NCBI GenBank assembly: GCA_000002435.2
Contig: CM018792.1
DNA length: 64,000 nt
Strand: one strand, 5' to 3'
DNA from: Giardia intestinalis
Taxonomy: Eukaryota
The notes under the pieces are model-generated. The model was not told where the DNA came from and searched no databases. It saw only the letters and a list, made by a program, of their open reading frames with translations. Of the stretch, positions 1-64,000 are shown one piece after another (the first letter of the stretch is position 1; each line of letters opens with the position of its first letter). Position numbers and translations under genes: made by a program.

Positions 1-242
1 GGGACGGCAGTGGGTGTGTCCTGTGCTCTGTGGGTGGTTGTAAGAGCTGTGTGGTGGATGATGTGTGTGGGGAGTGTGTTGATGGATACAATCTAGAGGG
101 TGATAAGTGTGTGTCCTCTGGCGCCAACAGGAGCGGCCTCTCCACGGGGGCCATCGCGGGGATCTCCGTTGCTGTGATTGTTGTTATCGGGGGCCTCGTG
201 GGCTTCCTCTGCTGGTGGTTCGTGTGCAGGGGGAAGGCGTGA
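1..242 (+). CDS. VSP unit 0, 3' fragment (TM helix plus CRGKA tail); the gene starts upstream of the window
   Basis: Translation ends ...GAIAGISVAVIVVIGGLVGFLCWWFVCRGKA*. The nt sequence is identical to the 3' end of unit 3 (5500-5741). Confidence 0.9.
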   Translation, partial: DGSGCVLCSVGGCKSCVVDDVCGECVDGYNLEGDKCVSSGANRSGLSTGAIAGISVAVIVVIGGLVGFLCWWFVCRGKA

Positions 243-256
243 CTTAGGTAGTGAAT
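242..256 (+). terminator. VSP extended polyadenylation signal ACTTAGGTAGTGAAT overlapping the stop codon
   Basis: Matches the Giardia VSP 3' consensus ACTYAGRTAGTRAAY containing the Giardia polyA signal AGTRAA. Confidence 0.8.
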
Positions 257-266
257 GCTGTACAAT

Positions 267-318
267 GTGTGATAGAAGGTGATAGTGGGTGATAGTGTGA
301 TAATGGAGTGTGATATGT
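267..318. repeat. Inter-unit spacer minisatellite, degenerate 10-bp GGTGATARTG units (~5 units)
   Basis: gtgtgatagaag / gtgatagtgg / gtgatagtgt / gataatggag / tgtgatatgt, running into the first codons of the unit. Confidence 0.8.
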
Positions 319-2076
319 ACAGCAGCCAGTGATGGAGTGTGCACTGCTTGTAACACAGCTAACCAGTACATATTCCAGAACAAGGCTACGACAGTGACCC
401 CTGGTGGGGAGTGCATACTGTGCCATGATGCCACGGGAGCGAATGAGAACAAGGGAGTGGCTAATTGCCTCAAGTGCACGGCACCAGCTAATAGTCCAGG
501 GGCTGCCACGTGTACTGAGTGCATGTCTGGCTTCTCAGGAGACTCGTGTGCTACTCAATGCGGAGGAGACTGTGCCGCCTGTGATAAGAGTAACCAAAAT
601 CAGTGCACCTCTTGTAAGACTGGGAAGTACCTGAAAGAGAATCAATGTGTGGAAAAAAGTGCATGTAACAACAATCACTACCCCGATGACACTAGCATGA
701 CCTGCGTCGCCTGTAGCACCATACAAGATTGCACAGCATGCACAATGGACCAGTCCACGGGGAAGCCAAAGTGCACTAACTGCGGTGCCAGTAAGATCCC
801 CAGGACGACTCTCGACGGAACCTCGACCTGCGTGACAAAAGGGTATACAGAATGCCAAGGAGCAGACAAGGAGCTGTTCATGAAGGAGGACCAATCGGCG
901 TGCTTATTATGCGGAGACAATACTGAGGATACATCTGAGTCCAATAAAAACCAGGGAACTCCTAATTGCAAGACCTGTACCAAGACAGCATCCACTAAAC
1001 CGGTCTGTGAGACGTGCAAGGATGGCTTCTTCTTTAATACTGGTGATAAGACATGTACAAACAAGTGCGATGCCACCTGCAAGACGTGCTCTGCTGCTAC
1101 AGATGCTAACCGATGCTTAACTTGTATGCCCGGATACTTCCCCATCGATAGTACAGATCAACAAGGGAAGAAGTGCGTCCCATGCGATAGTGTGGACGAC
1201 AAGGGTCGCGAAGGGTGCAGTGTCTGCTCTAACAATGGTGGATTCAAGTGTACTGAATGTAAGGTGAACTATAAGAAGCAGTCCAATGGAGATGCAGGGG
1301 ATGACTATACATGTGTGAAGACCTGCGAGGATGAGACTGCCTGCGGGGGTACTTCTGGGGCTTGCGATGCAATAGTGATTGATGCTAATGGAAAGGAGCT
1401 TCACTATTGTTCTTATTGTGGAGAAGCTAATACGTATCCTATAGATGGGAAGTGTAATAGTGCTAAAGCAAATAATCAATGTGATCAAGGTGTATGTACA
1501 CAATGCACTAACAACTACTTCTTGTACATGGGTGGGTGTTATAAGTATGATACAGTACCAGGTAGCCTCATGTGCACTGAAGCAACAACAGCTGGTGTCT
1601 GTACTACTCCCAATGCCAACAATAGGTACTTCCTGGTCCCAGGGGCATCCAACACTGATCAGTCTGTACTAGCTTGTGGTAACCCCCTGGGCACACTAGT
1701 AGGCACTGGTAATACTGCTAAGGCATATGTGGGGGTGGATGGCTGCTCCCAGTGTACAGCCCCGACAGCTCTAACAACAGTTGGTATGACCCCCGCTGTC
1801 TGTACCTCCTGTGACAATAGTAAGAAGCCCAACAGGGATGGCAGTGGGTGTGTAGTATGCTCTGACACCAACTGCAAGAGCTGTGTGATGGACGGTGTGT
1901 GTGGGGAGTGTGTTGATGGATACAATCTAGAGGGTGATAAGTGTGTGTCCTCTGGCGCCAACAGGAGCGGCCTCTCCACGGGGGCCATCGCGGGGATCTC
2001 CGTTGCTGTGATTGTTGTTATCGGGGGCCTCGTGGGCTTCCTCTGCTGGTGGTTCGTGTGCAGGGGGAAGGCGTGA
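310..2076 (+). CDS. VSP unit 1 (588 codons of open frame, CXXC-rich, GGCY motif, TM plus CRGKA) without ATG or signal peptide; likely silent cassette or pseudogene
   Basis: The open frame starts right after an in-frame TAA (301-303); the first codon used by the ORF track is GTG. There is no in-frame ATG until about codon 71 (CTECMSGF), no hydrophobic N-terminus and no PyAATGTT Inr. The C-terminus is the canonical VSP TM plus CRGKA. Confidence 0.85.
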   Translation: MICTAASDGVCTACNTANQYIFQNKATTVTPGGECILCHDATGANENKGVANCLKCTAPANSPGAATCTECMSGFSGDSCATQCGGDCAACDKSNQNQCTSCKTGKYLKENQCVEKSACNNNHYPDDTSMTCVACSTIQDCTACTMDQSTGKPKCTNCGASKIPRTTLDGTSTCVTKGYTECQGADKELFMKEDQSACLLCGDNTEDTSESNKNQGTPNCKTCTKTASTKPVCETCKDGFFFNTGDKTCTNKCDATCKTCSAATDANRCLTCMPGYFPIDSTDQQGKKCVPCDSVDDKGREGCSVCSNNGGFKCTECKVNYKKQSNGDAGDDYTCVKTCEDETACGGTSGACDAIVIDANGKELHYCSYCGEANTYPIDGKCNSAKANNQCDQGVCTQCTNNYFLYMGGCYKYDTVPGSLMCTEATTAGVCTTPNANNRYFLVPGASNTDQSVLACGNPLGTLVGTGNTAKAYVGVDGCSQCTAPTALTTVGMTPAVCTSCDNSKKPNRDGSGCVVCSDTNCKSCVMDGVCGECVDGYNLEGDKCVSSGANRSGLSTGAIAGISVAVIVVIGGLVGFLCWWFVCRGKA

Positions 2077-2090
2077 CTTAGGTAGTGAAT
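2076..2090 (+). terminator. VSP extended polyadenylation signal (unit 1)
   Basis: ACTTAGGTAGTGAAT starting at the last base of the TGA stop. Confidence 0.8.
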
Positions 2091-2100
2091 GCTGTACAAT

Positions 2101-2152
2101 GTGTGATAGAAGGTGATAGTGGGTGATAGTGTGATAATGGAGTGTGATATGT
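2101..2152. repeat. Inter-unit spacer minisatellite (~5 units), identical to the 267-318 spacer
   Basis: Same sequence at the +1834 offset. Confidence 0.8.
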
Positions 2153-3910
2153 ACAGCAGCCAGTGATGGAGTGTGCACTGCTTGTAACACAGCTAACCAG
2201 TACATATTCCAGAACAAGGCTACGACAGTGACCCCTGGTGGGGAGTGCATACTGTGCCATGATGCCACGGGAGCGAATGAGAACAAGGGAGTGGCTAATT
2301 GCCTCAAGTGCACGGCACCAGCTAATAGTCCAGGGGCTGCCACGTGTACTGAGTGCATGTCTGGCTTCTCAGGAGACTCGTGTGCTACTCAATGCGGAGG
2401 AGACTGTGCCGCCTGTGATAAGAGTAACCAAAATCAGTGCACCTCTTGTAAGACTGGGAAGTACCTGAAAGAGAATCAATGTGTGGAAAAAAGTGCATGT
2501 AACAACAATCACTACCCCGATGACACTAGCATGACCTGCGTCGCCTGTAGCACCATACAAGATTGCACAGCATGCACAATGGACCAGTCCACGGGGAAGC
2601 CAAAGTGCACTAACTGCGGTGCCAGTAAGATCCCCAGGACGACTCTCGACGGAACCTCGACCTGCGTGACAAAAGGGTATACAGAATGCCAAGGAGCAGA
2701 CAAGGAGCTGTTCATGAAGGAGGACCAATCGGCGTGCTTATTATGCGGAGACAATACTGAGGATACATCTGAGTCCAATAAAAACCAGGGAACTCCTAAT
2801 TGCAAGACCTGTACCAAGACAGCATCCACTAAACCGGTCTGTGAGACGTGCAAGGATGGCTTCTTCTTTAATACTGGTGATAAGACATGTACAAACAAGT
2901 GCGATGCCACCTGCAAGACGTGCTCTGCTGCTACAGATGCTAACCGATGCTTAACTTGTATGCCCGGATACTTCCCCATCGATAGTACAGATCAACAAGG
3001 GAAGAAGTGCGTCCCATGCGATAGTGTGGACGACAAGGGTCGCGAAGGGTGCAGTGTCTGCTCTAACAATGGTGGATTCAAGTGTACTGAATGTAAGGTG
3101 AACTATAAGAAGCAGTCCAATGGAGATGCAGGGGATGACTATACATGTGTGAAGACCTGCGAGGATGAGACTGCCTGCGGGGGTACTTCTGGGGCTTGCG
3201 ATGCAATAGTGATTGATGCTAATGGAAAGGAGCTTCACTATTGTTCTTATTGTGGAGAAGCTAATACGTATCCTATAGATGGGAAGTGTAATAGTGCTAA
3301 AGCAAATAATCAATGTGATCAAGGTGTATGTACACAATGCACTAACAACTACTTCTTGTACATGGGTGGGTGTTATAAGTATGATACAGTACCAGGTAGC
3401 CTCATGTGCACTGAAGCAACAACAGCTGGTGTCTGTACTACTCCCAATGCCAACAATAGGTACTTCCTGGTCCCAGGGGCATCCAACACTGATCAGTCTG
3501 TACTAGCTTGTGGTAACCCCCTGGGCACACTAGTAGGCACTGGTAATACTGCTAAGGCATATGTGGGGGTGGATGGCTGCTCCCAGTGTACAGCCCCGAC
3601 AGCTCTAACAACAGTTGGTATGACCCCCGCTGTCTGTACCTCCTGTGACAATAGTAAGAAGCCCAACAGGGATGGCAGTGGGTGTGTAGTATGCTCTGAC
3701 ACCAACTGCAAGAGCTGTGTGATGGACGGTGTGTGTGGGGAGTGTGTTGATGGATACAATCTAGAGGGTGATAAGTGTGTGTCCTCTGGCGCCAACAGGA
3801 GCGGGCTCTCCACGGGGGCCATCGCGGGGATCTCCGTTGCTGTGATTGTTGTTATCGGGGGCCTCGTGGGCTTCCTCTGCTGGTGGTTCGTGTGCAGGGG
3901 GAAGGCGTGA
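2144..3910 (+). CDS. VSP unit 2 (protein identical to unit 1); start-less cassette
   Basis: 588 aa, identical to unit 1 (at least one synonymous nt difference, 1968 c vs 3802 g). Same lack of ATG and signal peptide. Confidence 0.85.
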   Translation: MICTAASDGVCTACNTANQYIFQNKATTVTPGGECILCHDATGANENKGVANCLKCTAPANSPGAATCTECMSGFSGDSCATQCGGDCAACDKSNQNQCTSCKTGKYLKENQCVEKSACNNNHYPDDTSMTCVACSTIQDCTACTMDQSTGKPKCTNCGASKIPRTTLDGTSTCVTKGYTECQGADKELFMKEDQSACLLCGDNTEDTSESNKNQGTPNCKTCTKTASTKPVCETCKDGFFFNTGDKTCTNKCDATCKTCSAATDANRCLTCMPGYFPIDSTDQQGKKCVPCDSVDDKGREGCSVCSNNGGFKCTECKVNYKKQSNGDAGDDYTCVKTCEDETACGGTSGACDAIVIDANGKELHYCSYCGEANTYPIDGKCNSAKANNQCDQGVCTQCTNNYFLYMGGCYKYDTVPGSLMCTEATTAGVCTTPNANNRYFLVPGASNTDQSVLACGNPLGTLVGTGNTAKAYVGVDGCSQCTAPTALTTVGMTPAVCTSCDNSKKPNRDGSGCVVCSDTNCKSCVMDGVCGECVDGYNLEGDKCVSSGANRSGLSTGAIAGISVAVIVVIGGLVGFLCWWFVCRGKA

Positions 3911-3924
3911 CTTAGGTAGTGAAT
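3910..3924 (+). terminator. VSP extended polyadenylation signal (unit 2)
   Basis: ACTTAGGTAGTGAAT. Confidence 0.8.
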
Positions 3925-3934
3925 GCTGTACAAT

Positions 3935-3986
3935 GTGTGATAGAAGGTGATAGTGGGTGATAGTGTGATAATGGAGTGTGATATGT
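3935..3986. repeat. Inter-unit spacer minisatellite (~5 units)
   Basis: Same sequence at the +3668 offset. Confidence 0.8.
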
Positions 3987-5741
3987 ACAGCAGCCAGTGA
4001 TGGAGTGTGCACTGCTTGTAACACAGCTAACCAGTACATATTCCAGAACAGGGCAGACAAGGTGACTCCTGGTGGGGAGTGCATCTTGTGCTCTGATATC
4101 AAGGGAGCGAATGGATATACGGGAGTGGCCAACTGTCTCAAGTGTACGGCACCAGCTAATAGTCCAGGGGCTGCCACGTGTACTGAGTGCATGTCTGGCT
4201 TCTCAGGAGACTCGTGTGCTACTCAATGCGGAGGAGACTGTGCCGCCTGTGATAAGAGTAACCAAAATCAGTGCACCTCTTGTAAGACTGGGAAGTACCT
4301 GAAAGAGAATCAATGTGTGGAAAAAAGTGCATGTAACAACAATCACTACCCCGATGACACTAGCATGACCTGCGTCGCCTGTAGCACCATACAAGATTGC
4401 ACAGCATGCACAATGGACCAGTCCACGGGGAAGCCAAAGTGCACTAACTGCGGTGCCAGTAAGATCCCCAGGACGACTCTCGACGGAACCTCGACCTGCG
4501 TGACAAAAGGGTATACAGAATGCCAAGGAGCAGACAAGGAGCTGTTCATGAAGGAGGACCAATCGGCGTGCTTATTATGCGGAGACAATACTGAGGATAC
4601 ATCTGAGTCCAATAAAAACCAGGGAACTCCTAATTGCAAGACCTGTACCAAGACAGCATCCACTAAACCGGTCTGTGAGACGTGCAAGGATGGCTTCTTC
4701 TTTAATACTGGTGATAAGACATGTACAAACAAGTGCGATGCCACCTGCAAGACGTGCTCTGCTGCTACAGATGCTAACCGATGCTTAACTTGTATGCCCG
4801 GATACTTCCCCATCGATAGTACAGATCAACAAGGGAAGAAGTGCGTCCCATGCGATAGTGTGGACGACAAGGGTCGCGAAGGGTGCAGTGTCTGCTCTAA
4901 CACTGGTGGATTCAAGTGTACTGAATGTAAGGTGAACTATAAGAAGCAGTCCAATGGAGATGCAGGGGATGACTATACATGTGTGAAGACTTGTGAAGAC
5001 CCCACGGCTTGTGGTGGGACCTCTGGCGCCTGCGATGCTATAGTAATCGACAATGATGGAGTAGAGCATCATTACTGTTCTTATTGTGGAAATCAAGGAG
5101 ATGTACCAATCAATGGTATATGCACCAGCTCACTTGCAAGTAATACCTGCGCCGATGGTGTCTGCAAGTCTTGTGCTCAAGGGTACTTTATGTATATGGG
5201 AGGGTGCTATGATGTGTCGAAGGCTCCTGGTAGTCACATGTGCAAGAAAGCAGATAACAATGGGATATGCACAGAGGCGGCAAGTAATAGGTACTTCGTA
5301 GTCCCTGGGGCACAGACCACTGATCAGTCTGTACTAGCTTGTGGTAATCCCCTTGGCACACTAGTAGATCCTCAAGGTACCGCTAAGGCATATGTGGGGG
5401 TAGATGGCTGCTCCCAGTGCACAGCCCCGACAGCTCTAACAACAGCTGGTATGACCCCCGCTGTCTGTACCTCCTGTGACAGTGATAGGAAGCCCAACAG
5501 GGACGGCAGTGGGTGTGTCCTGTGCTCTGTGGGTGGTTGTAAGAGCTGTGTGGTGGATGATGTGTGTGGGGAGTGTGTTGATGGATACAATCTAGAGGGT
5601 GATAAGTGTGTGTCCTCTGGCGCCAACAGGAGCGGCCTCTCCACGGGGGCCATCGCGGGGATCTCCGTTGCTGTGATTGTTGTTATCGGGGGCCTCGTGG
5701 GCTTCCTCTGCTGGTGGTTCGTGTGCAGGGGGAAGGCGTGA
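3978..5741 (+). CDS. VSP unit 3 (587 aa), mosaic of unit 1/2-like and unit 4-like segments; start-less cassette
   Basis: The N-terminal two thirds are identical to units 1/2 apart from a variant block near 4040-4130. The central block (about 4987-5470) resembles unit 4, including a 113-bp stretch 5286-5398 identical to 7149-7261. The 3' end is identical to window nt 1-242. Confidence 0.85.
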   Translation: MICTAASDGVCTACNTANQYIFQNRADKVTPGGECILCSDIKGANGYTGVANCLKCTAPANSPGAATCTECMSGFSGDSCATQCGGDCAACDKSNQNQCTSCKTGKYLKENQCVEKSACNNNHYPDDTSMTCVACSTIQDCTACTMDQSTGKPKCTNCGASKIPRTTLDGTSTCVTKGYTECQGADKELFMKEDQSACLLCGDNTEDTSESNKNQGTPNCKTCTKTASTKPVCETCKDGFFFNTGDKTCTNKCDATCKTCSAATDANRCLTCMPGYFPIDSTDQQGKKCVPCDSVDDKGREGCSVCSNTGGFKCTECKVNYKKQSNGDAGDDYTCVKTCEDPTACGGTSGACDAIVIDNDGVEHHYCSYCGNQGDVPINGICTSSLASNTCADGVCKSCAQGYFMYMGGCYDVSKAPGSHMCKKADNNGICTEAASNRYFVVPGAQTTDQSVLACGNPLGTLVDPQGTAKAYVGVDGCSQCTAPTALTTAGMTPAVCTSCDSDRKPNRDGSGCVLCSVGGCKSCVVDDVCGECVDGYNLEGDKCVSSGANRSGLSTGAIAGISVAVIVVIGGLVGFLCWWFVCRGKA

Positions 5742-5755
5742 CTTAGGTAGTGAAT
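5741..5755 (+). terminator. VSP extended polyadenylation signal (unit 3)
   Basis: ACTTAGGTAGTGAAT. Confidence 0.8.
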
Positions 5756-5766
5756 GCTGTACAATG

Positions 5767-5856
5767 TGTGATAATGGGTGATAATGGGTGATAGAAGGTG
5801 ATAGTGGGTGATAGTATGATAGTGGGTGATAGTGTGATAATGGAGTGTGATATGCA
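5767..5856. repeat. Inter-unit spacer minisatellite, expanded (~9 units)
   Basis: gtgataatgg gtgataatgg gtgatagaag gtgatagtgg gtgatagtat gatagtgg gtgatagtgt gataatggag tgtgatatgc. This accounts for the 35-bp longer period (1869 vs 1834). Confidence 0.8.
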
Positions 5857-7604
5857 CAAAGGCTGAGGGAGGAGTATGCACTGAGTGTAATACAGATAAC
5901 GGCCTGTTCAAGAACCCGGCTGCAACAGTGACTCCTGGTGGGGAGTGCATCCTCTGCTGGGACACGGTGGGAGATGGCGCGACGAAGGGAGTCGAGGGCT
6001 GTGCCACATGTACGGCACCACAGAATGCAGGAGCAGCTACATGTGATACCTGCCAAGATGGATACTACATGGACTCTCAGGCATGTGTCAAATGTAATGA
6101 CGCTTGTCTGACTTGCGATGGAAGTGGCCAGAATGCGTGCACATCGTGTCCAGAGGGGAAGTACCTGAAGGGTGATAACACTTGTGTAGATGCTAATCAA
6201 TGTGGTGCTGATAAGTACGCAGACAAGAAGACCTGGACCTGCAAGGCATGTGATCCCGACATAGCTGGGTGCACCGCATGTGAATATAATGATGCCACGG
6301 GGAAGCCGAAGTGCACCAATTGTAACGGGAAGCTGATAAGAACTGCTGCCGACGGGACGACAACGTGCGTTGAGGCAAATGGGTGCGCTCAAAATAACGT
6401 CGCAGGTACGCACTTTCTGACCACAACCAGTGACAAGTGCCTACTGTGTAACGACGTTAGCGATACCAGCGAACCGGCCAATAAGGGAGTCGAGGGGTGC
6501 GGCAAATGTAAAAAAGAGAATTCTAACGCAGCCCCAGTCTGCACAGAATGCCTGGAGGGATATTACAGTAGCGGTGGTAGCCCTGTTACATGCAAGCCCT
6601 GTGTAGACAACTGTGGCGCATGCACTGCGGAAGACATGGGGACGTGTACAAAGTGCAAGCCAGGGTACTTCCTTAAGGATGGTCAGAGAACAAAGGAGTG
6701 CGTTCCTTGTAGTGATACAACCAAAGGTGGCATCGATGGCTGCAGTGTCTGCTCGAATGATGGCAATACTTTCAAGTGCACCGATTGTAAGCCCAACTAT
6801 CGCAAGCAGAGCGATAGCAGTCCTGGCTCTGTCACATGTACCAAGACTTGTGAGGATCCTACAGCTTGTGGTGGTACCTCTGGTGCCTGTGATGCCATAG
6901 TGATCAATGAGAATGGAAAGGAGCTTCACTACTGTTCATACTGTGGAGATAGCTCACAAGCTCCCATTAATGGAAAATGCACAAGTACTAACGAGGGAAA
7001 TGATGGATGTGCTAATGGTGTCTGCAAGTCTTGTGCCGCTGCTAACTACTTCCTCTATATGGGAGGGTGCTATGATGCGTCGAAGGCTCCCGGTAGTCAC
7101 ATATGCAAGACAGCTGAAGGTGGTAAGTGCACTGCTGTTAATGATGGTAATAGGTACTTCGTAGTCCCTGGGGCACAGACCACTGATCAGTCTGTACTAG
7201 CTTGTGGTAATCCCCTTGGCACACTAGTAGATCCTCAAGGTACCGCTAAGGCATATGTGGGAATAGATGGCTGCTCACAGTGCACAGCCCCAGCAGGTCT
7301 GTCTGAGGGTGGCATGACCCCCGCTGTCTGTACCTCCTGTGACAATAGTAAGAAGCCCAACAAGGATGGCAGCGGGTGTGTGCTGTGCTCTGACACCAAC
7401 TGCAAGAGCTGTGTGATGGACGGTGTGTGTGGGGAGTGCAACAGTGGCTTCAGTCTAGACAATGGTAAGTGTGTGTCCTCTGGCGCCAACAGGAGCGGGC
7501 TCAGCACGGGCGCCATCGCGGGCATCTCCGTCGCCGTGGTCGTTGTTGTGGGGGGCCTCGTCGGCTTCCTCTGCTGGTGGTTCGTGTGCAGGGGGAAGGC
7601 GTAG
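5847..7604 (+). CDS. VSP unit 4 (585 aa, diverged paralog); start-less cassette
   Basis: Same architecture and conserved blocks (MGGCYD..., QSVLACGNPLGTLVDPQGTAKAYVG..., TM plus CRGKA). GTG first codon and an in-frame stop just upstream. The stop is TAG. Confidence 0.85.
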   Translation: MICTKAEGGVCTECNTDNGLFKNPAATVTPGGECILCWDTVGDGATKGVEGCATCTAPQNAGAATCDTCQDGYYMDSQACVKCNDACLTCDGSGQNACTSCPEGKYLKGDNTCVDANQCGADKYADKKTWTCKACDPDIAGCTACEYNDATGKPKCTNCNGKLIRTAADGTTTCVEANGCAQNNVAGTHFLTTTSDKCLLCNDVSDTSEPANKGVEGCGKCKKENSNAAPVCTECLEGYYSSGGSPVTCKPCVDNCGACTAEDMGTCTKCKPGYFLKDGQRTKECVPCSDTTKGGIDGCSVCSNDGNTFKCTDCKPNYRKQSDSSPGSVTCTKTCEDPTACGGTSGACDAIVINENGKELHYCSYCGDSSQAPINGKCTSTNEGNDGCANGVCKSCAAANYFLYMGGCYDASKAPGSHICKTAEGGKCTAVNDGNRYFVVPGAQTTDQSVLACGNPLGTLVDPQGTAKAYVGIDGCSQCTAPAGLSEGGMTPAVCTSCDNSKKPNKDGSGCVLCSDTNCKSCVMDGVCGECNSGFSLDNGKCVSSGANRSGLSTGAIAGISVAVVVVVGGLVGFLCWWFVCRGKA

Positions 7605-7606
7605 GT

Positions 7607-7621
7607 ACTTAGGTAGTGAAT
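7607..7621 (+). terminator. VSP extended polyadenylation signal (unit 4), displaced 3 nt after the TAG stop
   Basis: tagGTACTTAGGTAGTGAAT. Confidence 0.75.
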
Positions 7622-7629
7622 GCTGTACA

Positions 7630-7692
7630 GTGGGTGATAGAGGGTGATAATGGGTGATAGTGTGTGATAGAGGGTGATAGTGGAGTGATATC
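7630..7692. repeat. Inter-unit spacer minisatellite (~6 units, diverged)
   Basis: gtgggtgatagag ggtgataatg ggtgatagtgtg tgatagag ggtgatagtg gagtgatatc. Confidence 0.75.
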
Positions 7693-7824
7693 TGCACAGC
7701 AGCCAGTAATGGAGTATGCACTACTTGTAAGGCAGATAACGGCCTGTTCAAGAACCCGGCTGCACCATCAGAGAAGGGTAGTGAGTGCATACTGTGCTCT
7801 GATACGACAGATAGAAACGGGGTC

Positions 7825-9504
7825 ATGGGAGTCGCTGGATGCTCAGAATGCTCCCACACGGGCACTAGCGGACCGGCCACGTGTACAGAGTGTCAAGCAG
7901 GGTTCGTTACGAAGGACAGTGCATGTGTGAAGTGCGGAGAGGGCTGCTCTGCCTGCTCAGCTGATACTCCGACTCAGTGTACCGCCTGCGTTGAGGGGAA
8001 GTTCCTGAAGGCTGACAAGTGTGTGGATGCTAATCAATGTGACAATGGTAAGTATGCAGACCCAAAAACAGGCCAATGCAAGGCCTGCACGGACACAAGT
8101 GTCAATGAATGTGCTACGTGTGCATACAGCGACACTCTTCAGAAGCCTGTGTGCACTGGGTGTAATAGTGGAGGAAACCTGCTTCTTAAGGTGAACCCCG
8201 ATGGGTCAGCGACGTGTGTTGCGGAGGCAGAGTGCACAAGTGGCAATACGCACTTCCTTGAACAATCTCCAAAAGCTTGTGTTCCATGTGGTGATACTAA
8301 AAATGGTGGGATTCTAGGTTGTGATACCTGCTCCTCTAAAACTACATGTACAAAGTGCCTCGATGGATATTACAATAGTGCAAGTGGTAATACCGCTACA
8401 TGCACAGCCTGTGGTGAGAACTGTGCCACCTGTGCTAAGGATACAAAAGACCAATGCACGACCTGCAAGCAAGGGTACTTCTTGAAGGATAGCTCCTCTG
8501 GTGAGTGCATCTCATGTAGTGATACAGCAAATGGTGGCCGCGATGGGTGCAGTGCATGCTCTAACAGTGGTGGATTCAAATGTACTGACTGTAAGCCTAA
8601 CTATAAGAAACAGCTTAATGGAGATGCAGGGGATGACTATACGTGTACAAAGACCTGTGAAGATGAGACTGCATGCGGGGGGACAGCAGGGGCCTGCGAC
8701 GCCATCGTGGTCGGCAACGACGGCAGCATGCTCTCTTACTGTTCAAAGTGTGTTGGCGCCGGCTATGGCCCCATTAATGGGAAGTGCACCAATGCACTTG
8801 CAGGTAATACCTGCGCCGATGGTGTATGTACGCGGTGCACCAACAACTACTTCCTCTATATGGGTGGCTGTTATAAAGCAACAGAGGTGCCTGGTAGCCT
8901 CATGTGCTCCGAAGCAACAACAGCTGGTGTCTGTACTACTCCCAATGCCAATGATAGGTACTTCGTAGTCCCAGAAGCAAAGGCTACTGATCAGTCTGTA
9001 CTAGCCTGTGGCAACCCCCTAGGCACACTAGTAGACCCTCAAGGTACTGCTAAGGCATACGTGGGGGTGGATGGCTGCTCACAGTGCACAGCCCCAGCAG
9101 CTCTGTCTGATGGTGGTATGGCTGCTGCTATATGCACTTCTTGTGACAATAGTAAGAAGCCCAACAAGGATGGCAGTGGGTGCTTCACATGTACCATCGA
9201 TGGATGCTCGCACTGCAATAGAGACAACATGTGCGAGGCATGTAGTGATGGTAAGAAGGTGAGCCCTGGGAGGAAGTCATGCGTGGATAAGTGTCCCAGC
9301 AACTCCACTGACACCGACTCTGTCTGTGTGTGCAACGATGGATACAGCCCTGACAGCAGTGGGACCTCCTGTGCGTCCTCTGGCACCAACAGGAGCGGGC
9401 TCTCCACGGGGGCCATCGCGGGGATCTCCGTCGCTGTGGTCGTTGTTGTAGGAGGCCTCGTGGGCTTCCTCTGCTGGTGGTTTATTTGCCGCGGTAAGGC
9501 GTAG
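7825..9504 (+). CDS. VSP unit 5 (559 aa from the first in-frame ATG; the open frame homologous to the other units starts at 7681); diverged, with a replaced membrane-proximal module
   Basis: The frame is open from 7681 (WSDICTAASNGVCTTCK..., parallel to WSVICTAASDGVCTACN in units 1-4) after TAG at 7678-7680. There is no signal peptide. The C-terminal region CFTCTIDGCSHCNRDNMCEAC...VCVCNDGYSPDSSGTSC replaces the module of units 1-4 but keeps the TM plus CRGKA tail. Confidence 0.8.
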   Translation: MGVAGCSECSHTGTSGPATCTECQAGFVTKDSACVKCGEGCSACSADTPTQCTACVEGKFLKADKCVDANQCDNGKYADPKTGQCKACTDTSVNECATCAYSDTLQKPVCTGCNSGGNLLLKVNPDGSATCVAEAECTSGNTHFLEQSPKACVPCGDTKNGGILGCDTCSSKTTCTKCLDGYYNSASGNTATCTACGENCATCAKDTKDQCTTCKQGYFLKDSSSGECISCSDTANGGRDGCSACSNSGGFKCTDCKPNYKKQLNGDAGDDYTCTKTCEDETACGGTAGACDAIVVGNDGSMLSYCSKCVGAGYGPINGKCTNALAGNTCADGVCTRCTNNYFLYMGGCYKATEVPGSLMCSEATTAGVCTTPNANDRYFVVPEAKATDQSVLACGNPLGTLVDPQGTAKAYVGVDGCSQCTAPAALSDGGMAAAICTSCDNSKKPNKDGSGCFTCTIDGCSHCNRDNMCEACSDGKKVSPGRKSCVDKCPSNSTDTDSVCVCNDGYSPDSSGTSCASSGTNRSGLSTGAIAGISVAVVVVVGGLVGFLCWWFICRGKA

Positions 9505-9516
9505 ATCTAAACATAA

Positions 9517-9531
9517 ACTTAGGTAGTAAAT
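9517..9531 (+). terminator. VSP extended polyadenylation signal (unit 5), 13 nt after the TAG stop
   Basis: tagatctaaacataaACTTAGGTAGTAAAT. Confidence 0.75.
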
Positions 9532-9795
9532 TGTCATAGATGAGTCCTGCTCAGTGACCATCTTCGTGGGTCTGGGTACAAGTGCTCCTCGGTGTGTAAC
9601 GGACTTCACGGGCAACAAGGAGCAAGGAATGATTGTGCATTCTCGCTAGCGGCTTTCGTATCCGTGCATGCGTTATAAGTTATTATTCTGGCCTCCCACG
9701 TCTTGACCCCTGCAGGACCTCTGCATGTGGGTATGATGCACGGTAGAAGAGAGTAGCAACGAATACAAAGGGCAGCAGAGAGCGCCGGGCCTCGG

Positions 9796-12360
9796 ATGAC
9801 AGGCTGGGTGTGGCCAATGGAATCATTCGCTAAGACAGATAAAGTTATAGTAAAAAAATCCCAGATGACGCAGAATTGGCGTCCGCAGAGTAGGCTCCAG
9901 ACCATGACGTTTGCCGGCACGGCTCGCCCTATGACTTCCATGACTGCAGCTGGCTTTACAAAGAATCCTTTGGCAACAGCAGGGGTAGCGAGTATTTTTG
10001 ACAAACTCCCACCAGAACCCCCGAAGGATTCTCCAGAACAGAAGGCCGATCAAATGGAGATCAATATTTTTAAGCTGCTTCGCGACGGAATGAGTGCTGC
10101 CAGTTGTAAAGACTATGTTACTGCTTTGGGCAGAATTCGTGAGGCGATCAAGTTGGAGCAAAAGGTATCACAGCACAGAACCATGAACGGGCTTGCTGAT
10201 AGCATTAACTTGGATTTGCGTACGTGTATATGGATGCATTGGGCTCAAATTCAGGCTCTTGGCGGGCAGCCGGAAATGGCTCTTTCGACGTATGAGAAGA
10301 TTGTCAAGACAGCGGAAGGCGCAACTCTCGCCCAGATACGGTTCAACATGGGAAACATAAATCACAACCTTGGAAAGTATAACGAAGCATTGAAGAATTT
10401 CAGAATGGCTATCGATCAGGCTTCCCCCAGCCTACCCCGCTTTAGACAAAAGATAGCGAGCCACATGGCTCAATCATGCATTAAGTTACACAGATGGCAG
10501 GACGCAGTAGATCGTATCGAGGAGTATCTCATAAAGCAGTACACATTGGCCAGTTCGGTGGGTACTGACGTCGAAAGACAGAACTTCTATGCGATGACGA
10601 CCCGCTTTGATCCGTTATACACAGTGTTAATAGGATACTATGCCCTAGGTGTTCCAGAGAAGATGATCGATGCTTATTCTCGCTTAATAGACTCTAGTAT
10701 TCTCATTAGCGACCACCCAGACAGTCTCGAGATTGATGACCATCACAACGGGATCAGTAGTAAGCAGATAGCAATGGCAGATGCTGAGCTGTGCAATATG
10801 AGCAATGACGACGAGCTGGATGATTTGAGCCGCTACAACGCGACGCTTCGACACGAGCATACAAACAAGCTTCTAATCAGTGCACGCCTGCTCGCACCAG
10901 CTATCGCATGGGAAGAGTCCCAGGGCTACGCGAAGCTCAGCGATATTCTCCGGGAGAAGGGTCACCATGGCATCTCTCTGCAAGTCCAAATGTCGATGGC
11001 GCTAACACTTCTCAAGAGGAATGAGTTTGAGAAAGCCACAGATATCATGCTTCGCATTGATCGCGAAGGACTCGAAAGCGCCCTTGCTCTGGGGATCAAC
11101 GTGCCGCTGTCTATTTTGCAGAAGACACGTAACCTTTCTCTCACTGCAGCTGCGACGGCTGTGACTAACCAGGAAAGTGATCTGCACTTGCTCGGAATAG
11201 ACCCCAGTGTTCTGGCAAATCAACAATCCGTCGTCGATAGGGATGCAGTTGCCAGCCGCGGGGCACCCGAAGTGGACATGTTAAAAACTGACGATGATAA
11301 TGGGACCAAAAAGCAGCCATACGCAGCGTTTGTGCCCAGAGGGGTCCATACTAACATCGCCTTTATTTACTACCTCAAGGGAGACTATGAGGCGAGCGCA
11401 AGGCACGCCCAGATTGCTCTAGAAATAGACCCCTACGATTCCTTTGCCCACATTAATCTTGGATGTACCTACAGTAAGACTAACCAGTGGGAGCTCTCTC
11501 TGCGTGAATTCCTCAAGGCTCAGGAGATCAATATGGAGTCCGTTCAAGCTACTTACAACGCAGGGCTGGTTTACTTCAAGCAACAAGAATACAAAACAGC
11601 ATACTCCTGCTTCCAGAAGGTTGCCAGCAAACTTCCAAGCTATGGAGATGCTATTTACATGAGCGCAGACTGCCTTGCCAGAATGTCACAAATCGACGAG
11701 GCAATCCAAATGCTCAGCAACTTGGTTACAATGTTTTCAGCAGTCAAAGCCTATGACCCCAGTATTTACATAAGACTGGGCGAGCTTTACTCAATAGCCG
11801 GCGACGAGGGACAAGCTGCACACTATTTCAAAGAGGCGCACAGGCTTGTACCCTTCAGTCTGGCAGTTATTAACTGGCTGGGGTCGCACTATATCAAGAA
11901 TGAGCTGTATGAACAGGCGCGCGTGTGCTTTGAGAAGGCTAGCAGAGTTGACACGACGACGCCCAAATGGTCTCTTGCCGTTGCCGCTTGTTTGCGGAAG
12001 TCAAAGCAATATAGGGATGCAATCTACGAGTACAAACATATTCTTAAGAGATTTCCAACCAACACCACTGCCATGACCCACTTGATCTCTTCACTAAACA
12101 ACATTGGACAGCACAAAGAAGCAGATGAGTGGGCAGAAAAGCTCACTAAGCTAACTAACAATAAGGTACCAGAGGTAACGGAAGACCGAGAACTCGATGA
12201 ATTTGTCAAGCAGGAGAGAAGGAACTCAGTGGCTGCCGTTGGACCTGGATCAAGAGCAGGTCAGGATCGATTCGAGGCAAGCAATAATAGAGTAAGTTCT
12301 AATACCGGAGATCTGTTCGGGGATGTGGATATCGCCGAAGAGCTTCTCACAGAAAACTGA
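9796..12360 (+). CDS. IFT88: Intraflagellar transport protein 88 (IFT88/Tg737/polaris), TPR-repeat protein
   Basis: Blocks colinear with metazoan IFT88: RPMTSMTAAGFTK, KDSPEQK, NINLDL, MGNI...FRMAIDQ, and the C-terminal NWLG.HYI...KWSLAVAAC...KRFP...AEKLTKL. An alternative start at ATG 9865 (MTQNWRPQ) has the better AT-rich upstream (gtaaaaaaatcccagATG). Confidence 0.85.
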   Translation: MTGWVWPMESFAKTDKVIVKKSQMTQNWRPQSRLQTMTFAGTARPMTSMTAAGFTKNPLATAGVASIFDKLPPEPPKDSPEQKADQMEINIFKLLRDGMSAASCKDYVTALGRIREAIKLEQKVSQHRTMNGLADSINLDLRTCIWMHWAQIQALGGQPEMALSTYEKIVKTAEGATLAQIRFNMGNINHNLGKYNEALKNFRMAIDQASPSLPRFRQKIASHMAQSCIKLHRWQDAVDRIEEYLIKQYTLASSVGTDVERQNFYAMTTRFDPLYTVLIGYYALGVPEKMIDAYSRLIDSSILISDHPDSLEIDDHHNGISSKQIAMADAELCNMSNDDELDDLSRYNATLRHEHTNKLLISARLLAPAIAWEESQGYAKLSDILREKGHHGISLQVQMSMALTLLKRNEFEKATDIMLRIDREGLESALALGINVPLSILQKTRNLSLTAAATAVTNQESDLHLLGIDPSVLANQQSVVDRDAVASRGAPEVDMLKTDDDNGTKKQPYAAFVPRGVHTNIAFIYYLKGDYEASARHAQIALEIDPYDSFAHINLGCTYSKTNQWELSLREFLKAQEINMESVQATYNAGLVYFKQQEYKTAYSCFQKVASKLPSYGDAIYMSADCLARMSQIDEAIQMLSNLVTMFSAVKAYDPSIYIRLGELYSIAGDEGQAAHYFKEAHRLVPFSLAVINWLGSHYIKNELYEQARVCFEKASRVDTTTPKWSLAVAACLRKSKQYRDAIYEYKHILKRFPTNTTAMTHLISSLNNIGQHKEADEWAEKLTKLTNNKVPEVTEDRELDEFVKQERRNSVAAVGPGSRAGQDRFEASNNRVSSNTGDLFGDVDIAEELLTEN

Positions 12361-12394
12361 AGGCAGTGTGCCCGTGCACTTCTCTATTGAACTC

Positions 12395-14512
12395 TCATTC
12401 GTCAAAAACATGTAGGTCAGCAGAGAAGAATCCGCCCTGCTTGTGTAAACGAGGGCCACATGAGCTATTATCATCGGATTGAAGTGGGGGAGGGAGGCCG
12501 TTCTCACAAGGTTTAACGGACTCCGGATTGGTCGATCCAGACGATTCCAGAATAAGGCCGTTGACATCATTGTGAAAAGACCCAGGGCATGAGTACGCTA
12601 GAGGGGACGATAGAATCTCGGTTGAGGCTTTGGATGAAATAGTAGGGCAGTTTCTGGTCTCTCGTTCTGACGTTTCTAGTAAAGAAAATATATTGTCTGG
12701 TTTCCGGCCCGAGCTAGGATCTTTTTTCGGTGATACTGAACATGCCGTGAATAACTCGTTGCTAAGAGCACTATGATTATGTAGCTGAGTAGTTTGGAAG
12801 CACTCATCAACAACCGCTGCAAGCTTATCCCTTGCAGTGTGAGATACTACAGTGTTGTGTGTAATTGTTTCAGATGTAAATGCGTCATACTTAAAAGCGG
12901 TGATCATTTTCGCATGAGGATCATGCGTTGCTTGCTGGTCAGATGAAGGATTTGAAAAGGCCTTTCGGAAGGATAATATATTTATGGGATCCGTATATAA
13001 ATTAGATGAACTTTGGACAGATCCATTGAGTAGCTGTAGTCCGTCAGCAGAGGCTAGAGAAACAGTGGTGCTACACGGGAAAGACATGTCTGACACTGGC
13101 TTTCTCAGCGCCGATCGTGCAGCAGCATAGTGCAACCGCTGAAGAGATCGAAAGCACCTGTCTATATACCCTTCGTCAAAGTAGTCAAGCTGATGTCTAT
13201 ACAGTACAGTGCAGAGGTCTGCTGCATTACTTGGGGATGTGCTATCGTCTGTGGACCGCTTCCTCAGGTCGTTTTGGGCCTCTTTTAGTGTTTGGTATTG
13301 TAGTGCAAGGGGAACTGGAAGATTAGAGCGATCAGAGCGTGGCTTGCGCGACGTGGATGGCGGACATTCTGGAGAGCTATTATCTATTGATCTTGTAAAG
13401 GGCAACGGATGAAGGATGCCGGTACACGCTAGACACGCTTCAAAGGGGGTAAACGGCGCGCCGTAACACCATTGATTGAGAAACTTGATGAGTTGCCCAT
13501 CTTCCTCATTGAAAGGGTGAAACGGAACCACCTCGAAGGAGAGAGGATCGAAGACATGATGGTACCTAAATGTCAAGTACGCTTGTAGAATTAAGTGAAC
13601 GTACTCATCAAAGGACTCCACATCTCCTGGAAGCTTTTTGTGGTGGCCATAGCGCAAGATCTGCGCCGCTGACACTATCCCATCCGTTTTTCCCACAGTA
13701 TTCACGCTCGTTATCAAGCCTACTCCCACCAGACTTGGGGTATAATCACATCCACTGAGAATACAGGCCTGCTGAAAGCGTAGATGCCTGGCGAGAACAG
13801 TGCCAGTAGCAATTCTATTTGGCTCCGTGTTGTCGACCAAAGCAGCAACCCGTGAAGAGACCTTAGGTGTATTAAGGGATTCAAAGCCGTTTAGATAAAG
13901 ATCGTCTATGGTAGACAGGAAACCTGTACCTGTGCGCCAGTTGTACTTGTACAATGCCTTCCTAGGACCATAAAGCAAAATGTCTGAGTCGTTAGTGACA
14001 ATGACGTCCCCCATGCCAAGTTTCTGCAAGTAGGCCACTTGAGCGTCTGCCTCATAAGGAGCGATCAGCACTGCAAAGTTGTCGTGCTTCTCGAGCCGTT
14101 TGAAGACACCATTGGCGATTCGTGACACCTGCAGATTACTAAATGAAATTGCTTTTTTGAGGGCGTTTTCAGCCTCTTCTGAGTCACCTGCTGAGGAATA
14201 GGCCTCTGCAAGTGCAAGACTCGCGTCTCTGGCCTGCTTTCTCCGAGAGTTAGTGAAGGTCTTACTGGGGAGGGAACCTCCATCAAACACAAGGGTAACG
14301 AACGTTGCAGATGGCAAGATGGATCCTACAAGCTGAACCATCACATCTATAACTCCGCTAATGTTATTTTTCAGAACTAACGCCTTTGGGTCTAATATTG
14401 CTGCCGCATGTAGAAAGCAGTGTCCGTCGATAACGAAGGAACTTCCGCGTAGCTGCGTGATTTTAATCCATTGTGCTCTCCGTATAGCGGTTAAGAGACC
14501 AGATATCCCCAT
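12395..14512 (-). CDS. EXO1: Exonuclease 1 (XPG/Rad2-family 5'-3' nuclease; XPG-N and XPG-I domains)
   Basis: N-terminal MGISGLL; LVFDGGSLPSK, APYEADAQVAYL and VTNDSDILLYG match EXO1 motifs (LVFDGCTLPSK, APYEADAQLAYL, ITEDSDLLAFG). Confidence 0.8.
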   Translation of the reverse strand: MGISGLLTAIRRAQWIKITQLRGSSFVIDGHCFLHAAAILDPKALVLKNNISGVIDVMVQLVGSILPSATFVTLVFDGGSLPSKTFTNSRRKQARDASLALAEAYSSAGDSEEAENALKKAISFSNLQVSRIANGVFKRLEKHDNFAVLIAPYEADAQVAYLQKLGMGDVIVTNDSDILLYGPRKALYKYNWRTGTGFLSTIDDLYLNGFESLNTPKVSSRVAALVDNTEPNRIATGTVLARHLRFQQACILSGCDYTPSLVGVGLITSVNTVGKTDGIVSAAQILRYGHHKKLPGDVESFDEYVHLILQAYLTFRYHHVFDPLSFEVVPFHPFNEEDGQLIKFLNQWCYGAPFTPFEACLACTGILHPLPFTRSIDNSSPECPPSTSRKPRSDRSNLPVPLALQYQTLKEAQNDLRKRSTDDSTSPSNAADLCTVLYRHQLDYFDEGYIDRCFRSLQRLHYAAARSALRKPVSDMSFPCSTTVSLASADGLQLLNGSVQSSSNLYTDPINILSFRKAFSNPSSDQQATHDPHAKMITAFKYDAFTSETITHNTVVSHTARDKLAAVVDECFQTTQLHNHSALSNELFTACSVSPKKDPSSGRKPDNIFSLLETSERETRNCPTISSKASTEILSSPLAYSCPGSFHNDVNGLILESSGSTNPESVKPCENGLPPPLQSDDNSSCGPRLHKQGGFFSADLHVFDE

Positions 14513-14671
14513 CTATTAATGGACGATGTGCAGAACGTTTTTTAATTGGATTAGCAAATGTAAAAGAAGTGTCTAGAGTCTAGGGCACGTATGACGCACT
14601 CGACGACTACACATGAACCACTCCCATCCACGCCCTGAGAAGTGGTACTGCAAAGTCGATAATAGCAAAGG

Positions 14672-16489
14672 CTAGATGATCTGACTTTCCTTGGCCTTTC
14701 GTTTCTTTTCGGCCCTCTGTTGCTTACGCTTTTCACGCCGCTGTTGCTGCAGCTTTAGTTCCTCATCAGCAGGCATGGGGTTCTTTCTGAACCGTGAAAA
14801 AAGAACTGAAGCGCTTGTGGCCCCGGCGATGAGAGCAAACCCAACAAAGCATCCAGTGGCGACGTTAATCCCTGTACGATCGGCCTTATAATAGTTGCTT
14901 GCTACAAGCTCTGAGTCAGCCAGGAACCCGATGGCGATGAGTCGGTTTGCCTTGATCAGATTCCGCACGGTGGCCAGGTCGGCGAGACACGAGGACCCCT
15001 GGGTCTTCCGCACCCAGTTATCGCATGTCATGATCTGCGGCTCGCTGAGGTTGAGGTGTGTTAATTTGCGTGAAAACGTTGCTATTTCCGTCAAGCTCCG
15101 CTGTTCAACGTTTGAGTACTCGTTTCGATACAGGATAACCTTCATTGGGATCTTCTGCCCGGCTGGAATGGAGCTGATTTGAGCCTCTACCTCCTCACAG
15201 TTTCCTTGTGTAGTCAGCTCAAACTCTAGCCTGATATTGTCGGTTCCTATGTAGAAGCTAATTGCGCTCCAGCACATGATAACATACTTGGTCACAGGGA
15301 CTGTCATTGCGTTGAGGAGCTCGTTAAACTGGTTGTACATCCGTATACTGAGAGTCGACGTGAGGGTATCTGTTAGTGGGATGAGTTGATTGATAGTATC
15401 AATGCAAGATTGGTTGCTGCAGATGAACCACGTTAGGTAGGACGGAAGAAAATCAAAGTCGTCTAGCTCATGACCACGTGAAAATAAATCATCTCCTTCT
15501 GCTGATTTGATATTGAGAAGAGTGTACCCTACGCTGTACCCAGAGGGGTGCTTGCAGAGGGGGTTATTGGTATCTACCGTAAGCGTGACGGAAAGACGGT
15601 CATTGTAAATAGAAAGAATTGCATCTAAGAAGCAGTCCCTGTATTGAGCTGCCGTCATGTAAGAAGAAGTTAGAGATAGAGAAATAGGAATAACAACGCT
15701 GCTAGTATCCTCTATGGACTCCATGGACAAGGTGAATGTGTTCTGCATTTCGGTAGTAGTCAAGAGGGAGACGACAAAGGCTTGACACTTGGCTCGATCT
15801 GCTTCAGTTGTGATAGAGCTGCAGTTATAGCAGTAGCTATGCACTTTCGTGTGGCTGTAGGGGATCGTGAAGCCAGTATCATCGATAGGAGGATTGACCT
15901 TGGGCGGTACCTGCAGGCTCGTTGCTGTACCATTAACCACGATCTTCAACGTAGCTGTTGCGGCACGGGTAGCCGCCTTTGGAAACAAACAGAAGTTTGG
16001 GACCACATAGAGGCAGACAGAGTAGTCCTTTTCCATCTCGTTGTAGGAGTGTGTGAACTGATAGCTGTTCCAGCAATTTAAATAGTCCAGGTTGACCGTT
16101 CTAATGACTGTTATGGGCTCTGAGATGATTAGAGCGGTGTCCAGCTGACTTGATCGCAGCTCAAGGGTCGCTGACCGTGTCTGGTCGGACAAAACAGAGG
16201 TACAGTTGCTGTTCTTAATTGTGAAGGCAGAACAATTAAAAGTTATACTCTGGTAGGAGAACGGGTTGTACTCTCTGGTAAGGCGGAAACTGCCGCCAGG
16301 AGTGATTACCCCTAAAGTTACCTCTCCAACCAATGATTTGCAGCTTTCATCTCCTCCGGCACTGGGAGGCCATGTTTCAATTTGTATTTCACGATTCTGG
16401 AGCAGGAACGTCAGCGTTGCATTAGGCTTGATGCAGGAGAGCCCGTGATACCCCCTCAGCAATAGCGATAATAAGACTAAACAGATCAT
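14672..16489 (-). CDS. Hypothetical type I membrane protein (N-terminal signal peptide, many N-glycosylation sequons, C-terminal TM plus basic tail)
   Basis: MICLVLLSLLLRGYHG signal peptide; the C-terminal ...GCFVGFALIAGATSASVLF hydrophobic span followed by a KR-rich tail. No family recognised. Confidence 0.55.
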   Translation of the reverse strand: MICLVLLSLLLRGYHGLSCIKPNATLTFLLQNREIQIETWPPSAGGDESCKSLVGEVTLGVITPGGSFRLTREYNPFSYQSITFNCSAFTIKNSNCTSVLSDQTRSATLELRSSQLDTALIISEPITVIRTVNLDYLNCWNSYQFTHSYNEMEKDYSVCLYVVPNFCLFPKAATRAATATLKIVVNGTATSLQVPPKVNPPIDDTGFTIPYSHTKVHSYCYNCSSITTEADRAKCQAFVVSLLTTTEMQNTFTLSMESIEDTSSVVIPISLSLTSSYMTAAQYRDCFLDAILSIYNDRLSVTLTVDTNNPLCKHPSGYSVGYTLLNIKSAEGDDLFSRGHELDDFDFLPSYLTWFICSNQSCIDTINQLIPLTDTLTSTLSIRMYNQFNELLNAMTVPVTKYVIMCWSAISFYIGTDNIRLEFELTTQGNCEEVEAQISSIPAGQKIPMKVILYRNEYSNVEQRSLTEIATFSRKLTHLNLSEPQIMTCDNWVRKTQGSSCLADLATVRNLIKANRLIAIGFLADSELVASNYYKADRTGINVATGCFVGFALIAGATSASVLFSRFRKNPMPADEELKLQQQRREKRKQQRAEKKRKAKESQII

Positions 16490-17112
16490 TTATTCTCGCT
16501 GTCATTTTTTTGAGAGAACAGATTGCTTCGATGCACTTTGTAGAAGGCGCTCTGTGTGAGATTCTTACCTCTATTGACGCCACTTTGTCGATGGTCCTGC
16601 TCTGCAGATATCTCCCTATTGTTATCAACGAGCCCACGCTGGTACGCATCGATGAGGATGTTGTTCTGTACCGGATCATTTCGGAGTACATTATCCATTC
16701 GTGGTCCCTGCCGAAGAACGTAGTATTCGTCCGTATCTGGATTTTCTCTCCCTAGCTCTATCCTATGCTGATAGAGAAACGTATTAAGCTCGGCTAGCTT
16801 TTCACTACTTTTCCTTTCCGCCTCTCGGCACAGGGCGTCAAAGTCAGAGGTTTTCATCAGCTTGGCTATGGAGACGAACGCCTTGAGCTTCTCAGTATAT
16901 TGCGGAGAAAACTCTCTAGTGTGGCTCCTTCGCTCCTTAGAGCCGTCCACATAAATGTCTTCGAGTGAGAGAACGTCTGAGACAATGGAGAGAAACTCCA
17001 GATAGAGCTCCTCCTTGTTGCCAAAATTATGCAGTGACACTATGTCTGGCATTGGGTCTTTGAATCCAGCGTGCCTACATATTCGGTGCAGAATGCATTC
17101 GCTGGGTGGCAT
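16486..17112 (-). CDS. Hypothetical protein (208 aa)
   Basis: Clean ORF with an ATG start. Its stop overlaps the downstream gene start in an ATGA arrangement. Confidence 0.45.
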   Translation of the reverse strand: MPPSECILHRICRHAGFKDPMPDIVSLHNFGNKEELYLEFLSIVSDVLSLEDIYVDGSKERRSHTREFSPQYTEKLKAFVSIAKLMKTSDFDALCREAERKSSEKLAELNTFLYQHRIELGRENPDTDEYYVLRQGPRMDNVLRNDPVQNNILIDAYQRGLVDNNREISAEQDHRQSGVNRGKNLTQSAFYKVHRSNLFSQKNDSENK

Positions 17113-17133
17113 GTGTTTCCTTGATCTAAAAAA
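17113..17133. promoter_or_regulatory. 21-nt bidirectional promoter gap
   Basis: The gap between divergent ATGs at 17112 (-) and 17134 (+) is gtgtttccttgatctaaaaaa. Confidence 0.45.
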
Positions 17134-18378
17134 ATGGCCACCTCAGCCGTGACTACAACGGCTTGTCCTGGCGAAGACTTGCTCACCGAGCTGACTAGTG
17201 GGGTTCTGCTGGACGTAGATGTGGGCCACAAGTGGTCTGAGCTATCTACATCTATAGCGCCCGAACTTGTAGAGAAGGCTTTGCCTGTTCTGCTGGCCAC
17301 GACTCCTTCTCCGGCCCTGCCAGTAGTTCGGATAGCTTCTTTGGCACAGGAGATAATTGCACATTATCTAGCAGAGACAGTAGATTATTCTACAACCGTC
17401 CACCTCCAGGAGCAGCTAGAAAAGTGGGGCAGGCAGCATAATCTTGAGTTTGTTTCTACCAGGGCCGTACAGGACCAGGTAGACGGCCTTCTACGCATGG
17501 AAAACATGCACACTTGGGTAAAAGCGGCCTCGATGATTGATAGTTTGATAACAGAGGCTCGGGGCCGAGACCCTTCGGCCGCTCTAATTAGGACACACCT
17601 CCTGGCTGCAGAGACGTTCACACGAATAAAGCATTATAGCAAGGCCCGATCTTACATGATGTCTGCACGCGCCATGAACATCAAACTCTCCCCAGAGATG
17701 CACGCTCGCATGGACGCAGTCTCTGGATGCGTTTGCATATGTAGCGATGACTACGCGGGTGCTGCAGGTTACTATCAAGAGGCATCCAACTTAGGGTATC
17801 CCTGTGTTTCGCAGCTCCTTCTGGTCAAGACACTCCAGAGACGTTTCTTCGAGGTAGACGCAGTTCTGCAGAATAGACGGAAGTACGCGACCCCAGAGAA
17901 GATCGCCCGTTTCCCTCAGTGGATGGTAGACGCAGACAATGCAATCTTACCCAAGATTCGGAAGCTGGGGATACTCCTTGATGGGAAGCTTAACAAGCTC
18001 CTCCTCGAGCAGCTTAACACGCTAGTGGACGAGGTGCTTGCGGTGAAAAATGCAGCGTTTGAGGTCTACACTGTTATTCAAATTATCAGAAGGTCTGAAA
18101 CACTGAATTTTATTCTGAAGATGCTGCGGCCGTACAAGCGTGTCGAATTGTCACACGTTTCAGGGTTCATTAATATGAGTGAAGAGGAAGCAAAGGAATA
18201 CCTATCCCAGCTCATCATCAACGGCGATCTGCCCTTTGTAATCGAAGAGGGCGCGGGCACTCTAATACGGATTGAAAGAGAACGGACCTCAAACACGGAA
18301 TTTATTGAAGAAGCCACCAAGGCTGTCGACCTCGCAAGTGCGTTACTCACTTCGTGCATCTCCAAGTCTAACATCTAG
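17134..18378 (+). CDS. PCI-domain protein (26S proteasome lid / COP9 signalosome / eIF3 subunit family)
   Basis: C-terminal PCI/winged-helix signature ...LKMLRPYKRVELSHVSGFINMSEEEAKEYLSQLIINGDLPFVIEEGAGTLIRIE preceded by helical repeats. AT-rich promoter ttgatctaaaaaaATG. Confidence 0.55.
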   Translation: MATSAVTTTACPGEDLLTELTSGVLLDVDVGHKWSELSTSIAPELVEKALPVLLATTPSPALPVVRIASLAQEIIAHYLAETVDYSTTVHLQEQLEKWGRQHNLEFVSTRAVQDQVDGLLRMENMHTWVKAASMIDSLITEARGRDPSAALIRTHLLAAETFTRIKHYSKARSYMMSARAMNIKLSPEMHARMDAVSGCVCICSDDYAGAAGYYQEASNLGYPCVSQLLLVKTLQRRFFEVDAVLQNRRKYATPEKIARFPQWMVDADNAILPKIRKLGILLDGKLNKLLLEQLNTLVDEVLAVKNAAFEVYTVIQIIRRSETLNFILKMLRPYKRVELSHVSGFINMSEEEAKEYLSQLIINGDLPFVIEEGAGTLIRIERERTSNTEFIEEATKAVDLASALLTSCISKSNI

Positions 18379-18413
18379 TTGTCCTACGCAGAGGGATGCC
18401 GAGGGTAGTAAAT

Positions 18414-19055
18414 TCATATGATGGTACCGTTGAGCTTACTTGAGCCTGGCTCCCCTTCATTGTCAATAAAGTCTATATTTGTGCCTTGGAGGCTCATTTT
18501 CTTGACGAATGCATCTATCTTCCCCTGGCCTATGACAACTATATTATCGTCTGCATCAAAAAGGAACACCGTGTAAATTGTGCTTATCTTCTCATTTTCA
18601 CATGCAAGTGTCCATACTAGAAAGTAGTCGCCTGCTTCGGTTTGGTACAGCCAGAAGTTCTGAAATCGTAGATCCTCCAGGTCATAGGGACTCTCCACAT
18701 ACTCTGTGAGATCAAAGACTCGTCGATCGCTATAGGCAAAGAGCCGCTCACGGCTTCCTACAATGGCACAATCCCGAGGAAACCGTGCATAGTCTGAGCT
18801 GCGGTAAACAGCGACCCAGGGCTGGTCATATGGATCCAGCTCGGCGAGCATCTGTCGGAGGTCTGCCGTTAAGTCATCAGAAATTACATCCGCAATCTGT
18901 TTAAAGTCATCCCAGGACTCAGACGAGGCTGGGGAGTGGCGACCAGACCCTGTCTTTTCGGCGCCTTCTGTGGCAGTCCTACGCTGCATGATGAGGTGGC
19001 ATGCCAAGTCATCCAGCTGGAAGACGTCATAGTTAGGTGTGAAGTCAAATGGCAT
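18414..19055 (-). CDS. Hypothetical protein (213 aa)
   Basis: ORF with ATG and an AT-rich upstream (cagtttaaaatttacctATG on the - strand). Confidence 0.45.
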   Translation of the reverse strand: MPFDFTPNYDVFQLDDLACHLIMQRRTATEGAEKTGSGRHSPASSESWDDFKQIADVISDDLTADLRQMLAELDPYDQPWVAVYRSSDYARFPRDCAIVGSRERLFAYSDRRVFDLTEYVESPYDLEDLRFQNFWLYQTEAGDYFLVWTLACENEKISTIYTVFLFDADDNIVVIGQGKIDAFVKKMSLQGTNIDFIDNEGEPGSSKLNGTII

Positions 19056-19628
19056 AGGTAAATTTTAAACTGTCTTAACACCTTTAATTGTATGAAGCAT
19101 CAACAAAGCTATTTGCTGGAAATAGATTACTAGATGCTGTTGTAGCTGCGTTTGGTGCTATTTCAAGATAGATGATTGCTGCCATGAAACATGTGGTGGA
19201 GCTGGCCGACTAAATGGACAGAGTTAGGGTAAGATTAGATAAGCAAGCCTTCTGTAGAACATCCTATTAGTTCTGTAGCTCACAACAGTAACGTTTGTGC
19301 AGAGGTTATCACATGCCTTTAGTGTTAAGGAGCACACTGTTTTCTGAAGTTACTCTTAACTCGCTACCTCGTGATCTCATTATTCATGTCGTTACTGTTA
19401 CTTTAAACTAGCTTTGAACATAGCCAGCAGCTCTACACACGTTCATAACACGTTACAGAATCTGAATGTATTAATTTACAATCCGATCACTTGATGTATG
19501 CGTAGTGCCTTAATCATCTAGGTGTGAAGATACCGGGTTTAGTGCGAAGCAACAATGATTCTGGTCAATATTTTTTATCAATATACACCAATCTGAATTG
19601 TGACGTTAGTAGATAGAATCTCCAAATA

Positions 19629-20834
19629 CTAGGATTTACTAACTAAAGCAATCTGCAATGATGAACTGACCAAGGATGCTAGCTCAGAGTCTTTGAGTAC
19701 GCGCACGTAACGGACGCTGTAACGGCCCCTAGCTCCTCCCACGAAAGCACTGGGATCTGTTATCAGCCCCTGTATATGAGATGCAAGGGTGCTGGCCACC
19801 ACATCATCAGGCGAGTTAACGTATACGCACGAGCATGTGCCAGTCTTATAAATCACAACTATAGATAAGACCGTATGTGCAGGCCCGATCTTCGTTACGT
19901 CTGATTGAGTCAAGACGCCTAGATCGTGGGTATTAAAAACGGAGAACTCCGTACCCATGCAAAGGCACGTCCCTACTGGTGTTATTAGCGGTATAATTGC
20001 CTTAACAAGGGACTTCTCTTGCGTTTTCAGGACTTTGCCTTCCGCTAAGAGCGCTTCTACACTTTTAGCCACAGCATCGTGTCCAGTTGTGAGACTCGCG
20101 CATATGATCGATAATGTCTTCAGCCGATTATTTATAAGTGAAACGGCTCGGTCACCAACAGCAAACTGCACTTTAACTCCTCCTCTGCTAGACTCGCATC
20201 CAAAAACCTTGACTAGACCACACTCACCCGTATTGCCAGCATGTGTTCCACAACAAAGACATGTATCGACGCCCTCTATATCCACAACCCGCAGTGGAAA
20301 GTTGAGAGATTTGAGCTTGGGCCTCGATAGTTCCGAATACTTTCCAAGTTCCTCTTCCGAATGTATCAAGATGCTCTTCACTGGTATGCACTGTCTAATG
20401 ATATCATTTGCTCGACTTTCTATTTCAAGAAGCTTGTCCATGTCGAGCTTGACACTTAACTCCAGTGTAGAAAGGTCTGGACCCATCGTGTATGAAGACG
20501 TGGTTGCCTGGAAGCATTGCTCTGCAACACCGCTAAGGATATGCTGCCCAGTATGGGATATACTATTTTGTCTACGATACACTTCATTGACGCTGCAATC
20601 CAGTTCTATATCACTCGGAGGAGCCGTGGCCATAAGGTGAAGAGGTCGATGTTCTTCGTCACAACTAGTTGTGATGACAGGAAGGCCTCCAATGGACCCC
20701 ACGTCTCCAAGTTGGCCCCCAGACTGGGGGAAGAAATACGAATGTGACAGGCGCACATAGACATTGTCATTCTTTGCAGGAAGGACGGCTACTAGTTTGG
20801 CAGTGAAGCTCAGGGTAGGACTCAGGTAATCCAT
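19629..20834 (-). CDS. AARSD1: Alanyl-tRNA editing protein (AlaX-L / AARSD1-like; tRNA_SAD domain)
   Basis: N-terminal ...YFFPQSGGQLGDVGSI; the HTGQHIL (HxxxH) and CCGTHAGNTGECG (CxxxH) zinc-site motifs of the AlaRS editing domain. The ORF-track start at 20843 is a GTG; the ATG at 20834 (MDYLSPTL) has an AT-rich upstream. Confidence 0.7.
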   Translation of the reverse strand: MDYLSPTLSFTAKLVAVLPAKNDNVYVRLSHSYFFPQSGGQLGDVGSIGGLPVITTSCDEEHRPLHLMATAPPSDIELDCSVNEVYRRQNSISHTGQHILSGVAEQCFQATTSSYTMGPDLSTLELSVKLDMDKLLEIESRANDIIRQCIPVKSILIHSEEELGKYSELSRPKLKSLNFPLRVVDIEGVDTCLCCGTHAGNTGECGLVKVFGCESSRGGVKVQFAVGDRAVSLINNRLKTLSIICASLTTGHDAVAKSVEALLAEGKVLKTQEKSLVKAIIPLITPVGTCLCMGTEFSVFNTHDLGVLTQSDVTKIGPAHTVLSIVVIYKTGTCSCVYVNSPDDVVASTLASHIQGLITDPSAFVGGARGRYSVRYVRVLKDSELASLVSSSLQIALVSKS

Positions 20835-20839
20835 ATAAT

Positions 20840-22198
20840 TCACTTCTTTTTGGAGTATCTCAAAGCACGGCGTTTCGGATCATCCCACTCTTGAATCCAG
20901 CTATCACGTGTATCAATGAACTCTTGGAGCGTAGCAATTCCGTCCGTTATTGTGGGGGCGACGATGGGATAATATAGTGCCTCAAAGTTTATCTCAACCC
21001 GTTCTGCCTTCGCCTGCTCAATCGCCTGCTCATCCATGGATGTATCTCGCTGAAGATCGCCTTCGTTCTTACCCATTCTGATCAAATTAACAGTCCCTTT
21101 GCCTTCTGCTAGAACCCTGTCGTGCTCAGCGCGGATAAGGGCTGACTTAGAGGAACAGCCCAGTTCTATTATGACCAGTTTCCGCCGGCATCCCCCACGA
21201 GGTTTGGGGGGCTTCTTATTGGCAGGTAGGTACGTGTAGTGATGTCGCAGAATGATGTCCATGGCCTCACCATCTAGCTCAGGCCAAATATCCTTACATA
21301 CTGTTGTATACCATGTCTTTATAGGCGTCGGAAGCTGGCTACCTTTTGGGTTTGCCGGTTTAAGTTGTGGTCGAGCAAGACAGCCACACTGGAGACAACG
21401 AGGGTGTGCGCTGGTGGGCTTTTGTATCCTCTCTATAGATGTGTTGGTAGTTCCAGAGCCTCCATATTTCCGTTTGAAGCTCGTGATAGTGTGTAGGCTC
21501 TGAGGTGCAGGGTCCGATAGATCGCGCCCCTGCCTGATGATTTGGTCTTCGACAAGTAGATTGTCATTGACAGGAAATCGGAACTCTTTGTAAAAGCTCC
21601 AAGGGGTCTTTTGGCACGGGCGAGCGCAAACCCAATTAGTCAGACTTCCATCTAACTCAGTAAAGTTGCTTTTGAAGGTGGGTTCATAGGCTTCTATGGC
21701 CTTCAGCCCATGCCCATCGACACACGTTGTTATTATCTGGTACTTAGCCGGAGGCTTCTTTGCCGACTTAGTATCTCCAACGGGTATGGGTTGTTTGCCC
21801 AAAACGCTATATGCCCAGCCGAGAACTGTAGGGTAGAAGCTTCCAGGATCTATATCCATTATGGAGTTATACTGCGTGCCCCAAAATCCGTAGAACAGAT
21901 TAGGATTGGTAAGCATAAGATTTGCCCCTGGTTTGCCAGAAGCAATGGCTGCTTCGGATACAGTTTCCTCCATGAAGGGACGCGTAGTCACAAAAGCATC
22001 GATGGTCAGATTTTGAGCTCTACAAGCAGGATGAGTCAAGAGAGAAGAAATCGACGGTATTCCTGTTTCTGCTGAAAGCTGGGCGTCCAGATAGATTGCA
22101 ATATAATCAGCATCGTATAGTGCAGAGGCGGCAAATTTGTTAAAGTACTCATTCCTAAGGGCGGGGTCTTCTGGAATGTCTGTCTTCTTCCGGGCCAT
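20840..22198 (-). CDS. Divergent Sir2-family NAD-dependent deacylase-like protein with long insertions
   Basis: LSAETGIP (cf. GAGIS.ESGIPDFR), ITTCVDGHGLKA (cf. TQNIDGLH), a CLQCGC Cys pair and a late LVIIELGCSS strand. Weak, but colinear with the sirtuin core. Confidence 0.4.
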   Translation of the reverse strand: MARKKTDIPEDPALRNEYFNKFAASALYDADYIAIYLDAQLSAETGIPSISSLLTHPACRAQNLTIDAFVTTRPFMEETVSEAAIASGKPGANLMLTNPNLFYGFWGTQYNSIMDIDPGSFYPTVLGWAYSVLGKQPIPVGDTKSAKKPPAKYQIITTCVDGHGLKAIEAYEPTFKSNFTELDGSLTNWVCARPCQKTPWSFYKEFRFPVNDNLLVEDQIIRQGRDLSDPAPQSLHTITSFKRKYGGSGTTNTSIERIQKPTSAHPRCLQCGCLARPQLKPANPKGSQLPTPIKTWYTTVCKDIWPELDGEAMDIILRHHYTYLPANKKPPKPRGGCRRKLVIIELGCSSKSALIRAEHDRVLAEGKGTVNLIRMGKNEGDLQRDTSMDEQAIEQAKAERVEINFEALYYPIVAPTITDGIATLQEFIDTRDSWIQEWDDPKRRALRYSKKK

Positions 22199-22236
22199 TT
22201 TAATTTCAATCGCCGATTGGTTTTAAATATAGTTCA
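22199..22236. promoter_or_regulatory. 38-nt AT-rich bidirectional promoter gap (sirtuin-like / RNB exoribonuclease)
   Basis: The gap between divergent ATGs at 22198 (-) and 22237 (+) is tttaatttcaatcgccgattggttttaaatatagttca. Confidence 0.45.
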
Positions 22237-25200
22237 ATGAGCTTCTTAGAGAAGACCTACAAGCAGGGAATCTCTCGCTCACGAGAATACACCTCGGGGC
22301 TATCGCATGCAACTCCACCAGATTCATCTAATACGTCAGATTCTGAGCTCCGGGACTACTCCGAATCATCCGGGTTTACAAAGTATTGGAGCCTTGAAGA
22401 CGTCAATGGAGCGCTAAAAGAGCATCCAGCCCTGTTCATCAAAGGAAAACTAATAATCCCCAAGAAGTATGGACACGGCACTGTCTATAGCACCTACCAC
22501 AATGCAAACATCCACCTCTCGTCCAAAGTGGCCCTGAATCGCTCCATTCACGACGATGAAGTCCTAGTATTTATCCTAGAGAACCAGATGAGCACATCTA
22601 AAACTATATGTGACTGGAAGCTAGATAACACCCCCACTGACCAAGAACTGGTAATGGTGACCCAACGGTATGAGGGTGTTGTTGTCTATAATTACACTGC
22701 TGTCAAAAATAGGTATCTTTGTTTGCAGTGTAAGCTGCTCCCCAATAGCGGGAATAAAACGACTAAGTTGCTCCATCCTTTGGATCAGCGATACCCAGCA
22801 ATAAGTGTGTCCTTAAAGGATAGCTATCAATCCCATGATATGGTATTCACCGTAGAAGCAACACAATGGCGTTTTTCTGACTCTCATCCACAGGGGCACA
22901 TCCTACCCAACAACCGCAACGGATCAATAAACATACTTAGTCCATGCTTATGTACCACTCCCTTAGATAAGTTGTGCAACCATGTCCTGAGTTCCCAGCA
23001 ACTCCCTTACACCTTTCCCGATCATCATAGCTCGGATCCCTACAAGCCCGTTTACGATTCTGCACTCGCCCAACTAAGCCAACTCTGCAACTTGCCGCAA
23101 GAAGGAGTCACATCCACGCAGTCTCTCTCCAGCGATTACTTTGCTTCGCTCATTGGGAAGTTTAGGACAGAACACTTCAGGAAGGATCTTGAGAGTCTTG
23201 GCCGTCGATCATTTTGTGAAGAGGTAGTCATCACCATAGATCCCGATACTGCCAGAGACTTCGATGACGCTATCCACATTTCGCCGCTTGTTTCCACAGG
23301 AGTTGGACCCGCTATTCGCGTCCCGATTTCAGAGTACTGGAGCAACTATGTCAGTCCTGGCACAAAGAACTATACAGTTGTAGGCTATGAGGTTGGAATC
23401 CACATCGCGGACGCAACATATTATCTGGACCAATCTCCGTGGCTCGACGAAATGGCTCAGAAAACAATGTCTTCTATTTACTTGTCAGATCGAGTGTGCC
23501 CAATGTTGCCACCCCTTTTTTCAAACATCATTTGCTCCTTGAACCCTGCCGTGCCACGCATGGCATTCAGTATCGTTGTCCAGCTTGACGTTGACGGAAG
23601 GCTACTTCCTCAAGAAGTGTGGTTTGGTAAGAGTATTATCTTTTCCTATGCTCGTCTGGATTATTCTGCAGCCCAAAGAATCATCAACAAGGACTTTACA
23701 CCAGATGAGATTTCTAAGACAACAACGTCCATTTTTGGGCTTTGGCCGTGTATTGAAGGGTTCGCTCCGGTCGTCGCTCTAAGTGTTGACCTCAGTAACA
23801 AACTCTCCCTGGCTCTGCGAAAGCTCCGTAAGTCCTATGGGGCACTGCTCATCTCGATGCCTGAGGAGCGCTACGCTATAGATCCAGATACTCTCATTGT
23901 CAGCAGGAAACAGACAGTAGAAGAAGATGAGGCTCACCACCTCATTGAGGAGTTTATGCTGTTGGGGAATTGCCTGGTGGCTCAAAAGTTGATACTCTGT
24001 TTTCCGACCTTGCCGATCCTTCGGATACACCCTACCTGTAAGAAGAGCAAAATATTGACCCAGATTTTGAGGCATAGAAAGCTTCCTCAAATAGATACAA
24101 AGAGCCTGATGCAGACTAATAAATGGCTGGATACCTTGGGGAAGAAAATACAAGAGGATGGTGAGGAGCATGGGGTACAGTTGGCGAACTACTTCTTCTT
24201 GGCGAACTGCCTGCAAAAGGCCATCTACCAGGTAGGATCCACCCATCCCTTTAAATTGCTGACCCACTGGGGGATACACGCTCATCTGTACATGCATTTC
24301 ACATCTCCGATAAGGCGTTATCCGGACGACATAGCCCATCGTCTGCTTCATCTTGGCTTAGCGCTGGAACGTCAAGTATATGCGGATGATCCTCAATACC
24401 ACTGCTCGCAAGCTGCAACCTTCAGACCATATAAATTTGTGATTACTGAGCCCTTGGATATTTATAAGGACCTCCTGTTTCAGCCACCAAAGTCCCTTTT
24501 AAGATTAGCAAAAACGGCATATCACCCTAACACAAATGCAATGAACGTCCAGTCTGGTCCTGACACAATCAGCATGGAAGCTCTCGAAGAGCAGCTTCTT
24601 TCAGAAGGGTTACGAGTCGGTACATCCTTGAAGAGTTTTAGTTTCAAAGCCGTTCTCAAGGATATTGAGCGTCGGTACAATAGCGATAAGAGCTCGATTA
24701 TTCGTTCTGTAGAGGATGTTGAGTCTGACGTTGAGCAACAAGTAGAGCAATCTGCAAAAAAGTCTCCAGTCCAAGCAATTTTTGATCAGATTGAAGCTGA
24801 CATCGCAACCATAGGTTACTCCTTTTCGTCCATAAACACCATGGTTGAAAAGATCAATGCAATCGAGCTGAAGATAGGTATGATAGAGACCATGAACCAT
24901 CGCGCAATGCTTTGTCTTCTAATACAGCAGACACCCGAGTTCAAAAGCAAGGGGGGAATCGATGTCAAAGCATATGTTGTTTCTTCCCAGCTCAACCGTC
25001 TGATTACTCTCTATGTTCCTGCGTACGGGTGCCCCTTCTCAATGACTTATCCGCATGAGCTATTAGATAATCTATCTATTCGTCTCAGAGGGTTTGATAA
25101 AGCTGTTTCAGTTGAAATGCAAAAGGGCCCTCCTCAAGCTGCTGAAAAGGGACTAGTTGATAGAGTTCCTTGTCAAGACTATGACCTTGGGGCTAATGAG

Positions 25201-25326
25201 GGCTCATCGACGAGCGTCTACGTTCTTCCGCTCATGATACCTATTAGTGCTCGCATAGTCCCCGTCTCAAAAGAATTCTACGAGGGAGTCGACCTCCTGC
25301 TCACAGACCCCTCCCTTGCGGAGTAA
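22237..25326 (+). CDS. RNB-domain 3'-5' exoribonuclease (RNase II/R family; Dis3/Dis3L2-like)
   Basis: RNB motifs ITIDPDTARDFDDAIHIS, GIHIADATYYLDQSPWLDEMAQKTMSSIYLSDRVCPMLPP...ICSLNP..RMAFS. Shares an AT-rich bidirectional promoter with the divergent gene at 22198. Confidence 0.8.
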   Translation: MSFLEKTYKQGISRSREYTSGLSHATPPDSSNTSDSELRDYSESSGFTKYWSLEDVNGALKEHPALFIKGKLIIPKKYGHGTVYSTYHNANIHLSSKVALNRSIHDDEVLVFILENQMSTSKTICDWKLDNTPTDQELVMVTQRYEGVVVYNYTAVKNRYLCLQCKLLPNSGNKTTKLLHPLDQRYPAISVSLKDSYQSHDMVFTVEATQWRFSDSHPQGHILPNNRNGSINILSPCLCTTPLDKLCNHVLSSQQLPYTFPDHHSSDPYKPVYDSALAQLSQLCNLPQEGVTSTQSLSSDYFASLIGKFRTEHFRKDLESLGRRSFCEEVVITIDPDTARDFDDAIHISPLVSTGVGPAIRVPISEYWSNYVSPGTKNYTVVGYEVGIHIADATYYLDQSPWLDEMAQKTMSSIYLSDRVCPMLPPLFSNIICSLNPAVPRMAFSIVVQLDVDGRLLPQEVWFGKSIIFSYARLDYSAAQRIINKDFTPDEISKTTTSIFGLWPCIEGFAPVVALSVDLSNKLSLALRKLRKSYGALLISMPEERYAIDPDTLIVSRKQTVEEDEAHHLIEEFMLLGNCLVAQKLILCFPTLPILRIHPTCKKSKILTQILRHRKLPQIDTKSLMQTNKWLDTLGKKIQEDGEEHGVQLANYFFLANCLQKAIYQVGSTHPFKLLTHWGIHAHLYMHFTSPIRRYPDDIAHRLLHLGLALERQVYADDPQYHCSQAATFRPYKFVITEPLDIYKDLLFQPPKSLLRLAKTAYHPNTNAMNVQSGPDTISMEALEEQLLSEGLRVGTSLKSFSFKAVLKDIERRYNSDKSSIIRSVEDVESDVEQQVEQSAKKSPVQAIFDQIEADIATIGYSFSSINTMVEKINAIELKIGMIETMNHRAMLCLLIQQTPEFKSKGGIDVKAYVVSSQLNRLITLYVPAYGCPFSMTYPHELLDNLSIRLRGFDKAVSVEMQKGPPQAAEKGLVDRVPCQDYDLGANEGSSTSVYVLPLMIPISARIVPVSKEFYEGVDLLLTDPSLAE

Positions 25327-25368
25327 ACATCGACAACCTGAAGCAAAACAGGACATTCACACTGGTAT

Positions 25369-28023
25369 TCACTGGTTAGTGCGAGCCTTGATAGCTGCGA
25401 TGGCAGCGGCCACACGAGCCACGGGAACTCTGTACGGGGAGCAGGAGACATAGTTCAGGCCAATCTTGTGCAGGAACAGGATGGACGCGGGATCCGTCTG
25501 CTCGCCGCAAATGCCTATCTTCATGTCAGTGCGCGTACTGCGGCCGCCCTCGATAGCCATCTTCATCAGAGCACCCACACCCTGCTGGTCGAGGGTGACA
25601 AACGGATCAACCTTGAAGATCCCCCTGTCGATATACTTGGGGATGAACTTTCCAGCATCGTCACGGGAGATACCGAATGTCGTCTGTGTAAGATCGTTGG
25701 TTCCAAACGAGAAGTACTGAGCTGTCTGAGCAATCTTGTCAGCCATGACACAGGCGCGCGGCAACTCTATCATGGTCCCCACCTCATAGTCAACAGTCGT
25801 GCCGTGCTCCTTGAAAACGCTAGCTGCCACCCTATTAACAAGAGCATGCATGATCTCCATCTCGTTTTCAGAGAAAAGAACAGGGATCATGATCTCTGGT
25901 TTAACAGTGACGCCCTCACGCGAGACTATGCACGCGGCCTCAAGAATGGCGCGGACCTGCATCTCTGAGATCTCTGGGTACACAATGCCAAGCCGGACGC
26001 CGCGGAACCCAAGCATGGGGTTCACCTCATGAAGATCCTCCACCCTCTCGTGGATGTGGCGGTGCTTCTTGTTCATGTCCTCAGCCAGCTTCTTCTGGAG
26101 GTCTCTGGTGTGTGGCAGAAACTCGTGGAGAGGAGGATCCAGCAAACGGATATTAACGCCCTTGCCGTCCATGGCCTTGAAAATGCCTATGAAATCTTCG
26201 CGCTGGAATGGCAAGAGCTTGTTCAGGGCTGTTCTTCGCGCGCCCTCGTCATCAGACAAGATCATCTCGCGCATTGCCATGATGCGGTCGGCCGCGAAGA
26301 ACATGTGCTCTGTCCTGCAAAGCCCGATGCCCTCTGCGCCAAACTTACGGGCCACAGCAGCGTCGTGGGGCGTGTCCGCGTTGGTGCGGATTTTCAGAAC
26401 ACGATACTTGTCAGACCAGTCCATGATCGTCTGGAGGTCGTCAGTAATGCCTGGTTCAATGGTCTGAACGGCGCCATTGTAAATCTCACCAGTCGTTCCA
26501 TTGATGGAGATGAAGTCGCCCTCCTTGAATTTCCTGTCCCCAATCACCAACGTCTTGGTGGCATAGTTGATCTGGCAGCAATCAGCCCCCGCAACGCAGC
26601 ACTTGCCCATGCCACGCGCCACAACGGCGGCATGAGATGTCTGGCCACCGCGCGCAGTGAGAATGCCGACTGCGCGGTCCATTCCAAGGATGTCCTCTGG
26701 GGATGTCTCAATACGGGTGAGGATAACCTTTTTACCTTGCTCGGCGAGCTCACACGTGCGCATTGGACAGAAGCAAATTACACCGACAGCAGCGCCAGGA
26801 GAAGCAGGGATGCCCTTTCCGAGGACGACTGGTTTGACGCTCGGATCAAAGCGCTTGAAGAGGAACTCGTTGATCTTGTTGGCATCGATCCTGAGCAGCG
26901 CCTCTTCTTCCGTGAGCATCCCCTCCTTGCACATGTCGATGGCGATGCGGACCATCGCGAATCCCGTACGCTTTCCGGCGCGAGCCTGAAGCATCCAGAG
27001 CTTTCCGTTCTCGACAGTGAACTCAAGGTCAACCATGTCGTTGTAATAGCCCTCCAACTTGGCGTAGATCAAGGAAAGCTCATCATAGCACGCCTTCCAG
27101 GACGCGTTGATGGTCGGCATCTCCTTGAGGTTGACGGGGGTGCGGATTCCTGCAACAACGTCCTCTCCCTGTGCATTCTGTAGAAATTCGCCGTAGAGAT
27201 AGCTGAACTTCTCTCCGGTCTTGGGACAGCGTGTGAAGCCAACACCGGTGCCAGAGTCATCGCCTGTGTTTCCAAAGACCATCGACTGAACGTTGACGGC
27301 GGTGCCCATGTTGTGGTCGAGCTTGTTGAGAGTTCTGTACGCCTGCGCGCGAGGGTTTGTCCAGCTCCTGAAAACAGCGTTGATGGCTAGCTCCAGCTGC
27401 TCATGCGGACACTGTGGGAATGTCTTTCCTGTGGCTGCGACACAGATCTTCCTGTAAGCCTCGCACACCTCCTCAAGTTCATCGGCTGTGAGCTCAGGAT
27501 CCGTCTTGCGGCCATACCTGGTCTTGACTGCGTCAAGAGCGTGCTCAAACTTGTCGTGGTCAATCCCCAGGCAGACATCGCCGAACATCTGCATGAAGCG
27601 GCGGTAGGAGTCGTACGCAAAGCGGGCGTTACCTGTCACTGCAGCAAGACCCTTCACAGACTCATCGTTGAGACCAAGGTTGAGGATCGTGTCCATCATG
27701 CCAGGCATGGAGACCGCGGCTCCAGAGCGAACCGAGACGAGAAGAGGGTTTGTGTTGTCCCCGAAAGTCTTCCCCATCTTTTCCTCAAGGAGCTTGAGGT
27801 TACTGGCCACCTCCTCCTTCAAACCCTCGGGCCAGGAGGCTGTCTTCTGGTACTCTACGCAGGTCTGGCACGTGATGGTGAACCCAAGAGGAACCGGCAT
27901 GCCGAGCTTAATCATGGCTGCAAGAGAAATCCCCTTGCCTCCAAGGACCTTCCTGCAGAGCTCCGAATTCGCCGGCTGGTTCTCTGGCGTCTCGCCGAAG
28001 AAGTACACCCTCCTAGTGGACAT
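25369..28023 (-). CDS. PPDK: Pyruvate, phosphate dikinase (PPDK)
   Basis: 884 aa; ATP-grasp N-terminal region; the phospho-histidine swivel domain GGQTSHAAVVARGMGKCCVAGA; C-terminal PEP-utilising TIM barrel (GICGEQ...). High-GC codon bias and a strongly AT-rich promoter. Confidence 0.9.
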   Translation of the reverse strand: MSTRRVYFFGETPENQPANSELCRKVLGGKGISLAAMIKLGMPVPLGFTITCQTCVEYQKTASWPEGLKEEVASNLKLLEEKMGKTFGDNTNPLLVSVRSGAAVSMPGMMDTILNLGLNDESVKGLAAVTGNARFAYDSYRRFMQMFGDVCLGIDHDKFEHALDAVKTRYGRKTDPELTADELEEVCEAYRKICVAATGKTFPQCPHEQLELAINAVFRSWTNPRAQAYRTLNKLDHNMGTAVNVQSMVFGNTGDDSGTGVGFTRCPKTGEKFSYLYGEFLQNAQGEDVVAGIRTPVNLKEMPTINASWKACYDELSLIYAKLEGYYNDMVDLEFTVENGKLWMLQARAGKRTGFAMVRIAIDMCKEGMLTEEEALLRIDANKINEFLFKRFDPSVKPVVLGKGIPASPGAAVGVICFCPMRTCELAEQGKKVILTRIETSPEDILGMDRAVGILTARGGQTSHAAVVARGMGKCCVAGADCCQINYATKTLVIGDRKFKEGDFISINGTTGEIYNGAVQTIEPGITDDLQTIMDWSDKYRVLKIRTNADTPHDAAVARKFGAEGIGLCRTEHMFFAADRIMAMREMILSDDEGARRTALNKLLPFQREDFIGIFKAMDGKGVNIRLLDPPLHEFLPHTRDLQKKLAEDMNKKHRHIHERVEDLHEVNPMLGFRGVRLGIVYPEISEMQVRAILEAACIVSREGVTVKPEIMIPVLFSENEMEIMHALVNRVAASVFKEHGTTVDYEVGTMIELPRACVMADKIAQTAQYFSFGTNDLTQTTFGISRDDAGKFIPKYIDRGIFKVDPFVTLDQQGVGALMKMAIEGGRSTRTDMKIGICGEQTDPASILFLHKIGLNYVSCSPYRVPVARVAAAIAAIKARTNQ

Positions 28024-28062
28024 CCAATTATTTATTAGAAATTCAAAAAAAATGGGGATATT

Positions 28063-29361
28063 TCATTTAAATTGTTTTACACATGCTACCAACGCGACAT
28101 TGAGAACGACTCCGTATGCGATATACCGACCTGCTGAAAATAGAATGGAGGAGTGTTCTGTTAGAAAGTACATATTGTAGAGGGCAGAGATCCCCGCAAA
28201 TAGAGGGTTCCTGATGAATGCTGCAAGGGTATCGTAGAGCGGCAGACGCCGGCACTCGAAGGGTTGCTTATCTAGGTCGTCCCGGTCATATGCTGTGTGG
28301 GCTACAACATTGAAGAAAGACACGAAGTACCCTCGGATGCCTCGTGAATTGTACGTTGCACACCGTGCTATTGCAGCGGCCGTCCGAATACTCATTCGCA
28401 TGCTTTCCATGAGCTCTCCTTTAACGACCTTGCTTAGCTTTTCATGTGAATATTGGCTAGCAGATGCTCCTTGCAAGTTTGTGCTTCCGATCTCCATAAG
28501 TATCTTATCCACGTCATCCCTCAACGTCCTTCTTTGGTTGTGATCCTCGGTGTCGCAACAGTGTTCACGAACAATGAACAACATTGCCTGGCCTGTCTTC
28601 TTTACGGCATACAGCAAGTCTGCAGCTTGCTTTTCTTTGGGGATAATTGGGAACTTGTCGCCGCTGGCTGGATTCTTCTCCGTGTCAAATGCGACATAGG
28701 AGCCATCGGAAGAAGTGACTACTACAATTTGTGCCTCATCGAGTCTTTGAAGCACCTCTTCACGCTTTGCAAACGGTGAAATGCCCCTTATAACGCTGCA
28801 CGTTCCCGAATGCTTTAGAGAAGCCACGTCTCCTGCTATACTCCACGGCTTGCCTGCACTTCCGTACAGCGGGGCATCCCCCAGCAAGAGCCCAGAGATA
28901 ATTGATATCCCATTGCGGTGCGCGATTGTGGCCAGAAAGCCCAGAGTGGGGATCGCGTCAAGGCCAAGGGTGTGTACCAATCCCCAGTCTCCTTCGAGCG
29001 CACGCATGCTATTCTTATACTTCCCTGTATTCTTATCCGCAAATTCCTTGACGAGGTCCTGGGTGGCTCCGATTACTGGGGTTCCCTTTGTAAACAGCGC
29101 TATGGCCGGAGTTACTCCCTCAGATAGAGCGAATGCGCGGAGCTCTGCTACTGCATTGTAATTGTCTGGAAAGCTTAGTCCTTGAAGTATTGGTAGAACA
29201 TCAAAGGCTATCACCGGATGGTGGTGAGCGATAGCTGTAGCAACTTCTCTAGAAAAGATAGAACCTCCATTGATAAAAGAGCGTGGAGTGAGAAACAAAT
29301 AGGCAAGTGAGGCGTAGAGGAGTGTGGCTGTGCGGAGGAGGCGCAGGATAGTGAATAGCAT
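28063..29361 (-). CDS. Hypothetical membrane protein (N-terminal signal anchor, C-terminal TM)
   Basis: MLFTILRLLRTATLLYASLAYLFL hydrophobic N-terminus and a C-terminal hydrophobic stretch. No family recognised. Confidence 0.5.
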   Translation of the reverse strand: MLFTILRLLRTATLLYASLAYLFLTPRSFINGGSIFSREVATAIAHHHPVIAFDVLPILQGLSFPDNYNAVAELRAFALSEGVTPAIALFTKGTPVIGATQDLVKEFADKNTGKYKNSMRALEGDWGLVHTLGLDAIPTLGFLATIAHRNGISIISGLLLGDAPLYGSAGKPWSIAGDVASLKHSGTCSVIRGISPFAKREEVLQRLDEAQIVVVTSSDGSYVAFDTEKNPASGDKFPIIPKEKQAADLLYAVKKTGQAMLFIVREHCCDTEDHNQRRTLRDDVDKILMEIGSTNLQGASASQYSHEKLSKVVKGELMESMRMSIRTAAAIARCATYNSRGIRGYFVSFFNVVAHTAYDRDDLDKQPFECRRLPLYDTLAAFIRNPLFAGISALYNMYFLTEHSSILFSAGRYIAYGVVLNVALVACVKQFK

Positions 29362-29386
29362 GGCTTTGCGTTTCGATTAAAAAAGT
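29362..29386. promoter_or_regulatory. 25-nt AT-rich bidirectional promoter gap
   Basis: The gap between ATGs at 29361 (-) and 29387 (+) is ctttgcgtttcgattaaaaaagt. Confidence 0.45.
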
Positions 29387-30364
29387 ATGACAAGCATTAC
29401 TCAACTTTGCAATGATCTGTACGACGCTCTTAACGGCCACGCAATTAAGGATTCTGTAGTAATAAAGCTGTGTTGCTCTGTCCCCCAGCATACCCTTGTG
29501 CAGGTTGCTCTCCGCTACCAGGCCATGACTGGCTGTAGTCTTGAACAGATTTTAACTACTGATACGGAAAGTAATTATAGGCGGATTCTTGCTAGATTAT
29601 GTATGAGACGGCAGCTCTTGATGCTTAATATTATCCACGAGTATATAGTCACAATGAGCGACAAGCGCATAGAACCTGCTGTCGCGATCATGCATTTAGG
29701 TTTAGTGTTGTGTACACTCAGTAAGAAACAGCTCTATGAGCTCGTTGTGGCATATAAGCAGCAGTACTTCTCCGACATCACAGAGGATATTTATGAGATT
29801 CTACGGAAACTGTCGCCCAACATCCCTGATTCAAATGTGGTCTCCCGTATCTTCATATCTCTGCTCTCGTGCGCCCGGGACGACGACTCATTTGATGACT
29901 ATGGCGACGTGACCGAGAAAAGATCACAGCTGTTGAATGCCAACGCCTCTGCCTCTGTCGTAGGAGTGTTTGTAGAGCTTCTTTGTGGCCGCTCTGTCGC
30001 GTCCATAAAAGCTCTTGAAGGTCAGGGATTCAACGTAAAAGAGCTCCTCACACTCGTCCAGCAAAAAGGGCTTATTACTGGGCTCGCTGCTGACTTATTT
30101 CTGATTGTTTTCTATTCATGCATAGATGTACACAAGATGTGGGCGCATATGTGCAACATCGCCATTGAGAGTAAGAATTCTAAATTGTTAGCCGATACCA
30201 TTCTGATAGGTTACGATCAGTCGACACGGCTTCGAGAGGAGTACGCAGCGCTGAAAGGGACATATGATATTTCTGTGCTCCAAAATGTTATTAACGGTGA
30301 TAACCCAGATCACGAGCAAATTGTTTTCAATGCACTGATTGAGACTGGAGCCAACTTAAAGTGA
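29387..30364 (+). CDS. Annexin-like protein (alpha-giardin family candidate)
   Basis: About 325 aa with repeated annexin-repeat-like periodicity (LYDALNGHAIKDSVVIKLCCSVPQHTLVQVALRYQAMTGCSLEQIL...; second repeat ...LYELVVAYKQQYFSDITEDIYEIL). The size fits four repeats, as in alpha-giardins. Confidence 0.45.
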   Translation: MTSITQLCNDLYDALNGHAIKDSVVIKLCCSVPQHTLVQVALRYQAMTGCSLEQILTTDTESNYRRILARLCMRRQLLMLNIIHEYIVTMSDKRIEPAVAIMHLGLVLCTLSKKQLYELVVAYKQQYFSDITEDIYEILRKLSPNIPDSNVVSRIFISLLSCARDDDSFDDYGDVTEKRSQLLNANASASVVGVFVELLCGRSVASIKALEGQGFNVKELLTLVQQKGLITGLAADLFLIVFYSCIDVHKMWAHMCNIAIESKNSKLLADTILIGYDQSTRLREEYAALKGTYDISVLQNVINGDNPDHEQIVFNALIETGANLK

Positions 30365-30955
30365 ATGCTGTTGAAAGTACCTCTGTTCTATGTGGCCCAG
30401 AATTGTGTCGAGGCGTGATGACATTAGGCACGGGATTGCGTCAGCCATAGAGCAACAAGCCCGAGCATAGCTGGCAAGGCTTTCAAGCTTCCGCTGTATG
30501 GCGTGACGCTGTCTTAACAGGGCAGCATATCCATCCGCTGGATGCAGGAGTGTACTACGTACTTCCTCATCACAGATCTCCAGGAGAGCTGCGATCTCCG
30601 CCACAGCTGGAAGTGTGTCTACAGGGATGCTTAGGGAAAGACCTAATTGATTGCTCATATCCTGTCCTAACAGTGATATGAAGCTTGTGTGGCGAAGAAG
30701 ACTTGCAATGCTTAGCGGACTGGTGCATAGTTCTTGCAATCTCTTGTTTGACAGAAGAGATTCAACTATTTGTGCACGGATTGGGTCTGATGAATTATCC
30801 CGGAAGAGTTTTGGCCTACTGACTTTGGATGCTTCTTCTGGAGCCCCAGCGCTCACTTGCGCTAATAAAGAAGCCAACCATTCGATGTTTGACACGCCAG
30901 AGTCATCCTTCGAAACTAAAGCTACTTGCTTGACCTTAGTAGAATCAGCAAACAT
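30356..30955 (-). CDS. Hypothetical protein (199 aa)
   Basis: ORF with an ATG; no family recognised. Confidence 0.4.
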   Translation of the reverse strand: MFADSTKVKQVALVSKDDSGVSNIEWLASLLAQVSAGAPEEASKVSRPKLFRDNSSDPIRAQIVESLLSNKRLQELCTSPLSIASLLRHTSFISLLGQDMSNQLGLSLSIPVDTLPAVAEIAALLEICDEEVRSTLLHPADGYAALLRQRHAIQRKLESLASYARACCSMADAIPCLMSSRLDTILGHIEQRYFQQHSL

Positions 30956-31056
30956 TTTATTCTGCTACCTAAGGACCCAGAGTTCGTATTATCCATTCTG
31001 GGAAAGCTAGTAGGCCTGGCATGCATAGACTCATGCCACCAGTTAATTTCAATTAA

Positions 31057-32685
31057 ATGAGCAGCGAAACCATACCGTCCTTAGACATTAACAGGCTCGT
31101 CTGGGAGCTAGCTTCCGACAAGAAATCAATACGGCATACCGCCTTTGATACTGTATATGACGGTTTGGCGTTGCAGACCCGACGAGAGCCTTTGGACTAT
31201 CTTGCAATGATGCGGCTTTGGAAGGGACTGTACTATCTCTTATGGAAGGAAGATAAAGTTGACATGCAGTTCACACTCTGCAAAAGGATATCAGGGCTAA
31301 TTCATATGCTCCCTGAGCCTTCTCCGAAAGAGGAGAGAGCCTTTATGAAATTTGCAGGGGTGGATAATGAAGGGTCTTTGTATGATGAGGACGAGGACAC
31401 CGAGGATGATACCGCTGATTACGGCGGCCAGGCCGTTCTGTTTGCTCGTTGCGGTCTAGAAACTTTGTGTCGCGAATGGCCATCTGTTGATTATTTGCGC
31501 CAGTCGAAAGTAATGCGTCTTGTCCGTGACTTTGTCTATGCACTAATAGAGCGAATACTGAGCAACTATGATGAAAGTGCCATAGAGGCAAATATGCTCA
31601 TTCATACCGTCTCTCTGGTCTTGCTTAGTAACTCTCGTATCGTTCAACAAGCATCTCCCAAATCCCTTGTGATTCATTTCTCAGATGTATGGGCAGATGG
31701 GATTCGTCGAGGCCTCAAGCAGACCTACGAAAGCCAGCCGTTCACAGAGGAAAAGCTTTCGCACTTATTGAGTCCATGGATCGAGTATGTGGTAAATAGT
31801 ATCGATAAGGAGGTTTCTGAGTCTATAGGAACAAATATATTCAGCCGTATAACAGATACCAGCTATAACCCTCCAGAGAACTTCGCAGAGTACCTTAGAA
31901 ATGTGGAAGAGGACGAGGGTTCAGAGAGTGATCAGGATATATCTCTTATTGAATTAGTGCTCTCTCAAGCTAAAGAAGCAGAGCGTGTAGAACAGCAGAT
32001 GCAAGGTGTATCAACAAAGTGTGAGCTAAATATAAAAAAGATACGGAGACCATGGGAAAAGAGGATGCGTGGGCACGTAGGCAGCTATAGGTACGCAGAA
32101 AAAGACCCACACGCACGCCCTGGGCCCACCACAGAAGAGAGCAGTGACAATACAGGAAACAGAGTCGAGTATCGGGGGGCTCGAGCCCTCTCCAACAGCG
32201 AGATACTCGAGATGTTTGCCACTGAGCTACAGGAAGCGCAGGCATGGTGGAGAGCTAACAGTGAAGCGATCTTAGAAAGCCTAGCGAATGCAGACCAGGA
32301 GCCTGCTCCAAAACGCGTCTTGCGCAAAGAAGAAAAGGCATTTGTGGAGGCGAAGCAATACCTTAACCGCTCTATTTATGCTAAATATAAGACAGAGCTC
32401 CATAATGTCCGTGTTTCTCGACGAGGACTTCTTGTTTATGATCCAAAGGTTCACGAGCGCATGCTACGGACAGAAGACTATGCAGTTATCAAACCTGTAC
32501 TTCTTAATCAGTTAGACCCCGAAGAGCTGGAGAAACTGTTTGGGACAGATAGTGGAATACTAGACGAACTGGGCGCTGTCATTGGTGCTTCACGATTCTA
32601 TGCACGCGAGGATATGGAGGACACAGATTCCATTGATGCAGATCGTGAATCTAGCAATTCAGAGGAGGATGACTGCCATAAGTGA
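31057..32685 (+). CDS. RRP1: Nop52 / RRP1 (ribosomal RNA processing protein 1) homolog
   Basis: N-terminal Nop52 signature LWKGLYYLLWKEDKVDMQFTLCKRISGLIHML (cf. [30 protein letters not shown]); acidic stretches; AT-rich promoter aatttcaattaaATG. Confidence 0.65.
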   Translation: MSSETIPSLDINRLVWELASDKKSIRHTAFDTVYDGLALQTRREPLDYLAMMRLWKGLYYLLWKEDKVDMQFTLCKRISGLIHMLPEPSPKEERAFMKFAGVDNEGSLYDEDEDTEDDTADYGGQAVLFARCGLETLCREWPSVDYLRQSKVMRLVRDFVYALIERILSNYDESAIEANMLIHTVSLVLLSNSRIVQQASPKSLVIHFSDVWADGIRRGLKQTYESQPFTEEKLSHLLSPWIEYVVNSIDKEVSESIGTNIFSRITDTSYNPPENFAEYLRNVEEDEGSESDQDISLIELVLSQAKEAERVEQQMQGVSTKCELNIKKIRRPWEKRMRGHVGSYRYAEKDPHARPGPTTEESSDNTGNRVEYRGARALSNSEILEMFATELQEAQAWWRANSEAILESLANADQEPAPKRVLRKEEKAFVEAKQYLNRSIYAKYKTELHNVRVSRRGLLVYDPKVHERMLRTEDYAVIKPVLLNQLDPEELEKLFGTDSGILDELGAVIGASRFYAREDMEDTDSIDADRESSNSEEDDCHK

Positions 32686-32700
32686 ATTTAAGCTTCAGCT

Positions 32701-33570
32701 ATGATCAACTTTGTCTTTCGGGTCTATAGCGGGCTCCGGTCATTCCTCCAATCTGTTCGGCTGTGCACGTACGTGTTCCTGGACAGCATGGCAAACGTTT
32801 TCTACCCATATATGTGGAGTCTCGATACAAGAATTCGATCTCTCGCACACGTGCCAAAGCACATCTTCTTCACAGGAGGGCTAAACAATCACAATGCGAG
32901 CAAGCGCGCATCACACGCGCGCCGCCTGAGCGCCATCCTCGCAGCTGCTATTGATGGTGGCGTGAAGCTTTTCACCTTATACTCTTCCCATGAGCTCTGG
33001 CACTTTGAGGAAATAAATGCGCTCCTCCTGTCACTAACAAACGAATTGAAGCGTCTAGGGTATACGCCATTCATCTCGTTGGCCGTTAAGACAGTGGATA
33101 CCCAGCTCTTTAAAAGTGGTGCAGAGAGCACTGAAAGTGACGATGAAAGTGACGGCCTACTGACTCCGCTTAACATTCTGCTGCTAAGCCCAGCAGCAAG
33201 GCCTGGCAATTTTTCTCGAGCTGATGCCATCATTCAGTTACTAGACATTCGTAATTCGCATGGCTCGTATATATCGCACCTGGCACAATACGCAGGAAAA
33301 GACTTTTCATACAGCAATATGGTAGAGGGCTTTCATGGCCTGGCTATGGATACATCTGGGCACTTTATAGGGTATCCAGACCTGTACCTTTCCTTTTCAA
33401 AGTACCAGATACCACAAGTCCACAATTGTATGCCTTGGATGCTGCGGTGTGCAATGATTTTCATGTGTCCGCCGATCAGGCACTACAACGTGCAGTCGTT
33501 CTGGCGAGATTTAGTCAGGTACAACAGGGCACGGCAGCGCCGCGCAGACATAACCAAGAACCTAGATTAG
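32701..33570 (+). CDS. Nus1/NgBR-like cis-prenyltransferase accessory subunit (tentative)
   Basis: UPP-synthase-like fold pattern (HIFFTGGLNNHN...GVKLFTLYSS) and a C-terminal PDLYLSF....PWMLRCA...Y..R.QRR resembling the Nus1 C-terminus. Weak. Confidence 0.35.
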   Translation: MINFVFRVYSGLRSFLQSVRLCTYVFLDSMANVFYPYMWSLDTRIRSLAHVPKHIFFTGGLNNHNASKRASHARRLSAILAAAIDGGVKLFTLYSSHELWHFEEINALLLSLTNELKRLGYTPFISLAVKTVDTQLFKSGAESTESDDESDGLLTPLNILLLSPAARPGNFSRADAIIQLLDIRNSHGSYISHLAQYAGKDFSYSNMVEGFHGLAMDTSGHFIGYPDLYLSFSKYQIPQVHNCMPWMLRCAMIFMCPPIRHYNVQSFWRDLVRYNRARQRRADITKNLD

Positions 33571-33587
33571 CACAAAGAGCCCTTTAC

Positions 33588-35174
33588 TCACTTCTTACGC
33601 TGGCTTGGAGGAACGTACTTCTTTGTTTCTGTCTTAATGGCCGACAGATAAACCCCTTCCACTTCCTCAGCAAGCCCCACTGCGGCATAGTCTGCCTTAC
33701 AATAAGGTATAAAGTAGGCACTAGACAGAGCTTCAAATGGCTGCGCAGCCAGTGATTTTAGATTCATATCAAAGATCTCGATGCCGTTATCGACAGTGAA
33801 TCTGGGCTTTGTGACCAGATACAAGAGTACATCTCCTCTGGGAGAAAATAGTGCATGCGTCCTAGAGTGGATGGTCCCTTTCGCCAAATACTTCGGCTCA
33901 TTGTTGATTATTGGCCGGAGTATTCTAGAGTCCCCGTTCATCCCTGCCTCGCCTCGCAAAAGAAGGTACCTCCCGGCTACGTCCCAACTTGTTGAGTTGG
34001 TTGGCATATTGCCAAAATTGATGTCCTTCTGAAGCTCTGCCGATGCGTTTTTGCGATCCAAATTAGTGAGCATAACCACATAGCTGCATACTTTGGGGGG
34101 AACCACCCCATAGATCACGACGAACATTTCGGTTAGTACCTTTAGAGAGTCAATCTTGCCCGAAGCCAGAGCGCTTCGATCGGCAGGGGCTAAGGGCCTG
34201 ATGCTGAAATCATGAACGTAGCTTTTACCATCTGTGATCAATGTTATAGCCTTGTTGATAATGCAATAATGCCTCAGTATCGTGCCTCCGTAGTAATTGT
34301 TGGCCTTTGAAGTGTCTACGTCTGTCTTCTCTAGGAGAAGGAACCAGGCGCCAGACTCACTTGGCTTGAAGACAAATACGTCGCATGTGGCTGTCATACA
34401 GTACATGTATGGCTTTGCCATGATCTTGTCAGCGATTTCCATTGGCTTGGTGCTGGTGGTGCGACCTGTCTCGACCTCTGCTGATGAGAGCTCGACAAAT
34501 TGAGAGAGTTTGTAGACGATAGCATAGCCGGACGAACCCCCCTGCGACGGGATACACACAATGACGCTATACTTATCCAGGCTATCGGACGGGACTTTGA
34601 GGGACAAGGTAAAGTGATAAGCAGTAAGCCTCCATGGTTGGTCTCTCGGGATGGCACTCACGTATCCGTAATCCTTCAATGATCTAGACGCCAGATCATA
34701 TTGTTTGAGGCACAAAAGCCAACCATCTTGAAAGAGTACATAGTCCTCGTCCTCGCTCAGGCAGTACGGCCAGGACATACTTCGGAAACCTGCGAGTCGT
34801 ATGGTTGAATGCATACTGGCAACGATGGTCCCGCTCAATGCATCCACTAATAGGAAGTTGTCTAGTGGTCGCTGAACATTGCAGTGCAGTTGGATTAATG
34901 TTCCATAGTGAGATAGAGTGAACGACTCAATGGGGTGAGGCATGGTGTGGGTGACCTCCTTCAGAAGGATGTCTCGCTTGAGCGTCGATTCGTATACGCG
35001 ACATGTTATCTCCTGCTGCCCTGTCAGAAAGACTAACATGAGGTTGTCGGATCTTGTGATGGCGGCCGAGCACTTCACCTGTTGCTGGGACAGTGTTTGT
35101 GTCAACACAAGCCTTTTTCCATCAAAAGACCAAACCTGAGCACCGTCCGCAGAATTGGTGATAATGGGCTGCAT
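33588..35174 (-). CDS. EIF2A: Eukaryotic translation initiation factor 2A (eIF2A beta-propeller protein)
   Basis: TDVDTSKANNYYGGTILRHY (cf. human TDVDKTGASYYGEQTLHYI), IYGVVPPK, N.TSWDVAGRYLLLRGEAGMNGD (cf. YYSPHGHILVLAGFGNLRG), and the C-terminal KKYVPPSQRKK (cf. AYRPPALR). Confidence 0.7.
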   Translation of the reverse strand: MQPIITNSADGAQVWSFDGKRLVLTQTLSQQQVKCSAAITRSDNLMLVFLTGQQEITCRVYESTLKRDILLKEVTHTMPHPIESFTLSHYGTLIQLHCNVQRPLDNFLLVDALSGTIVASMHSTIRLAGFRSMSWPYCLSEDEDYVLFQDGWLLCLKQYDLASRSLKDYGYVSAIPRDQPWRLTAYHFTLSLKVPSDSLDKYSVIVCIPSQGGSSGYAIVYKLSQFVELSSAEVETGRTTSTKPMEIADKIMAKPYMYCMTATCDVFVFKPSESGAWFLLLEKTDVDTSKANNYYGGTILRHYCIINKAITLITDGKSYVHDFSIRPLAPADRSALASGKIDSLKVLTEMFVVIYGVVPPKVCSYVVMLTNLDRKNASAELQKDINFGNMPTNSTSWDVAGRYLLLRGEAGMNGDSRILRPIINNEPKYLAKGTIHSRTHALFSPRGDVLLYLVTKPRFTVDNGIEIFDMNLKSLAAQPFEALSSAYFIPYCKADYAAVGLAEEVEGVYLSAIKTETKKYVPPSQRKK

Positions 35175-35387
35175 TAAAGTCGATTGGATTTTAAGTTAAA
35201 ACGTCATGTCTACCTAAGCATTTCAAGCACGTTAGCATTATTACCTTGTTATTACTTTGTAATTTTATTATAAATTGCAAGTTTTCCAAAGAAAAGACTC
35301 TAAAGCAGTATTCCTTTTGGGTGCATCTAAAGAGGAGAACCTGCCCTACTACTTGGCGTCAAATCCTCCTCGTTGCTTACCCTATCA

Positions 35388-35702
35388 ATGGAAGAGACTG
35401 CAGAGTCGTTTTTGTCACAGTATAAAAGACTTGAATCTGCCAAAGCACCCTCGAGTGAGGGCGCCAGAAGGTTTCGCCTGGCTGTTTTGGCACAGTGCAT
35501 AGCATCGGAGCAGTCTGATGTGGACATGTTGTCACTCTTTCACGCCTGCCTTCACGCTCAGCCCCCAACCACTTCGGCAGAGAAGGCTGTTTACGACCTT
35601 GCATGCGACCTGGACCGTGCCGCTTCCCAGGCTGTGTCTGGTGACCAAACCATAGATGCTACCATGGAAGTTGAACGCCTCTTGAGTCAATTCATTCCAT
35701 AG
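35388..35702 (+). CDS. Small hypothetical protein
   Basis: ATG at 35388 (the ORF track starts at TTG 35373). It ends at TAG 35700-35702, in the same frame as the next ORF. Confidence 0.3.
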   Translation: MEETAESFLSQYKRLESAKAPSSEGARRFRLAVLAQCIASEQSDVDMLSLFHACLHAQPPTTSAEKAVYDLACDLDRAASQAVSGDQTIDATMEVERLLSQFIP

Positions 35703-35717
35703 AGGCAAAAAGATTTT

Positions 35718-36101
35718 ATGGAGCTGCGAGCCCCCGATGTCATGGATGCCATCTTGGTATTACTACGTAGCATGAGAATCGAGAGCATCACGACAGAGGC
35801 CATGAATAGACTTCTTTCCGTCGTTGAGGTCATTACAGAGGATGCTGGGGATGTGTGGCGTGGAAGCAGGGACAACTTCTCAAACAGTTTGTTCGGCGCC
35901 ATGAGGAAATACGGAGCATCAACTTCTTCTTTAAAGGAGCACTTCCATTACTTTAGCAAACTGGAGCCGCCGGATCAACAGGGACTTAACTCATCCATCT
36001 TCATTTCTTCCTCATTCAATGATTCTCTCGAGCCTCACCGCAAGCTATTCTTCGCTCCATCGTATCAGGAATTTTTACAATGCATCAGCAAACAGCAGTA
36101 G
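35718..36101 (+). CDS. Small hypothetical protein (127 aa)
   Basis: ATG preceded by AT-rich aggcaaaaagattttATG. In frame with the preceding ORF across a single stop. Confidence 0.35.
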   Translation: MELRAPDVMDAILVLLRSMRIESITTEAMNRLLSVVEVITEDAGDVWRGSRDNFSNSLFGAMRKYGASTSSLKEHFHYFSKLEPPDQQGLNSSIFISSSFNDSLEPHRKLFFAPSYQEFLQCISKQQ

Positions 36102-36274
36102 ATTTTTAAACGACTTAGAACTACGTTCAGTGCTGTGGCCTATGTGTAGGTAGGTCTCGACATGAAGCTCCCTGTGTATTTTTTTCTCCTGTGTGTGAAC
36201 TAATTTGTTTCCTTTGTTTGCTAAGCTTATCTTAGCAGGTTAACCAGAACATTGAAAACTCAAAAATTAGGATC

Positions 36275-38953
36275 ATGAACACACCTACCAAGGGGGCATC
36301 TCAGCGAAAAATCGGATCCGATGAGATGACGGGGTCACCGCGCATCACTAGTGCGATGATGATAAGTGAGCAGGACATTATGTCTGCTGCTGAGCGACTG
36401 GCGCAGGAAAATAATACGCTTGTTTGCTCTGAGTTAAACAAGATAGCTTCATTGTCATCTTGCACGCTGTCTCCCTCTATCACTGCCCATGTTCTTGGCA
36501 TGTTAGACACCATTGTCGAAGGCTGTGCTATCGGAGAGTCCATGACAATTAAGATGCTGTCTCCTCCATCCGAGGCGGATGCAAATGTGCCTAGGTCTCC
36601 GTTGCCCAAAACACCCGCACGCCTCAGTTCGTCAACTACTTCCATTCGCTCTCCACTGGCTGCCTCTCTTTCAAGCAGTCAGGGCGCATCGCTTGCGTCT
36701 CCTCTGCAGCGAGGCTCAGATGCGTTGTATGATGCCATGCACTCTCCCCTATTCTTTCCTGGCGCAAGTCCGGCCCGTCAATCTGCCAATGCTGACAGCC
36801 TCACTATAACAGAGGCGATAGAAGTAGAGTTCTCCGGGGGGATATACGAAGAAACAGACGAGTTGAAGAAGTCCCACAATGCCATGTCCTTCTTAACATC
36901 TTCACAACACCTCGTTACGACAGATGAGCATGCTAACACTGCACCCGAGGATACAGAGATCATAGAGCTCAAGGACGATGTAGACTACTCCCATCATTAC
37001 GCAAAAGTGGAGCTGAATCTTACAGACGAGCAACTTGTGCAGCTCGCTGCTGACGCTGCAGAGATACCAGACCTCCGTCTGAAGTATCATATCAGGAGAC
37101 CATCGGAGCAGGAAATAGTGCGCTCCTGCAGGTTCTGCTTCGACAACTCGAGATGCAGTAAGCTCAAGCTTCATCGCTCGTCGGCCCCTGATTTCTGTAA
37201 GACGTGTACAGATAGAACACAATTTGAGCTGAGTTGTATCAATAGACTGTCGCAGATTTTTCACAGAGGGATCTCTCTGTTTTCTGTCGTTGATAGCGAG
37301 CTTCTTACACCCGACTTAGACTCTATGTACTCGCGTTTGATGGCAGACATTGTAACGATTTACGAGATACCAGATGTCTCATTCTTACATAAGTGCGCTG
37401 CCACAATGGCTGGGCTCAGTGATAATGCTTTTCGGAAGGAGGTTGTGCAGCCATCTCTCTTACACTGCAAGCAGGCCATGGGGATTCAGGGCGATGGACC
37501 CGTGACCGAGCCTGGAGTACGGTCTCAAAAAGACAAGAAGCAGGGTGCCATGTTGGTGATGGCTGAACTTATATGCGAGGGCATCTTTGGCGTTCCAGGC
37601 TTTTTGGCATTCCCTCTCTTTGCTAGAATACGCTCTGAATACAGACACATGCATCCTTGCTATCTAGATAACATAGACAAGTTTCCTGTTCCGGAGACTA
37701 TACGCTCTCAGATACTCTTGGACGCGCCAGCAGAGAACAACACTTATACAAAATTGACAAGCTATAAATTCCTCAAACAAGCTGAAAACTTCAATATCTA
37801 CTCTGTCACGCTAGACCAAATAAGGGCCTTCTACTCCGAAAACATCATGGGGCGTTCGACGAATACACGGCTCTTTAACTGTCTTAAGTTAGGGAAAGCA
37901 CACGCCATCGTGGAGGATGATCTGATGGCATTCATGGCAGGTGTGTGCAGGTACCATCCGGCTCTAGAATTTCTTCGTGCTACTCCCGAATTTCAGGTCC
38001 AGTATTCCATCACGGTTGTCACCCGCATATTCTATCTCCTTGACAGGACGTTTAAGCAGCATATAACTCACCACGATCTTACTATCAATAAATTTATAAA
38101 TACGCTCTGGCTTCTTCAACGAGAGCCAGACATTAACCGTGTCTTAAAGTATTTCTCTTATGAGCACTTCTACGTCATATTCTGCAAGTTCTGGGAGCTA
38201 GACACCGATCACGACCAACTTATTTCAGCGCAAGATCTGTATAGGTACGGAATACACACCTGTCCATTTCCGTACATCTGCAAATGCGGAAAAACTGATG
38301 GCACGTGCATGTGTAACAGAGTGTACAATCCCAAAGTTGTCGATAGGATCTTTGCAGAAATACCTAGACCGTTCAGGTCGAATGTACCCGGCAAAATGAG
38401 CTACAAAGACTTTATTCCGTTTATTCTAGCAGAAGAGGATAAGGATTCAGACCCTGCACTAGACTACTTTTTCTCGCTTATGGATGTTGACGGTGATGGG
38501 TACATTTCCACCGAGGATATCATGCACTTCTGCCCTGATATGGAGAATATGTACCATTGCCACAAGAGGGATACCAATAGACAGAAAGACATCATGTGCC
38601 AAATGGTTGACATGGCCAAACACACACAACACTGTGTGGGGGAGGGGTTCTATCACCAAGACCAACGAATTAGCAAACGAGACGTACGCAGGTGCAAGAC
38701 ACAGGGTAACCTCTTCAACGTCTTCTTCAACTTCACAAAGGCAGTCCAATTTGAGTGCAAAGATCCCTACACAATTAGATATAGCCCCCATATGTTCGAG
38801 AAAACAACATGGGAGCGGTTTGCCCGCATTATCTATGATTCCCTAGAGGGAATGGAGGAAACGGCGCAGGAGGTATACGAAGAGCCAGAGCCACTTGGAG
38901 ATGATCTGGCGGCAGATACAATCATCCTAGACGCTGACGCGTTAGATGTTTGA
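36275..38953 (+). CDS. Protein phosphatase 2A regulatory subunit B'' (PR72/PR70-like) with EF-hands and a long N-terminal extension
   Basis: FCKFWELDTDHDQLISAQDLYRYG...VVDRIFAEI matches the conserved B'' block (FWELDTDHDL.I...DL.RY....RIF). A second canonical EF-hand loop is DVDGDGYISTEDI. Confidence 0.55.
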   Translation: MNTPTKGASQRKIGSDEMTGSPRITSAMMISEQDIMSAAERLAQENNTLVCSELNKIASLSSCTLSPSITAHVLGMLDTIVEGCAIGESMTIKMLSPPSEADANVPRSPLPKTPARLSSSTTSIRSPLAASLSSSQGASLASPLQRGSDALYDAMHSPLFFPGASPARQSANADSLTITEAIEVEFSGGIYEETDELKKSHNAMSFLTSSQHLVTTDEHANTAPEDTEIIELKDDVDYSHHYAKVELNLTDEQLVQLAADAAEIPDLRLKYHIRRPSEQEIVRSCRFCFDNSRCSKLKLHRSSAPDFCKTCTDRTQFELSCINRLSQIFHRGISLFSVVDSELLTPDLDSMYSRLMADIVTIYEIPDVSFLHKCAATMAGLSDNAFRKEVVQPSLLHCKQAMGIQGDGPVTEPGVRSQKDKKQGAMLVMAELICEGIFGVPGFLAFPLFARIRSEYRHMHPCYLDNIDKFPVPETIRSQILLDAPAENNTYTKLTSYKFLKQAENFNIYSVTLDQIRAFYSENIMGRSTNTRLFNCLKLGKAHAIVEDDLMAFMAGVCRYHPALEFLRATPEFQVQYSITVVTRIFYLLDRTFKQHITHHDLTINKFINTLWLLQREPDINRVLKYFSYEHFYVIFCKFWELDTDHDQLISAQDLYRYGIHTCPFPYICKCGKTDGTCMCNRVYNPKVVDRIFAEIPRPFRSNVPGKMSYKDFIPFILAEEDKDSDPALDYFFSLMDVDGDGYISTEDIMHFCPDMENMYHCHKRDTNRQKDIMCQMVDMAKHTQHCVGEGFYHQDQRISKRDVRRCKTQGNLFNVFFNFTKAVQFECKDPYTIRYSPHMFEKTTWERFARIIYDSLEGMEETAQEVYEEPEPLGDDLAADTIILDADALDV

Positions 38954-39037
38954 CCCTATCGAACGCTGACAACTCAGATAGAGTAGATCATGTAAATAGG
39001 CAGTTCTCCACACAAGTGCATGTGTGCACACCTCTGG

Positions 39038-42000
39038 TCACATGACTCTCATTTCAGCACTCAGGCTTTCGAGATAGATAAGCTCTATTTGTCTGGACAG
39101 GGGTAGGTCCCTGCAAACCTTAAAGAAATGGAAGAATGATGTCTGAAGGGCAAAAAGCTGAGGGCGCATTAGAGTGGTAGCGAAGACTGAGTCACGATCG
39201 CTAGTATAGTACAAGAGAGGCATGGATCCATGCGGCAAAATGGATGAAGCAACGCTCAGTGGAAAGGTGTGCTCAATAATGTACTGCAGTAGGGTGCTCA
39301 CGTGCTTGTATAGTTTTTCAGATGGAGGGATGGCATGGAAGTGAAGATAGTTGTATTCTACGTGCGCCAGAACGTTTTTGATGAGAGAAATGCACTTCTT
39401 CAGCGTTGACACAGACTCCATATAAAGTGAAAGCGTAAATAATGCTGTGTTGAAGAGAAACTGGTGTAGAGATGTAGAGTCAATAGTAACAAGGAACTCC
39501 TGATTAGATTTATTGTAGGAGTAAAACACAGATAGTTGTTCCAGGGCCAATGCAGCTTCTTCGCGCTTGGATTGGGGAAAGGAGCTTATGATAGAGATCA
39601 GTTCAGAGTCTATATTTCCATAAGCAAATAATTCAAAAGATGAGACCACAGAGGTCGATTGGGCCCTATTATTGGAGGAAGCGTCCGCTGAATAGCGATT
39701 TGAGTAGGGTAGAAAGCGAGAGATTATCAAATACAAAACATCGTCGTCGATAACATCTTTAAACATAGGATAATTGTTGTAGATTGCAAGTGTGAGGATG
39801 AGGTGCAGCTGTGGATATGCCTCTAATCTGAGCACAGCACATGAAACAGCCGCTATGCTTAGTGATTCTGCTAAATTGCCTGCCTCGGTCAATAAAAGGC
39901 TTATATAAAGCGTAAGTATAATAGAAAGACACAAAGACAACGTTTTGGGACCAAATGTTCCCACAGAGCACGAAGAAACAAATGCGTTAGACAGTTGCAC
40001 AGATAGAAGCCTACAAAGGCCTTCCTGGTCCGAAGACTGTTTCAGAAGCTCGTACAGACAAGTAAAGATGGAGGTGAACACGGCCTCATTGGAAAGCGCA
40101 TATGAAAAGAGCGTGCTCAAGCATGCTTCTGTTTTAAGATAAGAATCTTGCCGCTGAGTGTTGCACTTGCAAACCAGCTCCTTGGCTAAGCGCACCGGAA
40201 TTTCATTGAGCGCCTTTTCAATCTCAGGTCGAGATTGCTCTGCCCCTTCTTCTACAGATATGATCATACTTATCAAAGTAATGGCGTTGATTATTATTCG
40301 AGTGGCAATCTCAATGCTTTCCGTAAGACGTGGAAGAAGAGAGAAAACTGTGGAACAAAGGTCTAACAGCACTGCAGACGACTGACAGCTTGCTTTTCCA
40401 TCGATAACTAGCAATGAAAGAATGTCTTCAAGAAGAGCCGTCAGAGACAGCATAGCGTCTTCGTCCCCTAAATCTGATAGCAAGGAAAGCCAAGGACTAT
40501 GCTCCAGGCTCTTTTGAAAGATCTCTGGGAAAAATGAGTCCATCAATGGATATTGCATAATTCTGGAGAACAGCTCCTCAAAGGATAAGTTAGTGGCTTT
40601 TGTGACACCATCATCACTGTGCATCAACTGGACGTCATCTGGCTTCATGCCCATACAGAAAAGTCTGATAGAGTCATCCACCATGGACAGGCCCGTAGCC
40701 ACAGAGAGTGAATGCGTCAGCGAAATAAATGCACGAATCACTTGTATCTTCAAGGGATAGGCTGCAGAAGATACTACACTCATGCAGGAGGTGAAGAAGA
40801 TGTGATGGCAAGAAACGATTGTTGCAGCCGGGGACGAGGTAGCCTTGCGAGATGTACTGGGAGAACAAGTGATCAAGATTGATATGGATTTGAAGAGCAC
40901 ATCGCGTGTCAGGACCAGTATATCGACTGGAGTACAGACAGACAAGTAGCTCCCCACTATTTTGCAAAGAAGCTCGACTATCTTGATGCGCATAACAGAA
41001 ATAGGTGTAGAGCAGAGACGAACGACACGAAGAAGCCCTATGCACCAGAGTTCTTTAAAGCAATCGTCACTTTGAGATCCAGAACATGTCAAAACGCTTT
41101 CATATACCTGCAAGTACTCTATAGCATCCACCAGTTTAGAATCCAAGAAATCAAAAAGTCTGTGCAGTATCAGGAAGTAGGCATGCAGGAATTTGTCTGC
41201 AAAAGTAGAAACTCGATCGAGCGCATGGTAATTGCTCAATATAGAGGCTAGGAGGCCTACACAATTCTGGTGTATCTTCATCACAGCCTGACTTGGGAGC
41301 TTGTCCTGACAAAGGATGGGTATATACATTATAATCTGTGACACTAACGTTAATTGGAGCAGAATCCTGCTTTCATTAGCGGCCGTAGAGTCACTGCCAG
41401 GGGTGGCATTGGGAAGAATAGTCATTGATGGCTTATAGTCATCTGTTAGCGCCAGACACAACTGTGAAAGCGTGCACAGAAACGTTTCTGTGGAAGCCAA
41501 CAATCCGAGTAGTGAATGAAGCTTTCTGAATGAGGACGGGAACAGAAGCAGCAGATCATCACGTCCAAATAGAGACTGAGTAGTTAAGGAATCTATCAGC
41601 TGTTCCTTTATCTCGGAAGACATATCAAACTCATCAAGAGACCGTAATGTCAGTGCCCCCAGAAGCAGTCCATAACCAAACAACAACGATAGGTCCTTTT
41701 CGTTAATCTCAATCAATCCATCATAAAATTGAGCATTGAAAGACTCACATACGCGTGCCATGGCAGCCGACTCTAGCAACCTTTGTCGCCACTCTGGCCA
41801 CTTTGAATCGTGGGAGATGCGAAAGAGCAGGCGTGCTTGAGTCTGAATGCAGATGGAGGTGAATTCCTCAACTGACGAAGCGCTCCTCTGAAGACTTTTT
41901 CTTTTTCGTTCATCAATAACTGAAAATAAAACAGAATTGCAATCCAATGAATTCGAATTCAATTTGCTTGATATTTCTTGTCCCAATAATATTGTTTCGT

Positions 42001-44224
42001 TGAGTGGATCATATAATTCTATAGTTGTTGCACTAATGCTATCGTCCGAGTGAGTATAAAGTATACTGTACAAGGTCTCTGCAGGAAACGGAGTTTGCAC
42101 AGAGTCAGCCACATGCCGGAAGTGGAGTATTCCAGCAAGTGATGCCAATAGGGCAGAGACGCATTGTGCTCCAGTGGATGACGCAACCAATCCACCAATG
42201 TGGGATAGAAGAAGACGGTGAAGATCGATGAGAAAATCTACATGAGAGAGCATCCTAGAGACAGTAGTGGAGTAAGACGTAGAGGTGCAAATGACGTGGG
42301 AGAATAAGCTAAAGCCCAGGTGAGACTCTGAATTAGCGATGAGAAGAGGGATGGAACAGTCAGGTTCCTTGGTCTGCTGTGCCACTTGAGTCACACAACT
42401 GCAATGAAGTAATGCCTGGACGCTTGCAAATGATACTCTGCAGGTATCCTTCCGACCTGCTTCGAGAGATAAAAGACACAAAAGGCAGGGTAGTGCTGAA
42501 ATAGCTCTAACCAGTCCCTCTAAATTAAGATCTTCCTTCTTTTCAGAAGCATGCAGCGCACTTTCTACAAAAGCACGTAAAAGGTCTAGAATCTTTGAGT
42601 GAGGGTAGCGATTAGCAGAGTCCTCAACAACGGTTGGAAGACAATAATCATGGGATAGTAAGCGATAGAGAGATAGAGCTGTGGCTAGAACGGTTGATGG
42701 AGTTAAGGCATTAATGAATACTTCACTGGTGATGAGTCTCTTGATTGTGCAATTCCAAGATATAAGTGAAAAACCACAAATATATAGCATTGGAACGTTT
42801 GTCTGCTTTCCTACATTCTTAGAATCCTTAGCCGATAGAGAATAAAGAGCTTTGAAGAGGGAGAAGTTTTGCACCGTGCTGCCTATGCTTTCTGATGACT
42901 CAAAGGATATGCCAAACTCAGTTTCTACTGTATCTATTGCAGTGCTCAATGACACACTATCATTAGTCAATAACATATTATATTGTGCAGTAGTCAAAGC
43001 ATCGAGTAAGGGCGCCAAATTGAAATGTGGACCAGGCTCAAGATCTGCCTCGTACACAGGAAAGATGTGCGAGGTGATAGCCAGACAAGTGTGGGTGACA
43101 AGGCATCTGGCTTGCAGTAAGGGAAGAAAGGCTTTTTCTGGTATGCTATTGGTCGAGTAGTATCCAGAAGACTCTGCCTCACGTAACGTCAGCAGTGCTA
43201 TCAAAAGAGTTTGGGACGATTGGTGATACTTGAGCAAAGAAACTGCAATGCTCAGAAGCATGTTGAAAGAGTAAATATATGTCAGTAAAAAAAGAGTGAC
43301 AGACGAAGGAGCTAGAGGGTTGTCCGGATTCATCAAAATAGCAGATAGCAAAAATGTAAACAGACACTGTGGCGAGTACTGGCTCGGTGATAGTTCTTCA
43401 GAAGACATCTCAGTAAGTTGTGCAAATACGTCATCTGCGTTCTGAAACTCTGGACGACTATACTCAGAGAAATTAGTTGACGTGAAATTATGTATTCGTA
43501 CCTTGAGCGCAGTTACCAATGTAGAGTCTATATCAAAGTTATATTTGATGGCTTGCTCTAAAGTCAATGCAGTTAGCCATAAAATGGAATCAATACTTTC
43601 TACAGGTTCTCGTAGCATTCTCATTAACGATGTCGTGGATAAAAGGCAAAGGATGCAATCATCTAACAACGGCGTTAGCACTTTCTGTTTAATATTTTCT
43701 GGTAACTCCATCTGCAGGAGCCTCACAATGCGTTGTTCTGCTTCAATGCGCAAGCACACGGGAACGTTTTTTACAGAAGAGGCATTGTAAATAGACAAGA
43801 GGAAGCATAGAGCAGACCCTGTCGCTATCGCACCGAACGCCTTCTGCTTAACTCCCGCGTCGACCAAACGAAAAAGTGTGTTAACCAGTAGTGTTGTCTT
43901 GGCATCAGCCGCGTATCTCTGCTGCATGGTAATGGGCTCAACGAAGGCCTTCGCCAAGACTTTCTCCAGATGAAGAGTCACAGGCCCAGATTGTACAGTA
44001 TTAATGATTAGGTTCAGAATCGGAAGGTGTGCGGCGCGGAAATTCTCATCTAAAAGCTGAGTGATAAGAATACAGAGAGATTCCTGGACTCCCAAGCTCA
44101 ACTCAGAACACTCCTGTGGATAGGCAGACAAGGCATCCTCTATGTCTCTGATCATACTTCTCATGTCTTCGGTCTTGGTGAGCGTTTTGCAAGAGCTGAG
44201 GGAGGGAAGGATTATGTGGGGCAT
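39038..44224 (-). CDS. Large hypothetical protein (1728 aa, Leu-rich alpha-helical)
   Basis: Single uninterrupted ORF with an ATG start. No recognisable domain. Divergent from the gene at 44238 across a 13-nt AT-rich gap. Confidence 0.6.
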   Translation of the reverse strand: MPHIILPSLSSCKTLTKTEDMRSMIRDIEDALSAYPQECSELSLGVQESLCILITQLLDENFRAAHLPILNLIINTVQSGPVTLHLEKVLAKAFVEPITMQQRYAADAKTTLLVNTLFRLVDAGVKQKAFGAIATGSALCFLLSIYNASSVKNVPVCLRIEAEQRIVRLLQMELPENIKQKVLTPLLDDCILCLLSTTSLMRMLREPVESIDSILWLTALTLEQAIKYNFDIDSTLVTALKVRIHNFTSTNFSEYSRPEFQNADDVFAQLTEMSSEELSPSQYSPQCLFTFLLSAILMNPDNPLAPSSVTLFLLTYIYSFNMLLSIAVSLLKYHQSSQTLLIALLTLREAESSGYYSTNSIPEKAFLPLLQARCLVTHTCLAITSHIFPVYEADLEPGPHFNLAPLLDALTTAQYNMLLTNDSVSLSTAIDTVETEFGISFESSESIGSTVQNFSLFKALYSLSAKDSKNVGKQTNVPMLYICGFSLISWNCTIKRLITSEVFINALTPSTVLATALSLYRLLSHDYCLPTVVEDSANRYPHSKILDLLRAFVESALHASEKKEDLNLEGLVRAISALPCLLCLLSLEAGRKDTCRVSFASVQALLHCSCVTQVAQQTKEPDCSIPLLIANSESHLGFSLFSHVICTSTSYSTTVSRMLSHVDFLIDLHRLLLSHIGGLVASSTGAQCVSALLASLAGILHFRHVADSVQTPFPAETLYSILYTHSDDSISATTIELYDPLNETILLGQEISSKLNSNSLDCNSVLFSVIDERKRKSLQRSASSVEEFTSICIQTQARLLFRISHDSKWPEWRQRLLESAAMARVCESFNAQFYDGLIEINEKDLSLLFGYGLLLGALTLRSLDEFDMSSEIKEQLIDSLTTQSLFGRDDLLLLFPSSFRKLHSLLGLLASTETFLCTLSQLCLALTDDYKPSMTILPNATPGSDSTAANESRILLQLTLVSQIIMYIPILCQDKLPSQAVMKIHQNCVGLLASILSNYHALDRVSTFADKFLHAYFLILHRLFDFLDSKLVDAIEYLQVYESVLTCSGSQSDDCFKELWCIGLLRVVRLCSTPISVMRIKIVELLCKIVGSYLSVCTPVDILVLTRDVLFKSISILITCSPSTSRKATSSPAATIVSCHHIFFTSCMSVVSSAAYPLKIQVIRAFISLTHSLSVATGLSMVDDSIRLFCMGMKPDDVQLMHSDDGVTKATNLSFEELFSRIMQYPLMDSFFPEIFQKSLEHSPWLSLLSDLGDEDAMLSLTALLEDILSLLVIDGKASCQSSAVLLDLCSTVFSLLPRLTESIEIATRIIINAITLISMIISVEEGAEQSRPEIEKALNEIPVRLAKELVCKCNTQRQDSYLKTEACLSTLFSYALSNEAVFTSIFTCLYELLKQSSDQEGLCRLLSVQLSNAFVSSCSVGTFGPKTLSLCLSIILTLYISLLLTEAGNLAESLSIAAVSCAVLRLEAYPQLHLILTLAIYNNYPMFKDVIDDDVLYLIISRFLPYSNRYSADASSNNRAQSTSVVSSFELFAYGNIDSELISIISSFPQSKREEAALALEQLSVFYSYNKSNQEFLVTIDSTSLHQFLFNTALFTLSLYMESVSTLKKCISLIKNVLAHVEYNYLHFHAIPPSEKLYKHVSTLLQYIIEHTFPLSVASSILPHGSMPLLYYTSDRDSVFATTLMRPQLFALQTSFFHFFKVCRDLPLSRQIELIYLESLSAEMRVM

Positions 44225-44237
44225 TCCTTTTAATAAA
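44225..44237. promoter_or_regulatory. 13-nt AT-rich bidirectional promoter gap between divergent genes
   Basis: The gap between the - strand ATG at 44222-44224 and the + strand ATG at 44238 is tccttttaataaa. Confidence 0.5.
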
Positions 44238-46103
44238 ATGCCTGTATCATCGTGTATTGCAACCTTGCTTCCACGATGCTTTGGAGACGAGGTTACCTAC
44301 CTACATGTGAACAGGTTCAAGGAAATTTACAAGACCTATTTGAAGAAAATGCATTTATTTTTGGAACGCTATTATGCAATCTCACTAGCCTTCTGCACAG
44401 AAATCTACGGTGGAAAGCAGCATCATTTGTTCCCACCAGAGTGGGAGGGTGATATGGCATTTTTACATAGCACTCCAGCCCTATTTCTTGGAGCGATTGA
44501 ATTGAAGGATTTAACGTTAGTTCAATTGGAAAAGTTAAAGCAAGCCGGTACCGGCATCAGTGCTTCTCTTCTAGAGTTCCTTCAACTTGCTAGAGATCTG
44601 TCTCTATCCCGTGCTCACTTCAATCCATTGTCTGCGGATCAATGCGAGTCTATAATTAGGTACATAAGACACATTTCTCTGTCTAATGCTCTGCTATTCA
44701 ACTGTGCACAGAAGAAAGCATTGGAGGTCTTCTTTCTCAGCACTATTGTCGATGTCTTAATATGCCGTGAAGAGCTCATTAAGAAGGTGCAAACAGAGCA
44801 GGAAACAGCCCTTAGCAGCAGTAAAATGCGAGATGCACGGACGTATATTCTTTCTAAGATATCGTTTTACCAAGATATCAAAACTGCATTGATCAAGTGG
44901 CGTGAAGGCTGCTCTGTGCAGTTCCCTAGTACGGAACTGACAGAACTAGACTTTGGTGCTGGACGTGGCTATTACAGTGTGTATAAAGCCATCGAATTAG
45001 ACAGAAGGATGATAGCAATTGAGGGCAGCCTAAAACATGCCGAAGGACTGTGTCGATACATTGCAGGGGTGAAGCCGAACGAAGCAGTACAAACCACTAG
45101 AAGTACAACTGTCTCTGTATCACTGAGTATGTTGCGGGTGGCGCTACTATATGTGGATGACAGTACCTCAGGAGCAAGGATTGAAGCAGTGAGCGTGCCA
45201 ATTCAAGAGTTGTCTGGTAGAGTCCATAGAGTTAAGAGCAATGCTCACATACGTGGCAGTGTGATTCAAGGAGCGCAGCTCCCCAATCTATCACTCACTA
45301 CAAGTCCTGTGATAACTCCACCAATCCCCTGTCTGAGCCCCGCTGACACAGGTCGGCAGTACTCAGCCATTGGTCTGCATGCATGTGGTCCTCTCTCTGT
45401 TATTGCGCTGAGGATGTTAATGCAGAAGGACGTCACATCTGCCTTTACTATCCCTTGTTGCTATGGGCATCTCACAAAGGATACATTCCCTATCAGTGAC
45501 CAAGGATCTGCTCTTATCAACGGTTTTTTCTCTGCAACGAAAGTCAAGGAGATGTTTCGAGAGTATCATGCCGACACTATTCCGAGGGAATTTCTCACCT
45601 ATGCTGCGTCTGATAGTGTGTTCACTTGGCCAGAGGTAATAGAAACCATACAATCGTATTGGGCCCGCGCCACTGTGGAACTGGCAAGACGACAGCAGTC
45701 TCCCACTTCTGTCAAGCGGACTCTAGACAAAGATCTGAAAGAGCTTCTCTGTGGAGACAACGCCAGCCTTGCTAAAGCCATAGTGCTGGATCTGCAAAGG
45801 AGCGCTAGGCTGGAGCATGCATCTTGTTCAACTGCTGCTGGAGACAGCTCAACAGACGCAGAGCACCAGAAAACGGCACGAAACGCAATAGAGTATGCAA
45901 CATTATATAGGTGGGCAATGCAGGCACACTATCTCGCACGCAAAGTCAGCGGCCATGTCTTTGAAACATTTATTCTAATGGACCGGCTTGCAGGGCTGAT
46001 AGAGTTAGCCGAGAGATTCTCGCTGCAGCTCTGCGCAGGCATCCTCCCTGCACTGACAGAACTCTCCCCACGCGGATTCCTTGTATATGGATTTAAATGG
46101 TAA
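44238..46103 (+). CDS. METTL25/RRNAD1-family methyltransferase-like protein
   Basis: LTELDFGAGRGYYS (SAM-binding G-x-G-x-G-like; cf. VDLGSGKGYLS) and GLHACGPLS (cf. GLHACGDLT). The start is set at the ATG with upstream ccttttaataaaATG. The longer ORF-track start (44142) would overlap the divergent gene. Confidence 0.5.
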   Translation: MPVSSCIATLLPRCFGDEVTYLHVNRFKEIYKTYLKKMHLFLERYYAISLAFCTEIYGGKQHHLFPPEWEGDMAFLHSTPALFLGAIELKDLTLVQLEKLKQAGTGISASLLEFLQLARDLSLSRAHFNPLSADQCESIIRYIRHISLSNALLFNCAQKKALEVFFLSTIVDVLICREELIKKVQTEQETALSSSKMRDARTYILSKISFYQDIKTALIKWREGCSVQFPSTELTELDFGAGRGYYSVYKAIELDRRMIAIEGSLKHAEGLCRYIAGVKPNEAVQTTRSTTVSVSLSMLRVALLYVDDSTSGARIEAVSVPIQELSGRVHRVKSNAHIRGSVIQGAQLPNLSLTTSPVITPPIPCLSPADTGRQYSAIGLHACGPLSVIALRMLMQKDVTSAFTIPCCYGHLTKDTFPISDQGSALINGFFSATKVKEMFREYHADTIPREFLTYAASDSVFTWPEVIETIQSYWARATVELARRQQSPTSVKRTLDKDLKELLCGDNASLAKAIVLDLQRSARLEHASCSTAAGDSSTDAEHQKTARNAIEYATLYRWAMQAHYLARKVSGHVFETFILMDRLAGLIELAERFSLQLCAGILPALTELSPRGFLVYGFKW

Positions 46104-47179
46104 ATTTGGAGCTAATCCAGAGCAGTCGGAATCTCTGCAAATTGGCGCAGATATTGCAGGACAATAACTTGTCAGATGATGAGACATCATCCCAAGAATT
46201 AGATACATTAATCGTTGCTAGCCGCAGAGCCCTGACCAGGACTGTGAATAACTACTATGCTATGTCTCCGCTATCAGCGATGCACAGTGAGCAGACGATC
46301 GATCTACAACAAGGCACGGTGTACTTTTTCCGTGACGACTTGCTCATTGACTTGCAGAAGCTTCCTGGTTTCTTCAAAGATTGTTTGTTGTCCTCAGGCA
46401 CTGTGAGTCACCAAATCACAGACTACTTACGAGACTTTTCATTACTAAGTAGCGATGCTGTGCAGGTGCTCATGGCAAGAGTTTGCTATCTTGGTAAGGG
46501 TGTACTTAGACACTTCGACACTGCCGACAGTCCCCCTCTTGTGTTTGGAAATTCCAGTGCATCTATTTTACGGGAGATTATCAAGACAGAGTGCTGCATA
46601 CTGAGCTTACTTGTTCAACTCCGGTCACTTGCAGATTATAGCTTCCAGGTTTACTCTGCACTCACTTACCTTCTGCCCGCAGCTATAGTTTCTTTGGAGG
46701 AGTGCGGTTATGATTCTGTAAAAGCTTTGTCTGCGATATTGGACGTCTTACTCTGGGCGAGCGATGACGGCAAGGCGGTCTTTTACACAACCTTTCGTAT
46801 GGCTATCTTTTCTACAAAGCAGCGCAATCAAGGATTATATAATCAAATACTGCAGCTGATAGCCGCGAAGATTGACCTAGTCATAAAGGATCCACTCAAG
46901 TGCATGGATATCGTTCTATTGTCGGACCCCCAATCCTCAATGCAACAGACGCAGTTTTTAATATTTCTACATATACTGTGCTCAAGCAATCTTTGGGATA
47001 CCCTGGAACTTACTGACAAATTGAAGCTTGAACTATCCATTCAAGCATATTACGCGATGCTTGTAAAGGAACTCCGTAACCCCTCGGGATCAACCACCAA
47101 TCCCAATTATATGTACGAAGTACATCTACTAATTCAATTCTTAGGGTTGAAATACTCTACAGAAGTTCGTAAAAATTAA
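46097..47179 (+). CDS. Hypothetical protein (360 aa)
   Basis: ORF with an ATG overlapping the upstream stop (aATGGTAAat). In frame with the next ORF across a single TAA. Confidence 0.45.
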   Translation: MVNLELIQSSRNLCKLAQILQDNNLSDDETSSQELDTLIVASRRALTRTVNNYYAMSPLSAMHSEQTIDLQQGTVYFFRDDLLIDLQKLPGFFKDCLLSSGTVSHQITDYLRDFSLLSSDAVQVLMARVCYLGKGVLRHFDTADSPPLVFGNSSASILREIIKTECCILSLLVQLRSLADYSFQVYSALTYLLPAAIVSLEECGYDSVKALSAILDVLLWASDDGKAVFYTTFRMAIFSTKQRNQGLYNQILQLIAAKIDLVIKDPLKCMDIVLLSDPQSSMQQTQFLIFLHILCSSNLWDTLELTDKLKLELSIQAYYAMLVKELRNPSGSTTNPNYMYEVHLLIQFLGLKYSTEVRKN

Positions 47180-47215
47180 AATCTACCAGAGGCGAAGGCT
47201 TTACCTCCTGTTCCC

Positions 47216-49249
47216 ATGGTCCCCCTGTCCCAGATAAGCAAGAGCATTGAATCATTCACCCATCTGTGTGCATGCGAGAAGTCTCTAACTGCCTTCTCTG
47301 CGTCTTTACAGCACACCGCCGATGCTATATTTGCACGCTGCAGCTCCATGAAGGAGGCTAACGATCTCGTCACAAAGGCCTTCAGCAGCGTCGCCGACCA
47401 AAAGAGCTCTATACAAGAGCTGACTCAGATGGCAAATGAGTACTTATTGCCACTGGAGAGCGAGTCGTCCCTTTTTGTCGATCCATTAAACAGTGTAAGC
47501 TTTCACACAGCAGCCCTCGAGCTCGTGAGACACATAATAAAACTGAACCTCAAGCAGCTGCTCTCAAAAAGTCTTGCACAGTATCTAAACTCCATAGTCA
47601 GCAGAGAGTACCTGTTGGCATCGGACATATTTACCGACACTGCAGACTTGCGGATAATTAAGATACACCAGCTCATAACCAGAACTGTCGATAGGTATTA
47701 TGACGTGGAAGGGTTCATGCTCAAGCACTTCACAGAGTATCTTTATCGGGTAAAGGCCCTTATTCCTAAGCTTGCAACAACAGATAGTGTGCTATTCACC
47801 ACTTCTCCGCCTTTCCCGTGGTCATCCAAGATGAAGACGCGTTCGTTTCATAGCTACTCTATGGTATCTCTGACATCTTGGCAGGGGTCTCCCGCAGCGG
47901 ATGTGCTCTCTTCTGTAGCGTCAGCACTGGCTAACCTTGATCCTGAAAAATTGTCCAAGCAAGCCAGGGAGAGCATTCTTCCCTGGCTCAACACTGTGTG
48001 CAACTATATTGAGCAAGGTCTCACCGCCTGCTATTCAACGGTCATAGTGTTGTTGTATCTCAAGCCAGTGATACTGACAAATATTCTTTCTTTGATGAAC
48101 AAGTGTCACGGGGTTATGCTCCCATGTATCTTTAAGTTGCAATCTTTTTCAAGTGGTACTACACTTAATAGTAGCATTTGCAGATCAATTAAGCCCCTGA
48201 TCTCATCATTGTGTGCAGAATCAGGGTCATTGCAGATCTGTGTCAACGGGAATAGCCTGAGTAATTACGCTGCAAAGCTTTCCACGCTTAGCAGCGCCTC
48301 TGCATCTTCAGAGAAGAATTTTCTCAACTCTATCATAGTAGGATATAGGGAGGTGTATGATCAATTACTGCGAGATTCACATGTCTGCAATCCTTGTTCC
48401 AATATGAAGGTTGACCACGAGATTGACGACCCTTCTGAAGGCTTTGTCGCTGCTCTCGCAATTGCTGAGTTTAATCCACTTGATCATAAGCACGCTACAA
48501 CCGAACTTGACGATTATATCTCTCGTTATCCTCCTAACAGTGTAGATTTATTGATCGGTAAACGACCTAGTTCAGCGTTGAAGAAAAATCCTTCTGTTGA
48601 CATTCCTATGAAGAGCATCATGGACGCAGGAGTTAAAGACCTAGTTATAAGGTGTCAGTCATTATATTCCCTCTCTAAACCATTTGTCGTGTACATTTAT
48701 AGTGCTCTTGAATTTTGTAGTGCATATGAGAAAGGAGACTCCTTATGGAACAAGCTGTTGTCTGTCTCACCGGATTTCTTCAACTTAACCATGGAAGAGC
48801 ATAAGAGTTCTATGCATATAGTTCTTCAAGAATTTGCAGCACACCTTCGACAGGAGCTGACAGATGCACTTGCATGTGTACCTATTGGTGAAAAACTGTG
48901 CATTCTTCAACTATGCCTCACTAATTCATGCGATGGAATTGCCGAGATGGTCGCAGAGAGCATCACAACATACATATTCAACATAACAAAGAGGAGGGAG
49001 AGCATCCGGACCATTGCTACTTCATCTGACTCCACATTTGCATTTATTACTGCGCTTCTGGCATACTTGCATAAAGCCTTAACGCTACTTCTTTCATACG
49101 CGTCGACTCGGATGCTGAATCTTGTCTCCAAGCTAATTAAAACTCTAGAGCATGAATATGTTACAATGGCGCACAAGATACACCGGGGCTGCACTGAAGC
49201 CACTCACCTCTCACGACTAGCTATTCTTACACACGCTAAGTATCTCTAG
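47216..49249 (+). CDS. Hypothetical protein (677 aa, helical)
   Basis: Long ORF with an ATG; no family recognised. Confidence 0.5.
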   Translation: MVPLSQISKSIESFTHLCACEKSLTAFSASLQHTADAIFARCSSMKEANDLVTKAFSSVADQKSSIQELTQMANEYLLPLESESSLFVDPLNSVSFHTAALELVRHIIKLNLKQLLSKSLAQYLNSIVSREYLLASDIFTDTADLRIIKIHQLITRTVDRYYDVEGFMLKHFTEYLYRVKALIPKLATTDSVLFTTSPPFPWSSKMKTRSFHSYSMVSLTSWQGSPAADVLSSVASALANLDPEKLSKQARESILPWLNTVCNYIEQGLTACYSTVIVLLYLKPVILTNILSLMNKCHGVMLPCIFKLQSFSSGTTLNSSICRSIKPLISSLCAESGSLQICVNGNSLSNYAAKLSTLSSASASSEKNFLNSIIVGYREVYDQLLRDSHVCNPCSNMKVDHEIDDPSEGFVAALAIAEFNPLDHKHATTELDDYISRYPPNSVDLLIGKRPSSALKKNPSVDIPMKSIMDAGVKDLVIRCQSLYSLSKPFVVYIYSALEFCSAYEKGDSLWNKLLSVSPDFFNLTMEEHKSSMHIVLQEFAAHLRQELTDALACVPIGEKLCILQLCLTNSCDGIAEMVAESITTYIFNITKRRESIRTIATSSDSTFAFITALLAYLHKALTLLLSYASTRMLNLVSKLIKTLEHEYVTMAHKIHRGCTEATHLSRLAILTHAKYL

Positions 49250-51399
49250 ATCCTGTACTTTTCCAATGCTAGTGCCAATCTATCACGTGTCGATGCAGTT
49301 ACAACCTTTTCTAAGCTGAGAATGACGTCTATTACTGCAAGCGCGACGTCGTTTAACTCTTTAACACGGCATAGGATGCGGAGACACATATCAGCCTTTT
49401 CTTCGCTAGACTCTATCTTTGCAAGACACGTCTTTATTGCTGTGGCTATGAATGTAGCTGCATTTGTTTCGCCGGGCTGAAGCTCTCTATACCACAGAGC
49501 TATCTGATCAAGTAGGTCGTTTATGATCTCTTTCCTTTTGCTAGGACGAATATCCGATATGAATAGGCCAACCTGCATCATGCTTTCCAGAATGGGTACG
49601 CTCTTTAGTGACCAAAGGTTTGTCCCTGCCCGCAGCACCTGATACGCATGAGCAGTAATGTCCTTCCATTGACTATCTGTCAGCCACTCGTTGATAATAG
49701 CTACTTTGATGAGTTCAGTCACGTGCTTATTTGCTCCACTCCATTGCACTTGAAGAATGAGTGTTTTCAGAAGTCTTTGAACCATGAGGCTATCAAATAG
49801 CTGCATTTCGGGCCCCATATAGAACATTGGGTGCCTCAACACAGGGAGCAGAAGGGAGCACAGAGTGTCAGTCACAAATCTGCGCTCATCAGCAGCATCT
49901 AGCGCTGACCCAGAACTGCGCGAAAAGGCCTCCTCCTTTAGAAACACAGAAATCCAACCACAGGAGATCAGTGTCTGAAGCCCTGCCACCAGTGGAGCAG
50001 TGCTTTCCGTGGATACTTGTGAGGTTGCACACACTAAGCTAGCTATAGGAAGAGCAGGGTGAAAAGCACCTAACATATCTATGAGGTTAACTGCTCTGTA
50101 TGAAGCGTTGCAATTGCTCTTTTGTGCTTGTGATTGATCGAACAATAAGCCACCAGCGACAGAAGCAAAGAGATCCAGCCACGGTTTGAGACGCTTCCAC
50201 TCCATTTTTTGGTTCATTAAGCTGACAAGTAGCTTGATAAGGCTGTGATACCGATGGACCTCGTCCAAAGCTTTCCATAAAGGTCTACAGAGGGGATTGA
50301 TCCAAAATTTATTATTAACAGTTAAGCTAGAGATGTTGTAGTTGGATGATAATAAATCCATAGCCTTCAAGGCCACAAGAGCTGAGCCGATGTGTTCAGG
50401 AGAAAAAGCGGCTTCCTGCAATGCAGCCTCTATGCTATCTGATGTCGATAACGAATACGGATCGGTGTATAGTTCAACTACTTGACGAATCAATGCAAGT
50501 ATCGAGGGTACTAAAGGATGGTTGACTGCATGCTTAAGCGGGTCATCATCCGCAGAACTCCCAGTACTGGTCAAACCATGAGAAAGTAAGGGACAAGGAT
50601 TAGTGGACCTTTTGATGTATTCAAACTTATTTAGAAATGCGAGATAGCGAAACGGTCCGTCTGGATAGCGCATGAGTGTAGTTATTACTGGCTTGCTAAC
50701 AATCTGTAAAATAAACTCACCATCGGATTGAAACAGCGCCTCCTTTGATAAATTAACAATGTGAATATAGTTGTTGAAGGGAAAGCTTGGCTGGTTCGCA
50801 AGCAGAGCTGTGTATGTGAGAGATTTAAGTAGGTAGTAATCAACCGCATCTATCCCACCCGAGTCCGCTAGCGAGTCAAGGCGCCTTAGAAATAGGCTAC
50901 CTATTGTCTTGCTGTACTCAAAGCAGTGTAGAAGCCAGTACCAAACCAACAGTAGCGGGCAAGTGAGACAGATCTGTGGTAGATGTGCCAGTATGGTTTC
51001 CCACAGAGATTTGTGCATGTAAATTGGTAATGTAGACAGCCCCCAGCAAACAACAGCCCTAACAGCCGAGCTATTCTGATATTGAAACGCGTATTGTAAG
51101 AGACAAGTAAAGGCTTCTAAATCGGCGTCCTGAAGTAGCAAAGTGCGGCCGCAGCTTATTCCTAGTTGATCAGGTCCATACCTAGTCAGCAGTAGCTCTT
51201 CCAGTAGCACAATAGATATGCATCTGGTACGATGCCAGATGACCGTCCCCTGCTTTGGAGAGGCAGCAACACAGAAAGCTTGCCATAGCAGCTTAATTCT
51301 GTCCTCAGGGGTCATGCACAAATCCTGGTGGTGTAAGATGGATCGCACGTCTTCTGTGCCCGACGTCTGAAGGATACCCTCAACAGATGGATCGCACAT
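49246..51399 (-). CDS. Hypothetical protein (~717 aa)
   Basis: The ORF-track start at 51441 is a GTG. The first ATG at 51399 (MCDPSVEG) has an AT-rich upstream aaattgtcagatttttttatttATG. Confidence 0.5.
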   Translation of the reverse strand: MCDPSVEGILQTSGTEDVRSILHHQDLCMTPEDRIKLLWQAFCVAASPKQGTVIWHRTRCISIVLLEELLLTRYGPDQLGISCGRTLLLQDADLEAFTCLLQYAFQYQNSSAVRAVVCWGLSTLPIYMHKSLWETILAHLPQICLTCPLLLVWYWLLHCFEYSKTIGSLFLRRLDSLADSGGIDAVDYYLLKSLTYTALLANQPSFPFNNYIHIVNLSKEALFQSDGEFILQIVSKPVITTLMRYPDGPFRYLAFLNKFEYIKRSTNPCPLLSHGLTSTGSSADDDPLKHAVNHPLVPSILALIRQVVELYTDPYSLSTSDSIEAALQEAAFSPEHIGSALVALKAMDLLSSNYNISSLTVNNKFWINPLCRPLWKALDEVHRYHSLIKLLVSLMNQKMEWKRLKPWLDLFASVAGGLLFDQSQAQKSNCNASYRAVNLIDMLGAFHPALPIASLVCATSQVSTESTAPLVAGLQTLISCGWISVFLKEEAFSRSSGSALDAADERRFVTDTLCSLLLPVLRHPMFYMGPEMQLFDSLMVQRLLKTLILQVQWSGANKHVTELIKVAIINEWLTDSQWKDITAHAYQVLRAGTNLWSLKSVPILESMMQVGLFISDIRPSKRKEIINDLLDQIALWYRELQPGETNAATFIATAIKTCLAKIESSEEKADMCLRILCRVKELNDVALAVIDVILSLEKVVTASTRDRLALALEKYRI

Positions 51400-51421
51400 A
51401 AATAAAAAAATCTGACAATTT
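51400..51421. promoter_or_regulatory. 22-nt AT-rich bidirectional promoter gap
   Basis: The gap between divergent ATGs at 51399 (-) and 51422 (+) is aaataaaaaaatctgacaattt. Confidence 0.5.
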
Positions 51422-51895
51422 ATGGAGCACAAGATTCGCACAGAGCCTCGCTATCTTCGCCAAATGGCTGTCAACAACCTTGTACACGGAATCCTGTACT
51501 TGGTGCTAGCCATTTGCGGAGCCATAGGGTGTTCTCGAATCTACCTTTTGCCAAACACGTTTCAGTTTAAATCGGCTCTGGCGACCATGACGGCCTTCTT
51601 CTTTCTCGAGGGACCTATGCTCCTGATCAGCTTCTGGCACCGTCTACGTCGTGAGTCCAGTAGTTACAACATAATGATTTTGAATGTAATCAGGACAATG
51701 GTCACTGTCGTCAGATACTGCATCAACATTTGGCTCATCTTTGCTCTCTTTAAGATCAACGCTATGGACTTGTCCGAACCCTTTTCCTTCTGGACCGGAG
51801 TGACGATTGCTCTGTTTCACGTGCTTGAGCTCTTCTTCCTTATTTCTATTTTCATGTCTGCGCTGCTCCGACCAATCGTTTGCTGCTGCGTGTAG
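51422..51895 (+). CDS. Small multi-pass membrane protein (157 aa), hypothetical
   Basis: Four hydrophobic segments. The ATG is preceded by ataaataaaaaaatctgacaattt. Divergent from the 51399 gene across a 22-nt AT-rich gap. Confidence 0.4.
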   Translation: MEHKIRTEPRYLRQMAVNNLVHGILYLVLAICGAIGCSRIYLLPNTFQFKSALATMTAFFFLEGPMLLISFWHRLRRESSSYNIMILNVIRTMVTVVRYCINIWLIFALFKINAMDLSEPFSFWTGVTIALFHVLELFFLISIFMSALLRPIVCCCV

Positions 51896-51994
51896 CATTA
51901 TCGATGTATAGCGTGTTCTGGTATGTCAAGGTTTACTCATGCAGCCAGTTGTATTTAGTTTCTGAGGTATGCTTTCCTCATCCATTCTTTGTTG

Positions 51995-53263
51995 CTAGTG
52001 TGCTCCGTTTGCGTGTGCCTCCAGGGCACACGGATCTAAAGTAATCTCTAGGGGTGTGAGCTCTGTACTTACACTGCTTTCGCGGATATCAGTGTAGAGC
52101 TTCTGTAAATGCGGTGTTTGATCCACGCATCCCTTGCAAAATGGCAGCACAGTTCCGCACGGGGTGATGGAGGGGGTGGGAGTCGTGCTAGAAGGCACGG
52201 CGAGAGGCGGGAGTTTGTTCTCCTTTTCCTGTGATAGCTTAAGAAGACTGCTGAAGAATCGCCTTGTCTGAGGGGTGTCGTGGCTTATTCCCCAATACCC
52301 ATGGTCAGAGACTAGCACTGCCTTAGACGGAGAAGACAAGGTAACGATGTGCATTGTGCCTGGGCCCTCTCGAGGAGAGACACTATCACTTACTGAAGAT
52401 TGAGACACAGTTTCCGTGGGCTGCAATCTATCAGTGACCGGACTTGCAAGACCAACCTCTGCAGAGTCACAGCTAAGCAGCGCAGAGTCACTGGACGCAG
52501 AACACGACTCTGATCTGCTGCTAGTGCTGGAGCAATCGTTTCTGGGGTCCCTATAAAAAGCTCGTTTCCGCTTGCGAGGCGGATAGCAATCTGGGTCAAC
52601 ATTATGCAGAGAATGCCCACTTCTAGACGCATGTACATCTTTGAAGGATTTCTCAGAGAGAGATGTGCCTAGCCCCATCTGGTCAGCCTTTGTGATGATG
52701 CCTCGACATACTGTAGATAGGCTCTCGTTATTCCAGGAGTAGCTAGGCTTTGACCCACGCTGGTTAATAATGGTAATAAGGTGCATACCTTCTAATATGT
52801 TGGTAATGTCATACAGTCGACGCACCTGACTCGACTTCAATCCGAGGGTGCTTTCAATGGATGCCAGAGAGACGTTTCCTGGGGCCGCCTTAATTATGTG
52901 GCTCATAAACCATATGGACAGTTCATGAAGCTTAAAGCGAGTGTTTGCATTGAGGCTGGTAGAGCTACTTGACGCCGCCCGGCTTACAAAGGCCTGGACT
53001 GCTTGGTCTACAAAGGCGAGACCGATAAATTCATAGTGGGGCCCTTGCTGCTTGATGATAATACCGAGCGCCTCTAGAACGTTTATCAGATCGTAGAGCC
53101 GTCTACTTTCAATAGCCAGCTTATCGCAGACCTCTTTAATAGTAAATCCAAAAGGCTCCTCGTGGTTACAAGCAATAGCAAAGAACTTCCTGGTGAGATC
53201 GACGAGTTTGCGAACCTTCGGGTTCCGTTGACGTACTTGAGGACTTTGGCCTGCGAGCTGCAT
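51995..53263 (-). CDS. E2F/DP-family transcription factor with two tandem winged-helix DNA-binding domains (E2F7/8/DEL-like architecture)
   Basis: DBD1 KLVDLTRKFFAI....FTIKEVCDKLAIESRRLYDLINVLEALGIIIK and DBD2 ...LSIWFMSHI...VSLASIESTLGLKSSQVRRLYDITNILEGMHLITI both fit the E2F RRxYD(I/L)xNVLEG signature. Confidence 0.6.
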   Translation of the reverse strand: MQLAGQSPQVRQRNPKVRKLVDLTRKFFAIACNHEEPFGFTIKEVCDKLAIESRRLYDLINVLEALGIIIKQQGPHYEFIGLAFVDQAVQAFVSRAASSSSTSLNANTRFKLHELSIWFMSHIIKAAPGNVSLASIESTLGLKSSQVRRLYDITNILEGMHLITIINQRGSKPSYSWNNESLSTVCRGIITKADQMGLGTSLSEKSFKDVHASRSGHSLHNVDPDCYPPRKRKRAFYRDPRNDCSSTSSRSESCSASSDSALLSCDSAEVGLASPVTDRLQPTETVSQSSVSDSVSPREGPGTMHIVTLSSPSKAVLVSDHGYWGISHDTPQTRRFFSSLLKLSQEKENKLPPLAVPSSTTPTPSITPCGTVLPFCKGCVDQTPHLQKLYTDIRESSVSTELTPLEITLDPCALEAHANGAH

Positions 53264-53572
53264 TAAAAAATGAATTGCGGGAACGCAGATTTTGAAATCA
53301 TAAGATTGACGCAGTGTACTGACTTGCCTAATTGCTCATTTCTCCTTTTTATTTAATATTGCTCTATACCTATCGATCTTTATTGACCTTCGTATCATTG
53401 GGCAATGGTTCTTTTGTTGTCCTTGCTTGCAAGTAGGATAGAGATGTGCCTGATTAAACTTTCCACCTTCTTTCAAGTCTGGGTATGAAATTCGGTGATT
53501 ACTCAAAGATCACGGGACTGGAACCTAGTTTGAGTGCCATTTGCGCACATCTCTGGTCCAAATTCAAAAATT

Positions 53573-56500
53573 ATGAAGCAGAATCCTAAGCAGCAAACAG
53601 CCAGCGCTCCGTTCCAAGGCAGCAACTCATGCAGCAGTGCCACCTTATCGCACAAGTCTGCTACAGAAGCCCGCAAGATGCTTGCAAATGAGAGACTATC
53701 ATTAGGGCAAGCGCAGGTTGATGCTGGCACACGGGCTGCAGTCAAAGTTCGCACAAGCGAAAATAGAAACCAGATACGACAGGCCCAAGAAGCAAGGGCT
53801 GCCATGACAGCTCGGATAGATGCCATGGCAGCTCAGGACCGTGAACGAAGAAGACTCGCTCTCCAGGAGGACATGCGTCTTGAAGCTTCACTCAATGTAC
53901 GCCACCAAGAGATTCGCGCGCGCTTAAACCAACGCATAGCACATGCATCCACGGTTGACATAGCTAACTTTATCGAACGGCAACAAGGTCATAAGCAAAC
54001 GGTGAACACGGCAGATATTTCGAGCCAGGACTTAGCACACACCATAAAATCTCGAGCAGCTGCTCGTCGTGAAGAGCGTGAAAAAGAACTTTTGGAAAAG
54101 AAGCAGGAGAAGGCACGCAACATTGCATTTATAGCCAATTCCAAGGCTGCATCTCCATCTTCTTCCAGACCTCAGTCGTCAGGAATGTCTGCTACTGCAA
54201 GTTCTGCAGATAAATCGGTGGCAAGACTTACTCTTGAGCATCTTGAGCGGCAAAATTCCGATCCAAACTCTGCATATGATAAGCAACTTATGCGTCGCTT
54301 TGATGATCTGGAGGAATCGAGCGACGTGGGCCTGCCTGAGGTAGATGTGCTTCACCGAGATGAGTCTGATCAAGCAGCTGCAGAATCCTCTTATGCTGAC
54401 CATCGGAATAGAGCCACAAATGTAGTAGACGATATAATGTATTTAACAACGCGATACCAGATGGAACGAGAGGACAAGACGGCACCTGCTGAAGCTACCT
54501 TGCACCAAATAAAATATAAAGAGTATGCCCAGGTAAACAAGAAGATCGTCTGGGCCAACTGTGCACGTGATGTAGATGATCTTATTTCGCTGGCACTAGA
54601 ACTTGCTACATCTGGTCCACAGCTTTCTGCTGCAGACCGAACACGTCTCACCAATGCCTTCCTTTACTGTGAATATGCACCAGATCAAGAATACAAAGAT
54701 AGGATTGCTCGAATAAGAGAACTACTCTTCCACGAATGTGAGCTTTATAAGAATGATATTCCTTGTGACCCCAGTGACATTGAATTAATGCAGCTGATAG
54801 ATTCTATGTCTGCTAATATATTTAATGAGGCAAGCATAGGGTTTACTAAACCAAATGATTTATCCCTCGATTCTACACGCTCTACCCAATTTGTCAACGA
54901 TGCTATCTTATCCATTCCACCGTGTTACCGAAATGCAGATGCATCCGATGCTAGTACTGACGACGAAAGTACTACCGAAAATCAGGTGATGGAACAGTCT
55001 GGTGGGGGTTATGAGGGATCCGAAGAAGCACCTCAAGCCTCAGACAAGGGCGGTACTCAAAAGCTCACGTTCCTTAACACCATTGAGTCTGTCATTCGTC
55101 GTCTTAAATGCACGGATTATTACCTACACAGCCGTGATACTCCATTTCTCTTTTCTAGCCTACAGATATCTATTCCAACTTCATCTGGCCCGAAAATTGT
55201 CAGTGGCCACGATCTTCCCTTGTTTACTCTATTCTCATATAATCCTACACATGTATCAGCAGATATGGCAGAGTCTTTGGCCGCTTCAGCTGCAGATTAT
55301 TTAGGTGCAACACTTCTATCTTACACTAGCTTCGTTTCTAACTTTGCTGATTATAAAAAGGAATTTACGTCGTATGCAACCGTGCTGCAGAAGTTAGCAG
55401 AGGCTGAGAGGCAGATAAAGTCGTGGAAAAAGGAAAATAATGACCCAATTAGATTGACTCTCGAGCTAGCAGATCAGTATGCCTGCATTTGTGACTATAA
55501 GGATGCAGATCGCATTCTCAAGCTCCTCAACACACCATACAAGACAGAGGAACCCCCAGATCCCTATATCTTTACCCTGATGTATATGCGCGCCTACTAC
55601 CTGTTGAAAACGCACTACAGCATGAGGATTGTTAATTCACCCATTATAGATTCAGTTGGAACTAATCTAATATTATCCGTAAACATCTTAGCCCCAGAAG
55701 AGCTTGCAAACACACCTGAATTACGGCCATCATCCCATGTCTCTGTTACGACAAATGGATCACCCCTACGGTCTGAAGTGCACTTTAGTGCTGCATCTGT
55801 CCCAGCATCAGCCGCATCAAAGCGTGCTGCAGGATTCACCTCCCTTTTGAATAGCTCTTACTTATTTGTAGTTCCACTGAAGGCAGCTACAGTGATTACA
55901 GATTTGGAGACAGCTTTTCAACCAATGAACACGTTGAGACATCAAATATACACCACCATCAACGATGCAGTCGTCCCACAGTTACCTCAAAATCCACCCA
56001 AGGGTGCACTGATATCATCTGTCTTCGACTCTATTATATTCATAACGTGCAGTGACGACTGCGTGATTAAACCAGGAGAAGATGCATCCGTCAAGAAGCG
56101 AGACCCTAAGAAGGACCCACCGCCACCATTGAACCTGGACGGATTGAGCCCCTGGCAATGGAGCAAGTTTTCTACAATCAGCTCTGAACTGGTTGAAGAC
56201 CCTGATTATTCCAAGCTTGCCTCCGCCTATTCTGCTGCGCGAGGATATTTGCAGCTGCTTACAGATACCGTTGAGACGAGTGGAAATACTCAAGCAGCCC
56301 CCCAAGTCAGTGAGACATCTGCAATTCATACATCGCGAACACAGACATCACGGACAAAAGAAGGTAAGCCGGACTCAAGGGGACCTAAACCAGATCCCGC
56401 ATCCCCAGTGCGGTGTATTCCTGTCCTAAAATCATCGTCTGATATGCTTATTGCTGACTTACAACGCTGCTATGGCGATTACCTCCAGGCTCCTTGTGCA

Positions 56501-59500
56501 CAGGACGAAGCTATCGCATGCGAGCCACTAACGAGGAGTATGTCTGCTACCTCGCCGTCGCAAATGCATGGAGTCATGCCCACAGATTCTCCACTGCAGA
56601 AGGCTAGTCAATCTAACAATGATGTGGATAATATGGACCCTGTGCAGATTCCTGAGGAGCCTACATCACAGGCTGACCCCCGAGGTGTAACTCAGGATGC
56701 TCTAGAGAGTGCTGTACCGATTACTCAGGATAAGATAGAAAGCTTCTTTGAGGATGAGCTAGAGGCAAAGAGTTCTGCTCCTACCCTGGAAGGCATTTTG
56801 TTCAAGTGCTTCCGTAAAACGCGCGTTCCTCAGGACCTTGTCTTCAAAATGACTGAGCGTCAATTAATTAACAGGGCCTCTGAATTGATAGAGCATGCAA
56901 TTGCTTCATATAAAAGCGCTGTCTCTTCATTGGTACCAAGGCTAAACAACGCCTTGCGTATGTTTTCATTACACTTTGTCAATATGCGCACTGAATGCAT
57001 AAAGGTCTGCAAGTGTACTCATAATCGCCTCATAGAGGAGCTGTGCTCACAGTTCTCCGGTTTCTCTAAGAGCTCTGCTGCAATATGTGCTGCACTAGAG
57101 TCAGGTGGCGGTGAAAGCAGTGCAGAGCTGCGTGAGAAGCTCGAAAGCTATGTTTTCCAATTTAGGACCATGTTGGACAACACAATCCATGACTGGCGGC
57201 ACGGATCGGAGCAGCTTCTTTACGAGAAGATCTATACAGACACTGAGGATGATACGTTTCGTGCACCAATTGAGTTAGTTTCGGAGACGTTTGATACATT
57301 TGCTACGACACTGGATCCAGGCATAAAGCAGTTGCAGAACATACCATCTAGTTTCTTCTATTACGATATCCATACAAAGTACAAGTTTATGCGGCCCATG
57401 GGTGCTTTGTTTAACATTTATCGCCGCCTGTCAGAGAACTATGATGATACCCTCAGAGAGGCAGAAGCCCTATGTCAAGACTTTGGATCACTTATCAATA
57501 AGGCTTTCAATCAGCAGATTGTCGCATATATAATGGAACAAAGGACTGAACCAATTGCTGAACTTTCCAGCTACACAGAGATGTTGTCAAACCTCATCTT
57601 TAATATGTTCAAGGACCTGGTCTATGCCTCTGTAGAGTTATTTGGGATGGCCTTCTATGCTCTCACTAATATTATCCACTTAGTCGCGCCGACGAATCCG
57701 TCACGTCAGCGGTCTGCAAGGTCGAAGATCTACAATATCAAGACATTCATTAAGACAGACATGGACTATACAGTCATCAGAGACGAGCGATACAACCTAG
57801 ACACGTACTTCGAAGACTTTTACTACGGTCTTATTTCCAACCTTAACTATAAGAATCTATTTGATGTTGCCTCTCTGCAATCTGCGCACATCTTACTGGT
57901 CTCCAAAAATGAGATTGCAGATCTGATTCAGATCATGCTGAAAAACTTTCACGTTTTCCTGAACACCTTCATTAAGCCAAATGGGGATGCAATGATGAAC
58001 ACGCTCCTTCACGCTTTCTCAGATGCAAGGACTCGCTGCGACAACGTAATATGCGACCAATATCTTTCTACGCTCAGCAGTGTCAGGTCTATTTTGGCAG
58101 ACTTGTTGGAGAAGAATAGCGACATTCCTGCACTATTAAGACAGCTTCCGCAAACAGCCCTGACTGAGTTGGGGTCTCAAACGCTGCAACACGAGCTAAT
58201 TCTCTTGGAAACACTGAAGCCTCTTCTGAGTCGAAGCAATCCTCAAGCAGAGGCAACACTCTTTATGACTGCTGACCAAAGACCTTTGGGCTACTATCAG
58301 CACTACATAGATGGTGTTGGGCCATTTTCTAGCTGCTCTGCCATGGTATTGCGAGTCGATGAATTTTGCACCAAGCTTAAGACATGTAAGCCATCTCCAT
58401 TTATTGTAGAATTTGGCGAGGACTGCACAGATCTTCTGCCACTTATCTCCGTCCCGGAAGACTTTGACAACGAGTCCCTGGTTGCAGCTCGTGAACAGCT
58501 TTCTGTGTTGATAAAGCGGGCATCAAGCGCCGTATCTTGGAATGCAGTATTCTCGAGACGTGCACTCGAGTGCCTGTCAGACGAGCGGAAAAGGTATAAT
58601 GAGCTTGTAGAGGCGGCTGCATCTACTGCCAAAGGTAAAAAGCCAGCAGACATTCCTGAAACCGTCCCTTCTAATGATTATTATATCATGTGGCCTGTAT
58701 TTATAGTGCGCAACAGCTTTATCCCACTAGATATGGAGGAGTTCTGTACTATGGTGAGCCTCATTTATGGCACGCTTGGCATTGAGAGAGATAGTATTTG
58801 CACTCTTTTACCGCCAGTTCCAGTGGTTACAGAACAGAGTACGCCTCCCTCAACCAAGCAAGAAAAAGGGAGCCGGGCTCCCTCTCCCATCAAGGAGATG
58901 TTACCAGACCCAGCGTCTGCTCCCAAGGAAGCTGAGCCTGCAGAACCACCTGTGCTATTCAAAGACACTCGAGAATATACACTTCTTCATGAAGCCTTTT
59001 CAAGTATTTTCACTCGTGGTCCCTATAAGTCTCTTCCATCTGGGCCGGTGGCTGAAAAGCTGGCTTTGAATACCAATCTAAGCCTCGATGAGTATAATAA
59101 GCTGTTCAGAATGAGCTTCATTAACATGTTCGCCAATATATTGGTTACGCCTTCTCGTGTATTGGAATTTATTATCCAAATGCTTCTTTGCTTCTGCTAT
59201 ACGGATGAACTCGCAGACGACTCTGTATCGGAGGAACCTCCAGCCTCCCCTTCTCGTATTACACAATCACTAGCATCGACCAGATCAACTGCTGCAGGAA
59301 AAACTCGAGATGCTACTCCAGACACCGGCAAGAGAGACACTCCGAAGGATCCAGTGGCCTCATGCCAGCGGACGTTTTCTCCAGACGTTTCGAATCGCGT
59401 GTTCTATCTCTTTGGGCTTTCATCACTGCATCACGACAACATTAAGACGGGGAGATACAAATACTACCGTAATATTAAGCACATCTGCTCACTAGGCCTG

Positions 59501-59698
59501 CATGACGTGACTGAGGAGTCCATCTTTTCAGTGTTTGCTGCCTTTGATTATACTATGGCCTTGCAAAAGCTTCGCTCCGAGGTATTGCAAAAGCTTTCAG
59601 AGGAAGTGGAAGAGCTGGTAGAAAGAGCACGGTCAGATGCCGCTTCTACTCAAAAGGAGAAGGGACAGAAACAAGCATTCTCTCGTGCTAAGAAATAG
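53573..59698 (+). CDS. Giant hypothetical coiled-coil protein (~2041 aa)
   Basis: The ORF-track start at 53534 is a GTG. The ATG at 53573 (MKQNPKQQ) follows AT-rich aaattcaaaaattATG. The N-terminal third is charged and coiled-coil-like (Q/R/E/A-rich). Confidence 0.6.
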   Translation: MKQNPKQQTASAPFQGSNSCSSATLSHKSATEARKMLANERLSLGQAQVDAGTRAAVKVRTSENRNQIRQAQEARAAMTARIDAMAAQDRERRRLALQEDMRLEASLNVRHQEIRARLNQRIAHASTVDIANFIERQQGHKQTVNTADISSQDLAHTIKSRAAARREEREKELLEKKQEKARNIAFIANSKAASPSSSRPQSSGMSATASSADKSVARLTLEHLERQNSDPNSAYDKQLMRRFDDLEESSDVGLPEVDVLHRDESDQAAAESSYADHRNRATNVVDDIMYLTTRYQMEREDKTAPAEATLHQIKYKEYAQVNKKIVWANCARDVDDLISLALELATSGPQLSAADRTRLTNAFLYCEYAPDQEYKDRIARIRELLFHECELYKNDIPCDPSDIELMQLIDSMSANIFNEASIGFTKPNDLSLDSTRSTQFVNDAILSIPPCYRNADASDASTDDESTTENQVMEQSGGGYEGSEEAPQASDKGGTQKLTFLNTIESVIRRLKCTDYYLHSRDTPFLFSSLQISIPTSSGPKIVSGHDLPLFTLFSYNPTHVSADMAESLAASAADYLGATLLSYTSFVSNFADYKKEFTSYATVLQKLAEAERQIKSWKKENNDPIRLTLELADQYACICDYKDADRILKLLNTPYKTEEPPDPYIFTLMYMRAYYLLKTHYSMRIVNSPIIDSVGTNLILSVNILAPEELANTPELRPSSHVSVTTNGSPLRSEVHFSAASVPASAASKRAAGFTSLLNSSYLFVVPLKAATVITDLETAFQPMNTLRHQIYTTINDAVVPQLPQNPPKGALISSVFDSIIFITCSDDCVIKPGEDASVKKRDPKKDPPPPLNLDGLSPWQWSKFSTISSELVEDPDYSKLASAYSAARGYLQLLTDTVETSGNTQAAPQVSETSAIHTSRTQTSRTKEGKPDSRGPKPDPASPVRCIPVLKSSSDMLIADLQRCYGDYLQAPCAQDEAIACEPLTRSMSATSPSQMHGVMPTDSPLQKASQSNNDVDNMDPVQIPEEPTSQADPRGVTQDALESAVPITQDKIESFFEDELEAKSSAPTLEGILFKCFRKTRVPQDLVFKMTERQLINRASELIEHAIASYKSAVSSLVPRLNNALRMFSLHFVNMRTECIKVCKCTHNRLIEELCSQFSGFSKSSAAICAALESGGGESSAELREKLESYVFQFRTMLDNTIHDWRHGSEQLLYEKIYTDTEDDTFRAPIELVSETFDTFATTLDPGIKQLQNIPSSFFYYDIHTKYKFMRPMGALFNIYRRLSENYDDTLREAEALCQDFGSLINKAFNQQIVAYIMEQRTEPIAELSSYTEMLSNLIFNMFKDLVYASVELFGMAFYALTNIIHLVAPTNPSRQRSARSKIYNIKTFIKTDMDYTVIRDERYNLDTYFEDFYYGLISNLNYKNLFDVASLQSAHILLVSKNEIADLIQIMLKNFHVFLNTFIKPNGDAMMNTLLHAFSDARTRCDNVICDQYLSTLSSVRSILADLLEKNSDIPALLRQLPQTALTELGSQTLQHELILLETLKPLLSRSNPQAEATLFMTADQRPLGYYQHYIDGVGPFSSCSAMVLRVDEFCTKLKTCKPSPFIVEFGEDCTDLLPLISVPEDFDNESLVAAREQLSVLIKRASSAVSWNAVFSRRALECLSDERKRYNELVEAAASTAKGKKPADIPETVPSNDYYIMWPVFIVRNSFIPLDMEEFCTMVSLIYGTLGIERDSICTLLPPVPVVTEQSTPPSTKQEKGSRAPSPIKEMLPDPASAPKEAEPAEPPVLFKDTREYTLLHEAFSSIFTRGPYKSLPSGPVAEKLALNTNLSLDEYNKLFRMSFINMFANILVTPSRVLEFIIQMLLCFCYTDELADDSVSEEPPASPSRITQSLASTRSTAAGKTRDATPDTGKRDTPKDPVASCQRTFSPDVSNRVFYLFGLSSLHHDNIKTGRYKYYRNIKHICSLGLHDVTEESIFSVFAAFDYTMALQKLRSEVLQKLSEEVEELVERARSDAASTQKEKGQKQAFSRAKK

Positions 59699-59730
59699 AA
59701 TTTACACCCCTCTTAATAAGAAAAATGAGG

Positions 59731-61911
59731 TTAATATTTAAGTTTTGCGTATCTGAATGGCCTAGAAAACGGCGGCAGAAAGGGCGGGGACCTTGCCGTC
59801 TTTATGAGTTGCAATAGGAATCTATCTTCTTTAGAGATGGGAACATCAAAGTCGTGGAATCCACGGAAGATCTGCATAGCTTTTCTAGCACCGGCTTCCT
59901 CGAGCCAGTTACCGTCTCTTTTAACTGGATCTGTCAAGCAAGAAAGAACAATCTTAATCACTTCCACAGGCAGTATTGGAGGGAACGTAGACCCAGGAAT
60001 TGTCAGGCCTAGCTCTTCTAAAGAGTAGCTATCGTTGTCAAATGGAATGTGAAGAAGCTTCCCGTGGAGCTCGTGAGGAAACGCGCCTATGACAGCAGGA
60101 GTAGTAAGAGTCATAGTGTCCGTGAGGAGAACCAGCGCCTCTACGAGATCGTCAGTTGGAATGGAATCCGGTACGGGGATTTTCTCTGCGGTTTCAATAA
60201 TACGCTGTTTCAATCGAGTATTGCTATTTTTGTCCTGGTGGATCCGAGTCCCAATAGTTGCACCAATCAGATGTGGCACTACAACTCCACCTTTTTCTGG
60301 GACAGCCACTAGACACTGCTCAGGATCCTCGATAACTTGAGATAGTAGATTCATCTTCATCTCCTCGTTATTCTTGATTATGGTACAGATATCAATAGAG
60401 TCTTCTTCCGGTGCTTCGAAAAAAGAAGACGGCCCATCAGACAAAAGAGGCTGGTTGACCATGGCTGAGTGTTGAGAGCAAGTGAATTTCTTAACAAAAA
60501 CAAGTGGTTCTGAGGGAGCGAGGTTGTACTTAGCCTTTGGGGTAGCGTCCTCTTTCAGAACCTCCTTGTCAAGTGACGATAGCTCTTCGGTTTTATCATA
60601 GAGCCCATAAAAGACAGCATAAGCTCCCAAATTCTTCTCTGCGTAATTTGGGACAGAGAAAAGAGTGAAGACCCCAGGATATTCAACCTGCCAACCCTCG
60701 TCGACACACGAGTGAGACCGTATTATATATTTTAGTTCTGAAGTACGCAAAAAGCGCTGTGCTGCTACTGCTCCAAAAATAACAGATGTACCTCTGAGAT
60801 AATTGAAGGAAAACTCGGGGTCCTCTGTGCTAGGATCAGCCCATAAGATATCTGAAAGGGGATCAAAGTAGGTATAGTCTGTGAAATCTGCTTGGTCTGG
60901 TTCACGGAAGCGATTTAGCTTGACCATGTCCTGAAGGGTGAAGTCCGGCCATGCTGAGATCCCTCCGTGGACAACCAAATACCTATCGTTGATCACTGCA
61001 CAAAGAGGGAGTGCCTGAAAGGCTTTATTCATCATGGCAAGAAGGAGCTTGCACTCCTCCTCGCCAAGAGCTTTTCCGTATTTCTTCTCTATCTCAGCAG
61101 GTAGCGAATAGTTACTATTGACGCTCTCGGTTTCATGATTTCCTCTCAGTAGATGCACAGCATCTGGTCTGGCTATCTTTATTGCTAATAGAACAATGAA
61201 TATCTCGATGGAAAACGATCCTCTATCAACGTAATCTCCGTTAAATAGATAGACAATCTCGTTATCAGTAGGAAATCCCTCTGTAGCCAAGATTTTTCCT
61301 ATGACCTCAAACGTTCCATGAGTGTCACCGACGACTACCAGCCTCTTGCATGGCACAACAACGCTGCTACATCCCATATCGATTGGACCCAGATCCTCCA
61401 ATGCACTGGGGGAAATATTTTGAATTTCTGAGAGATTGGTACACTTTTTAAGAATATTCTTGGAATACTCAGCAGGCAACTTCTTCTTGAACGATTTGAG
61501 TTCTGTAGGAGGGACTGTTAGTTCCAGAACGTTGGGGCAGGACGCCAGCACGCGGGTACCAAGAGCTAGGACGTCCTTGACAAACGAAATAGGAAGGATC
61601 TCCCTGAGATCGACCGTTTCCTGAATACCTCCCCCCACCTTCTTTGTGACAAAAGTCTTTTGGATGTCCCCTGCGATACCATTGAACCAATCCTCGGTTA
61701 TCTTATACGCAAAGCTTCGAATTTCTTTCTCCGTGGGAGGAGAATTCTGCTGCTTGGGGCTGCTGAAGAAGAGCTTCTTCCTGCGCTCCAAATCCGTCCG
61801 TGGTAGTGGCGAATTCGTGTAGCTTGTGAATGATGTCATGGACGAGAGATCCACAGTTCCTGTGCGTCTAGTTTTGCCAGAATCTCTATGCGATCGGCCC
61901 TTTCTACCCAT
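59731..61911 (-). CDS. PPP-family serine/threonine protein phosphatase with long N- and C-terminal extensions
   Basis: Metallophosphoesterase motifs VVGDTHG, GDYVDRG, LRGNHE and HGG. The ORF-track start at 61923 is a TTG. The ATG at 61911 (MGRKGRSH) has an AT-rich upstream. Confidence 0.8.
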   Translation of the reverse strand: MGRKGRSHRDSGKTRRTGTVDLSSMTSFTSYTNSPLPRTDLERRKKLFFSSPKQQNSPPTEKEIRSFAYKITEDWFNGIAGDIQKTFVTKKVGGGIQETVDLREILPISFVKDVLALGTRVLASCPNVLELTVPPTELKSFKKKLPAEYSKNILKKCTNLSEIQNISPSALEDLGPIDMGCSSVVVPCKRLVVVGDTHGTFEVIGKILATEGFPTDNEIVYLFNGDYVDRGSFSIEIFIVLLAIKIARPDAVHLLRGNHETESVNSNYSLPAEIEKKYGKALGEEECKLLLAMMNKAFQALPLCAVINDRYLVVHGGISAWPDFTLQDMVKLNRFREPDQADFTDYTYFDPLSDILWADPSTEDPEFSFNYLRGTSVIFGAVAAQRFLRTSELKYIIRSHSCVDEGWQVEYPGVFTLFSVPNYAEKNLGAYAVFYGLYDKTEELSSLDKEVLKEDATPKAKYNLAPSEPLVFVKKFTCSQHSAMVNQPLLSDGPSSFFEAPEEDSIDICTIIKNNEEMKMNLLSQVIEDPEQCLVAVPEKGGVVVPHLIGATIGTRIHQDKNSNTRLKQRIIETAEKIPVPDSIPTDDLVEALVLLTDTMTLTTPAVIGAFPHELHGKLLHIPFDNDSYSLEELGLTIPGSTFPPILPVEVIKIVLSCLTDPVKRDGNWLEEAGARKAMQIFRGFHDFDVPISKEDRFLLQLIKTARSPPFLPPFSRPFRYAKLKY

Positions 61912-62430
61912 CTCAAAATGCAATTATTATTCTCAAAGTTTGCAAGAGCTGTGAAAATTTGTGGTTCCACGCTTGCCACACGTTTCAGAAGGCGGTAGCA
62001 TCCAGCCATGCTGAGGTCGCAGGCGCGTTGGCCACGTACCTTACAGAAGAAGGCCTAGTTTTATTCTTGGACGTTCTCCCTGAAGGTACTTGGCTAATAT
62101 TTCTCTGCTGCACTTCGCGGTGAAACATTCAACTTTTACACTGCTCTGCCCACACTTTCTAGTGTGAGAGAGTACTTTTGTGTACTAAACTAATCCTATT
62201 AGCTGCACCCGGCCCGTCGTCTGAGCCCGGTGTAATCCCTTGTACCCAGTCCTACGGCTTCTACCTTCTGTCATCCACCTACGGAGGTCCTGCTCACCGG
62301 TGCCCATGGGTCCACTCCACACCAACGAGCACGCGAGCTATCAATGTATGTCATCGATTCAAAGTCCGGTATGTTACAAGTCCCGGTAGCGGTCTTTACT
62401 TCCTGGACACAGGCACACATCAATCGGCTA

Positions 62431-63660
62431 ATGTTCGAGAAAATTCTCCTCGGAATCGCTATCTTGCAGATGGCGCGGGCATCCACGTGTCAAGCACAAA
62501 GCGGCGGCGATCCTGGAACTTGTGAGAAATGTGATGCTCTTATTGGCCAAACGAAGTATTGTTCTAAGTGCAACGGAGCAAACTACGCCCCCGTGAACGG
62601 TGCTTGTGAGGACGTGGAGACGCAGGAGGATAAAAAAGCTCTTTGCAAAGCACACGCCAGCGGGGCTTGTACAACGTGCGGAGGCGCCTCCTTCATGTAC
62701 AAGGACGGCTGTTATTCAAAGGACACTGAACCAGGACAGAGCATGTGCACGCAAGCCTCTGAGGGAAAATGCACCGAGGCGGCCCCGGGGTACTTTGCTC
62801 CGGTGGGAGCGGCGAACACTGAACAATCTGTGGTCGCATGTGGCGATACAACTGGAGTAACAATAGCAGCTGGCGGAAACACATACAAGGGCATTGCTGA
62901 CTGCGCAGAGTGCGGCGCCCCTGACGCAACAGCCGGCGCTGAGGCCGGCAAGGTTGCAACGTGTACCAAGTGTGGAGTCAGTAAGTATCTCAAGGATAAT
63001 ACGTGCGTAGATAAAGCCCAGTGCGATTCTGGTAACACCAACAAGCTCGTTGCCGTTGACGATCCTGAGAATGGCAACAAATGTGTTTCTTGCAGCGATA
63101 ACCTCAATGGTGGCGTTGCCAATTGCGACACCTGTAGCTACGATGAGCAATCTAAGAAGATCAAGTGTACAAAATGCACCGATAACAACTACCTGAAAAC
63201 CACAAGCGAAGGCACGTCGTGCGTACAAAAAGACCAATGCAAAGACGGCTTCTTCCCCAAGGATGACAGCAGTGCAGGAAATAAATGCCTCCCTTGTAAT
63301 GACAGCACCGACGGAATTGCCAATTGCGCCACGTGTGCTCTGGTTAGTGGCCGATCAGGGGCTGCCCTCGTTACGTGCTCCGCCTGCATAGACGGTAAGA
63401 GACCCAACAAGGAAGGCGCAGCATGCTTTGAATGTAACATGGAAGGCTGTGTTTATTGTAGCGGTGCTAATAAGTGCGAGGAGTGCAGCGATGGGTTCAA
63501 ATTAGAGGGTGACAAGTGCGTGTCTTCTGGCAGTGCGGGAGTCAATAAGAGTGGGCTCAGCACAGGGGCCATCGCGGGGATCTCCGTGGCTGTGATCGCT
63601 GTCGTGGCTGGCCTTGTGGGCTTCCTCTGCTGGTGGTTTGTGTGTAGAGGAAAGGCGTGA
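62431..63660 (+). CDS. Complete variant-specific surface protein (VSP) with signal peptide, 409 aa
   Basis: The Inr-like context cTAATGTTc and a signal peptide MFEKILLGIAILQMARA|STCQAQ. CXXC-rich ectodomain, DGCY/GGCY-type motif, TM plus CRGKA tail, then the ATTTAGGTAGTAAAC polyA motif. The ORF-track start at 62344 adds 29 upstream in-frame codons without signal-peptide character. Confidence 0.85.
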   Translation: MFEKILLGIAILQMARASTCQAQSGGDPGTCEKCDALIGQTKYCSKCNGANYAPVNGACEDVETQEDKKALCKAHASGACTTCGGASFMYKDGCYSKDTEPGQSMCTQASEGKCTEAAPGYFAPVGAANTEQSVVACGDTTGVTIAAGGNTYKGIADCAECGAPDATAGAEAGKVATCTKCGVSKYLKDNTCVDKAQCDSGNTNKLVAVDDPENGNKCVSCSDNLNGGVANCDTCSYDEQSKKIKCTKCTDNNYLKTTSEGTSCVQKDQCKDGFFPKDDSSAGNKCLPCNDSTDGIANCATCALVSGRSGAALVTCSACIDGKRPNKEGAACFECNMEGCVYCSGANKCEECSDGFKLEGDKCVSSGSAGVNKSGLSTGAIAGISVAVIAVVAGLVGFLCWWFVCRGKA

Positions 63661-63674
63661 TTTAGGTAGTAAAC
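63660..63674 (+). terminator. VSP extended polyadenylation signal, variant ATTTAGGTAGTAAAC
   Basis: Overlaps the TGA stop of the 62431-63660 VSP. Confidence 0.75.
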
Positions 63675-64000
63675 GCATCAACTGGTGTCACTGAGTCGTC
63701 TTATAGGGTACTTAGATGGCTGCCATCTCCCACGTCAGGATGTCCAACTCTGAAAGTACCAGACACACTCTTTACTAGTCAATGAGAAGTACATTCTCCG
63801 TGTGGTGATCCCGTTTGTTCAAGACAATTGCTACAAGTCACGCCGATAGTTATCGCGATGTTTCTCAGTCCCCTTAGATTGTCGCTGGTGCTGTATGCGC
63901 CGCCATTGCTCTTTCCGTAACTGTCTTTGTACCGCCTGCCGTATATCTACTACCTTCCTCATCCTAGGCTCCTTAGACTTGTCAACTGGATCTGCATCAT

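Follow-up and report, generated by a model that had tools for sequence, protein, structure and literature searches.

Bases 1-9504 of the analysed 64-kb stretch of Giardia intestinalis DNA (hereafter referred to as the window) comprise the tail of one partial VSP unit followed by five complete units arranged head to tail (Table 1). The stop codons of these units end at positions 242, 2076, 3910, 5741, 7604 and 9504, and unit starts at positions 310, 2144, 3978 and 5847 result in spacings of 1834, 1834 and 1869 nt. Proteins encoded by the array units terminate in the VSP signature tail ...GFLCWWFVCRGKA, and their stop codons are followed by the extended poly(A) signal within CTTAGGTAGTGAA. Beyond the array, genes encoding Exo1 and a proteasome component were identified, the products of which are 100% identical to the G. 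intestinalis WB proteins XP_001705564 and XP_001705567, respectively. The window accordingly stems from WB or from an almost identical isolate of assemblage A1. Neither the exact protein encoded at 7825-9504 nor the one encoded at 9796-12360 had a database record. A query with Exo1 retrieved 23 Logan contigs of this locus, every one of them ending inside unit 5.

Table 1. Features of the pseudo-VSP array, its internal junctions and the control regions within the window.
Feature	Position	Strand	Characteristics
Pseudo-VSP unit 0, 3' tail (...FVCRGKA-stop)	1-242	+	100% identical to unit 3 tail, 5500-5741
Junction 1, constant part	243-268	+	CTTAGGTAGTGAA (AGTGAA at 250-255) and linker TGCTGTACAATGT
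Decamer tract 1	269-316	+	GTGATAGAAG GTGATAGTGG GTGATAGT GTGATAATGGAGT GTGATAT; 5 copies including the coding last one (V-I-C)
Pseudo-VSP cassette 1	304-2076	+	opens WSVICTAAS..., ends CRGKA-stop
Decamer tract 2	2103-2150	+	same as tract 1, 5 copies
Pseudo-VSP cassette 2	2138-3910	+	1 base in 1834 different from cassette 1
Decamer tract 3	3937-3984	+	same as tract 1, 5 copies
Pseudo-VSP cassette 3	3972-5741	+	mosaic: blocks 100% versus only 56-67% identical to cassette 1
Decamer tract 4	5768-5853	+	9 copies including the coding last one
Pseudo-VSP cassette 4	5841-7604	+	WSVICTKAEGG...CRGKA-stop
Decamer tract 5	7634-7691	+	6 copies; TRF also reports a 30-nt higher-order period
Pseudo-VSP cassette 5, last of the array	7681-9504	+	WSDICTAASNG...CRGKA-stop; first in-frame ATG at 7825
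Flank after the last unit (negative control)	9505-9795	+	AGTAAA poly(A) signal, no decamer tract
Exo1	12395-14512	-	
Proteasome component	17134-18378	+	
Solitary intact VSP (negative control)	62429-63660	+	initiator TAATGTT, signal peptide MFEKILLGIAILQMARA

The locus represents a Giardia pseudo-VSP "linear array", an arrangement that has been described previously, and all defining features tested were observed. These are at least two head-to-tail units with very short spacers (67-105 nt), the CRGKA tail, a conserved TM domain, the extended poly(A) signal ACTTAGRTAGTRAA and downstream members devoid of the Inr (PyAATGTT), the start codon and the signal peptide. Furthermore, the window shares with published linear arrays, as presented in the searchable text of PMC2996952, PMC7000408 and bioRxiv 10.1101/2022.03.07.483299, the spacers of some tens of bases as well as the mosaic or duplicated nature of its units; the last of these sources is also that of the extended PAS motif ACUUAGRUAGURAA. 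According to Adam et al. 2010 (PMC2996952), over half of the WB vsp genes are located in linear arrays with a mean spacer of 60 bp, the downstream members possess no Inr and are probably not expressed, and linear arrays may serve as recombination cassettes. A role of pseudo-VSP arrays as gene-conversion reservoir has likewise been proposed in PMC2996952 and PMC7641422, and antigen switching in Giardia is held to be epigenetic or post-transcriptional, as stated in the former. The three array papers give spacer lengths, and a decamer repeat within spacers is not mentioned in their searchable text (PMC2996952, PMC7000408, bioRxiv 10.1101/2022.03.07.483299). Moreover, a literature search for GTGATAGTG in combination with Giardia returned no relevant match. 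This type of array with its short spacers is known biology, and the decamer tract appears to be an undescribed detail as far as the literature search reached.

Immediately behind the tract, the frames of the cassettes open with W-S-V/D-I-C-T-A-A-S. An in-frame ATG is first encountered 48-76 codons further downstream; in cassette 1, which features no signal peptide, it is codon 74. In full-length VSPs of WB and P15, the corresponding motif (G)SEICTAA is found at residues 108-110, following the signal peptide, the N-terminal domain and FLFMGGCY. Based on this correspondence, the cassettes are devoid of the initiator, the ATG, the signal peptide and approximately 107 codons of a full-length VSP. 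A near-identical full-length partner was found for none of the window cassettes, the best identity values being 61-64%.

A common order was observed at all five internal junctions, namely the stop codon, CTTAGGTAGTGAA, a 13-nt linker, a tract of GTGATAR+3 units and the next cassette, which is entered at S-V-I-C-T-A-A. In letters, the layout reads (A)CTTAGGTAGTGAA, TGCTGTACA(A/G)TG(T/G), GTGATAR+3 units, some of which are just 8 nt long, and GTGATATG(T/C)ACAGCAGCC. The latter string at the tract end already represents cassette coding sequence, and the last GTGATAT copy is coding, as anticipated in the first-pass annotation, according to which the repeats continue into the opening codons of the following unit. 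Distances from the stop codon to GTGATATG amount to 67, 67, 67, 105 and 80 nt at junctions 1 to 5, and junction 5 spans 220 nt if unit 5 is counted from its first in-frame ATG. Together, both measures reproduce the spacer range of 67-220 bp reported before. The proposed location of the repeat at cassette borders was confirmed as an exact position at every internal junction.

Differences between array-internal and other VSP 3' flanks were also observed for the poly(A) signal, which is AGTGAA in array-internal units versus AGTAAA in the terminal unit and in the solitary intact VSP. The decamer tract is absent both upstream and downstream of the solitary intact VSP. Since it is also missing after the last unit of the array, the tract is a feature of cassette-cassette junctions and does not characterize the 3' flanks of VSPs as such. 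Being G/U-rich and beginning 13 nt past AGTGAA, just beyond the expected cleavage zone, the tract might serve 3'-end formation of the upstream unit, either as a GU-rich downstream element or by pausing or terminating the polymerase. Such a function is extremely improbable, however, as both the last array unit and the solitary intact VSP use AGTAAA and have no tract, and pseudo-VSP arrays of G. muris were reported to be essentially untranscribed. To our knowledge, no report exists of Giardia needing a downstream element.

Exact matches to GGTGATARTG occur 13 times in the window, compared to 0.21 expected, and none of 100 shuffled sequences reached this number. Twelve of the 13 matches are located inside junctions, all of them on the + strand, and the presence of this repeat in each inter-unit spacer, as noted in the first-pass annotation, was thereby corroborated at all five junctions. 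Tracts of at least three cores were not detected outside the junctions on either strand of the 64 kb. The tracts are tandem repeats, consisting of short head-to-tail units far above chance (TRF period 10). Moreover, the + strand of all tracts contains no C, and when the C-free runs of the window are ranked by length, the top five (92, 63, 56, 56 and 56 nt) coincide with the five junctions.

Within the stretch 5767-5856, eight RTGATAR cores were located at positions 5768, 5778, 5788, 5798, 5808, 5816 (ATGATAG), 5826 and 5834, corresponding to spacings of 10, 10, 10, 10, 8, 10 and 8 nt. The ninth copy of tract 4, GTGATAT at 5847, is cassette coding sequence. TRF delimited this tract to 5763-5843 with a period of 10 (8.5 copies) and additionally recognized a period of 18. 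Counting the coding copy, the tracts of junctions 1 to 5 contain 5, 5, 5, 9 and 6 units, which agrees with the earlier estimates of about five, nine and six. Since junctions 1 to 3 were copied from one another by unit duplication, the window holds three independent tract alleles and not five.

Tract length varies in register, by whole 8-10-nt units or by 18-, 20- or 30-nt multiples thereof. Tract 4 corresponds to tract 1 plus two GTGATAATGG units on the 5' side and an internal 18-nt duplication, in which GTGATAGTGG GTGATAGT is followed by ATGATAGTGG GTGATAGT. The period of 1869 versus 1834 nt (+35 nt) is explained by a tract that is 38 nt longer, minus the 3 nt by which unit 3 is shorter; extra repeats before unit 4 had correctly been suspected as the cause. 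Whole-unit change in register, higher-order periods of 18 and 30 nt and the lack of a coding or structural signal are properties shared with micro- and minisatellites. Unlike these, the Giardia tract is tied to the cassette junction and inherited with the 1.8-kb unit.

Double stops of the type TGA-TAG or TGA-TAA were found in all three frames at every junction of the window. They result from the 10-nt period containing TGATAG and are not universal, as the 6-nt-phased tract versions of the old WB gene models are open. Given the missing Inr, ATG and signal peptide and a tract closed in all frames, the window cassettes are not translatable on their own. Regarding RNA structure, no consistent fold was detected in the tracts (+ strand z-scores of -1.7, -0.7 and +0.9), and the junctions yielded no Rfam family or tRNA match. 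A 9-bp stem formed by GCUGUACA and UGUACAGC around tracts 1 to 3 on the minus strand (z = -4.0) was rejected as a conserved feature because it is lost in tracts 4 and 5.

Beyond the window, the tract recurs in two independent ENA contigs, L001 and L011, where its unit variants follow one another as in the window. Two junctions of contig L001 (ENA, ERZ27316335) feature the same anchor and three decamers in phase into GTGATATGCACAGCAGCC. Contig L011 (ENA, ERZ27260139) contributed three junctions with the tract. One of them comprises seven units in a variant order almost as in tract 4 of the window, and the subsequent cassette begins 16 codons earlier with M-G-L-L-F-I-G-G-C-Y-K-T-E-S-Q-P-G-S-E-I-C-T. 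The second features a single unit followed by a mini-cassette of 70 codons, and the third is interrupted by the contig end. Cassettes following the tract are accordingly cut at three different points, namely GLLFIGGCY, ICTAAS and the 70-codon mini-unit. Including the coding copy, numbers of units per tract are 5, 9 and 6 in the window, 4 in L001 and 1 to 7 in L011.

Additional traces of the tract were found in the old WB annotation, which carries it in translated form as "MLYSDSDSDS...". The models P0001, P0007, P0008 and P0011 start with MLYSDSDSDSAMWCGGDSGG... or MIVLCGVLCSVGDSDS..., followed by GLLFMGGCY, and from these sequences we infer that the N-termini of all four models represent the translated linker ATGCTGTAC and an AGTGAT-type tract. 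These old WB arrays thus feature 6-nt-phased versions of the tract (SDSDSDS corresponding to AGTGAT repeats). A protein search with a translated-spacer N-terminus returned no candidates. Searching JGI metagenomes with GTGATARN3GTGATARN3GTGATAR yielded 120 unrelated, mostly perfect decamer satellites, none of them with a VSP signature, and this screen is uninformative for Giardia.

In contrast, no decamer tract was present in approximately 190 kb of other Giardia DNA, which covers VSPs from P15, GS and an ENA assembly, some intact and some frameshifted. The surroundings of VSPs that are intact or nearly so were likewise free of it in the small sample formed by the window, L002, L003, L012 and L133. 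Two P15 hits (P0027 and P0041) were discarded as array candidates, being full-length VSPs that are either solitary or frameshifted. The conjecture that assemblage-B "VNDPAG..." ORFs begin in the AGTGAA of the preceding unit proved wrong, since the ORF in question is not part of an array. Two head-to-tail VSP junctions of assemblage B (GS) are devoid of the tract; here, a degenerate tail (...KSSSALCC-stop) and about 40 nt precede signal-peptide coding sequence in which the ATG is replaced. Since these junctions do without it, the tract is no general property of arrays and marks one assemblage-A-type array family cut near FMGGCY/ICTAA. The expectation that the repeat marks other VSP arrays consequently holds for L001, L011 and the four old WB models and fails for the assemblage-B arrays.

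The first-pass annotation had also considered a degenerated initiator. Specifically, the VSP initiator and the first signal-peptide codons (PyAATG TTG TTG ATA GC...) could have decayed and been amplified later. Junctions 1 to 4, L001 and one L011 junction (L011a) start with ACAATGTGTGATAG, which resembles the CACAATGTTGTTGATAGC at the start of a P15 VSP, and the Inr PyAATGTT is almost exclusive to VSP starts. Moreover, assemblage-B array members retain the start-less signal-peptide region right after the preceding unit. However, the window contains 56 copies of YAATGT, approximately the number expected by chance, and A is replaced by G in junction 5 as well as in the two other L011 junctions (L011b and L011c). 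In the old WB arrays, CAATGT would be located after the first repeat block, as deduced from P0001 and P0011, and the rest of the signal peptide leaves no trace downstream. The junctions read CAATGTG followed by M-C-D-R-R-stop, or CAGTGG in the case of junction 5, and do not show the VSP Inr feature, i.e., PyAATGTT with an ATG opening a signal peptide. An origin of the tract from an initiator is therefore judged quite unlikely.

Every unit contains TGATAG or TGATAA and thus a WGATAR match, with TA steps recurring each 10 nt. WGATAR is the consensus of GATA factors. Four to nine such sites at approximately helical-turn phase might constitute a putative protein-binding cluster or chromatin organiser that silences or insulates the cassettes, a silencing site being among the possibilities raised in the first-pass annotation. 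In 31 units drawn from three sources, the TGATA core hardly varies, whereas positions 7-9 do. On the other hand, if the substitutions are counted as minimal events, there are six of them, each at another position of the decamer (6/10). This distribution gives no significant signal, so that a constrained core cannot be claimed. In addition, a silencer would be superfluous for cassettes possessing neither promoter nor ATG, and the 6-nt-phased old WB versions break the 10-nt phasing. Taken together, there is very little probability that the tract serves as such a cluster. Its near-invariant TGATA core is not explained by pure neutrality; inheritance of few old variants could account for it. A structural or binding role would also fit the C-free strand asymmetry and the 10-nt phasing.

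Concerning recombination, unit 1 and unit 2 differ by a single base, and unit 3 is a mosaic. When aligned with unit 1, it is 100% identical in columns 0-100, in columns 300-1100 and from column 1800 onwards, but only 56-67% identical in columns 1200-1500. The visible exchange boundaries between units 1 and 3 are accordingly located within coding sequence, away from the tract. Complete identity of the unit 0 and unit 3 tails over 242 nt defines a higher-order period of 5499 bp. These identical tails adjoin junctions of 67 versus 105 nt, from which it follows that either tract length outpaces substitution in the flanks or an exchange fell exactly at this site.

The tract could be an active recombination junction, at which breaks, template switching or misalignment cause expansion and contraction of the array and which sets the 5' limit of cassette copying. 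Such a role would suit the gene-conversion reservoir proposed for the arrays (PMC2996952 and PMC7641422). In this type of array, including L001 and L011, the tract is found at the 5' edge of each silent cassette, one tract type abuts three truncation points, and length differs beside 100% identical tails. Furthermore, the first cassette codon GAG reads GTG, meaning that the coding start mimics a repeat unit, which suggests local homogenisation, and the C-free, G-rich strand is extremely asymmetric. Several observations speak against this role. Intact VSPs examined (window, L002, L003, L012, L133) carry no tract, and since it is absent from every full-length VSP examined, the tract is unable to provide homology on the recipient side. 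The mosaic boundaries between units 1 and 3 are intragenic, assemblage-B arrays exist without a tract, and the best full-length partner of the window cassettes reaches the modest identity stated above. Moreover, the tract covers 40-90 bp, and the adjoining 3' 117 nt together with the PAS are longer, better conserved and hence the likelier crossover substrate. In view of these results, an active recombination junction is considered unlikely. The earlier proposal of a recombination-prone repeat is supported by the length difference beside identical tails and by the three truncation points, whereas intragenic breakpoints and full-length VSPs free of the tract disagree with it.

Position and strand bias of the tract resemble elements of other antigen gene systems. 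In Pneumocystis, tandem silent MSG genes without promoter, start codon and leader carry a short conserved element, the CRJE, at their 5' edge. A further copy of the CRJE resides at the single expression site, and the element is translated. In contrast, the Giardia tract is untranslatable, and no copy was found at the intact VSPs examined. The 70-bp repeats of Trypanosoma brucei are likewise degenerate, strand-biased, variable in copy number and located directly 5' of silent cassettes. These repeats are present in expression sites, too, and delimit conversion tracts, whereas in Giardia no recipient copy was found at the intact VSPs examined and the breakpoints seen are intragenic. The vls locus of Borrelia burgdorferi also consists of contiguous, promoter-less head-to-tail cassettes with short direct repeats between them and a G/C strand skew. 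For vls, segmental conversion into vlsE is proven, and its 17-bp repeat is single per border. It differs from the Giardia locus in being bacterial and in featuring one 17-bp copy per border instead of a tandem tract. Since the intact VSPs examined provide no matching copy, the tract was not classed with the CRJE, the 70-bp or the vls repeats despite its like position. By analogy, it might still represent a Giardia counterpart of the CRJE or of the trypanosome 70-bp repeats, i.e., a cis-acting, strand-asymmetric element starting or limiting cassette copying, an interpretation regarded as very doubtful.

Based on the results presented above, the tract is probably a scar left where the 5' end of the cassette was truncated, which is prone to slippage, travels passively in the duplicated unit and has no sequence-specific function. 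The junction layout, the enrichment, the length changes in register, the recurrence in further arrays of assemblage-A type and the absence from intact VSPs were observed directly, and the slippage mechanism as well as the lack of such a function are inferred. The tract occupies the space from the poly(A) signal of a silent cassette to the codons with which the following cassette begins, and it marks the site of the missing initiator, ATG, signal peptide and approximately 107 N-terminal VSP codons. As part of the repeating unit of the array, it is copied at each unit duplication. Replication slippage or unequal exchange would then add or remove whole units of 8-10 nt at a pace exceeding that of substitution in the flanks.

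Regarding the origin of such a scar, the favoured seed, proposed with low confidence, is formed by the first codons retained at the original truncation (...C-G-D-G..., TGY GGY GAY GGN), which may have expanded subsequently. The 3' end of the tract in L011 (TGT GGG GGT GAT AGT ATG GGA CTT CTC TTC ATA GGA GGA TGC TAC) aligns with the stretch of a full-length VSP gene that encodes CGDGYFLFMGGCY, the counterpart being TGC GGC GAC GGG TAC TTC CTC TTC ATG GGC GGG TGC TAC (C-G-D-G-Y-F-L-F-M-G-G-C-Y). This alignment suggests that GGTGATAG may represent degenerate G-D-G codons from the original cut that were amplified later. A later deletion of approximately 50 nt (GLLFMGGCYKTESQPG) would have brought the tract beside S-E-I-C-T in the window array, and the strings ATGG/AGTGTGATATGC in the window (the slash denoting the putative joint) versus ATGGGA...GGCAGCGAGATATGC in L011 are consistent with such a loss. 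The resemblance to G-D-G codons spans 9-15 nt, and this origin is accordingly put forward as tentative. The LEGDKCV box was dismissed as an alternative seed. It shares the 13-mer TAGAGGGTGATAA at positions 7638-7650 and 94-106, but shared k-mers are at chance level, with shuffles giving 12/200 for junction 5 and much worse values for the other junctions. The choice among seeds leaves the main conclusion unchanged.

A large part of the antigen gene space of Giardia consists of pseudo-VSP arrays, with 208 pseudo-VSPs versus 133 VSPs in WB. The junction signature is of practical use as a marker by which cassettes can be located and delimited and old gene models with translated-spacer N-termini can be spotted. 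Furthermore, the tract offers a fast-evolving length marker for array typing in long-read data as well as a defined sequence for testing a recombination or chromatin role of array borders. Should the tract be no more than a slippage scar, as is judged likeliest, its value lies in annotation and typing and not in mechanism. If the CRJE-like reading were true, cassette exchange at the DNA level would feed the renewal of the VSP repertoire, even though antigenic variation in Giardia is held to be purely epigenetic.

In the VSP array, the partial first unit and unit 3 have identical tails (100%). Since these tails lie 5499 bp apart, a distance corresponding to units 1+2+3, a three-unit higher-order repeat is present in the array, which therefore almost certainly extends leftward beyond the window. 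Furthermore, units 1 and 2 including their junctions differ by one base only, which suggests that they were duplicated or homogenised very recently. Over the first 60 residues from its first ATG, unit 5 matches 'VSP S7' (UniProt Q8I8W2) at 59; beyond them the two proteins diverge, and identity is 57% overall. Unit 5 is thus related in a mosaic fashion to a VSP sequence from elsewhere.

Decamer tracts 1–3 are flanked on both sides by an 8–9-bp inverted repeat (GCTGTACA … TGTACAGC). Its minus-strand fold scored z = -4.0, and equally stable folds were obtained for 0/200 shuffles. This repeat is probably incidental because it is decayed at junctions 4 and 5. Regarding poly(A) signals, the variant AGTGAA was observed in array-internal units, and AGTAAA in the terminal array unit as well as in the solitary intact VSP.

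Head-to-tail VSP junctions of assemblage B (GS) follow a different design, in which a degenerate tail (…KSSSALCC*) is followed by approximately 40 nt and then by a stretch that codes for a signal peptide but has another triplet in place of the ATG (…ACAATCTCC… or …AGAATCTTG…). The decamer tract was absent at the GS junctions examined in contigs L010 and L009. Moreover, the ENA contig ERZ27260139 (L011) contains a 70-codon mini-cassette between two junctions, retaining only …CVGGCKSCVV…CRGKA* and resembling the 224-bp 'vsp14' of Adam et al. 2010.

Coordinates of features in the VSP array, at the solitary VSP and in other contigs
Feature	Sequence	Position
Tail, partial first unit	window	1-242
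Tail, unit 3	window	5500-5741
Unit 1 with junction	window	243-2076 (1971 C)
Unit 2 with junction	window	2077-3910 (3805 G)
Unit 5, shared 60 residues	window	7825-8004
Inverted-repeat arms	window	257-264 / 316-323
AGTGAA	window	250-255, 5749-5754, 7615-7620
AGTAAA, terminal unit	window	9520s
AGTAAA, intact VSP	window	63660s
GS junction	L010	1700-1800
GS junction	L009, minus strand	~1368-1376
Mini-cassette	L011	1880-2147
Extra in-frame ATG	window	62344
Inr-type start TAATGTT	window	62429

In the Logan contigs of the array locus (L004–L008), every short-read assembly breaks off within unit 5, in its conserved 3' end, so that most public assemblies do not show the array. Judging from their protein sequences, the old WB gene models P0001, P0007, P0008 and P0011 start at the ATG overlapping the poly(A) signal of the preceding unit, and their N-termini represent the spacer tract in translation (MLYSDSDSDSAMWCGGDSGG…). 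These spacer-derived N-termini are annotation artefacts. The open frame of the intact VSP includes an extra in-frame ATG, 29 codons upstream of its Inr-type start, and a naive ORF call across this segment (62344-62430) would result in a wrong N-terminus for the intact VSP.
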